Source: Torpedo marmorata
Lineage: Eukaryota
DNA length: 64,000 bases
Assembly: GCA_977017645.1 (NCBI GenBank)
Contig: OZ360221.1
Span: 199,578,001 to 199,642,000, forward strand
Reading direction: 5' to 3'
Shown: piece by piece, positions 1 to 64,000 of the stretch
How positions within the stretch are numbered: position 1 is the first letter of the stretch
Layout of the letters: every line of letters starts with the position of its first letter
The notes under the pieces: model-generated
Database searches by the model: none
The model's input: only the letters and a program-made list of their open reading frames with translations
What the model was told of the DNA's origin: nothing
Program-made: the position numbers and the translations under genes

Positions 1-233
1 CAGTAATAACCAGTCCTTCGTGTAATATACAACAAAAATATACTTCTTCAAAAGTCTCGTGAAAATCATTGAACAGTGATGGTTATCTTCATCTGAAGAA
101 GGTAACTTATCTGAAGGAGGAATAATAGACAGTGAATAAGGTTATTTAAAATAACAATAGTATGTAGATGAATTGGGAAAGTGGGCAAGGATTGGGAGAT
201 GGAATTTAATTTGGACAAATGTGAAGCAATGAA

Positions 234-3200
234 AAAGATTATTCTTTTCATTCTTTTAGACACGATTCATATTCTAGGATAGATTTATTTTTATTGTCTT
301 CACAGGTTCAAGACAGAATAACACAAGCATCTTATAAAGCGAGAATAATTTCTGATCATTCACCTTTATTAATATCTTGTATAATTCCGGAAAAAGAGAA
401 AACTGTATATAGCTGGAGATTTAATTCTTCTTTATTAAAAAGAAGGGATTTTTGTGATTACATGAGAAGGGAAATTCAGGAAATTTTACAAATTAATTCT
501 AATTCTACTGATAATAAATTTATTATTTGGGAAGCTTTAAAAGCTTATTTAAGAGGTCAAATAATAAGTTATTCAGCTAAAATTAAGAAGGATTATCTTC
601 GGGAGGTGGACAATTTAGAGAAGGAGATTGAATATTTGGAGAAAGATTTGCAAAAAAATAGATCAGATCAAAAAAGGAATAATCTAGTTGGAAAAAAATT
701 GCATTATAATTTATTACAAACATATAAAATGGAAACATTAATTGAAAGAACTAAACAAAGATATTATGAATTAGGAGAAAGAGCACATAAAGTCTTGGCA
801 TGGCAATTAAAAAAAGATCAAACTTCTAGAACTATAAATGCTATAAAAAAAATTCTAGGGAAATAACGTATAAACTTCGAGAAATAAATGATTCTTTTAA
901 AGGTTATTATTTGAATTTATATAAATCTCAGATTGATCAAGATGATTCTAAAATTAATAGATTCTTATCTAAAATTAAATTACCTAAATTAAATACTCAA
1001 AGCAAAGATTTTTTGGATTCGCCTTTCTCAATGAGGGAAGTTAATGAGGTTCTTACTTCTTTAACGAGTGGTAAATCTCCAGGGGAAGATGGTTTTCCAT
1101 CAGAATTTTATAAAGAGTTTAAAGATCTATTGATACCTCCGTATATGGATGTATTGAAACAAATTACGGAAACTCATTCGTTACCGGATACATTTTTGAA
1201 TGCAATAATTACAGTTATACCTAAAAAAGATAGAGACGTGTTGAAAACAGAATCATATAGACCTATTTCATTGTTAAATGTAGACTATAAGATAATGGCA
1301 AAAATTTTAGCAAATAGCTAATTATTTACCAGATTTAATTCATGTAGATCAAGCTGGTTTTATTAAAAATAGATATTCAAAAGATAATATAGCTAGATTA
1401 ATAAGTTTAATTAATGTGCATAAAAAGAAGGAAGATCTACCATTAGTATTAACGCTAGATGCTGAAAAGGCTTTTGATAGATTAGAGTGGAATTTTTTAT
1501 TTAAGGTATTGGAGAAATTTGGTTTCGGAACTATATTTATTAATTGGATTAAAACTATATATAAAGAACCATCTGCTAAGGTAGTTACAAATGGACAAAT
1601 TTCTCAAGATTTCTTCTGACTAGATCTACTAGACAAGGATGTCCTTTGTCACCAGCATTGTTTACTTTAGCGATAGAACCATTGGCAGATTAGTTAGACA
1701 AGATGTTAAAATTGTAGGTATTAAAGTTGGAACGGAAGAACATAAAATTAGTTTATTTGCAGATGATGTATTGATATTTATGACAAAACCTATTACATCT
1801 TTAGTATAATTGTCTGCTTTATTGAGAGAATATGGGGAAATATTTGGATATAAGATTAATTCTGATAAAAGTGAAATTACGGCATTAACGCAAGGGGATT
1901 ATAGTAAATGTAAAGAAATTACACAATTTAAATGGTCAGAAGAAGGAATTAAATATTTGGGAATAAAGATCGATACAAAATTGGCTAATTTATATAAATT
2001 AAATTATTTACCATTGTTTATGAAAATTAAAAAGATTTAGAAAATTGGAAAGATTTACCTATAACTTTAATGGGAAGGGTAAATTGTATTAAAATGAATG
2101 TTTTTCCAAGAATTCAATATCTTTTTCAATCAATTCCTTATGAAATTCCTCAAAAAAAAATTTTAAATTTAAATTCAATTATTAGGAAGTTTTTATGGAA
2201 AGGAAAGTTAAACATTTGCTAGAAATATGGAACAAGACGGATAAGGAAATAGGAGGAAAAGGATCGATTTCTCCAAAGATGCCTTTATATCAAAATGAAC
2301 TTATTCCATTTACTATTAATAATCAATTATTTAAAATTTGGTTTCAAAAAGGAATTAAGAAAATAAATGACTGTTTTGAAGCTGGGAAATGTATTACTTT
2401 TCAAAGAATGAAAGATAAATTCAATATATTGGATAATACACTTTTTGCTTATTATCAAATTAGAGCATTTTTGGTTGGGAAATTAGGTTATAGTTTGATT
2501 TTACCAAGACAGATTGAATTAGAATTATTAGTTACTAAAGGAGATGTAAATAAATTTATTTCTCAAATGTATAGATTGTTTCAGAGAAAAATTCCTAAAG
2601 TAGGAATTCATAAATCAAGATTAAAGTGGGAATTAGATTTGAATGTAACAATAGATGAAAATCATTGGAAAGAATTATGTAAATTAAGTATGACGAAGAT
2701 ATAGATTAGTACAATACAATTTTTTTCATCAATTATATTTAACACCTAAAAAATTAAAGAAATTTAATCCGACATTATCAGGTTTATGTTTTAGATGTAA
2801 TAAAGAGGAAGGTTCTTTTGTACATTCTACATGGTTTTGTCCAAAAGTTTATGATTTTTGGTTGAAAGTTAAAAAAATTTTAGATAAAGTATTTAAGATT
2901 ACATTCCCAATGGATCCTATGATATTTTTGTTTGGAGATATTAAAACATTTAGTATTAAGATGAAATTAAATATGTATCAAATAGAATTTTTGCGAATTG
3001 CTTTAGCTGTTTCTAAGAAATGCATTGCTATTACATGGAAACCTGATGTAGATTTAGGGTTAGAAAGATGGCATGCAGAACTTCGTTCATGCATACCACT
3101 TGAAAAAATTACTTATAATTTACGTAATAAGTATCATTTCTTTTTCAAAATTTGGAGCCCATATATGAAAGCTGCCGGTTTAAGGAATTGAAGATCTCTG

Positions 3201-3463
3201 GACATCGGATCTACTGGCGAACCTAACCTCCATAATAGAATTAGTTTATAGATTTATTTTTTAGATTGACATTCTCCTTACTCTATCTTTTTCTTTCTTT
3301 TTATTTTATTTTTATTTTTATTTTATTAGATTAGTAGGGATGGGAGGGTTAGGGAGGGGAGGGCGGGAGGGGGGTGAAAATGTATCACAAGTATTTTGAT
3401 AATTTTATATTTTACCTTATGTATTTTGTGATTTAAAATTTTAAATAAAATATTTTTTTTTTT
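234..3463 (+). mobile_element. 5'-truncated L1 LINE (end of endonuclease, RT, C-terminal Cys region, 3'UTR), frameshifted
   Basis: ORF pieces carry ISDHSPLL, SPGEDGFPSEFYK, YRPISLLNVDYK, LDAEKAFDRLEW and CIPLEKITY. AATAAA near 3444. 17-bp TSD aaatgtgaagcaatgaa at 217-233 and 3464-3480, inside a CR1 fragment. Confidence 0.95.
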
Positions 3464-3480
3464 AAATGTGAAGCAATGAA

Positions 3481-6345
3481 CTTTGGTAGGTCTTACACGG
3501 TGAATGGTTGGTGCTGAGGAGTGTTGTAGAACAAACAGACTTAGGGATCCAGGTAGTTCCATGAAAGTGGTGACACAAGTAGACAGGGTGGTAAATAAGG
3601 CATTTGGAACAAAGAGACTTAGGGATATAGTTCCATGAAAGTGGCGACACAGGTAGACAAGGTGGTGAATAAGGCATATGGCATGCTTGCCTTCATTGGT
3701 CAGGACATTGAGTACAGGAGTTACAATTGTACAGGATGCTGGTGTATTCAGAAGTTTTGGTCACCCAGCTATAGGAAAGATATTACTAAGGGTGCAAGAA
3801 AAATTCACGAGAATGTTGCCGGGATTGGTAGGCTTGAATTATGCTGTTGTAGTCTGGCGCACTGACCTCTATCTGGCCAAAGCCAGACGACAACTCTCAG
3901 ACACCTCCTCTTACTTGCCTCTCCAACAGGACCCCACCAAAACTCATCAAACCACTGTATCACGCACCATCTCTGAACTCATCACTTCCGGTCATCTCCC
4001 CAGCACGGCCTCCAACCTTATTGTTTCCCAACCCTGCACTGCCCGTTTCTACCTCCTACCTAAGATCCACAAACTCAATTGTCCCGGAAGACCCATCGAG
4101 TCCTTGTGCTCCTGCCCCACCGAATTGGTATCCGCTTACCTCGACTCCGTTTTGTCCCCCCTGGTCCAGTCCCTTCCCAACTACATCCGGGACACTTCAC
4201 ATGCCCTCCATCACTTCACAAACTTCCAGTTCCCTGAACTCGATCGCTTCATGTTTACCATGGACATCCAATCACTATCCATCTCCATCCCCGAAGTCCT
4301 CAAAGCCCTTAGTTTCTTTCTAGACAATAGACGCAACCCACCACCTCCATCACCACTCTCCTCTGGCTGACAAAACGTTCTCACCCTCAATAACTTCTCC
4401 TTTGACTCATCCCACTTTCTCCAGGTCATAGGGGTAGCCATGGGTAACTGCATGGGCTCCAGCTATGCCTGCTTTTTTGTTGGCTACGTGGAGCAATCCA
4501 TGCTACAAGCCTACACAGGCAAGGCCCCTCAACTCTTCCTCTGCTACATCGACGACTACTTTGGTGCTGCCTCATGCACCCATAATGAGCTCGTCAACTT
4601 CATCCACTTTGCTGCCAACTTCCACCCTGACCTCAAATTCACTTGGTCCATCTCTATCAACACTCTCCCTTTCCTTGCTCTTTCTCCATCTCGGGAGACA
4701 AACTCTCAACAAACATCTTCTACAAACCCACCAATTCCCACAGCTACCTCGACTACACCTCTTCCCACCCTGTCCCCTGTAAGAATTCCATTCCCTTTTC
4801 TCAATTTCTCCTTCTCCGTCACATCTGCTCCCAGGACGAGGTCTTCCATGCCAGATCATCAGAGATGTCCTCCTTCTTAAAACAGCATGTCTTTCCCTCT
4901 ACCACCATCAGCTCGGCCCTCACCTGTATATCCTCCATTATCCGCACATCTGCCCTGGCCCCTCTGCCCCCACGCACAACAAGGATAGGATTCCCCTTGT
5001 CCTCACCTACCACCCTACCAGCCTCTGAGTCCAACATATCCTCCTCCACCATTTTCACCACCTACTACGTGTGATCCCACCAGTAGGCATATATTCCCCT
5101 ATCCTCCCCTCTCTGCCTTCCGCAAGGACGCTCCCTCCATGACTCCCTTGTCCACTCCTCCCTTCCCACCAATTGTCCCCTTGAGACCTACCCCTGTGAC
5201 CACAGATGATGTTCCATGTGCCCACACCTCTTCCCTCACCATCATTCGGGGCCTCAAACAGTCCTTCCAAGTGAAGCAACATTTCACTTGTGAATCTACA
5301 GGAGTCATCAACTGCATCCGGTGCTCCCATTGTGGTCTCCTCTACATCGGACGATTGAACGCAGACTGTGAGATCACTTTGTTGCGCACCTCGGCTCTGT
5401 CCGCCGCAATAGCGTGGATCTCCCAGTGGCCACCTATTTCAATTCCTTGTCCCATTCCCTTGCTGACCTGTCTGTCCATAATCTCATGCACTGCCAGAAT
5501 GAGACCACCCGCAAATTGGAGGAACAACACTTCATCTTCCGTCTGGGCACCCTCCATCCAAATGGCATTAACATCAACTTCTCCAGTTTCCATTAAACCC
5601 CACCCCCTTTCTTCTTCCCCCAGTCGTCTTTCCCCAAACTCTCTCTCTCTCTTCCCTTTTCCCTCTGTATCCTTTCACAGCGCCAAAATCAATTCTCACC
5701 TTTCCTCTTATCATATCCAATTAACTCCTTTTGTTGGTCTGGACTCCTCCTTCTGCCAGTCTACAGTCCCTATTCTGACATCTTCCTGTTCTTTGCTTAT
5801 TCCTTGAAGAAGGCCTCAGGACTGAAATGTCGGTAATATATTTTTACCTCCTATAGATGCTGCGAGACCGACTGAGTTCCTCTCGTATTTCTGTGTTTTT
5901 ACTACAAACATAGTGTCTGCAGACTTTTGTGTTTCACACTTGAATTATAAGGCTGGATAGGCTGGAACTTTTCACGCTGGAATGTAGGAGGCTGAAGGGG
6001 ACCTCAAAGAGGTTTAAAAAAATCATGAGGGGCATAGATAAGATTATCAGTCATAGCCTTTTTCTCAGAGGAAGTAAATCGAAAACTAGAGAGCATAGAT
6101 TTAAGGTGGGAAGATAAAGACTTAAAGGTGACCCAAGGGGTGTCTTCTTCACACAGAGGTTGGTGGGTATGTGGAACCAGCTGCCAGAGAAAGTGGTAAA
6201 AGCGGGAACAAGTCAGTTAGATGGATACACGGATAGGAAAGTAGAAGGATATGGGCCAAATGCAGGCAAATGGGACTAACTTGGTCGGCATGGAGAAGTT
6301 GAGCCAAAGGGCCTGTTTCCATGCTGTAGAACTCAATGACTCTGA
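3481..6345 (+). mobile_element. CR1 LINE 3' remnant (continues from about 120-233), interrupted by Penelope at 3843-5938
   Basis: MKVATQVDKVVNKAYGMLAFI...EYRS and QFWSP.YRKD-like motifs. CR1 3' tail ...gggcctgtttccatgctgtagaactc near 6310-6340. Short local duplication at about 3535-3680. Confidence 0.85.
3843..5938 (+). mobile_element. Penelope-like element (RT plus GIY-YIG endonuclease, 3' pseudo-LTR), degenerate
   Basis: FYLLPKIHK..PGRPI, GVAMG, YIDD and HFTCESTGVINCIRCSHCGLLYIG motifs. Hammerhead-like core at about 5802-5833. 10-bp TSD cttgaattat at 3833-3842 and 5939-5948. Confidence 0.93.
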
Positions 6346-7659
6346 AGCAAAATGCCAATGAGTCTGTGTGTTTGATAGGAAGATAATTATAAGAACCTCT
6401 GCCATATCTTGTAAGTAAAGGACATCCTTTAGTGGTTACTTGACAGTCTAGTGTTACTGAATCTCCTTTGTATTACCAGTCAGAATTGGTGATCAATGTT
6501 TACAAACTTTGAATTAGCAGTCATAAGATTATGAATTGCAAACGTTAAATTTAAAAATAGCTGCTCAGAAATGGGATTGAATTTGGCCAAACATGCATAA
6601 TACCTCTTAACCATACCCTGAGTTTCTAACAAACGATAAGTTTCTAAACTAGATCACTATAACCTGCCACTTTTGTACAACCTTCAATGGTCACAAATTA
6701 TTCCACAAACAAGTGAACAATGGGTTTTTAATAAATTTAACAGAAGGCTCCCTGGCACTTTGGAATACTGCCAGGAGACAATAGAGACTTTGTGTTGGTG
6801 GTCTTAGATGTCATTGGGCACTGCTCCATCTGTGACACCATTCTAAGCCTGGGATTCATTTGCACAAGGCAGTTCTTTCTGTTACAGATCACGTGGATTA
6901 CAAAGGATTTGCCACTACATGTCCTGACACTGCCACTTGAAACTATGCATCATGGCATGGCCTTGGTAAAAGACATTGAATTTGTTGCTGTGAAACTGTT
7001 AAAAATGTTTTCCTGTTTCTTTGAACAAATGCAAATACAACTTTTAATAAATCCAGCTTTAATGGGATTATGTTCTGTGGAATGCAATTTTCAAAAATAT
7101 CGAGTCTCAAGGAACACCCTTTTAAAGCTATTGTGCGCAGGCAAGGAGAAAATGCAGTCATTACTTTGTCTATTTGCCTTCTTGTTTTCTTAATTATTAA
7201 AAAATTTGGCCGAGGTGTTTGCTTACAACGCACCTCAGCTATGAGTTGAAGCACATAATGGCTGTCAGTTTCTGGAGCAGAAAATGGGGGAGCGACAAGA
7301 AGATCAGTGCAAAAAATTTTTGGAATTAGACATCGGCTTTCAATAGCTCAGCCATCCTGAACTGATGCACAGCACACTCAGAAGTGCAGTGACTGAGTCA
7401 GAGTCAGAACAGAAACAGGCCATTCTATCCATCATTGCTGTGGTAATGACAAATTTATGAACAGCTGAAGAGCTTATTGAGGAATGCCAGGCTAGAACAG
7501 TGAATTTCACGTCAGGTAGTTGAAGTTAATGCATGATACATGGGTAGGATGGATTTAGAGGGATACGGGTCAAATGCAGGCAGGTGGGACTAGTGTGGGT
7601 GGGACAATTCGGTCGACGTGGGCAAGTTTCCATTCTGTATGACTTCACGACAACGACAC

Positions 7660-7825
7660 ACAATCTGCTGGAGAAATTCGGTGGGTTGAGTAGCATCAGT
7701 AGGAGAAAAAGAATGGTCGAGGATTTGGGCTGGAGCCCATCATCAGGCCTCTGATCGACCCACTGAATTCCTCCAGTAGATTGTGCGTTGCTCCAGATAG
7801 CAGCATTTACAGTCTCCTGTGTGCC
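7660..7825. repeat. Fold-back element made of two inverted Penelope pseudo-LTR arms
   Basis: ctgctggagaaattcggtgggt... is mirrored by ...acccactgaattcctccagtag. Minus-strand CTGATGA-tgggctccagccc core at about 7725-7746. Similar hairpins at about 19657-19925, 36997-37220 and 51860-52060. Confidence 0.65.
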
Positions 7826-8199
7826 TCCAATTGTAGTCGATAGCTTATTACATTTTTGTGTCATTTTTAAAGTGTGCTATCAAATCGGGTTACATGGCTG
7901 TATGTAATGTTAGAGATACCCTGTTAGTTTGTTCAGAGACGAATCCTAGAATCTCACTGTAAAAAGCATTCTGTGACAAATAAACTCAAACTTAAATTAA
8001 AAACAAATCAGGTTACAATGACAACATTTATGGTGGTGCAGCGGCTCCAGAGACCCGGGTTCAGTTCTGACCTCTGGTGTTATCTCTGTGGAGTTTGCAT
8101 GTTCTCTTGCGTGGGCTTGGTCTGGTCACTCCAATTCCCTTCCCCATTCCGAAGACATGTGGGCTGGCAAGTTAATTGGCTGTTGCAGGTGTAGGTGAG

Positions 8200-8460
8200 T
8201 GGGTGGCATAGTTAGCATAGCGGTTAGCACAACGCTATTACAGCGCCAGCGACCTGGGTTCCAATCTGGCACTGTCTATAAGGAATTTGTACGTTCTCCC
8301 CATGACCTGCATGGGTTTCCTTTGGGTCCTTTGGTTTTCTCCCACCCTCCAATAATGTACGGGGTTTGTAGGTTAATTGGTGTATTTAGGGGGCACGGGC
8401 TTGTGGGATGGAAGGGCCTGTTACTGTGCTGCATCTTTAAAATTTAACATTTAAAAAATT
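8200..8460 (+). mobile_element. tRNA-derived V-SINE (HE1-like)
   Basis: A/B-box head (tagcggttagc...ggttccaatc), V-domain (gtttgtacgttctcccc) and AT tail. Inserted in an older SINE starting at about 8030. Confidence 0.8.
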
Positions 8461-10649
8461 TAAATCCGAGGGTGTTCATGGGAATGTGATGTGAATAAAA
8501 TGCTATCAGTGTCTATAAACTCGAGATGGTTGGTGAGCACTTGGTGGGCCAAAATAAAGCCTCTTCTATGCTGTGCGAATCTATAATAGGTTAATCAGCC
8601 ACTGTAAATTACCCCTAGTGTAAGTAGAGGGCAGGATAAACAGCAAGGAAGTGATGTGTATATAGGTGAGAAGGGGTTAGAGGGAAAGAATTAGGGGAAT
8701 GAGACCGACAGGATTGTTCTGAAAGTCAGCATAGAGCCAACGGGCTGAATAGCCTCATTTTCTGCCACAATAATATGAGAAACAGCACAAGGAAGAAGAA
8801 ATGAAAAGGAAATGCATGAAATGTCAACAACCATCATGTTGAGTTCCCCCGGCATCTTGTGCTTTGCTCCAGATTTCAACAACTGCAGTCTCCCATGTAA
8901 CAATCTGGTATGCCATAGTGAATGCAAAAAGAAAGAGGGAACTGTTGAGTGTATTGAGAGAAAAAAAAAAGTAGTTACATGCTCCTACGATGCCAGTGTA
9001 CCCAGAGTTGTCACCTTATACCAGAAAACAAAATCAATGACCGAGAGAGGTCAGGCAAAGGAATGGTAACTAAAGACCAGAGATTTCCCTCCACAAAACC
9101 AGATACCTGACAAATCCGTGACACAGCTATGGTTAGGAGGATCATTGAGATGTTTTGAAGGCTGAGCTGCTAAATCACGACCCAAGCAGTCGAGGCTCCG
9201 AAGCTACAACGGCAGGGCGTGTGTGTTGGGTGCTCTCTTTTCAGACATTTCAACTTTGCGCATGCAGTGATTTACAGCAGAAAGTTGTGTTTTTAGAATC
9301 AAGAACTGGGGCAGCTCAGCCGTGTTGTGCGTATCCGGTGACCCAGGTTCAATGCTGCCCTCTGGTGCTGTCCATATGTTTAAAATACTTTCCCTTGATA
9401 GATATATATAACTTTCACCTTCTTCCTATGACCACGTGGGTTTCCACCCAGTATTCAAGTTCTCTCCCACACCCCTAAAATGCTGGGTTTTGATGGGTCG
9501 ATTGGCTTGTGTAAATTCTCTCCAGTAAGCAGGTGAGTAGAGGAATCTGGGAGGTAATCACTTGTTGAGCATGTAGATGCTTACTGTGATGTACTTTATA
9601 GGAGAAGGACCACATCCTATATGAACATGCATATTTTCCTCTTGGTCCCTTCCCCAGCTTTCCTCCCCCTTTCATATATGTAACATCACCCACTTTTTAC
9701 TTCAGTCTCAACCAAGGATTCTGATCCAAAATATTGACAGACCACTTCTCCTCATCCCTGACCCACTGAGTTCCTCCAGCAGCTCACCGTTTGCTCAGGG
9801 ATCCAGCATCTGCAGTTCTTGCATTTCTTTATATATTCCATTTACATTGGTGCAGCAGATGGAATGGAAAGGTTGGACCAAGCAGCGATGGTAGTTATAA
9901 TTCATCAAGCAAGTCAAAGCTATGATGAAGGGATTAAGTGAAATTTAAGATGCAACCTGCTCACTGCTGAGAGAGATGAGGAGGAAGTGAAGCTTCATAC
10001 TTTAGTGGTTCTCTTTCGACTTTCGCTCTAGAAGGTAGAGTTTAAGATTCTCCAATTGTTCCTTCTAGCTCATCTCACTTTTGAGTTTTGTCCTTGCCTG
10101 CACTCTGCCAAAAATATATCTGTCCCTTCTGAAGTGTAGTTACAGCATATTCTGCCCTCAAGCAAAGTCAATGCTCTACTACTCTAAAGATTATATTTCA
10201 TTGTTCTGGCTATATGCACTAATATTGATTTTGCATTTTTAATTACTTTAATTGGAGCAGAAACTGCAAGGTTGAGCCACACTAGAATGCAACTTAGATG
10301 TAGGGACACCAAACTCTATGATCTATGCCAAAAGTCAAATCTTGCATTGTTTGCCCATTGTCTCAACATTGAAAGTAATGAGCCTACTTCATTTGCAGGT
10401 TCACTTCAATGTCATACTACGCTAACGCGCGTCGCCTTTTTGTACATTTGTTTAGCTTACTAATTCCCCTGATGTAAAGCTTTTGTGTGAAAATATTAAA
10501 ATTAAATTCAAATCTTGTTTGCCAATTAACAAAACATCTAATTACTTCCACCCAATGTTGACAGCATCCTTCATCTGTACTCTAGCCTCTATTTATGTTG
10601 ATGAGAATAAGCAATAATCAGTGCAGGTTTCTGGTTAACACCATTCTCC

Positions 10650-11720
10650 TTTCTCAACACACTGCCTCTTGTAGATGGCCTCGATAGAGTGAAGACTGAT
10701 GCCCATGATGGCGCTGGCCAGGTTCACACCTCTCTGTAGTTTTTTTCTTGTCCTGTGCATTGGCACCTCCATACTAGACAGTGATGCAATCATTGATGCA
10801 ACCACTGTACACCTGTAGAAATTTGCAGGAGTCTTTGGTGACATACCAAATCTCCTGAAACTCCTCACGAAGTGTAGCCGCTGGGGAGCCTACTTTGTGA
10901 TTGCTTCGACATAGAGGCTGCAGGACAAGTCTTCAGAGATGTTAAGACCCAGGAATTTTAAGTTCTTACCCCTTTCCACTGCTGTCCCCTCGATGAGGAC
11001 TGGTTCGTGTGCTCCTGATTTCCCCCTCCTGAAGTCCACAATCAGCTCCTTAGTTTTGCTGATGTTGAGTACAAGGTTGTTGTTGTGACACCACTCAACT
11101 CGCTGATCCATCTCCCCCTGTACACTTCCTCATTGCCGTCGGTGATTCTGCCGACGACTGTGGTGTCATCGGCAAATTTGTAGATGGCATTTGAATTGTG
11201 CTAGCTCACAATCATGGGTGTAGAGCGACTAGAGCAGTGGGCTAAGCACGCATCCTTGAGGTGCGTCTGTGTTGATTGTCAGTGAAGAGGAGATGCTGTT
11301 TCCGATTCGTACTGACTGTGGTCTTCCGATAAGGAAGTCAAGGATTCAGTTGCAGAGTCGGGTGCAGAGGCCCAGGTTTTGGAGCTTGCTGACCAGCACT
11401 GAGGGTATGATCGTGTTGAAAGCTGAGCTGTAATTGATGAAGAGTAGCCTGATGTAAGTGTTGCAGTTGTCTAGGTGATCAAAAGCTGAGTGGAGAGCCA
11501 GTGATATTGCATCTGCTGTGGAGTGATTGTGACAGTAGGTGAATTACAGTGGGTCCAATTCTTAGATATGAGTTAATTCTGGCCATGACCAACCTCTCAA
11601 AGCATTTCATCATCGTAGATGTGAGGGCTACTGGGTGATATTCGTTGAGGCAGCTCACTCTGCTCTTCTTGGGCACCGGGATGATTGATGCCCTTTTGAA
11701 GCAGGTGCGAACCTCCGATT
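10650..11720 (-). mobile_element. Rex1/Babar LINE RT fragment
   Basis: IIPVPKK..CLNEYHPVALTSTMMKCFERL, WCHNNNLVLNISKTKELIVDFRR and NFYRCTV motifs. Confidence 0.9.
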
Positions 11721-12009
11721 GCTTTTTTAAAATGTTCTCAAAATCTAAACAAACTACAAAAAACTTTCTCAAAATCTAAACAAACCATTGATAGATAATA
11801 TTTGCTGCAGCTTTTAAATTCTTATTAAACTTACCTAACAGCACCAGATGAGAAGTATATCAGGAAGCTGTTGCTATGGCGGTGCGTTTCCCATCAGCTC
11901 CTGAATATGGTTTCTATTATTCAAGCAAAGCTGAATGTTTTTTAGCTGTTTACATATTTATTGTAGGCAGTGTGTTTTCTAGCTTCCAATAACTTGGAAC
12001 CTTAGTATC

Positions 12010-12610
12010 ACATAGATGTTACCAGGACTGCTAGGCTTGAATTACAAGGGGAGGCTGGATAGGCTTGGATTTTTTCCATGGAGCGTAGGAAACTGAATGA
12101 CTGAGTCATAGAGTCAAGTAGCAACAAAACAGGCATTTCGACCTAACTTGTCCATGCAGACCAAAATGTCCCACCCACACTAGTCCCACCTGCCTGCATT
12201 TCCCCATATCCCTATAAACCCATCTTATCCATTTTTTAAAAAATGTCTCCACCACCTCCTCCAGCAGCCCATTCCATACACTCACCACCCTCTGTGTAAA
12301 AAAGGTGCAGGGGAAAGATTGTAGAGTTTCAATAAACCATGAGGGGTATAGATACAGTAGCTAGTCACAGTCCTTTTCCCAGCATAGGGAAATGTATAAT
12401 TAGAGGGCATCGATTTAAGGTGAGGGAGAAAAATTTAAAAGGGACCTGAGGGGCACAGAGGGTGGTGGGTATATGAAACGAGCTGCCAGAGGAAGTGGTA
12501 GAGGCAGGGACAGTCGTAACATTTACAAGGCATACTGTGGGACGAGCTTGGTCGACATGGACAAGTTTGCCTGAAGGACCTGTAGACCTGTGGAACTCTA
12601 TGGCTCTACG
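12010..12610. mobile_element. CR1 3' fragments, one inverted (about 12105-12305) inside another
   Basis: CR1 3'UTR motifs (ctagagggcat, gtggtagaggcagg, gcctgaaggacctgt) on the + strand; VWNGLLEEVV-type tail on the - strand. Confidence 0.7.
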
Positions 12611-12816
12611 AGTGTGTGCTACTGACCTGAAAGAATGTTACTCATAAAGCTAAGTAGCCAATCACAATTCTAATTCTCACAAAGAGCGAAGCAGGAAGCC
12701 CAAATTTAAATCAAAATTCCTGTAATTTTGCAGAGTTCAAAAGAAAGATTGGATCATTCACACAAACCGAGATGCAAGCTGAAATAATAAAGAAACTCTT
12801 TAAGAAGTGAAGTGTT

Positions 12817-15800
12817 ATTCAGTAGTTTGTGGATATTATGATAAGAATGTCGATTTTTAATGAAACCTGTTTGATCCAAATTTATTATACTTGGTAAGTC
12901 ATTCTCCAATCGGTACGCTAAAACTTTAGATAAAATCTTAACATCCACATTGAGTAAGGAAATCGGCCTGTAAGATGCACATTCCTCTGAGTCTTTGCCT
13001 TTTTTTAAGATCACTGAAATAGCTGCTTTGTTAAAAGAAGGGGGTAATTTTCCTTCTTGGATAGATTCATTTAATACCAAGTTAAGTGTGGGACTAGTTG
13101 TTTGGAAAAAGTTTTGTAAAACTCCACAGGATAACCATCAGGCCCCGGAGCTTTATTTGATTGTAATGAGAATACTGCTTTATGCAATTCTTCTTGTGAT
13201 ATTGGAGCTTCTAGAAGTTCTTTATTTTCCCGAGAAATTATCGGTATATTCAAATGGTCTAAAAATTCATTCATTAAATCGTATTGGTTATTAAATTCAG
13301 AGGAATATAAATTAGTGTAAAAATCCTTAAAAACATTGTTTATTTTGGAATGATCAGTAGTAATAGTGTCATCGGGAAGACGTATCTTGTTAATTTTCTT
13401 ACTAGCCGACGTAGCTTTCAATTGATTAGCCAGCAGTTTACCGGACTTCCCTCCATGGATATAAAATTGACCTTTAGTTCATAAAATCCATTGTTCAATT
13501 GGGTATATGGAAAGAAGGTCAAATTTAGATTTTAGTTCAATTCTTCTTCTAAATAGCTCCGAGTCACTATTATGGGCAAATTGTAGATCAATTTGTTTAA
13601 TTTGATTAATCAAATCTAATCTTTCTTCCCTGGTCCTTTTGTTTTTATTGGCCGCATAAGAAATGATTTGGCCACGTAAATAGGCTTTCATAGTATCCGA
13701 AACCACTACATTTGAGACATCTGGGGTTGAGTTGACCTCAAAGAAGAATTGGATCTGGTTCTCTAAAAAATTCAAAAACTCTTTATTATTAAGTAATAGG
13801 GTATTAAGCCGCCACTGTTTTTTAATACTTAGAGTACTTGGGAATTCCAAACTTAAAGAGACTGGAGCATGATCTGAAATGACTATACTTTGACTAAATT
13901 ACAATTTAATCATAAAGGCATGATATCTGCTTTATATTATGTTATTGAATATGAAAACAATCTCTTTAAATGGGATTAAAAGAGAATGGGAGAATGATTT
14001 GAATATCTCTTTTTCAGAAGAAGAATGGACTTCAATTTTGGGCCTGCTTTACGATTCTTCATTGTGCACTAGGCATAGTCTTATTCAATTCAAAGTGGTA
14101 CATCATGTACATTTCTCTAAAGTTAAACTTGCTCGAATATATTCTGATATTAATCCACTTTGTGATAAATGTAAAAGATTTGATGCCTCTTTGTTACATA
14201 TGTTTTGGACATGCCCTAATTTACAAAAATACTGGACTCAGATTTTTAGAACTTTTTCAAATATTTTTAGGATCATTTTAGATCCTTGTCCAGTAATTGC
14301 ACTATTTGGTTTTTCTAAATATGTAAATACTAATCTATCTTCTAATCAAAGACAGGTTTTAGCATTCTCCATGTTATTAGCAAGAAGAGCAATTTTGTTA
14401 AAATGGAAAGACGAGTTCCCACCTACACATAATCAATGGTTATTAGATATTATGTCTTTTTTAAATTTGGAGAAAATCAGGCACAATGTTTCGAAAATCA
14501 AGGTTTCTTTTGATAAGACTTGGGGTCCATTTATAGCTCAACTTCCATAATTTGATTAATTAGGTGCGATGATGATTGTCACTGGATGTGCTTGTTTGGA
14601 TCCCCTGAGGTCGTTTGTTTGGACTTATCACTACTTACATTAAGAATTTTAACCTTGATTGCTGTGGGTTAGAATTTTTTTTTCTTTTTTCTTTACTTCT
14701 CATTTTCTTTTACATATTTCTTTTTTTTTTCTTCTTTGTTAGACTTTATTGTAATATTAGGTTTTTTAAATATTTTTTAAAATATTTTATTTAAAATTTT
14801 AAATCACACAATACACGTATAAAATGAAAAATTATCAAAATACATATGATATATTTTCTCCCCTCAGCCTCCCTCACCACCCTAACCCTCCCACCCCTAC
14901 TAATCTATAAAATAGAAAATAAAGAAAGAAAAATATATAAGGAGAATGTCAATCTGAAAAAAAGAACAACTATAAACTAATTTTATTGTGGAAAATAGGA
15001 TCACCAGTCAGATCTGATATCCAGAGATCTTCAAATCCTTAAACCAACTGTTTTTATATATGGGCTCCATGTTTTCAAAAAGAAATGATATTTATTACAT
15101 AAATTGTAAGTAATTTTTTCAAGTGGTATACATGAACGAAGTTCTGCATGCCATCTTTCTAACCCTAAGTCTACATCAGATTTCCAAGTAATAGCAATAC
15201 ATTTCTTAGAAACAGCTAAAGCAATTCGCAAAAATTCTATTTGATACATATTTAATTTCATCTTAGTACTAATTCTTTTAATATCTCCAAATAAAAATAT
15301 CATAGGATCCATTGGGAGTATAATTCTTAATACTTTATCTAAAAACTTCTTAACTTTCAACCAAAAATCATATATCTTTGGACAAAGCCATGTGGAATGT
15401 ATAAAAGAACCTTCCTCTCTGTTACATCTAAAACATAAACCAGATAGTGTCAGATTAAATTTCTTTAATTTTTTAGGTGTTAAATATAAATTATATTGCA
15501 CTAGTCTATATCTGACATTAATAATCTTAGTCATACTTAATTTACATAATTCTTTCCAATGTTCTTCATCTATTAATACATTCAAATCTGATTCCCATTT
15601 TAATCTTGATTTGTGAATTCCTACTTTAGGCATTTTTCTCTGTAATAATCTATACAGTTGAGAAATAAATTTATTTACACCTCCATTAGTAACTAATAAT
15701 TCCAGTTCACTTTGTCTTGGTAAAGTCAAACTATAACCCAACCTTTTAACAATTGAATACAATTGAATGTTTTATTGAAAGAATATGGGGAGATATCTGG

Positions 15801-16801
15801 TTATAAGATTAATTCTGATAAAAGTGAAATTATGGCACTAACACAAGGGGATTATAGTAAATGTAAAGAAATTACACAATTTAAATGGTCAAACGAAGGA
15901 ATTAAATATTTGGGAATAAAGACAGACACAAAATTAGTTAATTTATATAAATTAAATTATATACCATTATTTATGAAAATTAAAAAAGATTTAGAAAGTT
16001 GGAAGGATTTACCTATAACTTTAATAGGAAGGGTAAATTGTATTAAAATGAATGTCTTTCCAAGAATTCAATATCTTTTTCAATCAATTCCTTATGAAAT
16101 TCCTCAGAAATTCTTTAAAGATTTAAATTTAATTATTAGGAAGTTTTTGTGGAAAGGAAAGTTGGCTAGAGTAGCTATGGAGAAATTAACTTGGAATTAT
16201 GAATTGGGTGGTTTACAACTTCCCAATTTTCAAAATTATTATAAAGCAGCTCAATTAAGATTTATTAATGAAATGTTTGATTCAGGAAAATATTCTGCTT
16301 GGATTCGAATAGAATTAAATAATATAGGAGAAGATTTGAAAGAAGAAGTTATTTATAAATGGAATTCTAAATTAGTACTAACAAGAGGGAAAAATTCTCC
16401 TATTTTTAAACATTTGTTAGAAATATGGAATAGAGTGGATAAGGAGATAGGAGGGAAAGGGTTAATTTCGCGAAGAATGCCTTTATACCAAAATAAACTT
16501 ATTCCATTTACTGTCGATAATCAATTATTTAAAATTTGGTTTCAAAAGGGAATTAAGAAAATAAATGATTGTTTTGAAGCTGGTAAATTTATTACTTTTC
16601 AAAGAATGAAAGATAAGTTTAATGTATTAAATAATACATTTTTTGCTTATTATCAAATCAGAGTAATATTAGGTTTTGTGCTATTGTACTTCTCAATTTT
16701 TACATATGATCATTATTGTAACATTTTTTATTAGTTCTGTAGAACATGTATTGTTCTTTTTTTTTTCTATTGTATAAATATCAATAAAAATATTTTAAAG
16801 G
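12817..16801 (+). mobile_element. L1 with 5' inversion and internal deletion (host of a second L1)
   Basis: EN-end and RT-start ORFs on - (12817-13895). C-terminal ORF on + (13939-14550). 3'UTR resumes at 16678 with AATAAA near 16783. TSD agaagtgaagtgtt 12803-12816 vs agaagcgaagtgtt 16802-16815. Confidence 0.9.
14766..16662 (-). mobile_element. L1 with twin-priming 5' inversion
   Basis: 3' end on - (15031-15762) and upstream ORF2 part on + (15763-16662). 15-bp TSD gtaatattaggtttt at 14751-14765 and 16663-16677. Same subfamily as 234-3463. Confidence 0.95.
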
Positions 16802-19800
16802 AGAAGCGAAGTGTTTGTACTGTAAAATACATTTGGCCAGAAAGGAGATCAATTCTTGGTGACAGATGATCCCATGCTGTACATTTAATCCTTTCTGGTG
16901 CAGAATGGGAGTGAGATTCGATTGCAATCCCAGGGCAAGTGGCTAGGTGTGCATCGACTGTCAAATTCTGCCTTAAGTGACTTATCAGCAGAAGCCACAA
17001 TAGTTACTGCTCCAATTCTCACTCCTGTGCTAAGCAACATCAGGGCTCTGATCTGTCCTTTACTGGGGCCACATCACTGCACCGCGTGTGCTGCTGTGAC
17101 CCTATGGATAGCTGGGAGAGTGAGGTGCTGGAAAGGACAGTACATCTCACTGGTCTGTACCCCCACCCCATCTCTGATTTGAACCTCACTGTCCTTATAA
17201 ATGAGACAGAGAGCAGAAGGGTTGTCTTCCATGCTAGGGCACCCACAGCAAGAGTAAAGAGAAACTAATAGCTGAGGTGACCTCCAGGAGTGAATTACTA
17301 TAGCTGGGTGCAGTGACACAAAATATTCCATGACCTTGTATTTCTATCACTTTGAACTGTGACTCTCTCATGCTGCATACAAATAAGATGCATCTACTAC
17401 AATTTGACCTAAAGTCCCAAGTGTGAAACAACTTAAAGAGGTCCCTCCACTACTAGACTGGAGGAAATAGTTCTCCTGACAATTCAACTCAGATGGTAAA
17501 ACCTGCTAAAAGTGAGGATAAGAATCCATGGACACATGGTGACTCTGAGGGGACTCTCTTTTGCTTCTCTTTCTCTGACTGTAAGAGGCACTTCAGGCAA
17601 TTTCTGCCAATGGCGAATCTGTCTGCCTTACAGCAGGCAAAAACAAATTTTGTGTAATATTGCACTGTCTTTATTACATGACAATAAATTGAATCATGAA
17701 GATGGATATTTGAGTCCCCACTGCACTTTATCATACATTGTTGGGGCACAGTGGTGCAGCTTGTACAGCCACTATCTCATAGCGCCACACACCCGGGTAC
17801 AATCCCGATATCTGATGCTGTCTGTAAGGAGTTTGTAGGTTCTCCCTGTGACCACCTGGGTTTTCTTCAGGTGCTCCACTTTCCAAGGATGTAGGGTTGG
17901 TAGGTTAACGGGCCTCTGTAAATAATTGCCACCCCCCCCCCCCCGTATAGGCGAGTGGTAGAATCTAGGGGAGATGATAAGAATGTGAGGATATCAAAGA
18001 AATGGGATTGATGTATAATACAAATAAATGGGTGTTGAAGGTCGATGTGGATTTGGTTTGTTTCCATCCAGTGTCTCTATGAAGTACTGAGATTGATAGC
18101 AGAATGCAGAGAATACTCCTGAGTTTAAGAGATTTTAAATTAAATCGCCTGTGCTTTGTTCATAAAGCACAGGCAACCAAGGAATGCTGCCATGGTTAGC
18201 CTTGTGGAAGTGTGCTGCAAATTTCACTGCGGAAAATGTTTAATGTTTTCAGGAGCAACCGTAGATGAGATCTCCTGCACTTTACGTGTAGAGTTGGAGT
18301 TAGGCATAAATCTCTCACTATTGGGCCTTGATAATGAGCAGTTAAAGCAGGTGTCAAGAGAGTGAACCACCATTACCACCTCCCAGTTTCAGTTTCCAAA
18401 CCTGTGGAGCAGAGACTGATCCAAACTATGCACAACGTGGAACAACTAACATCAGGTGAAGCAATTGACTTGCATGAGAAATACTCATTGTTCTTCTACC
18501 AACAACAGCATGTAATCCTTTATATCTACCTGAAGAGGTCCATGATCCTTATGATGGACTGCTTAAGCAATAAGAATTCAAAAAGAAAATAAAAGGGAAC
18601 TAAAATCATCATAAACAAGGAGTCAACAGCAGAGCAAGGAAGGGAGGAAGGCAGCGTTGGGTTCGATGTTCTCATCAGCAGAACTCACTATCTAGTGTGG
18701 ATATATGACCTATCCCTATCAAATCACGAGATATTCATGATTTATTAATCAGGCTGAGCAGCAAAGCTCTGCAACATGACGCAGCATATATTATCATATT
18801 TAGTCTTGTGATATGGATTCATGAATTGAAGGATTAATGTGAAAGAAAAATTTATGAAGATTATTAGAATAATGGATTCAACTATGTGAAGAACATTTTA
18901 TTGTCAGTGTAGTCTCTGAAATATGCAATTTCAAATAGCGTCAACCGAGAAAAGATCACACGCCGGCGATTCCTGCTAAATGTGCTACCTAACCTGCTGT
19001 GTATTTCCAATATTTTCTGCTTTTAATGTCAGGTTTCCAGCTCATATAGTATTTTGCTTTAGCATTAATATTTTCATGAATATTTTTACCCCATGATGAA
19101 GCGATATTTGAACCTGACCACATCCTGGCTGTAATGAAGAAGAAATCTGCTCCAGAACTAGCGATTACCTATTACAATGACAGCAATCCAGCATGTGGAA
19201 AATTGCACAGATTTACACTATTCATTAAAAAAGGAAAAACCCGAACTAATAAGTTTTGGATTCAGCAAGCTTCTATCGAGTATTAAAGTAAAAGGTGTTG
19301 CCAGTGTATTCAAGAGGCATGTAATTAACCAATGACCTGGTCATTCCTGCTCAATTTGGGTTCTGCCAGGAACAGCTGGCTCCAGCACTAATTACAGCCT
19401 GGGTCCAATCATGGCCAAAAGAGCCACATGCGAACTGGGTATAAATGTCATTGCTATGAATGAGTCTGGATATAATAAAAATCAGGAAAATCACTCTACT
19501 GGCTGGAGACATCATTAGTTGAATATTAATCAGCTGAACTTCCAGGCATGCCTGCAGGAATTTCTTGGAGCAATGCCCTGGCTTTGACATCATCTGCTGC
19601 TCCACCGTTGACTTTCCCTTCGGCACAAGGTCAGAAACAGGGATGGTCATTCATGGAGAAACAGAAACTGCAGATGCTGGAATATTGAACAAAGAATGAG
19701 CTGCTGGAGGAACTCAGTGGGTCAGGCAGCATCCGTGGGTAGAACGTGTCAGTGAACAATTTGGGTCGGGGTCCTTTGTCGAGAATAAAATAGGGGTGGT

Positions 19801-20394
19801 ATATATATAAAATCACCCCCTTTTTTACTTTAATCTTAATAAATGGTCTGCACCCAAAACGGTAACTGATCATTTCTACCCATGGATGCTGCCTGACCCA
19901 TTGAGTTCCTCTAGCAGCTCATTGTACATATACTGTACATTCATGGAACATACACAGTTCAGTTGCATTTGTCATATACTTGGCACTGAAGAATACCATG
20001 TGTGTGCTCAGCAAAAAGTTAGCAACACCCAGATTTTGGCTGAAATGTAACTTTTATGCCAAGCTAGTGGCAGGCAATGTCCATCTCATTCCATGTCCCT
20101 TCATATTCAACAGCATTACCATCACCATTCGATCAATATCCTGGAACAAGAAATGCAACTGAACCAACCATGCAAACAACTAGTCCTTCATTCCAAACCT
20201 TTTCACCATTGGGATGTGATTCTCTTCACTTGCAAACACAAGTACACAACTGAAATTCCAGAAACTTATAGTCTACGGGAAAGAAGGCCAGTTGACTTGC
20301 ACTCTTTCCCCCATCTAAAAGGATTCATTCTCTCCATTTTGACACACCTTGGCTGCAAATTGTTCCATAAATAAGATGCAATATGATAACCTGT

Positions 20395-20690
20395 CATGGA
20401 CCCTCAAGGACCCTCACCACCCAGGTCATGCCCTCTTCACACTGCTACCATCAGGGAGGAGGTACAGGAGCCTGAAGACAAACACCCAGTGGTACAAAAA
20501 TCAGCTTCTTCCCCTTTGCCATCAGATTTCTGAATGGACAATGAACTACAGAAACTATCCCACTTTCTCTTCTTTTGCACTAATTTATTTATTTTTTAAA
20601 TGTAATTTATAGAAATATTTGCACCTGTAATGCTTTTGCAAAATAACGAATTTCATTACATATTCATGACAATAAATTCTGATTCTGGCT
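20395..20690 (+). mobile_element. Rex1 3' end
   Basis: KDPHHPGHALFTLLPSGRRYRS motif and catgacaataaattctgattct tail. Confidence 0.85.
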
Positions 20691-20799
20691 CCTGTGATAC
20701 ATCTGCCAACCTCTTTACTGTCTGGAGGAAAATGGATTAGCACTGCCTACAAATTTAAGTCCATGTCATGCAGCACGTTGACTTATCTTTTTTAAATTT

Positions 20800-21050
20800 T
20801 AAATTTTTTAATTTAGACATACAGCACAGTAACAGGCCATTTCGGCCCACGAGTCCGTGCCGCCCAATTTACACCCCATTAACCTACACCCCCGGTACGT
20901 TTTGAACAGTGGGAGGAAACCAGAGCCCCCGGAGAAAACCCACGCAGACACAGGGAGAACGTACAAACTCCTTACAGACAGCACGGGATTCGAACCCCGG
21001 TCCGGTCCCGATCGCTGGCGCTGTAAAGGCATTGCGCTAACGCTAACGTT
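20800..21050 (-). mobile_element. Young tRNA-derived V-SINE
   Basis: Reverse complement of the SINE at 23490. ggttcgaatccc B-box and V-domain. Confidence 0.88.
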
Positions 21051-21074
21051 TACAGCATTTAGGCAGTTTAACAG

Positions 21075-22325
21075 TGTGGTAACCTGCCTAAATGACTACC
21101 AACCAGTGGCACTCATATCCAGAGTGATGAAGTGTTTTGAGAGGCTGGTGTTGAAGTGTATCGCTCCTGTCTGAATGATGAGATGGATTCATTCCAATTG
21201 GCTTACCACAGCAACAAGTCTACAGCAGATACCATCTCACTGGCTCCACACAAAGCCATGGAACACTTGGACATCTCCTCCACAATTACCATCAGTACCA
21301 GAGCACTACAGGGCTGCATACTTAGCCCCCTGCTCTACTCGCTTTATACCTATGACTGTGTGGATTGGTATGACAACAACACCATCTACAAATTTGTTGA
21401 CAATACCACAGTAGTGGGTTGTATATAAAGGGGTGATGAGTCAGCATACAGGAGGGAGATTGAAAACTTGACTGTACGGTGTACAAACAACAACCTCGCA
21501 CTCAATGTCACCAAAACAAAGAGCTGATTGTGGACTTTAGGAAGAGAAAACCAGAGGTATGCGATCCAGTGATCATTGGGGGATCAGAGGTGGAGGGGGT
21601 GAGCAAATTTAAATTCCTGGGGGTCACTATCTTGGAGGACCTGTCCTGGACCCATCATATTAATGCCATCATGAAGAAAGCACATCAGTGCCTCTACTTC
21701 CTCAGGAGTTTGCGGAAGTTTGGTGTGACATCGAAAACCTTGGCAAACTTCCACAGATGTGCAGTAGAAAGTGTGCTGACTTGCTGCATCACGGCCTGGT
21801 ATGGGGCACCAATACCTTTGAGCAGAAAGCCCTGCAAAAGGCAGTGGACATAACCTAGTACATAACAGGCAAAGCTCTCCCCACCATTGAGAAAATGTAC
21901 ATGGAACGCTGCCGTCAGAGAGCAGCAGCAATCATCAAGGATCCACACCATCCAGGACATGCTCTGTTCTTGCTGCTGCCATCAAGAACGAGGTATAGGT
22001 CCCACAAGATTTGAACCACCAGGTTTAGGAACAGTTGCTACCCCTCCACTGTCAGACCCCTAAACAACAAACTCAGTCAGAGACACATTTAAGGACTCTT
22101 ACTTTGCACATTATTTATTATTTAATATTTTTTCTCTATTGCACAGATTGTTTACATTTCTTTCTTTGTTTACATTTCTCTCTTTTGTATACGTATCTTT
22201 TCTTGAGTACAGTTTTTTGTACTACCGATAAGTAGAAATTCTGCCTGGCCTGCAGGAAAAAGAATCTCAGGGTTGCATGTGATGTCATGTATTTACTCTG
22301 ACAATAAATCTGAACTTTAAACTTT
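21075..22325 (+). mobile_element. Rex1 LINE RT and 3' end, internally deleted
   Basis: CLNDYQPVAL..MKCFERL, QGCILSPLLYSLYTYDC and FKFLGVTI motifs; gacaataaatctgaacttt tail. Confidence 0.92.
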
Positions 22326-22701
22326 AACTGCTGAGTTAAATCTCAATACCTCATCTTTGCTGGAAGTAAATTTATAACCCAAGCTACAATGATTCAAAAT
22401 GACAGCCCACTCCTAGTTCAAGTGTAATTAGGATGGGACAATAAATGCAGAAGATGCAATTACGGTATCTACAAAACATGAACTTGAAATATCTATTTTT
22501 GGAATTAATCAGAGCTTGCTGTTTCTGGTAACAGTTGTAACAGTTCAGCAGTGAAGTGGTCACACTGTTGTGACCTTTGAAGTCAAATGAACTTCAACTA
22601 CAGTATGTATTTTTGTAGGACACAAGGTATCAAATTTTAAACCTTGTCTTTATTCATTATTGAAGCTTCACTTTGAACTGAGCGCAACGTTAATCCTGAA
22701 A

Positions 22702-23338
22702 CAGGTGCCTAACCTTTTATCTGGAATTCCGAAAACCGGAAACCTCCGAAAACCAAACTTTTTGTCATGGATGTCATGTGCTCACCAAACATGACCCGAC
22801 GCAACCTACACTTAACTCACGCTTGAAAATCCCGTGTTGGTCCGCGTCGGTAGTTAGTGGAATGTCGGCCTCCCGGCAGCAGCGAAAACATCATACAGGT
22901 ACGGATGCCGCTGCAACCCCCCCCCCCCCCCCTTGTCCAGCGCCTCCGATTTGGAACGCATGCTCAGATTGCCATCGCTGGGGAGGGAGGGAGATTGAAG
23001 AGGGAGAGAGCGACGGAAATCTGCGCATGTGTTCCAAATCACAACGCAGGAGCGGTGCCGACGTCGGCTTCCCGGCAGGTCAGGGGCTCTTCCGGCGTCG
23101 GCGTCCCGGCTGGTCAGGAATAGGTTCGGCGTCGGCCTCCTGGCAGGGACCTCGACCAGCGTTCCAAATCACAATGGGGCCGGTGACGTCGGCCTCCCGG
23201 GTCGGCAGCAGTGGGGACGTCGGCCTCCTGGGTCGGCAGCAGCGGAGAAGTCGGCTTCTATAATTCTATAATCTGAAAAAATCCGAAATCCAAAAAGTGT
23301 CCGGTCCCAAGGTTTTCGGATAAAAGGTTAGGCACCTG
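22702..23338. mobile_element. Non-autonomous Tc1/mariner (Tigger/pogo-type) DNA transposon
   Basis: TIRs caggtgcctaaccttttatc and gataaaaggttaggcacctg. TA on the right flank, AA on the left. GC-rich interior with degenerate gtcggcctcccggcag repeats. Confidence 0.8.
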
Positions 23339-23489
23339 TACCACAGAACAGCAATAAAACAGAAAAGACTGCAAACACTTAACAGATCAGGCAGCATCTG
23401 TGGAGCTAGAAAAAGTGGTAAAGGTTTTCTATGTACCTGGATAGCTACAGCGAGATTTTCATTGCATTTGCACATTGTACTTAAGTATT

Positions 23490-23740
23490 CAAGCGATTAG
23501 CGCAACGCCTTTACAGCGCCAGCGATCGGGACCGGACCGGGATTCGAGTCCCGCGCTGTCTGTAAGGAGTTTGTACGTTCTCCCCATGTCTGCGTGTGTT
23601 TTCTCCGAGGGCTCCGGTTTCCCACCTCCGTTTAAAAACGTACCGGGGATGTAGGTTAATGGGGTGTAAATTGGGCGGCATGGATTCGTGGGCCGAAATG
23701 GCCTGTTACCGTGCTGTATGTCTAAATTTTAAAAATTAAA
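23490..23740 (+). mobile_element. Young tRNA-derived V-SINE
   Basis: gcgattagcgcaacgcctttacagcgccagcga...attcgagtccc head, V-domain and AT tail. Confidence 0.88.
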
Positions 23741-24639
23741 ATAATGGTGGTCAAAGATCTTTTGTGAGAACTACAAAACACGAAGCAGCACAATGCCAGA
23801 GGAGTTCCCTTTTGTCATCTTTCCCAAGAATGAATGACAGCTCCACGTGGATGTAAACAAAACACTCCACGTTTACAACAGCAGAAAATTCTCAGATATC
23901 TCTTAGTGATGGACAACCCTCAAGTCAGAAAGTCATAGGATCAAACCCAAGGTGGCGACTTAAGTAGGATAGTAGTGCAATCAGTACGGAGGGATTGAAT
24001 GATTGTTTGAATTGCCACATGATGGAGTTAAAGCAAAGAGTTTCCATTCAGACATTTAATTTCATTCATTTAAAAGATGCTAGCAACCAGATAAGTAACA
24101 AAAGAGAATTGAAGCCATATTGACAATTAACGAGAATCAGCAAAGTCAGTAGCTCTAATGATTATTATCATCCTCTATTTGATAGGAATGATCCAATATC
24201 CAACACTCCGTAATTGATCCCAAGCTGAATAGCCATAGGCTATCATTTGCTTTGTGCCATAGAATACCCATTACTTCTGTGGCTCACGTGAAGAGAAGGC
24301 TGCAGCGGAAGCTGAGTTTCAAACATGACAGAGGAGTGCCAGGGGGACTCACCAATAACCAATAAAGAACGATTAGGATTAGAGCAATGGGATATTAAAA
24401 GGAGCCAAAAGGAAAGGAATAGAGATTCCCCCATCACTATTGGTTACAATTCCCCTGTACCAGATTCTACATTCCCAACCTACAAGGGCAACTGCTCTCC
24501 CAATCAATTACTTTTAAACATATGTTGGGTTCCACTGACTTAACTGTGTTAAATAGTTTCCAAATATGAAGTGTGCTGTTGTATGAAGACCAAAATCAGG
24601 GGACATAGCTTCAAGATTCGGAGGAGTAGATGCCACAGT

Positions 24640-26546
24640 GGGATCTGGTTTGGAGGGGCTGAGGCGTGCAACAAGAATTGGTTGGAACGGATCGCAAAGG
24701 TTCACCAAAAATTGGGACTGTGGGCGCAGCGCTCCCTCTCGATAATGGGGAAGAACCTGGTCATCAGATGCGAGGTGCTCTCGGTACTGCTGTACGTGGC
24801 GCAGATGTGGCCCATCCCCAGCACCTCCGCCCTGGCAGTTACCAGAGTAGTTTTCTGATTCATATGGGGGTCCAAAATAGATAGGGTATGAAGGAGTGTC
24901 ATGTACAAGTTGCCAGGTATTGGGGGCAAGGGCGTACCCAAACGTGGCTTTCATCCTGATGACCACTTTCGTGTGTGGCTGCATCAGGCTGTGCGTGGAA
25001 CCTATGTACGAGGGCACCAAGTGCCGCTATGTGCTGAGGTTCTACCTGTCCCAGGTGTTGCGAAGGTTAGGCCTGGCCCCGGTACCACACAATGTCCCAG
25101 TTAGCTGGACTTTGCCACACCACCTATCCTTCGTGGAAAAGTTTTTCCAGGATGACACCTTCGACCACAAGGCTATCAGGCAGTGGTAAGCATGGAACGT
25201 CCTGCAGAAACTGAGAGAGGAGGACTTGATGGATCCAGTGGGATGGTTCCCTGAGCAGATCGTCCAGGTCATCTGGCGGAATGCCTCATCGCCAGGGCTC
25301 ACAAACAAGCACCAGGACTTGGCCTGGCTGGTGGAGAGGAGACCTCCCAGTGAGATCCTTCTTGTACAACCGGAACATCACCCTCCACGCATGTTGTCCT
25401 CGGGACTTCTGCGGTGGAGTGGAGACTGTTGCCCACCTCTTTGGTCAATGCAGATTCGCAAAGAGTGGGTGGAGAAGGATGCAGGGGTCCTTGTCACGGT
25501 TCATCCCTAGCGGCAGTGTGACAGAGGACTCTCTGATCTACGGACTGTTCCCGGGGACACACTCTGAGTCCGACATCCAGGACTGCTGGAAGACCATCAG
25601 CTTGGTGAAAGACACTCTTTGGTCTGCCCAAAGCCTGTTGGTCTTTCAGCATACTGAGATGTCGGCCCGGGAATGCTGCCTACTGGTGCATTCCAGGCTG
25701 CAGGAGTATGTGCTGAGGGACGCACTGAGGCTTGGTGCAGCCAACGCAAGGGTGCTGTGGGGAAGGACCATAGTCTAGAGCAGTGGTTTTCAAACTGCCC
25801 CCCTAGACTCACATTCCACCGTAAGCAATCCCTATGCCATAAGTGCTCTGTGATTAGTAAGGGATTGCTTAAGGTGGTATGTGAGTGGGGAAAAAAGGTT
25901 GAGAACCACTGCTCTAGACCCAATTGTTACTGAAATATTTTGCTTGAGAAAAATTGTCATTGGCCCATTTCCTTTGGAGTTATGAACCCGTGCACATAAC
26001 GAGTCAATTAGGTACGATTAAAACAGTGGTTTTCAAACCTTTTTCTTTCCACTCACATACCACCTTAAGAAATCCCTTACTAATCACAGAGCACTTATGG
26101 CATAGGGATTGCTTAAGGTGTAATGTGAGTCTAGGGGGGCAGTTTGAAAACCACTGGTCTAGAGTCCTCCCATTATCAGACGCTGAGACTGAGGGGAAGC
26201 CCCTCAACCAACAGAGGGGGGAGAAACGACAAGGTGCAACAGTGGTGGTAACAGGGTATGGAGAGAACAAATGTAACAATGTACATTGATAAGAATGTAT
26301 AGATATATGTGACATTATGAGTGTAAAAATACTTGAACTCTTTTCTTGTTTGTAAATATTTTTTTTCTAGAAAAGGTATGTCTAATGACAATTTGTAGAA
26401 ATGACAAGGTGCCACAGTGGTAGTAACGATGTATATAAAATGAATATTGATAAGAATGTATAGATATGACTGACATTATGAATGTAAAAAGTCTTGAATG
26501 GTTTTCTTGTTTTGTAATTAATTTATTGTGAATAAAGTATAAAAAA
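24640..26546 (+). mobile_element. Tx1-clade non-LTR retrotransposon, 3' part
   Basis: GIWFGG..CNKNW..GLW.QRSLS..GKNLV and ETVAHLF..C motifs. ORF ends at 25778. Duplicated 3'UTR and A-tail. 12-bp TSD agatgccacagt at 24628-24639 and 26547-26558. Confidence 0.85.
25781..26156. mobile_element. hAT-Charlie-type MITE, composite palindrome
   Basis: TIR cagtggttttcaaac. 8-bp TSD gtctagag at 25773-25780 and 26157-26164. Confidence 0.93.
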
Positions 26547-26583
26547 AGATGCCACAGTAGTGGTAATTGTGTAAATAGAAATG

Positions 26584-27372
26584 TTGACTTCAGGAAGGGA
26601 AAGCCAGAGGTATACAATCCAGTGATCATTGGAGGATCAGAGGTGGAGAGGGTGAGCAAATTTAAATTCTTGGGAGTCACTATCTCGGAGGATCTTTCCT
26701 GGACCCAACAGATTAATGGCATTGTGAAGAAAGCACGTCAGCGCCTCTACTTCCTCAGGAGTTTGCGGAGGTTTGGTATGACACAAGAAACCCTGGTAAA
26801 TTTCTATAGATGTGTGGTGGAAAGTGTGCTGACCGGCTGCATCACGGTCTGGTATGGGGACACCAATACCTCTGAGCATAAAGCCATCCAAAAGGTAGTG
26901 GACACAGCCCAGGACATCACAGGCAAAACCCTCCCCATCATCGAGAATATCTACAGGGAACGCTGCCGTCAGAGAGCAGCAGCAATCATCAAGGATCCAC
27001 ACCACACAGCACATGCTCTGTTCTCGCTGCTGCCATCAGGAAAGAGGTATAGATGCCACAAGACTCGCACCACTAGGTTCAGGAACAGCTGCTACCCCTC
27101 TACCATCAGAATCCTCAACAACAAACTCAATCAGGGACTCATTTTAAGACTCTTACTTGTGCACTTTATTGGTTTTTTTCTCCCTGTATTGCACAATCAG
27201 TTTGTTTACATTCATTATCTGTTTACATTTCTTTATTTGTTTACATGTATACACTGTGTACAGTTTTTTTTTGCACTACCAATAAGTGGTAATTCTGCCT
27301 CACCCGCAGAAAAAACAATCTCAGGGTTGTATGTGATGGCATGTATGTACTCTGACAATAAATCTGAAATCT
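26584..27372 (+). mobile_element. Rex1 3' fragment
   Basis: ORF 26622-27374 with KKARQRLYFLRSLRRFG and LPSGKRYR. (aaatctg)n tail. 6-bp TSD gaaatg at 26578-26583 and 27373-27378. Confidence 0.92.
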
Positions 27373-28029
27373 GAAATGAATGTAACAATGTACAGTGATG
27401 GAAATATATGCATATGAAACTCAGAGTGGGAAAAGACTTTGAATGGTTTTCCTTTTGTAAATGATTTATTGTGAATAAAGTCTATTTTGGTAAAAGGAAA
27501 GTAGATTTAACTCTGAGATGAGGAGGAACTGCTTCTCTCAGAGTAGTGAATCTAGAATTCTCTGCCCAAGGAAGCAGTAAAGGCTGCCTCATTAAATGCA
27601 TTTAAGACATGGGTAGATCTTTGAATAGTAGGGGAATTAAGGGTTATGAAGAATAGGTGGGTAAGTGGATCTGAGTCCACAGCCAGATCAGCCATGATCT
27701 TGAGACACACAGGAGACTGCAGATGCAGGAATCTGAAGCCAAACACTGGAGGAACTCAGCATCAGTGTGAGCAAAAAAAATGGATGACGTTTCGGGCTAA
27801 AACCCTTTACCGAGACTGGGGAAATGTGGGAGGAAAGCCATGATATTGAATGCCGGAGCAGACTCAAAGGGCCAGATGGCCAACTCCTGCGCCATATGTT
27901 CTAGTAGAGACTGCAGGTGCTGGAATCTAGATCAAAATCTGGAATCTGGAACAGAACACTGAAAGAATTCGGTGGGTAAAGCAGTATTTACAGAGGCAAA
28001 AGATATATGTTAACTTTTCCAGTCTCAAT

Positions 28030-30200
28030 GTGTCGCCATTCCTGATGCAGGGGACTGGTGTGGGTGTGTCAACAGTCCTGACACAGGGAAGTGATGTTGG
28101 GTCTCGGTGTGTCATCAGTCCTGACACAGGGGACTGATATAGGGTCTCGGTGTGTCATCAGTCCTGACACAGGGGACTGATATAGGGTCTCAGTGTGTCA
28201 TCAGTCCTGACACAGGGGACTGATATAGGGTCTCGGTGTGTCATCAGTCCTGACACAGGGGACTGATATAGGGTCTCAGTGTGTCATCAGTCCTGACACA
28301 GGGGACTGATATAGGGTCTCGGTGTGTCATCAGTCCTGACACAGGGGACTGATATAGGGTCTCAGTGTGTCAACAGTCCTGACACAGGGAAGTGATGTTG
28401 GGTCTCGGTGTGTCATCAGTCCTGACACAGGGGACTGGTATAGGGTCTCGGTGTGTCATCAGTCCTGACACAGGGGACTGATATAGGGTCTCAGTGTGTC
28501 ATCAGTCCTGACACAGGGGACTGATATAGGGTCTCGTTGTGTCATCAGTCCTGACACAGGGAAGTGATGTTGGGTCTCGTTGTGTCATCAGTCCTGACAC
28601 AGGGGACTGATATAGGGTCTCGTTGTGTCATCAGTCCTGATGCAGGGAGTGATGTTGGGTCTCAGTGTGTCATCAGTCCTGACACAGGGGACTGATATAG
28701 GGTCTCGTTGTGTCAACAGTCCTGACACAGGGAAGTGATGTTGGTCTCGGTGTGTCATCAGTCCTGACACAGGGAAGTGATGTTGGGTCTCGTTGTGTCA
28801 TCAGTCCTGACACAGGGGACTGATATAGGGTCTCGTTGTGTCATCAGTCCTGATGCAGGGAGTGATGTTGGGTCTCAGTGTGTCATCAGTCCTGACACAG
28901 GGAACTGATATAGGGTCTCAGTGTGTCATCAGTCCTGACACAGGGGACTGATATAGGGTCTCGGTGTGTCATCAGTCCTGACACAGGGGACTGGTATAGG
29001 GTCTCGGTGTGTCATCAGTCCTGACACAGGGGACTGATGTTGGGTCTCGGTGTGTCATCAGTCCTGACACCTGCGCCCACACCTCCCCCCTCACCACGGT
29101 CCAGGGCCCCAAACAGGCCTTCCAAGTGAAACTACACTTCACTTGTACATCCAGAGAACTTATTTACTGCATCCGGTGCTCCCTTTGTGGTTTTCTATAC
29201 ATTGGAGAGACCGGTCGTAGATTGGGAGACCGCTTTGCTGAGCACCTCCTCTCCGTCCACAACAACAGCGACCTCCCAGTAGCCAACCATTTCAATTCTT
29301 GGTCACACTCCCACACTCACATGTCTGTCCATGGCCTCATGTACTATCCCACCCAGACTACCCGCAAATTGGAGGAACAACATCTCATATTCCGTCTCGG
29401 CACTCTCCAGCCAGATGGCATTAACATTGACTTTTCTGCTTTCCACTAAACCTGCTTGTTGTTCCCTTCCCCTCCCCCCTCACCTGTCCTTCCTGTTTTT
29501 TTCCACCCACCCAGCCATCCCTCCTCCCCCTCTTTGCTGCTGTCCCCTCCCTCCTTTCTCCACCTATCATCTCCTGCCTTTGCCACCCCCCCCCCTTCCC
29601 CCCTCACTCCTTTGTTCGGACGCCTGCCGGCATTTTCTCATACTTTGATGAAGGGCTCAAGCCAGAAACGTCGGTTATGTATTTCTACCTTTGCTACATA
29701 AAAGACACTGTTTGACCTGCTGAGTTCTCCAGCTTTTGTGTTTTTTACTACATTATTACGGTGTCTACAGATTTTCGTGTTTACTTCACAGGGAGTGATG
29801 TTGGGTCTCAGTGTGTCATCAGTCCTGACACAGGGGACTGATGTAGGGTCTCGGTGTGTCATCAGCCCTGACACAGGGGACTGATGTTGGGTCTCGGTGT
29901 GTCATCAGTCCTGACACAGGGGAGTGATGTTGGGTCTCAGTGTGTCATCAGTCCTGACACAGGGGACTGATATAGGGTCTTCAGTGTGTCATCAGTCCTG
30001 ACACAGGGGACTGATATAGGGTCTCAGTGTGTCATCAGTCCTGACACAGGGGACTGATATAGGGTCTCAGTGTGTCATCAGTCCTGACACAGGGGAGTGA
30101 TGTTGGGTCTCGGTGTGTCATCAGTCTTGACACAGGGAAGTGATGTTGGGTCTCAGTGTGTCATCAGTCCTGATGCAGGGAGTGATGTTGGTGTGAAATC
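28030..30200. repeat. 43-bp minisatellite, about 33 copies in two blocks (28030-29070, 29788-30200)
   Basis: Unit gtgtgtcatcagtcctgacacaggggactgatatagggtctc(a/g); period 43 seen at 28141 and 28184. Variant gggaagtgatgttggg. Confidence 0.97.
29071..29787 (+). mobile_element. Penelope 3' fragment (GIY-YIG plus pseudo-LTR) inserted in the minisatellite
   Basis: HFTCTSRELIYCIRCSLCGFLYIGETGRRLGDRFAEH. ttgatgaagggctcaagccagaaacgtcgg at about 29645-29673. Confidence 0.92.
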
Positions 30201-31239
30201 AGTCCCATTGCAGGGGATTATTGTTGGATCTTGGTGTGATGACCTGGAGCTCAAGGCTGTAAATTGGCATCCCAAATCCTGATGTAGGAACTTGACATTA
30301 AACGTTGACATGCCTCTTGCCTTCATAGATGTTGCTTTACCCTCTATGTTCTTTCAGCCTCCTGTTTTTCTTTGCGCTATGCCATTGTCTGCTGTCACCA
30401 TGCATTACTGTTCTATATTTGGTGCGCAAGGCACATTGCATTTATCAATCACATAAGCAAATCCCATGTCACACTACTTGCAATGCAAGGCTGGTCTCCC
30501 TGCTGTAACTAGAATCTCGATTAGACACAGGATTACAAAAGGAACAATAGTGGTGAGTTTGACACCAGCCAGCTGGAGGATCAAATGTCCCCAGTTCTCT
30601 CTTAGAAAACTAGGTTACTTATTGCATTTGATTATCCTGAAACATATAATAGCGCCACTCTATTTATTAGGTCAGAGCACTGACTTGAAAACTTGCTGGG
30701 ATCCCTGCATTCTAAGTTTGATATTGGCTTTTGCCTCTTAACATTTATTCTGAAACAAATGTGAAACCCATGGGCGTAGGTGTTTCACTCGGACAATGGG
30801 TGGGAATGAGAGGAATCCGAGGGGGAAATGGAATTAGGTTCACACGCCAACTGAAACAATTGATTGTATTTCTTCACCCATAGATTTCCCAGTTATAATT
30901 AGCAACACAGCCAAGCAATCATCAGTTAATCGCCTACTGACTGACTGCCTGTCAGCGAATATTACATACAAATTGTTAAAGAGCTTTCAGTGTAATGCGC
31001 GAAGCTCAGATTCTAAACTCCTCTACCGTGCTGACTCCTTTGTGCATTTCCACCAAGCTCAGTTCACTCCCAGAACACCAAAAGACACAATAAATGTGTA
31101 AAAGACCGCAACTTGAAATTTTACTTGGGAAAACTGAGAACATTCCACCGACATTTAGACAACCCATAGTACACACGTTGTAAATTGTAATCAAATATTG
31201 CTTTCGTTAAAAAAAATGGGGGAGGGGGATGCAACAGCA

Positions 31240-31645
31240 TCCGGTTATGAACGAAGCGGTAAGTGATACAGTACAGGTGCAGTGGTGAACATGCACAGTG
31301 TGGTTCTTACCGGGATTCTGTGGATCATTTTGAAACCTTGCTTGCACCCCGGACAGTTCTCACGCTCTCCGTCTTCCCAGCAAGCCGACCGGGTGACTGA
31401 CAAGCGATCCGGGCGGCAGGCCCTCCTCATTCGCCAAGACTCTCTGTCTCCATGGCAGCGGGTGGCGTCCGTTACACTTGTGCGCACTCTGCCCCGGACA
31501 GAGCAGGGGCGCGCAGCGCTGCTCTAACAGGCGAGGCAATGCATGAGCAGTGATGGGTTCAGAGCCGCCGTTCCGTACCAACTGCCAAGCGAACCAAGGG
31601 ATTAACGATGGAGAACCACGCGTGGTTATTTGGCAACCCCGGATT
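31240..31645 (-). promoter_or_regulatory. CpG-rich unique segment; candidate promoter or first exon
   Basis: Local CpG enrichment. X-box-like gtctccatggcagc (31446-31459) and gttatttggcaac (31625-31637). Minus-strand donor CCG|gtaaga at 31311/31310. Confidence 0.45.
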
Positions 31646-31749
31646 GAGTCAAACCTGCAATAAAAGCAGAGAATGCAGGAAACACTCCAAATCAGACCGC
31701 ATCTGTAGAGAGAAGTAAGAGGTATGCTTGTCAGAGACCCCTCGCCAGA

Positions 31750-32935
31750 ACCAGTCATACAGCGTGGAAACAGGTCCTTCGGCCCAACTTGCCCACGCGG
31801 ACCAAAATTTCCAACTCGCACTCGTCATACCTGCCTACGTTTGGTCCATATTTCCACGAAACTCATTCTATTTATGTATCCATCCATTTTTTCCTTAAAT
31901 ATTGCAATTTCACCTGCCTCAACCACCTTTTCCAGCAGCCAGTTCCATCCTCTGTGTTAAAAAAAAAACCCAAGTTCCTGTTAAAACTCTCGCCCCTCTT
32001 CTTAAACCTATGCCCTCTCTCCTCTGGTTTCCTACTCTGGGCAAAAGACTGCCCGTTCACCCAATCACACCAGGATTTTGTATACCTCCATGAGATCACC
32101 CCTCATCCTCCTGATTTCTAAGGAATAAAGCCCTAGCCTGCTCATCCTCTCCCTCTAGCTCAGGCCCCTGCCGCCCCTGAGTCCTGGCAACATCCTCCTA
32201 AATCTTCTCTGCACCCTCTCCAGCTTGACAACATCTTTCTTGTAGCATGGTGACCAAGCTGAACACAATATTACAAACGGGGCCTGACCAACCTCTCATT
32301 CAACTGCAACATGACCTCCCAACTTCTGTACTCCTGAATGTGACTAATGAAGGCCAATGTGCCAAAAACCTTTTTGACAACCTTATCGACCTGTGATGCC
32401 ACTTTCAAGGTACTATGCACCTGTACTCCTAGATCCCTCTGCTCTACAACACTCCCCAGACCCCTGCCATTCTCTCTATAGGTCCTATTAATATTGGACT
32501 TCCCAAAATGCAACACCTTACATTTCTCTGTATTAAATTCCATCAACTTCTGCCCACCTGCCCAACCAATCAAGATCCTGCTGCAATCTTTGGCAACTGT
32601 CTTCACTATCTACAATACCAGACCAACAGCAATGGGCCCAGCACTGAACCCTGTGATACACCACTGGTCATAGGCCTTCAGTCCGAAAAACAACCTTCCA
32701 TCATCACCCTCTGCTTTCTTTCATGAAGCCAAGTTTCTATGCATTCAGCTATCTCTCCTTGGATTCCATGCGATCTAACCTTCCAGTGCAGCCTACCGTG
32801 CGGAACCTTATGGAATCCCTGGCTGAAATTCATATATGCAACGTCCTTAGCTACGCCCTTGTCAACCTTCTTGGTCACATCTTTAAAAAACTCAGTCAGA
32901 TATGTGAGACATGACCTCCCACTTACAAAACCAGT
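31750..32935 (-). mobile_element. CR1 LINE 3' part
   Basis: GRSCLT.L.EFF, KVPHGRL, MEFNTEKCKVLHFG and RDLGVQVH motifs; 3' tail at about 31755. Confidence 0.92.
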
Positions 32936-35900
32936 TTTAACACTTACTGTTTGCATGCCAGATACTAAGCTGCTTTTTTTTTTTAAATGTGCACAATGCA
33001 CCATGGATTCACAAAGGCATATAGATGTACAGTTGAATTATTCAGTCACAAATTTATAAGGTCACCAGTTTTAATTAGAAACATTCCTGGAGGTTTGATC
33101 ATCTGCACCACCGTTCAGCCAGTAGACCCACTGCCTTCTCACAGCTCCAGAGTCTCGTGTTCAATCCTGACCTTGGGTGTTGTCTATGTGGAGTTTGCAC
33201 ATTCTTCTGGGATCGTGCGAGTTTCCTCCCACATCCCAAGGCCCAGCAGTTCGGTAGGTTAACAAAGCACTGTAAATTGATTTGCAGAAGAATGGTGTAA
33301 TCTGGGGGGGGATTGATGGGAATGTGGGGAGAATTAAATGGTTTAGAGTGACATAGGTGTTAAAATGGGTGCATGACAAATGGTGTGGAAGTAGTGGGCA
33401 GAGGGCCTGTTTTTGTGCTGCATCTTCCTGGTGTAGGCAAGTGGCAAAGAATCAGAGCACAATTGGTGGGCATGGGAGAAAGGATACTTTGTGATGTTGC
33501 AAGGAAGTGGAAGAGGAAGAATGTGCCTAATTTGATCATTTTGTTGGGTGTTAGGATGGACTTGATGGGTTGAATGGCCTCCATTGGTCTTGTCATGAAT
33601 AAATATTCTTTGTAAAGTTTTCATGCCAGGTGTTACACAGGACATAGTCCAAGAGCAAGGAAGAGGGTAATCCAAGGTCAAAGATGGAATAGACTGAGGG
33701 AAAAGGAACTTTAATTCCAACAGTACTCATAGCATTGCACTTAAGTTGCATCAATAACCACACAGCTTCTGCTGATAATTAACGAGATCTCACTTGCTTT
33801 GAACATCTGGCAAAAATAAGTGAAAAAAAAACCCAATAAACAATCCTTTAACTGGCATATGCGCCCAAAAGTCACAACCGTCTTCTGCATTGCACAAGGT
33901 TCATTCATGCTCCCAAGTGAATGTTACCAACTCTCTCAACTTGCATTGCTCCGTCAACTCAATATTCAGTGGTGAGGCCCTTTGCGTTGTAATATGAGAG
34001 AGGCCAGAACAAGCCCTAGCCTCAGAACAACTGAAAGAAAATTATAGCCAGCTAAGCAGCATTGAATGTTCCTGAATACCCTTGACGTTCAGAAACATAA
34101 TGATCAAGCAATTAAAAATTATTAAAAACATAATTCACAACAAAAACACAAACTACTTTTAAACAATAAAAAATACTTGAATTCAATTAGTTCCAAAATT
34201 GTTAATTACTTCATATTCATTGTGTTTTCTCTGTGCTTGCTTGGTAAATCCAAACCTGCTGAGAATTGCATGGTAGAGTGAACTGCCAGCATTTCCTCAC
34301 ATGTTCCTATTAAATAAATCCTCGAGTAGTACATTCCAAATCAGTCTCGATGAAAGATTCTGACCCGAAATGTTGCCTATTGTTTTTCTCCCACTAATGC
34401 TGCTCAAACCGCTAAGTTCCTCCAGCAGGTGTTTTTTTTTGCTTCATATTCTAACATATGTAATGTCTTTGTTTCCCTCCCAAATCAGAACTTGCTACAT
34501 AAATAAATTCTAATTTCACTTCTGGTTCTTTTGACCTTTATTTTAAATCAATGTCTTATAGTTATCAATCTTTCAAAGAATTGAAACCATGTTTCCTGTT
34601 TTGGCCCATCAATATTTGAACATGCTCTTTCATCTCTACCCAGACCTTCCTTTCACTAAAAGGAATCATGCTAATTTCTATAGTGTCCATGCAGACCTGA
34701 AGTCGCTCATGACGGTACAATTCGAGTAAATTGATGCACCAAGAGTGCAGTTAGAGAAGCAAATAGGAAGGAAAATGTTGCGCAATTTCTAGGCAGTTGA
34801 TAGCCACCTGTCAGGGAAGCCTGGTGCATTTTGGGGAAATCACACCTGAAATGTGCCCAGTTTTGGCCATTTATCTACAAGGAAATAGTTCATTGCTAGT
34901 TCAAAGGTGGTTCAATTGATTGATTCCTGAGTTGAGGTTGTTGACCTTATCATAGAGTTTGAAATGGGTGTGGCTATATTCACTGCAATGTTGAAGGATG
35001 AGAAGCAGAGATCATTGAAGCAAACGTTTATGAGAGGACTTTACAAGGTAAATATTGAAAGATTTTTAAGCTTAGAGATGGAGTTTAGGACCATGAGGCA
35101 CAATGTTAGGATAAGGGGAAAAGCAATTTAGGATTGAGACAGGTTCATTCCTGATCGCCAATACTGTCTATGTGGAGTTTGCATGTTCTCCCTTTGATTG
35201 CGTGGTTTCCTCCAGGTGCTCCCATTTCCTTCCATATCCTAAAGATATGCTCTTTGGTGGGTTAATTAACCTCCTTCACTCTGGGGAATAATAACTCAGC
35301 CTGTCCAATCTCTATCTATAGCTCAACCCCTCAAGTTCCAGCCACATCCTGGTGAATCTCAATCTGGTAAACCTGTGCCCCCTCTAACTTATTGATATCC
35401 TTCCTATAGCTGGGTTACCAGAACTGCACATAGTACTCCAAGTGCAGACTCACCCATTCCAGTAGATGAAATGTACTCTGCTTTATCAGTCTGAAAGAAT
35501 CTTCCTTGGTCTTTCTACTGAGATTCCAATACATTTGTCCTCTTATTCCACATTCATTCACAAGTTCAATCCTGACCTCTGGACCTCTCTGTGTTCATGT
35601 TCTCCTTATGGCCACTTAAGTTTTCTCTGGCACTCTGGTTTAATTCCAAATGCCAAAGGTATGCAGGCTGGTAAGCTAATTGGCCACTGTACATTTCCCC
35701 TTGAGTGTAGGTGAATGGTACTGACAGGACTTAATGGAAATGTGGGGAGAATGAGTTGCAGGGGAAATTATATAGGGATGTAACTGCTCTGAGAGCTAGC
35801 ATAGTCCCCAAATGGTTGAAATTGCTTCCTATTGAAATAAAATGTATTGAAAGGGGGAGTGGTGGCACGGATTATAAACTGGTTTCATGATAGCAGAAAG

Positions 35901-37328
35901 TAGTGACGAATGGGCGATTTTGTACAGGTGGACCTCGCTTCTCCTTGCTCTGCCCTGTCCTTCTCAAGGGATGAGAAACATAGAGGTGCCAGTTTCAAGG
36001 TTTACAAAAGTGAGACAAACCTTTTTTTATATATATGGAATGCATTGCCAAGCAGGATGGTGGGCTAGATTCAACAGTAACTTTTCCAAGGGAATTGAAT
36101 CAGAATGGGAAAGGGAATGCTTGAGTGGGTGCTCCACATAGGTACTCCACAACATTTAAGAAATATCTGGATGAGATACTTGAATCAATGATGTATGAAG
36201 GCTACATTACATGGGACTCCTGTAAATAGGTGCAACACACAAATGAGTGGGGAATGGCGATGTTGCTGGAGCTGCTGTGAACCCGGGAGAGCAGAGATAC
36301 AGCGCTGCTCCGAAGGATTCAACCACCCGGTCCTATTACCGACCGTACAAGCTTTAAATGGCCTATTAAAAGATCCGAGGGTGTTTTATTTTAAAATCCT
36401 GCAGCCATGGTATCTGTGCCCAATATGGCGGCACCTCTGATCGCTAGTGGTCTCGATGGGTTGCAGACTCCAGGTGAGCAGCGGACCAGTGCAGGGCACC
36501 AGAAAAAGGGAGAAACCTCCCATTGAGAAGGAGAAGCAGAGGAGATGACCCTACAGGATGTTGACCACGGCAGCGAGGGTCTCAATGGTTGAGGGACACA
36601 CACTGGCTGCGGGCGACTTGCGGTCAGGGGACCCACACGGGCTGCGGGTTGCTGGAGACTGGCTTATGGGAACCAGGTATTGGAACTGGGATTCGAGAGG
36701 GTGCTGAGGGCAAGAAGGGCCACCGAAGGACCTCGGGTGCTGAAGGCTTCCTGATATTTGGATCTGGAGCTTGGGTTGCTGATGAATCGAACAGGGATTT
36801 GTGCAGCTGCAGAAGCAGCAGGAGCGCTGGAGGCGAATCCACAGACATGCAATGACTCTGAAGGGACTCTCTTTTGCTTATCTTTCTCTCTTACTGCAAG
36901 GGGCATTGGGTGACACTAATGGTGTCTCTTTATCTGCCTTACAGCAATTTCGTGTAATATTACATGTTCTATACCATTACATGACAATATGAATGACCTG
37001 GAGAAACTCAGCAGGTCAGGCAGCATCCATACAAAGTAAAGGGGGACCAATGTTTTGGGCCTTGTCCCTTCATCACGTTCAACCTCACCTGACAAGGAGC
37101 CCAGGCCCGGAACATTGGTTACCCTTCACTATCTATGGATGCTGAGTGACCTGCTGAGTTTCTCCAACACATTTGTATATTGCACTCGACCCCAGCGTCT
37201 GCAGACTTTCTTGTTTAACCAGTATTAATAAGTACTTGGCAGACAGCATGCACATGTTGGGTCAAAGGGCCTAACTCTGATTGGGGCTTTGACCTGAAAT
37301 GTGTGTGTTTTACAGCATGGAAACAGAC

Positions 37329-37811
37329 TGTAACGACTTCGATCCAATTAATAGTCACTTGGAGGCTAGGTGAGACAGTTGTTCGTGATGCGTTTCAATG
37401 AATTTACTACCAAGTCCAATAGGTTTAAAATGTTTATTAACACACGATGACTTGTAGCAATCTTCAATAACTTAACTATCTTCTTTAACAAAATATGAAC
37501 AATCTGCGATAACGAAGTATAAACGATCCGTGCTAACGGTCAACGAAAATTATGAGAGCCTCACTCACCCTGCAAAACGTTACACCATGTTGTATAATAC
37601 TTTTCCCGATTCGCACTCTGCCCCACCGCGCATGCTCCAGCCGGCACTCATATACACCTATGCACTGAGCATGCTCCAGCCGGCACTCGCGCACGCGCAG
37701 AGTAGTTAATAGGCCTAACACGGCCTACTAAATTCCGTGATGCCTCTGATGCCCGCGGGATCAACGGAACGTCGCCATGGAGGTAAGTAACGAGCCTATT
37801 TGGCTCCAACA
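37329..37811 (-). mobile_element. Solo LTR related to the BEL LTRs at 44554 and 49697
   Basis: Reverse complement reads TGTTGGAGCC...ggatcgaagtcgttaCA. Shares tctcac.tagcctcca.gtgacta with the BEL LTR. 5-bp TSD cagac at 37324-37328 and 37812-37816. Empty site cagaccat at about 52166. Confidence 0.93.
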
Positions 37812-37931
37812 CAGACCATTCAAACAAACTCACCCAAGCTGTCTACTTGAGGTAGTTCCATATCCCTCCAACCTTTTCCTATCCATGTACTCTTCTGCAT
37901 GTTTTATGAAGGTTAAATTGTGCCCACTTCC

Positions 37932-38282
37932 ATGTCTACAAGATTCTGAGAGGCATAGATAAGGTGGACAGCCAGTGCCTTTTTTCCAGGGCAGGAATAG
38001 CAAACACCAGGGGACATCTCTGCAAAGTGAAGGGAGGAAAGTTTAGGGGAGAGATCAAGGGTACGTTTTTTCACACAAAGAGCCGTGGTGCCTGGAATGC
38101 CTTGCCAGGGGTGGTGGTGGAGGCTGAAACATTAGGGGTATTTAAGAGACAGGCACATGGATGAAAGAAAAACAGAGGGTTATAAGGTAGGAAGAGTTTA
38201 GTAATTTTTAAATTTTTTTGGTAGGAATATATGGGCCAGCACATCGAGGTCCGAAGGGCCTGCTCTGTGCTGTAGAGTACTA
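37932..38282 (+). mobile_element. CR1 3' end
   Basis: TRGH..KVKGGKFRG and AWNALPGVVVEA motifs; absent from duplication copy B. Confidence 0.85.
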
Positions 38283-39424
38283 TGACCTCCTCTGGCAGTT
38301 TGTTCCACTTACTCACTCCCCTTTGTTGCCCCTACTCGCCCCCTTTATGCCTTGCTCTGCACTGCCTTGCCTTGCCCTGCCCTTCCTTTCTCGGGATGAG
38401 AACCAGAGGGGCCAGTTTCAAGGTTTACAAATGTGAGACAAAACTTTTTTTTATATTGAGGCAGTTGGCCGCTGGTATACATTGACAAGCAGGATGCTGG
38501 GCTAGATTCAACAGTATCCATATGGGAAAGGGAATGCTTGAGTGGGTGCTGGAGATAGATACTCTACAACATTTAAGAAAAATCTGATTGAGACACTTGA
38601 ATCAACGAGGGAAAGAAGGCAACATTAAATGGGACTCGTGTAAATATGTGCAACACACAAACGAGTGGGGAATAGCGATGTTGCCGGAGCAGCTGTAACG
38701 GTAGCGCTGCCCCTGGTGCGGATCCAGAAGAGTGGATACACAGCGTGGCTCTAAAGGTTTCAACTGCCCTGTCCTATTGCTGACGGCTCCGTACAGGTTT
38801 TAAACGGCCTGTTAAAGGAGCCAACAGTGTTTTATTTTAAAATTCTGCAGCCACGGGGTCTGTGCCCAAGATTGTGGTGCCTGTGCTTGGCAGCGGCCAC
38901 GAGGTGTTAGAGACTCCGGGTGAACAGTGGACTGGCACAGTGCACCAGAAACGGGGAGAAACACCACCCCCCCCCCCCCCACCATTGAGAAGGAGAAGCA
39001 GACAAGTTGACCCTACAGGATGCTGACCAGCGAGGGGCTCAGCGGCTGAGGGACCCACACAGGCTGCGGGCAACTTGCAGTCAGGGGACCTGCATGGGCT
39101 GTGGGCTGCTGGCTCATGGGAACCAGGTATCGAAACCGGGACTCAAGAGGTGCCTGCTCAGGGCAAGAAGGACTCCCACAGGGCCTCGGGCGCTGAAGGC
39201 TTCCTGATCCTGGAGGTTTGGATCTGGAGCTTGGGTTGCCAACGAATCCAACAGGAGTCTGTGCGGCTGCAGATACGGTGGGAGCACTGGAGGCAAATCC
39301 ACAAACTTTCAGTGACTCTGATAGGACTCTCTTTTGCTCCTCTTTTTCTTTTACTAGAAGGGGCACCAGGCAACACTAATGGCAACTCTTTGTCTGCCTT
39401 ATGGCAGGCAGAAGGCAATTTCGT

Positions 39425-42400
39425 TTTCTTAAGCTCTGATACTCCTGTATCTCTTCCCCGACGGGAGCAGCTGAAAGATGCTGTGTGCAGGGTGGAAGGG
39501 GTCCTCAATGATTTTGCACGCCCTCTTCAGACAACGATCCCGGTAGATCACGTCAATGGGGGGAGTGAGACTCCAGTGATCCTCTCTGCCACTCTTATGG
39601 TCCTGTGGATTGACCTCCGATCCATTTCTCTGTAGCAACCCTACCATACTGTGATGCAGCCAGCCAGGACGCTCTCAATAGAGCTCCTATGGAAGGTTGA
39701 CATAATGGGGACCAGTAGTCTTCCCCGCTTCAGTCTTCTCAGGAAGTACAGTCGCTGTTGTGCCTTCCTGACAAGTGAGGAGATCTTGGTTGTTCAGCAT
39801 TCCCACTGCCTGTGGGAAGAAGCTGTTCCTCAGCCTGGTGGTGCTGGCTCTGATACTCCTGTATCTCTTCCCCGACAGGAGCAGCTGAAAGATGCTGTGT
39901 GCAGGGTGGAAGGGGTCCTCAATGATTTTGCACGCCCTCTTCAGACAATGATCCAGGTAGATCACGTCGATTGGTGGTGGGGGGAGGGGGGAGGAAGACT
40001 CCAGTGATCCTCTCTGCCACTCTTATGGTCTTGTGGATTGACCTCCGATCCATTTCTTTGCAGCAACCCAACCACACTATGATGCAGCTGGCCAGGATGC
40101 TCTCGATAGAGCTCCTATAGAAGGTTGACATAATGGTGGCCAGTAGCCTTGCCCGCTTCAGTCTTCTCAGGAAGTGCAGTCGCTGTTGTGCCTTCCTGAC
40201 AAGTGAGGAGATCTTGAATGTCCACGAAAGGTCACTAGTTAAGTGAACTCCAAGGAACTTGGTACTCTCCAATCTCTCTACTACAGAGTTGTTGATGTGT
40301 AATGGAGGGTGGTCGTTCCTGGTCCTCCTAAAGTCCACAATCATCTCCTTCGTCTTGTCCACGTTGAGACTCCGGTTGTTACTCCTGCACCATTTCACGC
40401 GATTTTCCACCTCTTCTCTGTAGTGCAACTCATCGTTGTTGCTGATGAGGCCAACTACTGTTATGTCATCTGCAAACTTGATGACACTATTGGAGCTGGA
40501 TCTGGCGATGCAGTCGTGGGTCAGTAGCGTGAACAGGAGTGGGCTGAGCACACAGCCCTGAGGTGCACCAGTGCTCAGCGTGATGGTGCTCAATATTCTG
40601 GCACCGTAATGGGATTGTAAATCTTGAAGATTGTTATGAAAGAGGTCAATTAATGTCGTTTTTACAGTTGAGGAACAAATATGCCATACCACAAAATACT
40701 TTTTTTTGTTATTTTCAATTAAAAGCATATCTGAGAGATAAATTGGGACCAACTATGTCTTTACCTAGATGTAATGAAGTAGAACTTTTGATTAGGAGAG
40801 GAATTGTTAAAAAATTTACTTCTAAGATTTATGAACTTCTACAAGCTGGAGCTCCTAAACAAGGGTTAAATAGATCTAGACAGAGATGGGAAACAGATTT
40901 AAATATTACAATTAATCAACAATTATGGGAAAATCTATGTAAAGACTCTATGACTAATACTATAAATGTAAGATATAGATTAGTTCAATATAATTTTTTG
41001 CATCAGTTATATTTAACACCACAGAAACTACATAAAATAAAACCAGAATTATCTGACCAATGTTTTAGATGTGGTGAAGATGTAGGTTCTTTTATACATT
41101 CAACCTGGTCTTGCCCCAAGGTAAAAACCTTTTGGTTAGGTATACAAAATTTTTTAGAACAAGTTACAGGAATTGTATTTCCACAAACCCCCGATTTAGC
41201 TCTTTTAGGGAATATTGAGGGAGCAAGACCTAAATTGAAACTATCAAATTATCAATTGGTATTTGTTAAATTAGCTTTAGCAGTAGCGAGGAAATGTATT
41301 GCTGTGACTTGGAAATCTGATACATCCTTGGATATGCAAAGGTGGCATGCTGAAATTCAAAGTTATATTCCTTTAGAAAAAATTACATATAATTTGAGGA
41401 ATAAATATTCTACTTTTTTGCAAATATGGCACCCGTACACCCAAATAATGAGATTAAATTTGTAAAGAGGTTTTAAGCACCTCCAGAAATGCAAGATCAT
41501 CCTCTAAATGTATTTATATGATATGTTGAGATGTGTGACGAGCGGTGCTCTTCTATGCAATCCAAAAATTTATTTTTTCTCTTTTTTTATACTTATAGAT
41601 ATTTGTGATATAAATGCATATTTTGTGGGGGGGGGGGGTGGTAGAGAAGAAAAAAAAAAAAATATATATATATATTCTGCTACTGACCGGACAGACTGTG
41701 GTCTTTCCGTTAGGAAGTCCAGGATCCATTTAGAGAGAGGGGTGTTGAGCCCCAGCGAGGACAGCTTCTCCACCAGCCTCTGGGGAATGATCGTATTAAA
41801 CGCCGAGCTGAAGTTAAATGAACAACAGCCTGGCGTATGGGGCGTCGTTCTCTAGGTGGGCCAGGATGGAGTGAAGCGACAAGGCTATAGCATCGTCTGT
41901 GGAACGGTTACTTCCATAGGCACATTGAAATGGATCCAGCGTTCCTGAGAGGTGTGCTTTGATGTGTTCCATCATCAGAAGCTCGAAGCAATTCAAAATG
42001 GTGGAGGTCAGTTCCACAAGATGGTAGTCATTGAGGCCTGTTATTGTCACTCTCTTGTGTACTGGGATGATGGTGGCTGTCTTGAACTCTGCGGGAACGA
42101 TGGACTACTGCAGTGAGGTGTTGAAGATGTCCGTGAAGATCTCCGTCAATTGATCTGTGCAGTCCTTCAGTACCCGACCAGGTATGTTGTCTGGTCCCAC
42201 CGCCTTGTGTGGGTTCACCCTGGATATGGTTCTCCTCACCTCGGCCGCGGCTATGCGGTTCATCAGGGGGACGCGGAGCTTTCTTTGGCATCATCCTGTT
42301 CTTCTCATCAAACCGTGCATAGAAGATGTTCAGTCTGTCCGGAAGGGAGTTGTCATTGTCCTTAATTCGCCAGGTTGACTTGTGATCCGTAATAGTCTTG

Positions 42401-42930
42401 ATCTCTTACGCCTCGTGTCGCCAGTGTTGCACAGCTGTCTGTGGATCTTCTGTGCGTACCCTCGTTTTGCCTTCCGGATTGCACGGGAGAGTTCAGCCCT
42501 GGCTGATCCTAGTGCCATCCTATCCCCTGTCCTGAAGGCAGCATCACGAGCTCTGAGAAGGGCCCAGACCTCTGTATCCAACCATGGTTTCCAGTTAGCC
42601 CTGGTTGTGAAGCATTTGATCTCGGTGACATCCTCAATGCACTTGCTAATGTAGCCAGTCACTGACCGCGTGTACTCCTCTATGTTTACATGACCGTTGT
42701 AGGTGGCCGCCTCCCTGAAACAGCTCCAGTCCGTGGTCTCAAAGCAGTCTTGCAGCGCTGCTGTGGCCCCCCCCCCCCCCCGGCCACGTCCTGATCTCCC
42801 TGCGAACTGACCTAGTTTGCTTTGCCAGCGGTCTGTACGCCGGTTAGCAGGACAGATATGGAATCCGAGTAACTAAGGTTGGGGCGAGGTGCAGCCTTGT
42901 ACGCACCAGGGACGTTGGTGTACACACCCA
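39425..42930 (-). mobile_element. Rex1 LINE with duplicated 3' segment, interrupted by L1
   Basis: [27 protein letters not shown] and [12 protein letters not shown] motifs. 39428-39788 repeats 39847-40217. Confidence 0.92.
40601..41671 (+). mobile_element. L1 3' fragment
   Basis: ORF 40653-41465 with CFRC...HSTWSC and PLEKITY. A/AT tail. TSD atattctg at 40593-40600 and 41672-41679. Confidence 0.93.
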
Positions 42931-44240
42931 TGTCCTCTGGTTTGTATCTCACCTACCCTCAGTAGAAAAAGCCTATCTACATTTACTCTGTCTATCCCCC
43001 TCATAATTTTAAATACCTCTATCAAATCTCCCTCATTCCTCTATGCTCCAGGGAATAAAGTCCTAATGTGTTTAACCATTCCCTGTAACTCAGTCCCTGA
43101 AGTCCGGGCAACATCCTAGTAAATTTTCTCTGCACTCTTTCTATCTTATTGATATATTTCCTGTAGTTAGGTGACCAAAACTGCACACAATTCTCCAAAT
43201 TTGGCCTCACCAGTCTTATACAACTTTAACATAACATCCCAACTCCTATGCTCAATACTTTGATTTATGAAGGCCAATATGCCAAAAGCTCTCTTTACAA
43301 TCCTATCCACCTGTGACGCCACTTTCAGGGAATTATGTATCTGTATTCCCAGATCCCTCTGTTCTACCGCACTCCTCAGTGCCCTACCATTTACCGTGTA
43401 TGTCCTTTCTTGGTTTGTCTTTCCAAACTGCAACACCTCACACTTGTCTGCATTAAATTCCATTTCAATTTTTCAGCCCATTTTTCCAGCTGGCCCAGAT
43501 CCCTCTGCAAGCTTTGAAAACCTTCTTCACTGTTTACAACACCTCCAATCTTAGTGTCATCTGCAAACTTGCTGATCCAATTTACCACATTATCATCCAG
43601 ATCATTGATATAGATGACAAACAACAATGGTCCCAGCACCGATCCCTGAGGTACACCACTAGTCTCAGGCCTCCAGTCTGAGAAACAATCATCCACCACT
43701 ATTCTCTGGCGTCTCCTGTCCATCCATTGTCAAATCCAGTTCACTACTTCACCATGAATGCCTAGCGTCTGAACCTTCCTGACTAACCTCCCATGTGGGA
43801 CCTTGTCAAAGACCTTACTAAAGTCCATGTAAACAACATCCACAGCCTTTCCTTCGTCAACCTTCTTGGTAGCCTCCTCGAAAAATTCTATAAGGTTGGT
43901 TAAACATGACCTACCATGCACAAAGCCATGTTGACTATCCCTAATCAGTTTCTGGCTATCAAAATAATTGTATATCCAATCTCTTAGAACACCTTCCAAT
44001 AATTTTCCTACTACTGACGTCAGGCTCACCGGCCTATAATTTCCAGGGTTACTTTTGGAGCCTTTTATATAGACAATGGAACAACGTGAGCTACCCTCCA
44101 ATACTCTGGCACCACACCCATGGCTAAGAACATTTTAAATATTTCTGCCAGAGCCCCTGCAATTTCTACACTAGCCTCCCTCAATGACCGAGGGAATATC
44201 TTGTCAGGCCCTGGGGATTTATCCACCTTTATTTATTTCT
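42930..44240 (-). mobile_element. CR1 LINE RT fragment
   Basis: NYRPVSLTSVVGKLLE, SGVPQGSVLGPLLFVIYINDL and KFADDTK motifs. Confidence 0.95.
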
Positions 44241-44553
44241 CTGCAGCAACCATATCACACTGCGATGCAGCCAGCCAGGATGCTCCCAATAGAGCTCCTA
44301 TACAAGGGTGACATGATGGTGGCCGGTGGCCTTGCCCACCTCAGTCTTCTCAGGTGTGCAGTCGCTCGTGCATTTCCTGACAAGTGAGGAAATGTTGTAT
44401 GTCCAGGATAGATAACTACTTGAGTGGATTCCAAGGAACGGTGCTCTCTACTCTCTCCACTGCCAAGCTACTAATGTATAGAGGAGGGTGGTGGTCCGTG
44501 GTCCTCCTGAAGTCTACAGTCATCTTATTTGTCCTGTCCATGTTGAGACTCAG

Positions 44554-45138
44554 TGTAAGAGCCATAGGCTCATTAACTTACCTTGCTGCGGCGCTCCGGC
44601 GCCTCGTCGGCTTGTGGAGCGCTCGCGTTGTCTGTTGGTCCATCGTCGGCCCGTTCTGTGCTCTGTGCATGTGCTGGAGTGCCGACGGGCGCATGCGCAG
44701 TGTGGAGTGAGGTCATTATGCGCGTGGCAGCCTGGGAAATGTAGTATGCGCGGTGGAGGGTGCGCAGTGGTTTAGGGAGGGAGCTTGCGCAAATTTTCTA
44801 GAAAAGGAAAGGAATGAGATGTTAGGAGGGTGAGTGAGATCTCCATATCTTTATTGAACATTTTACATCGTTTTATAACGTTTTTACATCGTTTTACAGC
44901 GTTTTACAGTGTTTCATATCATTTTGGAATTGTTTAAAGAATCATTTAAAGGAACTCTTCATACATCATTTCAAGAACTGTTTATATTGAAGTATTGAAG
45001 ATTACTGCAAGTCACGTGTGTAAATAAAGGTTTTGAACATATTGGACTTTGTTAGTAAATTAATTAAAATGCGTCAAAGACAAAAGTATCTCACTTAGCC
45101 TCCAGGTGACTAAATGTTGGATCGAAGTCACCGTATTA
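44554..45138 (+). repeat. 5' LTR
   Basis: TGTAAGAGCC...ccgtatTA; near-identical to 49697-50281; AATAAA at about 45023. Confidence 0.97.
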
Positions 45139-45583
45139 TAGTCAATAAAAAGCTGGCTGTTTGGAACAGAAGTTTGAAAGAAAGAAGATAGAAAGAACTC
45201 TCTGTGCTTGGGACTGATATAAAATGGTGGCCATCTTGGAGATGCCTCGAGTTGGGGGCAGTTTGTAATCCACAACCACTGCCATGAATAACAGCCAGAG
45301 AGGGATTTAAAGCTTCAAATCTTATAGTAAAGTGTCCAAAATCCGTTGGAGAAACTATTTTTGGAAAATCAATGATATTAGTGACGGATGTTGTGGTTGA
45401 AACTCGTTTGTGGATTGCAGCACATTACAGTCATTTGAAGTGGTAGGCATAAGTCTGTGGACTCCTTCTGTGTATCTTTAGCAAGTAAGAACACAGATTG
45501 GAATTGCTGCCGCTGGTCCATTGGGGACTGTTGTTTGGCTGGTATTGTGTATGATTGAAGGAAAGAGGAACAAGACGAGTAAA

Positions 45584-46350
45584 ATGGCCGCAGCAGCCAC
45601 TGATACAGCAGCTACTGATATATCAGCAGCTGACGCATCAACCGCTGATGTTGCTGTTGAGGACCAACATATTGAAGACATGAAGGTTGCGGATATTAAA
45701 GAAGAATTGAAGCGACTGAAAAAGGACATAAGAGGAAATAAAAGGGTTCTTATCGAAAGATTGAAGCAGGCAAAGGATGAAGAGGCAGCTTCATTAAATG
45801 AACAAGAAGATAACTTGGAAATGGCTGAAATTGTGTCAACAAATGATGAAGAAATTAAAGTGGTTGAAGATGCAAAGGATATACAATTCTAATTGGATAA
45901 AGAGGTAAGTATGAAGACAGCATATGAACTGCAGGACGAAATACAAGCAAGTGACAGTGTCTCAAATGCTGAAAGCAGGAGAAGCAAAAGAAGTTCTGGT
46001 TCGAGCTCCAGAGTTTCTCGTACTTCAAGTTCTGCATCGTCACCTACAAAGATTGATGTTAGATTGGCCGCTCTTCTTGCACAACAAGAATTTCTTAAGG
46101 ATAAACATGTTTTAGAAGAACAGGAGGAGGAACTGAAGGAGGAGCAGCTGAGGCTGAACCAACAACTAAGAAAGAGACAAGAGCAGCTAAGAAAGAAAAA
46201 AGAGCAGCTAAGAAAGAAAAAAGAACAGCAGGAGCTGGAAGCAAACATTGCTATTGCCAAGGCAGAAAAAAAAGCAATAGAAGGCTCAATAGTATTTGGC
46301 GCTCGAAGTAAATTATCTAAAGTGTCTTATAATAAAAGGTCATATTTAAA
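45584..46350 (+). pseudogene. Polyprotein N-terminus: SAP domain (SAFB/SLTM-like) plus Gag coiled coil; one in-frame stop at 45890
   Basis: ATG at 45584 (aaaATGG). IEDMKVADIKEELKRLKKDIRGNKRVLIERLKQA at 45671-45772 fits the SAP pattern. The same frame continues into BEL-type DEI..SDSVSN..SSASS..AALLA..LKDKH.LEEQ. Confidence 0.85.
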
Positions 46351-46412
46351 AAGAGTCACAGGAAAAGAAACCAACCAAAAGGATAGATATTGTAGAACCA
46401 AGGATACAAGAT

Positions 46413-48458
46413 TTGCAAATACAAGGACAAATCTTTCAAGAGCATATTGGTAACGAGTCACATGTACCAATGGTAACATCTGAAGATAAGGCTGCGGCTT
46501 GGGTTCGGTCGAACGAAGCAGCTTCTTTGTTATTTGAGTCAAACATCAGAAATATGGAAGAAACTACACCAGTGAGGTTTCCAGATACATTGCATGCAAC
46601 AAGAAACAGTGAACAGAGCAATATATTGTCGTCCAAGGAAAGACAAAATGAAATTGCTGCATCATTGTTTCAGTTACAGTCTCTCTCTTCTTTACCCAAG
46701 AAAGAGATACAAACTTTTGATGGTGATCCACTTCAATATCAATCATTTATGAGATCTTTCAAACGCAATATTGAAGATAAATGTCAAGATCGTGATGAAT
46801 GTCTTTATTATTTGGAAATGTTCACAAAGGGACATCCAAAAGAATTGGTAAAGAGTTGTAAACAAATGTCTTCAGAAAGAGGATTAGACAAAGCTAAGGC
46901 TTTATTGGAACAATATTTTGGCAACAAGCATCGAATTGCTTTAGCTTATATGGATAAAGCTCTTAAATGGACATCAATAAAACAAAATGATGTAAAGGCT
47001 CTGCAAGAATATACTTTGTTTTTAAGAGGATGTTGTAATGCTATGGAAGAAATCGATAATATTCGTGAGCTTGAAGTGCATAGTAATATGCGAATCATCT
47101 TAGAAAAATTACCTTACAAGTTATGGGATAGATGGAGAGATTTGGCTTGTGATTTACAAGTAGATTATGGTCGAAAAATTGCCTTAAAGGATTTGGTAAA
47201 TTTTCTTGAACGACGGGTGTACGTTGAAACGGATCCACTATATGGAAATACCAGAGATAATTCTATGGGCAAAGATGTAAGGAAGTCTAACACACAGTCT
47301 AGTCCGAAATTGAAAAGGAGTACTTTTGCTACTAATGTGCAAGTTATAAGTAAAGAAAAGGACAAAGTAAATAAGGAAAAGGAAAGTTTGCCTAATGAAA
47401 AGAGTTGTTTGTTCTGTAAAGGTGGACATACTTTGGAAATGTGTTTACGATTGGAAAAGAAGGAACATAAGGAAAAAATCGCTTTCTTAAAGGAAAATGG
47501 AATATGTTTTAGCTGTCTGTGTAAAGGACACATCAGTAAAAACTGCGAGAAGCGAATTAATTGTAACATATGCAATTTGAAACATCCTAGAGTTTTGCAT
47601 ATCCATAACAGAAACAAGGAATTGGAAAAGGAGCAAACAGAAACAAAGGAAACAACAGAAAATAATGTTATAACCTCGGTTCAGACAAGTGGTCTTACCA
47701 GGGCCGGTGTGAATAACTGTAAACTTTCGATAGTGCCTGTACAAGTCAAGACCAAGAAAGGGGATGCAATAGTAAAAACATATGCATTTCTAGACCCAGG
47801 CAGCACTGCATCTTTTTGCACGGAAGGACTAATGAATAAACTTAATATTCAAGGAAAAAGATCAAGAATTATGTTAAAAACCATGGGACAAGAAAAGGTT
47901 GTTGAAACTAACATTGTTTCAGGCTTAGAGGTTGCTGGATTGGATGACAAAAATTTTTGTGATCTTCCAAGTGTATATACTCAGAAGACTATGCCTGTGA
48001 ATGAAGGAAATATTACTCATCAAAGGGATATCCATCATTTAGCTTATCTGTGGAAGGTTTATTTACCTGAAATTAATTCTGAAATAGAAATGCTGATTGG
48101 TTCAGATGTGCCAAAGGTTTTTGTACCAAAAGAAGTAATAGAGAGTAAAAGGAATGGACCTTATGCTGTTAAAACCATGCTTGGTTGGACAATCAATGGA
48201 CCACTGGAAAGAAATAATGATATTGCTCAGGAACAGTTAGCGATAAATATTAATAGAATTTCGGTTGAGAAAGTTGAAGAGTTAAGCGAAGAGCAAAAAA
48301 CCGTGAATAAGAAAATCACTTTTGAAGAAAAGAAAACAGATCAATGTGAAAATAAATCAATGGTATTTAAAACAACATTGAAGGAATTAATTTCGTCAGA
48401 AATGGATGAAAGTGAAGTATTAGAAGATGTTGCAAATAATACTATTGATCATGTGTAA
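46413..48458 (+). CDS. BEL Gag core (DUF1759-like), zinc knuckles and aspartic protease
   Basis: LPKKEIQTFDGDPLQY, CLFCKGGHTLEMC, CFSCLCKGHISKNC, CNICNLKHPRVLH, YAFLDPGSTASF and GPYAVKTMLGWTINGP. Confidence 0.95.
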   Translation: MQIQGQIFQEHIGNESHVPMVTSEDKAAAWVRSNEAASLLFESNIRNMEETTPVRFPDTLHATRNSEQSNILSSKERQNEIAASLFQLQSLSSLPKKEIQTFDGDPLQYQSFMRSFKRNIEDKCQDRDECLYYLEMFTKGHPKELVKSCKQMSSERGLDKAKALLEQYFGNKHRIALAYMDKALKWTSIKQNDVKALQEYTLFLRGCCNAMEEIDNIRELEVHSNMRIILEKLPYKLWDRWRDLACDLQVDYGRKIALKDLVNFLERRVYVETDPLYGNTRDNSMGKDVRKSNTQSSPKLKRSTFATNVQVISKEKDKVNKEKESLPNEKSCLFCKGGHTLEMCLRLEKKEHKEKIAFLKENGICFSCLCKGHISKNCEKRINCNICNLKHPRVLHIHNRNKELEKEQTETKETTENNVITSVQTSGLTRAGVNNCKLSIVPVQVKTKKGDAIVKTYAFLDPGSTASFCTEGLMNKLNIQGKRSRIMLKTMGQEKVVETNIVSGLEVAGLDDKNFCDLPSVYTQKTMPVNEGNITHQRDIHHLAYLWKVYLPEINSEIEMLIGSDVPKVFVPKEVIESKRNGPYAVKTMLGWTINGPLERNNDIAQEQLAININRISVEKVEELSEEQKTVNKKITFEEKKTDQCENKSMVFKTTLKELISSEMDESEVLEDVANNTIDHV

Positions 48459-48484
48459 TTGAATCAAATATAGGAATAAAACAA

Positions 48485-49333
48485 GTGACTGAAAACAAAT
48501 CTGAATGTAGATTTTGTAGTTCAGAGATTACAACAGACAAAGCTAATGAAGAAAGATTACAATGTGATGTAAAACTGGAAAACACAGAAAATTGTGCTGA
48601 TGGAATAAAGAATAATGTGAATGATAATTTAATGCAATTGAATTCAGAGAACAAAATGTTGAAAGGGGAATTGGAAATATTAGATAATCAAGAAAACAGT
48701 AAACAGAAAGATTTAATTGTAAGTAAAACTTGCAAAGTCAGAAAGCGGAAGAAAAGAATAACTGCTGAAGAAATGAATACAGTTATTGAGGAAAGAGATT
48801 CAGCATTATCAAAATGTAAAAGGTTGGAGGAAGAGATTAATGTTTTGAAAGAGAACAAGTTATTGGTTAATAACTCAAAACAGTTGACTCTAAAAACCAA
48901 TCAAGAATGTAAATTGAATGTTCAACAATTAACAATGCAGAAAGAATGTGATATTGCATTGCAGAAATGTAACAAGCAAGACGAAGAAATTAAAAAATTT
49001 CAAGTTTGCCGCAACAGGATTGACAATGGAAATATCCATGTATCACATGATATTTTGACTTCAGATCAAATTATTAATTTCTCGGAAAGAACTGAGACTG
49101 AATTGAAAGTTGCAAAATTGGATTTAGAATTGCAGGAAAGAGCAATAGAAACCAGATTGGTTAAACAGACCTGTTTAAAATCGAAAGGATCAGATAAATA
49201 TTCAAATTCTAATTCTAAGAGTTTAAATTCTTCACATGAGAAGTGGAATACTGAAGAAAGGAATAAAGTGAAACGACATGCTGAAGAAGTGCCTTGTGTT
49301 AAATTCAAAAGAAAAACTATCTATTTTATCTGA
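48485..49333 (+). CDS. Coiled-coil ORF containing a MIPOL1-like segment (48713-49006) in place of pol
   Basis: RITAEEMNTVIEERDSALSKCKRLEEE closely resembles vertebrate MIPOL1 as I recall it (RITAEEMSALIEERDAALSKCKRLEQE). Weaker similarity continues to EEIKKFQV. Confidence 0.8.
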   Translation: MTENKSECRFCSSEITTDKANEERLQCDVKLENTENCADGIKNNVNDNLMQLNSENKMLKGELEILDNQENSKQKDLIVSKTCKVRKRKKRITAEEMNTVIEERDSALSKCKRLEEEINVLKENKLLVNNSKQLTLKTNQECKLNVQQLTMQKECDIALQKCNKQDEEIKKFQVCRNRIDNGNIHVSHDILTSDQIINFSERTETELKVAKLDLELQERAIETRLVKQTCLKSKGSDKYSNSNSKSLNSSHEKWNTEERNKVKRHAEEVPCVKFKRKTIYFI

Positions 49334-49400
49334 GGAAGATTTGAAGTTTACTGGTTGACGTTTTAACTCAAAGATTATAGAGATAAAAGAACTTTAAAGA

Positions 49401-49493
49401 GGCATTGTGATTATTATGGATAATTCAACTTCAAGAAACTCCTGGTTACTTGGAAAAATTATTGAGACTTTTCAAGACAAAGAGGAACTTTGA
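49401..49493 (+). pseudogene. Remnant of the BEL integrase C-terminal domain (DUF5641-like)
   Basis: Manual translation GIVIIMDNSTSRNSWLLGKIIETFQDKEEL* fits the GD.V.I.D...PRN.W.LG.I...FPD pattern. Confidence 0.8.
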
Positions 49494-49696
49494 TAAATGT
49501 AAACTGACTTTATTTGTTGTTGTATATTTCACAGGCTACAGACTTTTGTTGAATCAGAGTTATGGTAAACTCTAGATTTATGAAGAAGGAAGAAAGAAGA
49601 TTTGTATTGTTTGAATGTTACGGTTATTGTTATTATAATTTTATAGTGTAATTATTATTCAAGACATTGCGTCTAATTATAATAATTAGGGGCCGG

Positions 49697-50281
49697 TGTA
49701 AGAGCCGTAGGCTCATTAACTTACCTTGCTGCGGCGCTCCGGCGCCTCGTCGGCTTGTGGAGCGCTCGCGTTGTCTGTTGGGCCGTCGTCGGCCCGTTCT
49801 GTGCTCTGCGCATGCGCTGGAGTGCCGACGGGCGCATGCGCAGTGTGGAGTGAGGTCATTGTGCGCGTGGCAGCCTGGGAAATGTAGTATGCGCGGTGGA
49901 GGGTGCGCAGTGGTTTAGGGAGGGAGCTTGCGCAAATTTTCTAGAAAAGGAAAGGAATGAGATGTTAGGAGGGTGAGTGAGATCTCCATATCTTTATTGA
50001 ACGTTTTACATCGTTTTATAACGTTTTTACATCGTTTTACAGCGTTTTACAGTGTTTCATATCGTTTTGGAATTGTTTAAAGAATCATTTAAAGGAACTC
50101 TTCATACATCATTTCAAGAACTGTTTATATTGAAGTATTGAAGATTACTGCAAGTCACCTGTGTAAATAAAGGTTTTGAACATATTGGATTTTGTTAGTA
50201 AATTAATTAAAACGCGTCAAAGACAAAAGTATCTCACTTAGCCTCCAGGTGACTAAATGTTGGATCGAAGTCACCGTAATA
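49697..50281 (+). repeat. 3' LTR
   Basis: TGTAAGAGCC...ccgtaaTA, preceded by the PPT and followed by TSD ctcag. Confidence 0.97.
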
Positions 50282-52379
50282 CTCAGGTTGTTATTTACGC
50301 ACCATTTCACGAGATTTTCCATCTCCTCTGTAGTGCGACTCATTGCTGTTGCTGATGAGGCCAACTACAGTTGTGTCATATGCAAACTTGATGACTCTGT
50401 TGGAGCTGGATCTGGCGTGGGTCAGTAGCATTAACAGGAGCGGGCTGAGCACGCAGCCCTGATGTGCGCCAGTGCTCAGCATGATGGTGCTTGACGTTCT
50501 GCTGCCGACCTGGACAATTCTGTGTTCTTTCCGTTAGGAAGTCCAGAACCCAGTTAGAGAGAGGGGTTTTGAGTCCCAGCGAGGACAGCTTCTCCACCAG
50601 CCTCTGGGGAATGAGCTGAAGTCAATGAACATCAGCCTGGCGTATGAGGCATTGTTCTCCAGGTGGGTCAGAACAGAGTAGAGGGACACGTTTATAGCAT
50701 CATAAGTGGAACAGTTCTATCTTCAGGTGAGCTGAAAGGGGTCCAGTGTCACTGGGAGGTTTGCTTTGATGCGTTCCATCATCAGATGCTCGAAACATTT
50801 CATAATGGTCAAGGTCAGTGCGACTGGGCGGTAATCGTTGAGGCTTGTTCCTGTCGCCCTCTTTGGTTCCGGGATGATGATGGCTGTGTTGAATGGGGAC
50901 AATGGACTGCAGCGGTGAGGTGTTGAAGATGTCCGTTAAGACCTCAGTCAGTTGGTCTGCGCATACCAGGTATGTTCTCTGGTCCCGCTGCCATGTGTGG
51001 TTTCACCTTGGATAGGGTTCTTCTCACCTCAGCCGCAGCGAGGGACAGGGAACTTTCTTCGGCGTCAGCCTTTTCTTCTTGTTGAACCGTGCGTAGAAGG
51101 TGTTAAGCATGTCTAGAAGAGAAGCGTCATTGTCTTTGACTTGCAAGGTTGACTTGTGGTCTGTTATAAGTTTGATCCCTTGCCTCATGCGCCTAGTGTT
51201 GCCGGTAACTCACAGCTGTCTGTGGATCGTCTGTACATACCCCTGCTTTGCCTTCCGGATTGCATGGGAGAGTTCAACACTGGCTGATCTTAGTGCCATC
51301 TTATCTCCTATCCTGAAGGGAGCATCACGAGCTCTGACAAGTGCATGGATCTCTGCATCCAATCGTGGTTTCTGGTTAGCCCTGGTTGTGAAGCATTTGA
51401 TCTTGGTGACATCCTCAAGCACTTACTGACGTGGTCAGTCAAAGAGCTCGTGTCCTCCTCAATGTTTACATGATGCTGCCGCAAAACACCGAATTTCATG
51501 ACTTGTTCATGACAATAAATTCTAATTCTAATTCTGACTGTTGTAGGTGGCTGCCTCCCTGAAGCAGTTCCAGTCTGTGGTCTCAAGGCAGTCATGTTGT
51601 GCTGCTGCTGTCCCCCACCCCCGGCCATGTCCTGGTCTCCCTGTGAACTGGCATTGTTAGTTTTGCCAGCGGCCTTTATGCTGGAGTTAGCAGGTCTGAT
51701 ATATGATCCGAGTATCCAAGATGGGGGCGAGAGGCAGTCTTGTACACGTTCGTGTACACCCTATCCAGGGTGTTCTCTCCTCTTGTGGCCAGGTGCACCT
51801 ACATGGTAGATCTGTTTTCAGTCCGTACTATTACATGACAATAAAGGAATCTTGAATGAGCTGGAGAAACTCAGCAGGTTATGCAGCATCCATACATTTT
51901 GGGTCTTGTCCCTTCATCACGTTCAACCTTACCTGACAACGGGCCCAGGCCCAAAACTTTGGTAACCCTTCACTTCTTATGGATACTGTGTGACCTGCTG
52001 AGTTTCTCCACCACATTTGTGTATTGCATCCGACCCCACCATCTGCAGACTTTCTTGTTTAATCAGTATAAATAACTACTTGTCAGACAGCAAGCACATG
52101 TTGGGACAAATGGTGATTCTGATTGGGACTTTGTCCTGAAACGTTAGAGTTGCACAGCATGGAAACAGACCATACAACCAAATTCACAAAAACTGCCTAC
52201 TTGAGGTACTGTACTTCCCAAAGTTCCCTATCCCTCTAACCTTCTCCTATCCATGTACTCTTCTGCATGTTTAATGAACTTTGAATTGTACCCACCTCAT
52301 GACCTCCCCAGGCAGCTTGATCCACCTTCCCACTCTCCTTTGTGTTGTCCCTCGGGCCCCCTTTAAACCTTAAATCTCT

Positions 52380-53140
52380 GCCCACTTCCGCTACTCTTGA
52401 GCGGGTTGCTGCTCGACTGGATGAATTCTTTCAGCATTTCTGCTGTTTCAGACTCAGGCGCCTCCGGGCGTCTTTATTTTTCTGTGCTGTACACGGCGAC
52501 GTTTAGGGGACCTAAGCGAACTGCACTCGCAGTTGAGCCGGGACGATTGCGAGGGCTTTGGGCACTGTGATAGTGTGCAAGTGTGGTGACGAGCGGCCAG
52601 AGCGACCAACCGCTGAGCACGATCCCGCCGCTATGACTGCTGCGTCACTGGCCAGCTCCGAGACCTGGTGGCCCGGGTCTGTCCGCGCGCGCCCAGCCCT
52701 CCCCGGGTCCCGTGCGCGTCCACAGGCCTGCTGGCAAGGCCCGCCTACTCTCCTTTCCTGGAGCGTTCGCGCGCACCCAGGCGCTATCCGGGTCGCGCGC
52801 GCGTACACAGGCCTGCTGGACAAGGCCCACGTTGTGTTTTCCCTGGCCGCCCGCGTGCCCGCGTGTGAGTGTGTCCTCTCACCACATCCCCTTGTCCCGC
52901 CTCTGCCAGTTCGCGCGTGCGCATGCTGCCCGTCGACTGACGGCGGGGCCGTGGTTCGCAGGACGCTGAAGACGGGGTGAGTCAGATCCATCCCGGTTAG
53001 GAGGAAATTGGGTGCTGCGAGCGGTCCTTAGGCCAGGCTTGGAAGGGGAGTGAGACGGGCAGCAGTGGCGCCTCAACGTGGGCTGAAGGCTGGCATGGCC
53101 GGGCTGGGTGAGTCTTGCTCGGAGTCTGCCTAACGCGCCC
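52380..53140. promoter_or_regulatory. CpG island; candidate promoter or first exon
   Basis: Dense CpG and GCGCGC runs in non-repeat sequence. ETS-like acttccg at about 52384. Plus-strand donors GG|gtgagt at 52977 and about 53108. Confidence 0.7.
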
Positions 53141-53437
53141 ATCTCATTGCCCCTTACACAGTCCACAGTTACCGGTTTCCCCTGTCTATATCTGCACTGA
53201 CCCCAGGGTGCAGGAGGCTGTGTAGACCTGTCACTGTGTATGCAGCCTCTCGTCCTGGTGGTGCCTGTATTCATACTGTCCTCTGCACAATTTACATGTT
53301 GTTCTCTTTATGTACACTGTACACGATTTCGCTGACCACTCACCCAAACCCTGCACGGACCAGTTTCTCTTTGTCAGATTACACTAATATACAGATTACA
53401 CTAGGTTAAACAAGAAAGTCTGCAGAGACTGATTATA

Positions 53438-53665
53438 GCGGCACGGTTGTAGCGATTAGCGCAACGCCTTTACAGCGCCAGCGATCGGGACAAGGGTTCG
53501 AATCCCGCGCTGTCTGTAAGGAGTTTGTACGTTCTCCCCGTGGGTTTTCCCCGGGGGCTCCGGTTTGCTCCCACCGTTCAAAACGTACCGGAGATGTAGG
53601 TTATCGGGTGTAACGGACTCGTGGGCAGCCTGTTACCGTGGTATGTCTAAAAAAAAAATCAAAAC
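53438..53665 (+). mobile_element. Young tRNA-derived V-SINE
   Basis: Same family as 23490; ggttcgaatccc; A-tail. Confidence 0.88.
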
Positions 53666-53669
53666 AAAT

Positions 53670-54955
53670 TTAAGACAAAAATGCTGGAGAAATTCGTTCC
53701 CTATGTAGCAAAGATAAATATATGTAACCAACGTTTGGGTAAAAACACACGAAATGCGTCTATAGGAGACAAAGACATATTGCCGACGTTTCGGGCCTGA
53801 GCCCTTTTTCAAGGAATAAGCAGAATAAGCCAGAAACAGGAAATCTCAGAATTCAAACAATGGAGGAGGAATCCAGACCAACAAAAGGTGTTAATTGGAT
53901 ATGATAAGGGACGAGGTAAGAATTTATCATATTTGTGCAAAAGGAGACAGAATGGAGAGACAAAGATAAGGAAAGGTGACGGGGAGGAAGGGGGAGGGGT
54001 TTAACGAAAGCCAGAGAAGTCAATATTAATGCCATCCGGTTGGAGGGTGCCCAGTCGGAAGATGAGCTGTTGTTCCTCCAATTTACAGGTGGTCTCAGTC
54101 TGGCAGTGCATGAGACAATGGACAGATATGTCAGCAAGGGAATGGGATGGACAATTGAAATGGATGGCCACTGGGAGATTGACGCTATTGCGGCGGACAG
54201 AGCCGAGGTGCTCAACAAAGCGATCTCCCAGTCTGCGTCTAGTCACTCCGATGTAGAGGAGACCACAACGGGAGCACCGGATGCAGTAGATGACCCCTGC
54301 AGATTCACAAGTGAAATGTTGCTTCACTTGGAAGGACTGTTTAAGGCCCCAAATGGTGGTGAGGGAGGTGGTGCGGGCGCAAGTGGAGCATCTCCTGCGG
54401 TCACAGGGGTAGGTCCCAAGGGGACGATTGGTGGGGAGGGAGGAGTGGACAAGGGGGTCACGGAGGGAGCGGTCCCTGCGGAAGGCGGAGAGGGGAATAT
54501 GTGTCTAGTGGTGGGATCACGTAGTAGGTGGCAGAAATGGCGAGGAGGATGTGTTGGATGTGGAGGCTGGTGGGGTGGTAGGTGAGGACTAGAGGAATCC
54601 TGTCCTTGTTGGGCGTGGGGGCGGAGGGGGCCAGGGCAGATGTGCGGGTTATGGAGTATATGCGGGTGAGTGCCGAGTTGATGGTGGTAGAGGGAAAGTC
54701 ATGTTGTTTGAAGAAGGAGGGCATCTGGGAACTGAGCCCTTCATCAAGGTTTGAGCAAAAATCAGGCAGGCGCCTGAATAAAAAGGTGAGGAGAGGAAGA
54801 AAGGAGGAGCAGGGGCGGAAGCCCAGTCCCATATCCACCTATGACCCTGTGGCTCTGTGCTCCTCCCCCCTGCCTCTTCTCCCACCATTCTCTTCAGGCG
54901 CCTGCCTGCTTCTTGCTCATAACCTCAAATGGCTCAGGCCTGAAACGTTGGTTGT
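53670..54955 (-). mobile_element. Penelope 3' part with GIY-YIG, plus an inverted pseudo-LTR at about 54730-54955
   Basis: ORF 54001-54327 with HFTCESAGVIYCIRCSRCGLLYIG. Hammerhead-like motifs at about 53783-53815 (-), 54733-54750 (-) and 54930-54950 (+). Confidence 0.9.
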
Positions 54956-55237
54956 GATTGGCATGGTTGAGATCTCTGGCTAAGATGAGCACAGTTCTGG
55001 GTGTCTTGTTTCAGCACTGTTGATGGAGGTGAATAGTTCATCAAGCATCAGCTTCGTGTTCACCTGGGGTGCGATGTAGACTGCTGTCAGTATAGCTGAT
55101 GTAAATTCAGGTCGTAGGGATGGTACTCCTTTTGCTTTCGATACAATTCTTCATCCTCACAATTTGGATAGCAATATTTTTTGATTTACCTTTTCAGTAA
55201 TACAGGGTATTTGATTCAAGGTTCCTTTATTGTCATG

Positions 55238-55500
55238 GGGTGGCATGGTTGGCGTAGCAGTTAGCGCAACGCTATTACAGCGCCAGCGATTAGGATTGGG
55301 GTTCGAATCCCGCGCTGTCTGTAAGGAGTTTGTACGTTCTCCCCGTGTCTGCGTGGGTTTTCCCCGGGGGCTCCGGTTTCCTCCTACCATTCGAAACTTA
55401 TGGGGGGGGTGTAGGTTAATTGGGTGTAATTGGGTGGCACGGACTCGTGGGCCAAGAAGGTCTGTTACTGTGCTGTATGTCTAAGTTTAAATTTGAATTT
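55238..55500 (+). mobile_element. Young tRNA-derived V-SINE
   Basis: Same family as 23490; sits inside a minus-strand Rex1-tail element. Confidence 0.88.
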
Positions 55501-55598
55501 ATGTAATAATACAAAAAAAGTAATATATACAATATACATCAATCTTTGCCTGCCATAAAGGCAAACAAAAAGTTGCCATTAACATTAAAAACACACCG

Positions 55599-58500
55599 GG
55601 GGACGTCACGTGATGCCGTAGGGTTAGGACGTAGGAACCTGACCCTCCTGGGAATCTCAAAAAAAGTATCAATAAACAAAGTTTTATAAAATTTAAACCT
55701 TTTTAAAAAGCATCTGAACACTAGAAAAATACTCCAAATGCCTCAGAAAAAAGAAAAAACAGCTGCAGCCTTACCACGAGCCCAATGCAAGGAGAAGACT
55801 GGAACGGGTAGAAGGCCTCAGCAGCAGGGACCTAGCGTTCAAACTGATCCCGAGGTGAGTGGATCGCTGGCAGGGACCTCTGCTGGCGGTGTGTACCTCC
55901 GACATCGGAAAGATGGCGCTGAGGAAGAACCCGGAAGTGCAATGCGCACACGCAAAACGTCGGGACACTCAGATGAGTCTACAACGTCAGGAGAAGAGGA
56001 GTCGGGTCTCCCTAGCTCTGACAGCGAGGAAAATGAGGTGGAAATGGAAAAACAGCAACAACAAGAGGAGGTAATGGAAGAAACTGAAAGTAAAAAGCAA
56101 AAAAAACAAGCAATTCAGACATATTAAAAGAGTTGAAAAAATGAAGGTTGAAATGAAAGGGGAGATTAATAAAGTGGTTAATGAGATAAAAGAAATAAAG
56201 AAAAAATTGGATAAAATGGATGGACAAATGAAGAAGGCACAGGATGAGATGGAACATCTTGATGACAGAACGACTAAAGTGGAAAATACTACTACAAGTT
56301 TAACAATGGAAAATCAGAAGCTTCAACAGAAAGTAGATATACTGGAGAACTTTAGTAGAAGGAATAATATAAAAATTGTGGGTCTTAAAGAAGGAATAGA
56401 AGAGCAAGACCCAATTGGTTTTTTAGAAAGTGGATACCTGAAGTCTTGGGACCAGAGAATTTTGAACATCCAATTGAGTTTGAAAGAGCACATAGGGCTC
56501 TAAGAGGGAAACCACTTCAAGATCAGAATCCACGCTCTGTTTTAATTAAATTTCTTCGTTATCAGGATAGAGAGAAGATTCTGAAACTGGCGATGGAACG
56601 AGCAAGAATACGCAAAGGCCCTTTTGAATATAAAGGTGGCAGAATTCTATTCTATCCCGATATAAGTGCTGATTTAATGAAGAGAAGAAGAGAATTTAAT
56701 CCAGCCAAGAAGATCCTTTGGGAGAAAGGTTACAGATTTGTACTGCGTCACCCGGCGACTTTGAATATTTTTTTGCCTGAAGAACAAAATAAATTCTTCT
56801 CAAGTTATGTACAGGCAGAAGAGTTTGCTAAAAATCTTATGATAATGCAGAGGGATTGAAGAAGAAAAATTAAAAACTTGGATTGCTATAACTATGTCCT
56901 ACAAGGATTATATCATTTACAGCAGCTTGTGAACTTGATTAATCTAGTAATTGGTTATTTTAAAAAAAGGTAAATGTACCAGGGGTGTTGGGGAAGAGGA
57001 TGAAGTTCTAACTCTGCTGGATCATTTGTGTTTTTGCGACCTTGGTCGCGACCTGTAAAATAGAGGGGGGGTTGCGCTGTATAGTTAAACAGCGCTAGAT
57101 GGGGAAAATTTATTTTGTTTTTATACTATTGTGAAAGTTGGGAAATATATTTTTTAATTCTATACTTATTCTTTTTTCTTTATGTGGATTGCCGGAGGAG
57201 ACATGTGACGACGCAATGGAGATTGGATAATGAAGTTAAAGGGAGGGATTTAGCAGACTGGGGTGGAGGAGGTAACACTAAAAAGAATGAATATGGTTAT
57301 TCAAAATGAGTAAGATAGTGAAATTTATGAACTTTAATATCAGTGAAGAGGAAGAGAGTATTAACATATATTAAAAAATTGGGAATAGATGTGGTTTGTT
57401 TACAAGAGACACACTTAACTGAAAAAGAACATTTGAAATTAAAAAGAGATTGGGTGGGATTTGTAGCAGCAGCTTCATTTAACTAAGGCAAGAGGTGTGG
57501 CAATTCTAATAAAAAAGTAATCTCCCAATTAAAATTCAAAACATTGTGATGGATCCTGTAGGGAGATATGTAATGATATATTGCCAAATATATTCGGAGT
57601 TTTGGATTTTTTTGAATCTATATGCCCCTAATGTGGATGATGATAAATTTATTCAAGAAACTTTTCTTAATATAGCAGAGGCACATGAAAATATTATAAT
57701 AGGAGGAGACTTCAATTTTTGTTTAGATCCAATTTTAGATAGATCTACAAGGGGAGTGAAGAGAACTAAGGCAGCAAAAGCTACATTGGTACTAATGAAA
57801 GACTTAAATTTAATAGATGCTTGGAGGAGAATACATCTTAGAGAAAGGGATTATTCATTTTATTCGAATAGACACGATTCTTACTCTAGAATTGATTTAT
57901 TTTTAACTTCAGCCCAATTGCAAGATAGGATTCTAGAAGTAGAATATAAAGCAAGGATTTTGTCTGACCACTCACCTTTATTAATGACAATTGCCATGCC
58001 TGATAAAGAAAAAAACAATATATAGGTGGAGATTAAACCCATTATTATTAAAAAGAACAGACTTGTGGTTTTATGAGACAAATTCAGATATTTTGTGAAA
58101 CAAATTTAAACTCTGTGAATGATAAGTTGTAATATGGGAAACTCTGAAAGCGTATCTGAGAGGTCTAATTATAAGTTATACCTCAAAAATCAAAAAGGAA
58201 TATATGAGAGATATAGACCAATTAGAAACAGAAATAACGGTTTTAGAAAAGGACTTCAAAAGAGAAGTTCTGAAGATGAGCGTAGGCAACTAATGAACAA
58301 AAAATTTCAGTATAATGTATTACAAACTTACAGAACGGAGAAGACTATTACAAGAACTAAACAGACATTATGAATTAGGTGAGTGATCACACAAGGTCTT
58401 AGCATGGCAATTAAAAACTGAACAGGCTTCAAGAACAATCAATGCAATTAAAAGCAACTCTAATGTTATTAGTTATAAACCCCAAAAGATAAATGACTCT

Positions 58501-61457
58501 TAAAAATTTCTATTCTAAATTATGTAAAACAGAGTCTTTGCAAGATGATAGTAAAATAGACAGATAGTTATCGCAGATAAATTTACCAAGACTAAATATG
58601 CAAGAACAGTTAGAATTGAGTACTCAGCTTACACAGGAAGAAGTGAAAAAAGCAATGAGTTCACTACAAAGTAATAAAGCTCCGGGAGAGGATGGCTTCC
58701 CACCTGAGTTCTATAAAGAGTTTAAAGACCTATTAATTCCTGTCTTTATGGAAATGTTAAGACAGGCATCAGTAACTAATTCTCTCCCGGAATCTTTTTC
58801 AACAGCAATAATTACTGTAATACCAAAGAAAGATAGAGATCCATTGAAGCCCTCGTCTTATAGACCAATTTCATTATTAAATGCAGATTATAAAATTGTA
58901 GCCAAAATCTTGGCTAATAGAATGACTAAATTGTTACCTAAATTAGTAAATATGGATCAGACAGGCTTTATATAAAAAAAAAAGACAATCGGCTGATAAT
59001 GGAGCAAGATTACTTAGTATTATTCATTTAGCTCAAAAAAGGAAAGTATTAAGTGTTGCGGTGGCTTTAGATGCGGAAAAAGCGTTTGATAGATTGGAGT
59101 GGGACTTTCTGTTGAAAGTGTTGGAGAAATTTTGATTTGGACAGACCTTCATAAACTGGATTAAAGCATTATACAACGGTCCAAAAGCCAAAGTAGTGAC
59201 TAATGGACAAATATCAACTCCGTTCTATTTGACAAGGTCTAGTGGACAAGGATGCCCACTGTCACCAGCTTTATTTATATTAGCTATAGAACCACTTGCA
59301 GAGGCAATTAGAAGAGATTTGGAAATTAAGGGATTTAGGGTTGGTCAAGAAGAATATAAAATTAGTTTATTTGCGGACGATTTTTTAATATACTTGACAG
59401 AACCTGAGACCTCTTTACGAAGATTGCATCTTAAATTGGAAGAATATGGAGAGATCTCAGGTTATAAAATAAATTGGGATAAAAGTGAAATTATGTCCCA
59501 TAGAAGGAGATTATACTTTATGTAAAAGAAATACTCCGTTTAAATGGCCACATAATGGGATTAAATATCTAGGATTTCGATCAGATAATAATTTAAAAAA
59601 TCTATATAAATGGAATTATTTACCATTACTTAAAAAGGTTAAAGAAGATTTGGAAAAATGGATGAGTTTGCCCATAACATTGATAGGAAGAGTTAATTGT
59701 ATTAAAATGAACGTATTTCCAAGAATACAATATCTGTATCAAACCATACCTATCTTATTACCACAAGGGTTTTTCCAAGAGTTAAATAAATATGTGAGAA
59801 AATTCCTTTGGAGATGTAAAATGTCAAGAGTCTCTATAGAACGCTTAACATGGAAATATGGTTCAGGGGGCTTGCAGCTTCCTAATTTCAAGAATTATTA
59901 TCGAGCGGCTCAAATGAGATTTCTTACTTCTTTTTTTGAAAGGGAGGAAAAACCTGCATGGGTTAAAATAGAGTTAGGAAAAATAAGAGAGAGAGTAGCA
60001 GAAGAATTTATATATTAATGGAACTCAAAATTATTAGTAGGAGTTAAGGAAGCGCCATTATTAAAACATTTGATTAATGTTTGGAACAAGATTAACAACG
60101 AAATAGGGACAAAAGGGGGTATATCACCCAAAATGCCCTTGACTCAGAATAATCTTATATTTTTTACAAGAGACAATCAATTTTTAAATATATGGTTCCA
60201 GAAAGGAATTAAGAAGATAGAAGACTGTTACGAAAGGGGTCAATTGATGTCGTTTGCACAGTTAAGAAATAAATACAGAATAAGGAACAATATTTTTTGT
60301 TATTTTCAATTAAGAGGGCACAAGGGAAAAACTAGGTTCAGACATGTTGTTACAAAGTTGTAGTGAAGTGGAAACTCTTATTAGAAAAGGAAATACTAAA
60401 AAAATTACTTCTATGGTGTACTCTTTGTTACAAAGAGGGACCCTTAAACAAGGAGTTCATAAATCTAGACAGAGGTGGGAACAAGATCTGAATGTGATAA
60501 TTGATGAACAAAGATGGTCAGATTTATGTCGAGATAGCATGACCAACACTATTAATGTAAGATATAGATTAGTTTAGTATAATTTTTTACATCAGCTATA
60601 TCTTACACCACAAAAATTGAATAAAATGAAATCAGAATTGTCAAATCAGTGTTTTAGATGTGGTGAAGGAGTGGGAACTTTCTTGCATTCAAGTTGGTTA
60701 TGCTCTAAGGTAAGACCCTTTTGGGTGGAACTAGGGAAACAAATTACAGGAGTTACACTTCCACAAAACCCTGATTTATTTTTGCTGGGGAATGTGGAAA
60801 GAACTAGACCAAAATTGAAATTATCAACATATCAATTGCAATTTGTTAAAATTGCTCTAGCGGTAGCGAGGAAGTGTATCGCAGTAACCTGGAAATCAGA
60901 CATAAACTTAGGTATGGAAAGATGGAATACAGAGATAGAGAGTTGTATTCCCTTGGAAAAAATAACATACAACATGAGAAATAAATATGGGGGTTTCCTG
61001 CAAATTTGGCATCCATATATCCAGACATTAGGTATAAATATGTAAATGTTTCTTCCACATCTTAGGCCCTATGCTAACTCCCTCAAAACTAAACTGACAG
61101 AAACACTGTTGAAAATTTGCGTCAGACTGTGAATCTCCGGGCAATCCATATATTTGTTTTTATAAGTAATATTACATTACTTTATTTTTTTATTTTTCCT
61201 TCTTTCTCTTTCGTAGATATTAGGAGGAGGAGGGAAGCTAAGGGGAGGGAGTGGGTTGAGGGTGGGTTTCGAAATATTAATAATAATTTTAATTTGAAAT
61301 GTTGGAAAAGTTGTTATGGGATTTGAGGGGTTAAGGGAGGGGGTAGATTACACCATGTAATATAACATGAATGTATTCTTTCTGAAGTTAATAATGTACA
61401 TTATTTACGTATGTATTACATGTGTGTGAAAATTTAAAATAAAATATTCCAAAAAAA
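55599..61457 (+). mobile_element. Full-length L1 (5'UTR, ORF1 55738-56859, ORF2 57306-61045, polyA), inactivated
   Basis: 5' gggggacgtcacgtgatg. ORF1 LENFSRRNNIKIVGL, ERAHR, FYPDISA. ORF2 QETH, NLYAPN, GGDFN, SRID, SDH, QGCPLSP, FADD. 18-bp TSD aacattaaaaacacaccg at 55581-55598 and 61458-61475. Confidence 0.97.
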
Positions 61458-61850
61458 AACATTAAAAACACACCGAAATGCTGGAGGAACTCAGCTGATC
61501 TTTCAGTGTCCACAGGAGACAAAGATATATTTCCGACGCTTTAGGCCTGAGCCCTTCTTCAAGGAATAAGCAGAATGAGGCAAAAGCAGGAAAAAACATT
61601 AAAAACACACCGAAATGCTGGAGGAACTCAGCTGATCTTTCAGTCCACAGGAGACAAAGATATATTTCCGACGCTTTAGGCCTGAGCCCTTCTTCAAGGA
61701 ATAAGCAGAATGAGGCAAAAGCAGGAAATCTCAGAATTCAGACAAAGCTGGCTGGGGGAGGAATCCAGACCAACAAAAGGTGTTAATTGGATATGATAAG
61801 GGGAGAAGTGAGAATTTATTATGTCTGTGCGAAAGGAGACAGAAAAGCAT
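61458..61850 (-). mobile_element. Penelope 3' pseudo-LTR with a 137-bp tandem duplication
   Basis: 61458-61594 repeats at 61595-61729; matches 53740-53950. Confidence 0.85.
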
Positions 61851-62059
61851 TACCCGATGCCCCCAATAAGAAAAAGAGGAGTAAAAGAGAGTCATATTTC
61901 AACATTGAAAGTGCTGATTTTCTTTTTAGATTGGAAAACATTACGTATATGCCATCATCAAATTTGACAGTCTGAAAAGACAGTTTTGCTGGATACTTAC
62001 TGTAATTATATGACCAAATTCGAACAACACATAAGAAGGTATATTTTACCAAGTAGCAC

Positions 62060-62690
62060 ACTTGTCAAACCGGGCCTTAAACACAGAATCACCAGGCAGC
62101 CAAGACTAGTCACAATCGTAGTGCTACAAATTAAACTGAAAAAAAACTGTTGGCTTTCTTGAATAGATGTAAAACAGTGGTTTTCAAACTTCCCCCCAAA
62201 CTCACATTCCACCGTAAGCAATCCCTATGCCATAAGTGCTCTGTGATTGGTAAGGGATTGCTTAAGGTGGTATGTGAGTGGGAAGGGAAGGTTGAGAACC
62301 ACTGCTCTATACCCAATTGTTACTGAAATATTTTGCTTGAGAAAATTTGTCATTGGCCCATTTCCTTTGGAGTTATGAAACCGTGCACATAACGAGTCAA
62401 TTGGGTACGATTAAAACAGTGGTTTTTCAAACCTTTTTCTTTCCACTCACATACCACCTTAAGCAATCCCTTACTAATCAGAGCAGTTATGGCATAGGGA
62501 TTGCTTAAGGTGGAATGTGAGTTTAGGGGGGCAGTTTGAAAACCACTGATGTAAAGGATTCCATTGCGCTATTTAAAAATGGCAGGGGAATTCTCTTAGT
62601 GTCCTGGCCAATATTTATTTATTCTACCAATTTTCCTGAACAGATTAAAAATAACTGGATGATTTTAATTTGTCTTATGAAATGAAAGAT
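62060..62690 (+). mobile_element. Ancient Deu-domain SINE remnant, interrupted by a MITE
   Basis: gatgtaaaggattccattgcgctattt...gcaggggaattctc...gtgtcctggccaatattt resembles the DeuSINE core. Confidence 0.6.
62175..62548. mobile_element. hAT MITE, second copy of the composite element
   Basis: Same structure as 25781-26156; TSD atgtaaaa / atgtaaag at 62167-62174 and 62549-62556. Confidence 0.93.
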
Positions 62691-62859
62691 TCTGTAACTC
62701 TATTTAGTGTCCAATGATGGAAAAAGAATGATGTGAGCTTTCTCTTCTTTGGAACCAATACAACTAACTTATTTTCACTGATGAGATAACCCTTGTACAC
62801 TTTGACATTTCCTGGACTTTGCCCTTGACATGAAGTTTGTGTATTGTACATGTTTCAAA

Positions 62860-63490
62860 AGACCATAAGAGCGGAATTAGGCCATTCGACCTATCGAGTC
62901 TGCCTTACCATTCCATCATGGCTGCTTTACTATCCTCTTCAACCCCATTCTCCTGCCTGCTCCCCTTAATGCTTGATTCTCTTCCTGATCAAGAATGTAT
63001 CTCTCTCTGCTCTATATATTCCCAATGACTTGGCCTCTACAGCCGTCCGCGGCAATGAATTCCACAAATTCACCACCCTCTGGGTTAAGAAATTCCCCTT
63101 CATCTCTTTTCTAAAGGGATGTTTTTGTATTCTGAGGCTGTGCCCTCTGGACCTTGATCCCCCCACCCCCCACCATAGGAAACATCCTCTCCACATCCAC
63201 TCTATACAGGCCTTTCAGTATTCAATAGGTTTCAATGAGATCCCCCTCATTCTTCTAAACTCCAGCGAGTACAATCCCAGTGCCTTCAAAGGCTCCTCAT
63301 ATGAACACTCTTTCTCTCTGGGGATCATCCTTGAAACTTCTGGACTCTCTCCAATGCTAACACATCCTTCCTTAGATATGGAGACCAAAACTGCTCACAA
63401 TATTCCAAGTGTGGTCTGACAAATGCCTTATAAATCCTCAACATCACATCCCTGCTTTTATATTCTATCCCTCGAAATGAATGCTAGCAT
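62860..63490 (-). mobile_element. CR1 3' end
   Basis: SRGHSLRI..NFLTQRVVNLWNSLP motif; tail at about 62862. Confidence 0.88.
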
Positions 63491-64000
63491 TCCAAAAATT
63501 AAAAGACATGATTGCTTCTTACTAATTAGTTTAGACAGTCTGGTTTGCTCAAGCGAATAAAATCCTTGCAATAGTTTACAAATTTTCTTTTACTGAGACC
63601 GGTGATTTGATTATGATCTCATTTCCTGATTTATATGCAGGCATTCTCACTTCCTGTTGATGCACAGGACTACTTCATCTCAGTAGTTGGTTGTGGAAAG
63701 ACCATTCAGCTCTTGTAAGTCTTATTCAGAAGGTCACCTGGAATATGTTATTGGCGATGAACTTTGTGTCTGATAAACAATTTGTCTTGTTGACAACTTT
63801 TTATTTTGTGTTCCTCATTTAGTTTGAGTGAAACATGAAAGTCTGCAGACGCTGTGTTTGTAGTAAAAACACAGATATGATGGATGAACTCAGCCGGTCT
63901 TCAGCATCCATAAAAAGAAAAGATATACAGTATTGCCGATGTTTTGAGCCTGAGCCCTTCTTCAAGGAATAAGCAGAATGAGCCAGAAGCAGAAAATGTC

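Follow-up and report, generated by a model that had tools for sequence, protein, structure and literature searches.

Positions 44554..50281 of the window, a 64,000-nucleotide stretch of the Torpedo marmorata genome (GCA_977017645.1 OZ360221.1:199578001-199642000), are taken up by a copy from a BEL/Pao LTR family that depends on a helper. The features are as follows.

44549..44553, +, 5′ TSD, 5 bp, same bases at 50282-50286
44554..45138, +, 5′ LTR, 585 bp, TG...TA ends, 12 mismatches against the 3′ LTR
45139..45583, +, leader, start identical in copies and helper, 95% to helper
45584..45772, +, SAP domain with the start codon, derived from SLTM exon 1 (Pfam SAP at aa 30-63)
45893..47700, +, BEL Gag (linker, DUF1759 core, knuckles), broken here by a stop at 45890 and a frameshift near 46350
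46716-47141, +, DUF1759 core of Gag, above the Pfam cut-off
47406-47600, +, three Cys/His knuckles of Gag, motifs conserved
47701..48296, +, aspartic protease of BEL type, with its catalytic Asp at 47793
48297..48709, +, BRCA1 segment, skate aa ~200-350 left here, frameshift near 48449
48710..49014, +, C-terminal arc of MIPOL1 (stingray aa ~348-453), extending up to a host splice donor
49014..49015, +, back-splice junction, where exons meet in non-colinear order, degraded by substitutions in this copy
49015..49171, +, MIPOL1 upstream arc, aa 194-~275, beginning at the host splice acceptor, with an internal in-frame deletion
49172..49375, +, Elongin A segment, heavily deleted, frame broken near 49318, stop of the family frame at 49356
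49399..49490, +, remnant of the integrase C terminus, not part of the frame, 89% nt to helper and E 1e-7 against a complete BEL polyprotein
49682..49696, +, purine-tract position adjoining the 3′ LTR, the same in the helper and in almost every listed copy
49697..50281, +, 3′ LTR, 585 bp, pairs with 44554-45138
50282..50286, +, 3′ TSD, matches 44549-44553

Element structure

The earlier note on this DNA had described an intact LTR pair of about 2% divergence with a TSD, and we found the same: two 585-bp LTRs with 12 mismatches (2.1%) and zero gaps, flanked by a 5-bp TSD. LTR divergence was 0.6-4.0% among the 18 two-LTR copies listed, with one truncated copy (9.9%) excluded, and a perfect TSD of 5 bp flanked the standard ends in 11 of these 18. 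BEL/Pao elements typically terminate in TG...CA, but the window element, most copies and the helper have TG...TA instead. At the primer-site position after the 5′ LTR lies a conserved sequence without a TGG start.

BEL homology stops at ~48296 in the window, and RT, RNase H and integrase were absent from the element's frame, the integrase C-terminal remnant (homology at 49404-49490) being the sole trace of pol, as had been noted before. Because these enzymes are missing, the window element is, as judged from its sequence, a non-autonomous BEL/Pao derivative and not an autonomous member. Misassembly was ruled out because thousands of dispersed copies have different TSDs. Contigs from three sequencing runs, possibly of the assembly's own sample, cover the element (one spans 48026-48951, another 48953-49075).

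Copies and reading frame

All counts derive from genome searches and 47 fetched loci. A 30-mer from the cargo, the sequence 3′ of the protease, had 24,204 matches genome-wide against 0 for a control, which settles the earlier concern that this might be a single copy. The 30 young copies analyzed are the closest of 11,225 candidates, and the old copies were chosen as best scorers against MIPOL1, a choice biased towards host likeness.

A single frame of 1200+ codons was open in 11 of 133 natural copies. The one ORF that the earlier note obtained by repairing the window copy thus exists in nature, but it ends at a family stop at ~49356 (25/26 copies) rather than at 49333. That note had counted three lesions, all of which are present: a stop at 45890, private to the window (1/27 copies), and frameshifts near 46350 (3/29) and, early in the cargo, near 48449 (6/30). 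A fourth break, near 49318 (1/26), had been missed, and the frameshifts, previously taken for insertions (an extra A and a TG duplication), turn out to be short deletions when most sister copies serve as the reference. Because the early-cargo frameshift is common to six of 30 copies, two of which also share many rare alleles, a truncated variant seems to have replicated.

Host donors of the head and the cargo

In place of Pol, the frame continues into spliced pieces of BRCA1, MIPOL1 and Elongin A. The MIPOL1-like cargo proposed previously is therefore present, but as one of three genes and in permuted form. With SLTM at the start of Gag, the sequence matches make four host donors virtually certain. 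All three cargo captures are in sense and in frame, every join keeps the Gag-PR frame, and the joins checked in BRCA1, MIPOL1 and SLTM are intron-free. Host exons in the genome were 87-97% identical (nt) to old copies (81% in one of four for one exon) and 77-85% to young cargo.

The BRCA1 piece, which lacks RING and BRCT, reaches skate aa ~386 in old copies, where it matched skate BRCA1 at 68% (E 1.5e-46); the window pieces gave E 9e-12 and 8e-17. The host BRCA1 exon was 87-93% identical (nt) to old copies and 77% to the window. P0124, the third match in the BRCA1 search, was set aside as an unrelated repeat protein. An Atlas search returned BRCA1 only as a lead below 0.9. The Elongin A segment of the window was 73% identical (nt) to an old copy whose pieces match only Elongin A in PDB, and in a second old copy Pfam Elongin_A was above cut-off (PDB E 3e-19); conserved Elongin A motifs were lost by deletion in the young lineage.

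At the 5′ end, the SAP domain scored above the Pfam cut-off in the window (E 2.8e-8). PDB and Atlas searches did not name its donor; a protein search and the host exon did, SLTM being the best match of an old-copy SAP (69%). The host SLTM exon was 87-88% identical (nt) to two old copies and 68% to the window over 95 nt. Old copies also match ~38 nt of the SLTM 5′ UTR, the last ~12 nt of the window's leader resemble the SLTM 5′ UTR/ATG context, and the start ATG was present in 27/27 copies. The earlier note had placed host-like modules at both polyprotein ends; SAP is indeed host-derived, but it is not specific to the chimera, since the pol-bearing helper with the same LTR has it too. Neither SAP nor the tested host pieces occurred in any of 120 BEL relatives. 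Autonomous fish BEL/Pao elements (P0133, P0137) are 54-61% identical in Gag-protease and the relatives share the Pfam set, but Gag of fish relatives begins with a different domain of ~150 aa.

A back-splice junction in MIPOL1

A protein search with the 3′ frame ranked MIPOL1 first (best E 5e-25), and among the best 120 of 186 matches all named ones were MIPOL1, the exceptions being a hypothetical protein and an unnamed one that has the same Pfam families. The 95-nt host MIPOL1 exon was 96-97% identical to four old copies and matched the window at 74/95 ungapped positions; for the upstream arc, the ungapped match between host and window was 55/84. The exon order is reversed: the donor of the downstream exon (C40:64,385,712) is joined base-exactly to an acceptor 206 kb upstream (C40:64,591,881), the last base of the donor exon falling on 49014 and the first base of the acceptor exon on 49015, gapless. 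When the junction was shifted by 1-3 nt, the match fell to background. Young copies were colinear across it in 27/27 cases, and 4/4 old copies matched 10-12 of 12 bases on either side. Both sites are phase 2. The donor pattern had one genome match; the acceptor pattern, relaxed on the intron side (a stricter version gave 0 genome matches), had three, one of them within host MIPOL1 in the expected order. No MIPOL1 residues beyond 194-453 were found in the five copies examined.

Because the MIPOL1 joint is a back-splice junction at exact splice sites, a circular RNA most likely served as template. The previous reading had identified MIPOL1 but missed this junction, which is the most unusual feature of the element. 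Trans-splicing, two RT jumps on linear mRNA or an exon-repeat mRNA of a lost tandem duplication could instead account for the permutation; linear MIPOL1 mRNA has an AG similarity of 2 nt where the back-splice falls, and other origins of non-colinear junctions are noted in PMC4897178. We consider these routes improbable, however, as both ends lie at splice sites to the base, the tested host exons are single-copy and the captured arcs are confined to the circle; by a rough estimate, two jumps at AG sites would reach the exon ends ~1 time in 200. A rolling-circle concatemer at one tandem locus was rejected, because the period there, 405 nt, falls short of the 780 nt of the circle.

A pol-bearing helper with the same LTR

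We looked for an autonomous BEL with the same LTR, to which the earlier note had pointed, and found a pol-bearing partner with the LTR, leader and PPT of the window chimera (the comparison covers one young and one old pol-bearing copy). Over gap-free columns, its LTR was 89.5% identical to the window LTR, and its leader, Gag and protease were 93-96% identical to the chimera. Its own two LTRs were 99.7% identical, and it retains the RT start and the integrase end; RT matches lay in frames of 2000+ codons in 24 of 150 cases. The proposed non-autonomous, high-copy lineage is upheld, and the chimera almost certainly depends on a helper.

In a phylogenetic tree, the old chimera grouped with the old helper and the young chimeras with the young helper (support 1.0), with identities of 92% and 90% within the backbone groups and 70-75% between them. 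The cargo has moved between helper backbones by recombination and is now on the newer one. We note that the best RT matches to a database relative fall in the older group, not with the window's partner.

Selection on residues and on the frame

We determined dN/dS (omega) per module, as had been suggested before. Gag, which is BEL-type (55% to P0133), and protease are under purifying selection, with omega 0.42-0.44 against old relatives (p<1e-5) and 0.24 (p 8e-10), respectively. The protease family DUF1758 was under the Pfam cut-off (E 0.0085), and the catalytic Asp (47793) was retained in 30/30 copies. Cargo omega was 1.11 and 1.27, neither different from 1. For BRCA1, omega was 0.42 between host and window (p 0.04) and 0.46 between host and one old copy (p 0.013), so there may be some residue constraint on this piece. 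A domesticated host chimeric gene was rejected, given the 24,204 matches, the four breaks here, a cargo omega of ~1 and no single conserved locus.

Stops made up 26 of 421 single-copy changes versus 0 of 196 changes common to two or more copies (p 5e-5), with CpG-type changes and codons with gaps omitted; for the cargo alone the counts were 7/115 versus 0/58 (p 0.10, not significant). The five deletions fixed in young cargo (3, 24, 120, 81 and 201 nt) are all multiples of three. No stop was fixed in the cargo after 0.7-0.9 changes per codon, for which the simulated chance was 0.003-0.027. With stops private and fixed deletions in frame, the claim that the fusion stayed open during replication is supported. 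Neutral evolution of the cargo, which the earlier note would have counted against its reading, applies in part, to the residues (omega ~1); the frame is quite probably kept open by selection.

That the cargo is an unselected stuffer giving a packageable RNA length, open by luck in founding master copies, is consistent with its omega of 1.1-1.3, the cargo-only stop test, the truncated sub-lineage and an A content raised equally in Gag and cargo. It fits poorly with the in-frame length of all five fixed deletions (chance ~0.004 for deletions of random size), with the absence of fixed stops and with three captures all in sense and in frame, and we consider it rather unlikely.

The tail may alternatively act as a protein, a host-derived coiled coil right after the protease standing in for Pol as a dimerisation or spacer segment that tunes protease activation or assembly, for which helix and length would count and exact residues would not. 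A single-sequence model of the cargo predicted long helices at 29-90, 106-192 and 205-243, albeit at low confidence (pLDDT 59, pTM 0.22), and the heptad signal peaks at aa ~105-135. Leucine zippers fused behind HIV protease are known to alter processing. In addition, two of the 120 BEL relatives exit BEL at the same post-protease point into unrelated, apparently coiled-coil tails, but these are automated teleost gene models known from predicted proteins only. Given also the cargo omega of ~1, the 81- and 45-nt deletions that hit MIPOL1 coil regions and the early frameshift common to 6/30 copies, such a role is a tentative suggestion.

Finally, the captured pieces could serve in host conflict, as decoys of BRCA1, Elongin A or chromatin partners or by making small-RNA silencing costly to the host, and would then evolve under a mixture of positive and purifying selection. 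Each of the four donors is a nuclear or germ-line-relevant gene, MIPOL1 omega was 1.33, and the SAP region had 25 non-synonymous versus 2 synonymous shared columns. Against this stand the missing RING and BRCT of the BRCA1 piece, the deleted Elongin A motifs and the mere 77-85% identity of young cargo to host exons, and we regard the idea as doubtful at best.

Proposed origin

Taken together, these data suggest that the element is quite probably a helper-dependent BEL/Pao satellite built by RT template switching onto host RNAs packaged in particles. As the sequence shows, a lineage that includes the helper first acquired SLTM exon 1, so that its Gag starts with a host SAP DNA-binding domain. 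Pol would then have been replaced, in this order, by spliced BRCA1, by MIPOL1 copied from a 780-nt circular RNA whose back-splice junction was crossed once, and by Elongin A, before a return to the integrase end; the products are seen in the sequence, and we infer the switching. The element would produce its own Gag and protease and borrow RT and integrase from the helper, since LTR, leader and PPT are common to both and Gag-PR is conserved. Recombination with the helper, as the tree shows, has put the cargo on the newer backbone. Somewhat more probably than not, the tail is kept translatable in cis while its exact residues drift, the likeliest reason being that an early stop would create a long 3′ UTR and destabilise the genomic RNA.

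A broader reading, which we hold to be possible though unlikely, joins both elements in a two-member system of host modules: a helper with a diversifying, chromatin-tethering SAP and a satellite with a circRNA-derived coiled coil for Pol. The satellite would give Pol-free Gag-protease to a family otherwise at a Gag:Pol ratio of 1:1, as follows from its single frame.

Relation to known systems and significance

In avian E26 (gag-myb-ets), Gag is fused in frame with more than one host gene, pol is lost and a helper is needed. The present element resembles such replication-defective transducing retroviruses in its working and is not a member; unlike them, it is a germ-line transposon with no env and no sign of selection for donor function.

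The closest precedents are LTR-mediated retroposition, maize Bs1 and the mouse circRFWD2 pseudogenes. According to the available text of PMC5131818 (Tan et al. 2016), LTR-mediated retroposition in animals places host mRNA pieces between intact LTRs, multi-gene chimeras occur (among them one in a Pao element, BATUMI, and one in mosquito BEL18), the pieces are often in frame, and the retrocopies can re-transpose as non-autonomous elements; these cases are recent, their insertion sites are few, and loss-of-function changes were present in 14 of the 21 older ones. The word "circular" has 0 occurrences in that text. The window element likewise has its internal ORF replaced by host sequence, lacks introns at the joins examined and has gone through further transposition rounds, but it differs from the cases in that text in its ~24,000 cargo matches, long-lived open frame, back-spliced donor and backbone exchange.

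Maize Bs1, according to passages of the review PMC13317346, combines parts of three host genes into one chimeric ORF within an LTR element; it is a plant element, those passages mention no circular-RNA donor, and here a fourth capture provides the start codon, also in the helper. The mouse circRFWD2 copies (Dong et al. 2016, PMC4897178) have a non-colinear exon-exon junction, no poly(A) and an LTR association (MMERVK10C-int, marked in the Fig. 1D legend); 33 are of high confidence, they are termed pseudogenes and their mechanism is called mysterious. The genomic non-colinear junction, the lack of poly(A) and the LTR association are shared, with reversed order at exact splice sites here. In contrast, our junction lies inside a complete LTR element, keeps the Gag-PR frame and exists in hundreds of times more copies. 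A literature search, mostly at title and abstract level, found no report of this element; the locus tables of Dong and Tan could hold closer cases.

The element offers a concrete route for circular-RNA retrotransposition, left open by PMC4897178: template-switch capture in an LTR particle, then amplification with the element. Since old and young snapshots lie in one genome, the family serves as a natural archive of successive host-gene captures, in which order, junctions and selection are directly readable. It shows a host exon, SLTM exon 1, adopted as the start of an active Gag, and it allows selection for an open frame to be told apart from selection on residues. Were all 24,204 matches full-length, the family would make up as much as ~2% of the 6.2-Gb genome (138 Mb), and BRCA1, MIPOL1 and Elongin A pieces at such abundance would matter for genome size, annotation and small-RNA cross-talk with DNA-repair genes. 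If the two-member reading were true, replacement of Pol by a host coiled coil after the protease would be a repeated BEL strategy in fishes.

Architecture of the element

The earlier note described an RT-less BEL element with an LTR pair and a target-site duplication (TSD), and this description holds. A Pfam search of the element placed SAP and BEL Gag above the cut-off and BEL protease below it. Similarity to a complete BEL polyprotein ends at ∼48296, leaving the integrase end as the sole trace of pol:

44554-50281: chimeric BEL element; 585-bp LTRs with 12 mismatches, 5-bp TSD, TG...TA ends
49404-49490: integrase end, 29 residues

The LTRs end in TA, not CA, in both the chimera and its pol-bearing helper (window 45132-45138 and 50275-50281; loci L043 and L044), and in a few copies the terminus lies 3 nt before or 4 nt beyond this point. 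This LTR family is also represented at 37335-37479 (minus strand) by a 148-bp fragment with 80% identity. The insertion site of the element is decayed LINE-like RT sequence (minus strand, 43700-44550 and 50290-51000), and the remaining long frames of the window resemble LINE and Penelope-type fragments.

The window copy is broken. The three lesions reported earlier were found at 45890 (1 of 27 copies), near 46350 (3/29) and near 48449 (6/30), together with a further break near 49318 (1/26).

Family size and reading frame

Skate and stingray genes give the best matches, which points to a cartilaginous fish, probably a ray, as host. A DNA search of the 6.2-Gb assembly with the element gave 11,225 candidates, of which 40 were scored, all 92-100% identical. 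A 30-mer from the MIPOL1 cargo had 12,035 and 12,169 genome matches (at most 2 mismatches), compared to 0 for the reversed control. LTR pairs diverged by 0.6-4.0% in 17 of 18 copies among those listed. The single ORF of about 1250 codons, which the earlier note obtained by repair, can be demonstrated without it, since natural frames of at least 1200 codons run through the cargo in 11 of 133 scored copies; 6 of 29 other fetched copies have frames of at least 1150 codons.

Host donors of the cargo

The cargo, previously called MIPOL1-like, does contain MIPOL1, but BRCA1 and Elongin A pieces are also there. With stingray MIPOL1 as query, 40,398 genome candidates were recovered; scored copies were intronless, as in spliced RNA, mostly 70-86% identical, and covered residues ∼324-453. 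Another 46 matches covered residues ∼194-226, adjoining the ∼324-453 part in the five traced. Four such older chimeras were fetched, and behind the protease they read BRCA1, MIPOL1 345-453, MIPOL1 194-279 and Elongin A; every part is present in the window in eroded form. The old-copy BRCA1 piece is 68% identical to skate BRCA1 (E 1.5e-46), and its protein search returned 3 matches in 1.84 billion sequences, two of them BRCA1. Elongin A was the sole PDB match for two old-copy pieces (E 0.06 and 0.08), and a third passed the Pfam cut-off (PDB E 3e-19). One old copy retains ∼50 residues beyond the protease and extra upstream BRCA1, so the present protease/BRCA1 join is a later deletion. Three codons missing from the start of the host BRCA1 exon (L039) are present both in skate BRCA1 and in the captured versions; capture is therefore older than the host deletion.

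The MIPOL1 pieces are permuted relative to the host gene, whose exons lie on contig C40:

64.641 Mb, minus strand: MIPOL1 exon up to residue 193, ending AG/GT
64.592 Mb, minus strand: MIPOL1 exon, residues 194-238
64.508 Mb, minus strand: MIPOL1 exon, residues 276-316
64.386 Mb, minus strand: MIPOL1 exon ending at residue 453

The elements fuse the exon ending at residue 453, base-exact, to the exon of residues 194-238, 206 kb upstream. Matches flanking this back-spliced join were 12+12, 12+10, 12+11 and 10+12 in the four old copies. In the window, both exons can be placed gap-free, meeting at 49014/49015 (74/95 and 55/84; shifted controls 20-31), and the join is colinear in 27 of 27 young copies. 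Because the donor and acceptor sites are both phase 2, a 780-nt circle would be in frame; from this junction, we infer a circular RNA template. Tandem 405-nt units span the junction within one copy (G000:C42:9563886-9564788).

The SAP head has another donor. The best match of the old-copy SAP was SLTM (69%, E 2e-7, Met to Met; 3 matches among 38 candidates). Host SLTM exon 1, which 27 kb separate from the RRM exons downstream, is 87-88% identical to two old copies, including ∼38 nt of 5′ UTR, and 68% identical to the window. SAP was found in 0 of 120 database BEL relatives; it is present in the helper (91% amino acid identity). The old pol-bearing copy L041 keeps the SLTM 5′ UTR and ATG, whereas its SAP core was lost in an in-frame deletion.

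Helper and backbone exchange

A BEL with matching LTR had been proposed as a search target, and among 8,836 BEL RT candidates a pol-bearing copy was found. This young copy has the window's LTR family (89.5% gap-free), leader (95.3%), PPT (the purine tract before the 3′ LTR), Gag (96.4%) and protease (92.8%), and its own two LTRs are near-identical. Identity of an old pol-bearing copy is 92% to the old chimera and 75% to the window, versus 70% between window and old chimera; the tree grouping agrees (support 1.0). Since old and young chimeras share the cargo joins, there must have been at least one transfer of the cargo between backbones. One helper copy is nested within a chimeric copy, in its BRCA1 cargo (L043/L044, contig C187); six small contigs have an identical score and a 1353-codon frame, perhaps through assembly duplication or as an array.

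Selection

The proposed module-wise dN/dS (omega) comparison found Gag and protease constrained and the cargo near 1. In codon models, omega was 0.42-0.44 for Gag (p<1e-5) and 0.24 for protease (p 8e-10); old-versus-young cargo gave 1.27 and 1.11, neither distinct from 1, and host-versus-window values were 0.42 for BRCA1 (p 0.04) and 1.33 for MIPOL1. Stops made up 0 of 196 shared changes versus 26 of 421 private ones, a deficit not significant for cargo alone (p 0.10). All five deletions that became fixed in young cargo preserve the frame; neutral simulation gave a 0.3-2.7% chance of a stop-free young cargo. Two copies sharing the early cargo frameshift form a sub-lineage, which counts against open-frame selection.

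The SAP region has 25 non-synonymous versus 2 synonymous shared columns. Over SAP and the Gag N terminus (45584-46120) shared changes stand at 1 synonymous to 37 non-synonymous (p 5e-4 versus private changes); diversifying selection here is possible. In Gag, A content went up in helper and chimera alike (0.33-0.34 to 0.38-0.39), and the cargo moved from 0.40 to 0.45 (window and L043; L037 and L041), a lineage-wide mutation bias.

Origin and maintenance

Selection probably acts on translation through the cargo tail. We favor RNA stability as the reason, since translation stopping where the protease ends would put 1.4 kb between the stop and the 3′ LTR, compared to 0.34 kb now. A coiled-coil role of the tail is kept as the second candidate: in two teleost gene models (P0154, P0220) BEL Gag-protease stops at the same point and is followed by unrelated coiled-coil-like tails, either captured independently or produced by faulty gene prediction. 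RNA stability remains ahead of it. In a tilapia model (P0168; three models of similar length in its cluster), most of pol has given way to a DnaJ domain, flanked by BEL protease and the end of integrase.

The chimeric element is real. It exemplifies LTR-mediated retroposition (PMC5131818), has the sequence hallmarks of a retrocopy made from circRNA (PMC4897178), with the circle itself deduced from the junction, and has a plant parallel in Bs1, with three genes (PMC13317346). Four donors, one of them circular, together with an open Gag-protease fusion and ∼24,000 copies were not found combined in literature searched at title/abstract level. Within BEL/Pao, the element is a non-autonomous derivative rather than an autonomous member. 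Template switching inside particles would have captured the host RNA pieces, and RT and integrase would be supplied in trans.

Follow-up and report, generated by a model that had tools for sequence, protein, structure and literature searches.

Capture of host mRNA by LTR elements and endogenous retroviruses is already known, as is the presence of SAP domains in Zisupton DNA transposons and in one family of Penelope-like elements. In LTR retroposition (PMC5131818) and in crocodilian endogenous retroviruses (PMC4299795), part of a spliced host mRNA replaces element sequence, and template switching is a documented route to such LTR-element/mRNA chimeras (PMC5131818). The crocodilian viruses captured KIT-ligand, which was added, and nectin3, which replaced env, and purifying selection on these captures was reported (PMC4299795). 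As these two sources present them, the captures are internal retrocopies or extra ORFs that usually cost the element its autonomy. Zisupton transposons and the Chlamys-1_pPol Penelope-like elements bear SAP domains as well, but they are not LTR elements, their SAP is not on Gag, and the description of them names no host donor (PMC8557442).

The BEL/Pao LTR retrotransposons of Torpedo marmorata described here also carry part of a spliced host mRNA. In contrast to the LTR-element and retroviral captures, the core polyprotein here starts with the host exon as its first domain, in a lineage that is autonomous and young. In the literature we found no report of a SAP domain on an LTR-retrotransposon Gag or of SLTM capture; Repbase, Dfam or supplements could hold the family.

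Structure of the element in the window

The window is the whole 64,000-nucleotide stretch that was analysed (contig OZ360221.1, positions 199,578,001 to 199,642,000). The element within it has the following features:

44549..44553, no strand: target-site duplication CTCAG, left copy, 5 bp, read from the sequence
44554..45138, plus strand: 5' LTR, 585 bp, ~98% identical to the 3' LTR
45139..45157, plus strand: putative primer-binding-site position (TAGTC...), common to the other subfamilies
45546..45583, plus strand: remnant of the captured 38-nt SLTM 5'UTR, 21/39 identical in the window copy
45584..45769, plus strand: derivative of SLTM coding exon 1 (start codon, Ala-rich leader, SAP core)
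45671..45772, plus strand: SAP domain, residues 30-63 (Pfam profile, structure model)
Between 45769 and 45770, plus strand: exon 1/exon 2 junction of SLTM
45770..45785, plus strand: derivative of the first 16 nt of SLTM exon 2, 13/16 identical in the window copy
45786..46453, plus strand: acidic linker, DSVS motif, Ser-rich segment and coiled coil of the BEL Gag
46350..48458, plus strand: Gag capsid (DUF1759), Cys-His zinc knuckles and aspartic protease
48449..49333, plus strand: tail without known family, in place of RT/RNase H/integrase
49681..49696, plus strand: polypurine-tract position
49697..50281, plus strand: 3' LTR
50282..50286, no strand: target-site duplication CTCAG, right copy

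The LTRs of this copy, which align with 570 matches and 11 mismatches, are accompanied by the other marks of BEL/Pao elements, namely a 5-bp target-site duplication, a DUF1759 Gag, Cys-His knuckles and a protease. RT, RNase H (PF05380) and integrase are absent from the window copy, but sister copies within its subfamily have them. The ATG at 45584 starts a frame of 102 codons, in which the Ala-rich leader has grown to 29 codons from the 17 of SLTM. Two lesions, a premature stop (45890-45892) and a later frameshift (near 46350-46450), sever the SAP of this copy from Gag. The window copy is a broken, pol-less, non-autonomous BEL/Pao LTR derivative.

Among non-autonomous copies, a single ORF of ~1,240 aa is intact in 4 of the 12 loci fetched. 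The ~335-aa tail that replaces pol in such copies is common to subfamilies B, C and AB (see below) and has no Pfam match and no match among 120 BEL proteins. A minus-strand frame of ~320 codons (window 45478-46326) runs over SAP, linker and coiled coil and recurs in 11/12 copies; codon use and recent shared ancestry probably account for it. Over its first 250 bp (window 44554-44800 and 49697-49940) the LTR is CpG-island-like, with a GC content of 0.59 and 22 CpG, and contains GCGCA repeats and a GGGAAATGTAGT box, which we take to resemble NRF1 and ZNF143 sites. At a distance of 21 bp from the end of the LTR, the minus strand has a splice-donor-like word, AG/GTAAGT; it is found in the LTRs of loci L113 and L120 as well and not in those of L106 and L114. 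The CpG-rich part may possibly be an antisense promoter firing into flanking DNA. Elsewhere, the window holds a tandem array with a 43-bp unit (27928-30266).

Gag begins with a SAP domain

A SAP domain at the Gag N-terminus had been proposed from the letters alone, and profile comparison bears this out: residues 30-63 score 33.6 bits against the Pfam SAP profile (PF02037), for which the cut-off is 23.9. An AlphaFold model built from an alignment of 19 relatives reached a pLDDT of ~93 over residues 31-60, a confidence that leans on the better-scoring SAPs in that alignment. Its helices (residues 35-44 and 53-72) give the helix-extended loop-helix fold of SAP domains, and the model fits the solved SAP domain 1zrj with an rmsd of 0.5 Å over 34 columns. 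A Foldseek search with the model returned no match at E ≤ 0.001; most of the 20 listed matches are known SAP-domain proteins.

SAP and DUF1759 lie within one natural ORF in all three copies scanned (1,235-1,249 aa), with DUF1759 slightly below its cut-off in one of them. Among 29 other genomic copies, the frame continues beyond the position of the window's stop codon in 26 and extends to at least 520 codons in 14. The SAP-Gag fusion is a genuine feature of the family. Pfam analysis of the three natural full ORFs detected SAP and DUF1759 only, with no RRM and no ER-rich C-terminus. The element protein is not a full SAFB-family member, which would combine SAP, RRM and an ER-rich C-terminus.

The donor is the host SLTM gene

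A profile search of 1.84 billion protein representatives gave 27 matches; five of these are SLTM N-termini or near-identical sequences, ranking after eight multi-SAP-repeat proteins. A query made of the N-terminal 105 residues of one full ORF yielded no match among 788 candidates, an outcome that carries no weight, as SLTM itself was missed too. A search of the 6.2-Gb genome assembly with SLTM as the query placed the host gene on contig C68. It also brought to light an element subfamily, A, that is less derived: its N-terminus shares 91% of amino acids and 93% of nucleotides with the host SLTM SAP. The host gene has an exon 1 with 150 coding bases and a GT donor after RLKQ, an intron of 1,184 nt, an exon 2 of 79 nt that starts AIEEE, and RRM exons ~27 kb downstream.

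When host exon 1 DNA was used as the query (40 of 672 candidates scored), 39/39 non-self matches spanned position -38 to the donor site, and subfamily A was ~88-90% identical to exon 1 including the 5'UTR. The 16 nt that follow exon 1 in the element are the first 16 nt of exon 2, matching 16/16 in 10 of 11 subfamily A copies and 15/16 in the remaining one, after which homology ends. The captured piece comprises 204 nt, of which 38 nt come from the 5'UTR, 150 from exon 1 and 16 from exon 2, and the 1,184-nt intron is exactly missing from the elements. Over the 38-nt 5'UTR, one copy of subfamily A is identical at 35/39 positions, one of subfamily B at 27/39 and the window copy at 21/39. The alignment score of the subfamily A copy is 29 against a shuffle maximum of 8; the window's remnant does no more than reach the shuffle maximum. 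Upstream of the captured piece, neither LTR nor leader matches the SLTM locus.

The combination of a non-coding 5'UTR piece with an intronless, exact exon junction indicates capture from spliced mRNA. The direction of transfer was from host to element, since mammals and teleosts alike have conserved the exon and the intron is present in the host only. We are therefore nearly certain that an ancestral BEL/Pao element acquired one 204-nt piece of spliced SLTM mRNA. The sequence-only reading had suggested that an mRNA 5' end was captured, and the 5'UTR, exon 1 and exon-exon junction of the host's own SLTM are what is found. The likely route would be a template switch by reverse transcriptase to co-packaged SLTM mRNA and back. 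Elements and vertebrate SLTM share the end of the 5'UTR, the start codon, the Ala leader, the SAP core and the exon 1/2 junction; SLTM goes on to an RRM and an ER-rich tail, whereas the elements hold only the 204 nt, fused to Gag.

Longer captures were rejected. For one extending through exon 2, identity was 23-26/63, and a control slid by 3 bases was equal or better in 10/11 copies; for one reaching exon 3, scores fell inside the shuffle range. The segment 'DNLE..VST', earlier singled out for its likeness to SLTM, lies beyond the captured piece. We regard this likeness as a chance match, because in A copies a 17-residue stretch, subsequently lost by deletion, precedes the segment, and the remainder of exon 2 does no better than the slid control.

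No SAP-less pre-capture sister element was found among the 150 of 8,825 candidates that were scored, or at any of 181 loci, a set that was mostly SAP-selected and had no positive control. Near the host SAFB gene, a solo LTR of the SAP element family (85% identical; L097:3035-3604) lies ~3 kb upstream of exon 1; with so many copies in the genome, this could be a coincidence. Another SAFB-like RRM locus, of greater divergence (G000:C54:17152755-17155197), lies ~1 Mb from the SAFB gene, and no SAP exon was found within 30 kb upstream.

Subfamilies form a graded series from SLTM

Nucleotide identity of the SAP to host SLTM is 0.93 in subfamily A, 0.86 in AB, 0.74 in B, 0.65 in C (the window's subfamily) and 0.63 in D. 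By this measure the SAP of every subfamily is nearer to SLTM than to SAFB, and third-position identity across subfamilies is 0.54-0.88 to SLTM and 0.16-0.35 to host SAFB. In the window's subfamily the third-position values are 0.54 versus 0.16, and 61% amino-acid identity to SLTM remains. A tree of SAP DNA (96 nt, with several weak nodes) placed A beside SLTM, followed by AB and B, with C and D nested in B. Capsid trees gave the same order for A, B and C, with C nested in B and A on short branches near teleost BEL proteins (FastTree, one aligned stretch per locus; 48/67 loci kept and 19 dropped for short coverage). A SAFB/SLTM-like origin had been put forward by the sequence-only reading. Its SLTM part is confirmed, including by the phylogenetic grouping, with A beside host SLTM and the window's C nested deeper; its SAFB part is contradicted by the third positions. 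On these sequence comparisons, subfamily C descends from the SLTM capture that subfamily A shows in less-derived form.

The G-N-K motif of B, C and D is also present in host SAFB. Given the SLTM-ordered trees and the third-position identities, this SAFB-like loop arose later by point changes on SLTM codons, as a convergent feature. A second capture, from SAFB, was considered and rejected on third-position identity.

Some SAPs and capsids are mismatched: two distinct capsid clades bear D-type SAPs, and an A-type capsid has a B-type SAP (L046, L047, L054-L056, L104), which, on a 190-aa FastTree tree only, suggests that the leader-SAP module recombined between lineages. Subfamily A capsids (L109, L111, L084) are nearer to some BEL proteins (P0156-P0159), teleost ones among them, than to those of B-D of the same genome, a placement that hints at horizontal transfer. 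The Gag coiled coil (window 46105-46260) measures 5-19 aa in A, 27-48 in B and 37-41 in C where the pattern matched; it has lengthened in B and C via tandem repeats, with a large repeat expansion in L166. That the coiled coil mimics the ER-rich region finds no support: it is longer, but rich in E, Q, K and L and not R-rich like that of SLTM.

The SAP stands where relatives have a helical bundle

Teleost-type BEL/Pao elements (P0156-P0275; cichlid, Danio, Merluccius) resemble the SAP elements in their single Gag-Pol ORF, DUF1759, Cys-His knuckles, protease, RT, PF05380, integrase and 5-bp target-site duplication, and their Gag-protease is 38-59% identical. They differ at the start of Gag, which is a ~105-aa three-helix bundle in the teleost type and the SLTM-derived SAP in the SAP elements. 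None of the closest BEL Gag relatives carries a SAP (0/120, the best 120 of 309; precomputed Pfam and our own profile, best E 0.29), and the alternative that SAP domains were already widespread in BEL gags thus fails. At least 100 residues precede the shared DSVS motif in 85/120 relatives. The N-terminus of the one relative modelled is a three-helix bundle (pLDDT ~95) with generic helical-bundle matches only, the top Z of 13.5 being to a designed protein.

The lack of SAP in the 120 relatives, the long N-terminus in 85 of them and the modelled bundle together indicate that the SAP replaced an ancestral domain, which on the model is the N-terminal three-helix bundle. By in-frame fusion to Gag, the SLTM start codon and SAP supplanted the element's own bundle.

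The fusion lineage is autonomous and young

Twenty-nine of the best 30 Pfam SAP loci in the genome are SAP-Gag elements. When loci were chosen by RNase H alone, SAP was present in 15/18, including 11/11 with an ORF of at least 2,000 aa. Four of the copies with such ORFs were fetched whole; their LTR pairs are 97.4-100% identical, and they fall in the window's subfamily. Subfamily A copies are older, with LTR pairs 89-96% identical. The possibility that subfamilies B and C are wholly non-autonomous was overturned by the full-ORF copies with pol. These data show that the SAP-Gag fusion lineage stayed autonomous and young. From it radiated several subfamilies along with non-autonomous derivatives such as the window copy.

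Equal-scoring SAP matches (50.8 bits, mostly in 292-aa frames) recur on high-numbered or short contigs (G000 C23, C24, C154, C169, C184, C187, C210, C237, C566, C651, C782 and C1158). This series is possibly one insertion amplified within a tandem array.

The SAP has been kept by purifying selection

Over 33 codons, dN/dS was 0.18 for host versus C, 0.28 for host versus B and 0.40 for B versus C; among C copies it was 1.39, as expected of decay after insertion (71/72 loci tried; 12/12 A, 1/2 AB, 15/16 B, 25/26 C and 16/16 D kept). The window SAP differs from the host at 33/99 bases. Against a separate SAP profile, for which 22 unrelated SAP repeats were used, the window SAP scores 46 bits, the host 50 and B 63. 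Neutral simulations with the same number of changes averaged 2-4 bits, and 0/400 reached 46 under either mutation model. If only the number of amino-acid differences is considered, two of the four test copies, the window's and one from B, do better than the neutral null (P ≤ 0.018), and the other two lie within it (P 0.07-0.14).

B and several D copies outscore the donor as SAPs, where most B copies were selected by SAP score; the choice of B and D copies mostly by this score biases towards conservation. Across 19 aligned sequences there are no indels in the SAP and many in the Ala leader and linker. We conclude that the SAP has been kept under purifying selection since capture and, therefore, that it does something for the element.

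Possible functions of the captured domain

The SAP domain of SAFB2 is specific for dsDNA and binds neither RNA nor ssDNA; its affinity is micromolar, and it slightly prefers AT; K53 and S54 are decisive for this binding, an R45 Ala mutant unfolds, and the domain has a weak tendency to dimerise (PMC9958909). In the element SAPs, the hydrophobic core and the G-x-K loop are conserved, and the lysine equivalent to SAFB2 K53 is invariant in 19/19 aligned sequences (numbering mapped by us). The window's subfamily has Leu at the R45 position, Arg or Lys at the S54 position and Lys at a hydrophobic loop position, and its Pfam SAP scores are 28-36 bits versus 45 for the donor. The SAP core is basic, more so in the window's subfamily.

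By analogy, the function we favour is that of a multivalent dsDNA or chromatin tether on Gag, to which we give about an even chance of being correct. As a predicted dsDNA-binding module, the SAP occupies the flexible N-terminal end of Gag, which we infer from modelling to be displayed on the particle surface. With many SAPs per particle or pre-integration complex, micromolar affinity could become avid and tether the complex to host chromatin, which would raise the chance of integration without strong steering to sites. Gag-encoded chromatin tethers have been described in MLV p12 and foamy-virus Gag, and the MLV tether leaves integration site choice unchanged (PMC12336834). Those proteins bind the nucleosome acidic patch (PMC12336834), whereas the SAP type binds dsDNA, and the two are not homologous. 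Against the tether model stand the changed R45 and S54 equivalents, the lower Pfam score and the insertion flanks, which are not AT-rich: for 28 insertions (those of 30 copies with a located LTR start), GC was 0.41 near and 0.43 far (p = 0.49).

Instead of host chromatin, the SAP could bind the element's own double-stranded cDNA in the particle or pre-integration complex, serving compaction, protection or a block to autointegration. The dsDNA-only binding of the SAFB2 SAP (PMC9958909), the lack of target-site bias and the purifying selection, which fits equally well, all speak for this. The modelled N-terminus, however, is far from the zinc knuckles, past the coiled coil, which suggests the outside of the particle, and we consider the cDNA role unlikely.

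Somewhat less probable again is that Gag-SAP acts as a decoy or dominant negative, competing with SLTM/SAFB for chromatin sites or partners and so relieving suppression of transposon RNA. The SAFB family, including SLTM, binds A-rich transposon RNA and suppresses L1, and likewise restrains LTR/ERV elements in mouse and fly (PMC10901741). The A content of the element ORF has risen from ~31-32% in subfamily A to 40% in C, and the weak dimerisation tendency of the SAP (PMC9958909) would also suit a decoy. Partner binding and splicing rescue by SAFB1, however, need the ER-rich C-terminus (PMC10901741), which was not captured. Moreover, a mimic should track its model, and the SAP has drifted from SLTM to the generic SAP pattern (B 63 bits, host 50); the choice of donor may simply mirror an abundant co-packaged mRNA.

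Equally improbable, in our estimate, is that a small basic domain serves to bring Gag into the nucleus or keep it there, for instance to collect nascent element RNA where it is transcribed. SLTM is a nuclear protein, and the basic character of the core fits such a role; the parts that are conserved, the hydrophobic core and the G-x-K loop, would be needless for an import signal. We also give little credence, at about the same low level, to a composite scheme in which the capture came about because SLTM-family RNA or protein travels with element RNA, the SAP both tethers Gag to chromatin and displaces SLTM/SAFB at element loci, and the advantage was large enough for SAP-BELs to replace the ancestral form in this genome as the module spread by recombination to further capsid backbones.

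Very unlikely is a SAP without any nucleic-acid role, tolerated as a folded cap after a capture whose benefit lay in a strong start codon with its 5'UTR, or else in a stable, folded N-terminus. The AAAATGG start context is retained in A, B and C copies, upstream ATGs in the window's leader are weaker or closed, and the youngest subfamily is changed at the R45- and S54-equivalent positions, all of which a mere cap would accommodate. It would not account for a SAP free of indels between a leader and linker that have many, for an invariant surface lysine, or for B and several D copies that outscore the donor as SAPs.

As to the route, DNA-level recombination with an intronless SLTM retrocopy, or a SAP from SAFB or from several captures, could provide an intronless piece and the G-N-K of B, C and D, but is highly improbable given that only the 5' end is present, whereas truncated L1 retrocopies usually keep the reverse (PMC5131818), that both ends are common to 39/39 matches, and that third positions side with SLTM and not SAFB.

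Significance

Host-to-transposon captures are usually regarded as dead cargo or an extra ORF. Here, a single genome shows the donor gene, both breakpoints, the lost intron, graded descendants and continuing selection. The natural domain swap, from three-helix bundle to SAP, offers a probe of the role of the BEL/Pao Gag N-terminus, and the system allows a direct test of whether LTR retrotransposons profit from a chromatin tether. With a donor from a transposon-suppressing family, a counter-defence hypothesis also becomes testable.

What the first reader, a model, noticed from the sequence alone, without database searches (positions are those of the whole stretch)
48485..49333. Intronless MIPOL1-like coiled coil replaces pol
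Seen: LIVSKTCKVRKRKKRITAEEMNTVIEERDSALSKCKRLEEEINVLKE...NNSKQLT..NQE..L...L.MQ......Q...K..EEI. From memory, human MIPOL1 reads IIVDRIYKTKECKMRITAEEMSALIEERDAALSKCKRLEQELHHVKEQ...NNMRHLT..NQE..L...LLSMQ...QQYKKLEEEI, giving 22 of 27 identities in the core. Inference: about 100 codons were captured from spliced mRNA by template switching. After protease cleavage the segment could act as a scaffold or as a decoy for the host protein.
Basis: partly seen in the sequence, partly recalled or inferred. Interest (0 to 1): 0.85.

Follow-up and report, generated by a model that had tools for sequence, protein, structure and literature searches.

The report
Transposon carrying a circular RNA copy
In an electric ray genome, a jumping gene swapped its copying enzymes for spliced pieces of three host genes (BRCA1, MIPOL1, Elongin A), with the MIPOL1 exons in the order a circular RNA would give, and then spread to about twenty thousand places.

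Summary
The MIPOL1 match is real (E 5e-25), but it is only part of the feature. Window 44554-50281 is a non-autonomous BEL/Pao LTR element. Its RT, RNase H and most of the integrase are replaced by spliced pieces of three host genes: BRCA1, MIPOL1 and Elongin A. The MIPOL1 exons run f-g-h then b-c. The h-to-b join lies exactly at the host splice donor of exon h and the acceptor of exon b, 206 kb upstream in the gene: a back-splice order, so the template was most likely a circular RNA (780 nt, no stop in frame). Two 20-mers over this join match 20,291 places in the genome (controls 1 and 0). Intact autonomous partners share the LTR ends, gag and protease. In the lineage the pieces keep their native frames and avoid stops (0 internal, about 10 expected), yet amino acids are barely constrained (dN/dS 0.7-1.05 for MIPOL1; protease 0.25-0.3). 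Best reading: a translated filler that keeps the stop codon near the 3' LTR, not a MIPOL1 decoy. LTR-mediated gene capture and circRNA pseudogenes are both known; this combination and scale did not come up in my literature searches. Neither the circle nor expression was observed.

The parts
44549..44553 (+). target-site duplication, left copy (5 bp)
   Evidence: same 5-mer follows the 3' LTR
44554..45138 (+). 5' LTR, 585 nt, TG...TA ends
   Evidence: 12 differences from the 3' LTR over 581 compared bases; ends shared with autonomous partners
45482..48296 (+). SAP domain, BEL/Pao gag (DUF1759, Cys-His knuckles) and aspartic protease (FLDPGS); broken in this copy by a stop near 45890 and a frame break near 46350
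   Evidence: Pfam SAP 4.5e-08, DUF1759 8.5e-06, DUF1758 0.0085 (below its cut-off); 85-96% nt to autonomous partners; breaks
48292..48710 (+). spliced BRCA1 fragment (two host exons in this copy, four in older copies); frame break near 48448 in this copy
   Evidence: host gene on G000:C61
48709..49014 (+). MIPOL1 exons f (3' part), g and h, spliced
   Evidence: host gene on G000:C40
49014..49015 (+). back-splice-type join: last base of MIPOL1 exon h to first base of upstream exon b
   Evidence: host splice sites; offset exactly 95 nt in 35 of 38 host-like and 27 of 30 window-type copies
49015..49159 (+). MIPOL1 exons b (1-73) and c (21-90), with an 81-nt in-frame lineage deletion between them
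49159..49375 (+). spliced Elongin A fragment; the ORF of this copy ends at 49333
   Evidence: host gene on G000:C41
49399..49490 (+). remnant of the integrase tail (DUF5641 region), no longer in the ORF
   Evidence: 89-91% nt to autonomous partners; Pfam on L115
49481..49696 (+). 3' untranslated region and polypurine tract
   Evidence: shared with autonomous partners
49697..50281 (+). 3' LTR
50282..50286 (+). target-site duplication, right copy

Best explanation
This is one copy of a non-autonomous BEL/Pao LTR retrotransposon family. Shown: its RT, RNase H and most of the integrase are replaced by spliced BRCA1, MIPOL1 and Elongin A pieces, in sense and in one frame with gag-protease, and the MIPOL1 exons are joined h-to-b at exact splice sites. 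Inferred (about 0.9): host RNAs were co-packaged in the particle and copied by template switches of the reverse transcriptase. Inferred (about 0.85): the MIPOL1 template was a circular RNA of exons b-h, read once across its back-splice join for about 587 of 780 nt. Inferred (about 0.9): the element is mobilised in trans by the intact partners, and the cassette was moved onto a newer LTR-gag-protease by recombination. Inferred (about 0.55): the cassette is kept as translated filler. The element must still be translated; a stop straight after the protease would leave about 1.4 kb more of 3' UTR and invite nonsense-mediated decay. So frame and absence of stops are selected while amino acids drift. 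A circle whose length is a multiple of three and has no stop suits that filter.
For: Host exon borders and the join. No second copy of exon b or c in the tiles from exon a to exon i, and no hit to exon i or the end of exon a in any of the copies searched. Circle of 780 nt with 0 stops. BRCA1 and Elongin A pieces spliced and colinear. 13 of 14 RNase-H-bearing loci share LTR ends, gag-protease and 3' end with the window element, and 0 of 14 carry MIPOL1 exons. 14,933 + 5,358 motif matches, controls 1 and 0. Joins or indels shared by 3 or more of 70 copies keep the native frame in 13 of 15 cases, against 28 of 96 single-copy events (Fisher p 3e-5). No internal stop in 340 codons with 180 substitutions, 10.5 expected, 0 of 20,000 simulations without one. 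Cassette dN/dS between old and young copies 0.73-0.84 (intervals include 1), against gag 0.31-0.42 and protease 0.25-0.29. For the same pairs of elements dS is 0.60-0.67 in gag-protease but 0.25-0.29 in the cassette, while gag-protease is only 0.04-0.11 from present autonomous partners. The stop lies 333-355 nt before the polypurine tract in young copies with an unbroken tail, 112 nt in old copy L062 and 188-195 nt in partners; the protease ends 1,391 nt before it. Precedents: PMC5131818, PMC4897178, circRNA packaging by Gag (abstract), NMD risk of long retroviral 3' UTRs (abstract).
Against: The circular RNA was not observed and no RNA holder was on record, so translation and decay are untested. 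Against the host, the whole cassette gives dN/dS 0.58-0.69 with upper bounds 0.86-0.97 in 5 of 6 copies. That is some constraint, though the host branch and transition bias both lower this simple count. Two shared changes do shift the frame: one in 7 copies near the ORF end, one in 4 copies at an A-run. 13 of 15 events seen in exactly two copies also shift, and these were left out of both classes. The join from Elongin A back to the integrase tail is in the integrase frame in only 1 of 10 old copies. Sequence shared at the BRCA1-MIPOL1 switch is only 2 nt (4 of 5 allowing a mismatch), and about 20 nt between MIPOL1 and Elongin A have no assigned source. Most copies examined were picked by similarity.
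Confidence: 0.65

Rival explanations
1. The chimeric tail works as a protein: a coiled-coil scaffold or spacer in the particle, or a decoy for host MIPOL1, BRCA1 or Elongin A partners after protease cleavage.
For: Stops and frameshifts are avoided. Whole-cassette dN/dS against the host is about 0.6, with intervals mostly below 1; the BRCA1 part of young and intermediate copies is 0.41-0.57. All three pieces sit in their native frames.
Against: MIPOL1 part 0.69-1.05. Element-to-element cassette 0.73-0.84. Lineage deletions of 24-291 nt cut through every piece, and the Elongin A Pfam domain of old copies is gone from young ones. 69% aa identity to host MIPOL1. Autonomous partners move without it.
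Confidence: 0.15
2. The permuted MIPOL1 order did not come from a circle but from a linear transcript with repeated exons (trans-splicing), or from the reverse transcriptase jumping between the AG ends of exons a and h on a linear mRNA.
For: Both would give the same join; exons a and h both end in AG. The captured length is under one round of the circle, so rolling-circle copying is not shown.
Against: Both ends fall exactly on splice sites, including the first of two tandem acceptors. No sequence from outside exons b-h was found. No genomic duplicate of exons b-c between exons a and i. A mouse exonic circ-Mipol1 is reported, exons not stated in the passages seen (PMC9888537).
Confidence: 0.12
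3. The cassette is kept for its RNA: host-gene sequence shelters the element from piRNA silencing, because silencing it would also hit BRCA1, MIPOL1 and Elongin A; the open frame is secondary.
For: Junction motifs (20,291) outnumber first-look candidates for the Pao RNase H family (6,618), though these counts are not comparable in kind. Old copies are 92-98% identical to host exons.
Against: The larger, younger subfamily has drifted to 78-89% identity with the host, which weakens mimicry. Two thirds of the element is still transposon sequence shared with the partner. It does not explain stop avoidance.
Confidence: 0.06
4. An ordinary LINE-made processed pseudogene landed inside a BEL/Pao element and was carried along.
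For: The window is full of LINE fragments, and MIPOL1 is listed as a top retrocopy parent of cartilaginous fishes in a preprint that ties retrocopies to non-LTR elements.
Against: Pol is replaced, not interrupted. There is no poly(A) tail or target duplication at any join. Three internal fragments of three genes on three contigs sit in one frame.
Confidence: 0.02

Closest known systems
LTR-mediated retrocopies in animals (Tan et al. 2016, PMC5131818; passages and a supplement search seen)
   Same: Part of the internal ORF replaced by partial spliced mRNA, both LTRs kept, several parent genes possible (mouse 'Super', four genes in MERVL), further rounds as a non-autonomous element; a BEL example from mosquito.
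   Different: In the passages seen, copies number one to a few insertion sites. 'Circular' occurs 0 times in the main text and 0 times in 9 supplement files searched (one file not searched). Here there are over 20,000 junction matches, one piece is back-spliced, and frame keeping is measured along the lineage.
circRNA-derived pseudogenes (Dong et al. 2016, PMC4897178; whole main text read, supplements not)
   Same: Exon-exon join in reversed order, only circle-resident exons, no poly(A); 33 mouse circRFWD2 copies with MMERVK10C-int LTR sequence marked beside them.
   Different: There the mechanism is called mysterious and the circle is known from RNA-seq. Here the carrier, its autonomous partner and the switch points are visible, the piece is in frame with gag-protease, and matches are about 600 times as many, but the circle itself is inferred.
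Maize Bs1 (seen only as summarised in PMC5131818)
   Same: LTR element holding partial sequences of three unlinked cellular genes, amplified afterwards.
   Different: Plant element; no back-splice join is mentioned in that passage. The original papers were not read.
Autonomous BEL/Pao elements of the same genome (L115-L127)
   Same: LTR ends, primer-side and polypurine-side sequence, SAP-gag, protease motif.
   Different: They keep a single ORF of about 2,020-2,130 aa with RT, Pao RNase H and integrase, and have no MIPOL1 exons.

Membership tests
BEL/Pao LTR retrotransposon | paired LTRs with a short target-site duplication | tested here: met
   585-nt LTRs, 98% alike, 5-bp duplication; ends are TG...TA, as in the partners
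BEL/Pao LTR retrotransposon | DUF1759 gag followed by DUF1758-type protease | tested here: met
   DUF1759 over its cut-off; DUF1758 only 0.0085, below cut-off; protease motif identical to partners
BEL/Pao LTR retrotransposon | RT, Pao RNase H and integrase after the protease | tested here: not met
   absent from the window element, present in partner L115; so it is a non-autonomous derivative, not a full member
LTR-mediated retrocopy (Tan et al. 2016) | internal ORF replaced by partial spliced host RNA between two LTRs, no poly(A) | tested here: met
LTR-mediated retrocopy (Tan et al. 2016) | microsimilarity at the switch points | tested here: inconclusive
   2 nt (4 of 5 with a mismatch) at BRCA1-MIPOL1; about 20 unassigned nt at MIPOL1-Elongin A; the donor element for the outer joins is not in hand
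LTR-mediated retrocopy (Tan et al. 2016) | further retroposition as a non-autonomous element | tested here: met
   dispersed copies with own flanks and LTR pairs
LTR-mediated retrocopy (Tan et al. 2016) | co-transcription from the LTR | not testable with these tools
   no RNA holder on record
circRNA-derived pseudogene (Dong et al. 2016) | non-colinear exon-exon join at true splice sites | tested here: met
   exon h donor to exon b acceptor; 35 of 38 and 27 of 30 copies at the exact offset
circRNA-derived pseudogene (Dong et al. 2016) | only exons that lie inside the circle | tested here: met
   f, g, h, b, c and the first about 18 nt of d; no hit for the end of exon a or for exon i
circRNA-derived pseudogene (Dong et al. 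2016) | the same join is seen in an expressed circular RNA | not testable with these tools
   needs RNase R RNA-seq of an electric ray

The most novel reading that the evidence does not exclude
Selection on a pol-less LTR element favours host RNAs that can be read through without a stop, so stop-free in-frame circular RNAs are preferred cargo. This family would then be a direct record of a circular RNA packaged and copied in a BEL/Pao particle, carried across successive helper lineages since early electric rays. It would give the genome some 20,000 partial BRCA1-MIPOL1-Elongin A copies (roughly 2% of it if most are full length) that could feed small RNAs or peptides back onto those three genes.
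Probability: 0.25. Interest if true: 0.9.

Novelty: new variant of a known kind. Interest (0 to 1): 0.78.

Why it matters
It gives a concrete route for how circular RNAs get written into genomes, which the founding paper left open: the carrier, its helper and the switch points are all visible. It is also a fossil record of a circular RNA in a fish lineage where none was looked for here. Thousands of dated copies make it testable why a pol-less element keeps a long open frame. It offers another explanation for MIPOL1 heading a published list of retrocopy parents in cartilaginous fishes: one capture amplified by an LTR element rather than many LINE events or selective retention. Which species drive that list could not be checked. 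In practice, BRCA1, MIPOL1 and Elongin A reads and gene models in electric rays will be confounded by these copies.

Tried and rejected
Pfam (local copy) found nothing in the flagged ORF. A search of 1.84 billion representatives with the three-gene ORF of L064 gave 735 hits; none of the 150 listed spans two of the three pieces in its best stretch, so no annotated fusion protein in another species was found. No RNA holder was listed among 22 runs; this is no evidence on expression. Laying four coded runs: X2 and X6 (organisms B and E) cover 30 of 30 bins at summed depths in the hundreds to thousands, but no listed piece spans the stretch and X6 is only guessed to be RNA. X4 and X5 have depths mostly under 10 and could be carry-over from a high-copy source, so I do not count them. 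Inverted repeats flank exons b and h (3 pairs in 13 kb by 11 kb), but direct repeats do too and the genome is repeat-rich: not counted. My first reading that the Elongin A-to-integrase join is in frame came from L064 alone and was dropped after 9 of 10 old copies disagreed. A tandem duplication of exons in the host gene was rejected. No structure or complex prediction was run, as nothing claimed here rests on a fold or on binding. Literature searches that found no description of this family: MIPOL1 + retrotransposon (7 papers), MIPOL1 + circular RNA (19), circRNA-derived pseudogene terms (37, 20 listed), LTR template-switch terms (4), circMIPOL1 (0), non-autonomous LTR + BRCA1 + Elongin A (18), BEL Pao + Torpedo/Narcine (58, 20 listed), circular RNA + LTR + particles (7). 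Listings only, except the papers named as read; most subscription journals and Repbase/Dfam entries are not covered. Earlier scan findings: nothing by sequence or by words.

Full report
OBSERVATION. Its best relatives are MIPOL1 proteins, led by a stingray at E 5e-25 (186 hits, 120 listed); BLASTP with composition adjustment gives 43% over 184 columns, E 1e-31. A second short match to an earlier part of MIPOL1 lies downstream of the main one; this was the first sign of a permuted order.

THE ELEMENT. The ORF lies in an LTR element: 585-nt LTRs at 44554-45138 and 49697-50281 with 12 differences, a 5-bp target duplication and a polypurine tract. Pfam finds SAP, DUF1759 and, below cut-off, DUF1758, but no RT, RNase H or integrase. 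A search of the own genome for the Pao RNase H family scored 150 of 6,618 candidates. I fetched 14 of them, chosen for long open frames. Thirteen align to the window element at 85-96% over element positions 1-3741 and again at 4844-4935 and 4926-5726; none has MIPOL1 exons. L115 has one 2,054-aa ORF with SAP, gag, RT, RNase H and integrase. So about 1.1 kb of foreign sequence stands where RT, RNase H and most of the integrase were. The window copy is itself broken (a stop near 45890; frame breaks near 46350, 48448 and 49317). Siblings show one ORF from gag through the foreign part (L057, 1,203 aa).

THE MIPOL1 PIECE. I located the host gene on C40, tiled all 320 kb between exon a and exon i and read the splice sites. 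With my letters, exons b-h are 136, 106, 130, 34, 171, 108 and 95 nt, 780 in all, with no stop when read round in frame. The element holds f (from base 48), g, h, then b, c and about 18 nt of d. The last base of h, which precedes GT in the host, is followed by the first base of b, which follows AG in the host 206 kb upstream in the gene. The offset is exact in 35 of 38 host-like copies and 27 of 30 window-type copies; 29 of the 38 keep the 11 bases around the join unchanged. Only one b and one c exist in the tiles, and no copy matched exon i or the end of exon a. This is the signature used to define circRNA-derived pseudogenes (PMC4897178, whole main text). A linear transcript with repeated exons would look the same and is not excluded.

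TWO MORE GENES. The stretch before MIPOL1 is BRCA1: 4 hits, all BRCA1, best Narcine E 3e-56; the first 91 residues of the flagged ORF align at 59%. The stretch after it is Elongin A (Pfam 7e-16 in L064; PDB Elongin-A 7.5e-37). Host genes lie on C61 and C41. Old copies carry four spliced BRCA1 exons and four or five spliced Elongin A exons in normal order. The BRCA1 start (base 49 of its first exon in the longest copies), the BRCA1-MIPOL1 join and the Elongin A start and end are the same across old copies. So the cassette was built once and later shortened by deletions.

SCALE AND AGE. A 20-mer over the join as it reads in the window matches 14,933 places with up to two mismatches; the host-like 20-mer matches 5,358; reversed controls match 1 and 0. 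The two patterns differ at six positions, so the sets do not overlap; intermediate forms such as L093 fall in neither, and tandem units such as L066 count more than once. The host probes each hit one gene, so the assembly is not doubled. A protein tree of 9 copies, the host and 11 named or database proteins groups the copies (98% support) with the host and Narcine (100%), apart from other rays. At 3 of 3 sites where the host changed and 3 of 3 where Narcine changed, old copies keep the outgroup state. The order within that trio is unresolved and no clade test was run. So capture falls on the electric-ray branch, at or before that split, which predicts the family in Narcine. For the same pairs of elements (L057 against L060 and L062) dS is 0.60-0.67 in gag and protease but 0.25-0.29 in the cassette, while L057 is 0.04-0.11 from present autonomous partners. 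The cassette is therefore older than the gag-protease it now rides on, which needs recombination with the helper lineage.

WHAT IS SELECTED. Nei-Gojobori counts on single copies give dN/dS for MIPOL1 of 0.85-1.08 in six window-type copies and 0.69-0.83 in three with a stricter alignment, all with wide intervals that include 1. The whole cassette against the host is 0.58-0.69 (below 1 in 5 of 6 copies). Between old and young copies it is 0.73-0.84 (3 of 3 include 1). Gag is 0.31-0.42 and protease 0.25-0.29. Changes are mostly G>A, C>T and C>A. The frame is another matter. Among 70 copies (5 duplicates and L066 left out), the script counted 19 of 21 events shared by three or more copies as in frame, and 28 of 96 single-copy events. 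By hand I removed three plain splice joins, one duplicate and two changes that are probably host-side, which leaves 13 of 15 (p 3e-5). The 15 two-copy events, 13 of them shifts of 1-4 nt, were in neither class. L005 has 180 substitutions in 340 codons and no internal stop, where 10.5 are expected. Of the first 10 plus-strand exact matches on C1, which were not chosen by similarity, 7 keep one frame from BRCA1 into Elongin A and 5 have no stop. The return to the integrase tail is out of the integrase frame in 9 of 10 old copies, yet in three of them the other frame runs on about 68 codons. Old and young copies alike thus stop a few hundred bases or less from the 3' LTR when unbroken.

MECHANISM. 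Shown: anatomy, splice-exact joins, partner, copy number, frame keeping, weak amino-acid constraint. Inferred: co-packaging and template switching, as modelled in PMC5131818 (passages); a circular template, made plausible by Gag-driven packaging of circRNAs in retroviral particles (bioRxiv 10.64898/2026.01.21.700838, abstract only); mobilisation in trans; and selection against an early stop, because long 3' UTRs expose retroviral RNA to nonsense-mediated decay (PMC2925335, abstract only). The last step is the least certain (about 0.55). A mild protein role remains possible (0.15).

COMPARISON AND NOVELTY. It works like an LTR-mediated retrocopy and meets the sequence criteria of a circRNA-derived pseudogene. 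It is not a full BEL/Pao member, since pol is missing. Multi-gene capture (mouse Super, maize Bs1) and LTR-associated circRNA pseudogenes (33 circRFWD2 copies) are known. My nine completed searches found no account of this family, of a back-spliced piece in frame with gag-protease, or of such numbers; these searches cover open-access text only. One preprint lists MIPOL1 first among retrocopy parents of cartilaginous fishes, with no LTR explanation in the 12 passages shown; its supplements were closed and may name the species. A shark and ray genome-size preprint does not mention Pao, MIPOL1 or BRCA1.

VERDICT. Real, well supported as sequence, and richer than reported: a new variant of a known kind. 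Interest 0.78.

Noticed in passing
G000:C40:64340k, 64408k, 64487k, 64495k (L093, L086, L078, L077): Four copies of this element family sit inside introns of the host MIPOL1 gene itself, within 320 kb.
   Followed up: partly
bioRxiv 10.64898/2026.06.26.734816, section 6: MIPOL1, SUDS3, SDF2L1, SLU7 and ZNF276 are named as top retrocopy parents in cartilaginous fishes; the other four may be further LTR-borne cassettes.
   Followed up: no
L066:8836-9937: A second element in this locus has a 405-nt unit (MIPOL1 f68 to b102) repeated in tandem and in frame, so the back-splice join occurs three times; junction counts therefore slightly exceed element counts.
   Followed up: partly
P0197 residues 1-195: The Narcine BRCA1 isoform X2 model begins with a stretch that looks like a retrotransposon gag (my reading, not tested) and lacks the RING Pfam hits of the Pristis protein: a misannotation or an exonised element.
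   Followed up: no
L132 (G000:C25:175318002-175318310): A second, intronless-looking Elongin A match with a stop, covering residues outside the captured part: possibly a separate retrocopy or paralogue.
   Followed up: no
L068:6881 (G000:C40:64591881): Host MIPOL1 exon b has two acceptors 3 nt apart; the element records use of the first.
   Followed up: yes
host BRCA1 exon at G000:C61:25488548: The host has lost 9 nt that both the element and Narcine BRCA1 keep, in line with capture before this lineage's own changes.
   Followed up: partly
L061:6530-7666: A Tc5/pogo-type DNA transposon ORF (Brinker, HTH_Tnp_Tc5, DDE_1) is inserted in an old copy's cassette.
   Followed up: no
window 44554-45138 and partners L115-L120: LTRs of this family end TG...TA rather than TG...CA, and gag starts with a SAP domain in both autonomous and non-autonomous forms. 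Several autonomous copies have 99.7-100% identical LTR pairs, so the family is very young or active.
   Followed up: partly
window 27928-30266: Tandem array with a 43-nt period.
   Followed up: no
window 225-3191, 12754-16734, 55690-61045: Decayed LINE-type elements with endonuclease-RT-like frames, plus CR1/L2-like, Penelope-like and tRNA-SINE-like pieces across the window (family names are my reading of the translations).
   Followed up: no
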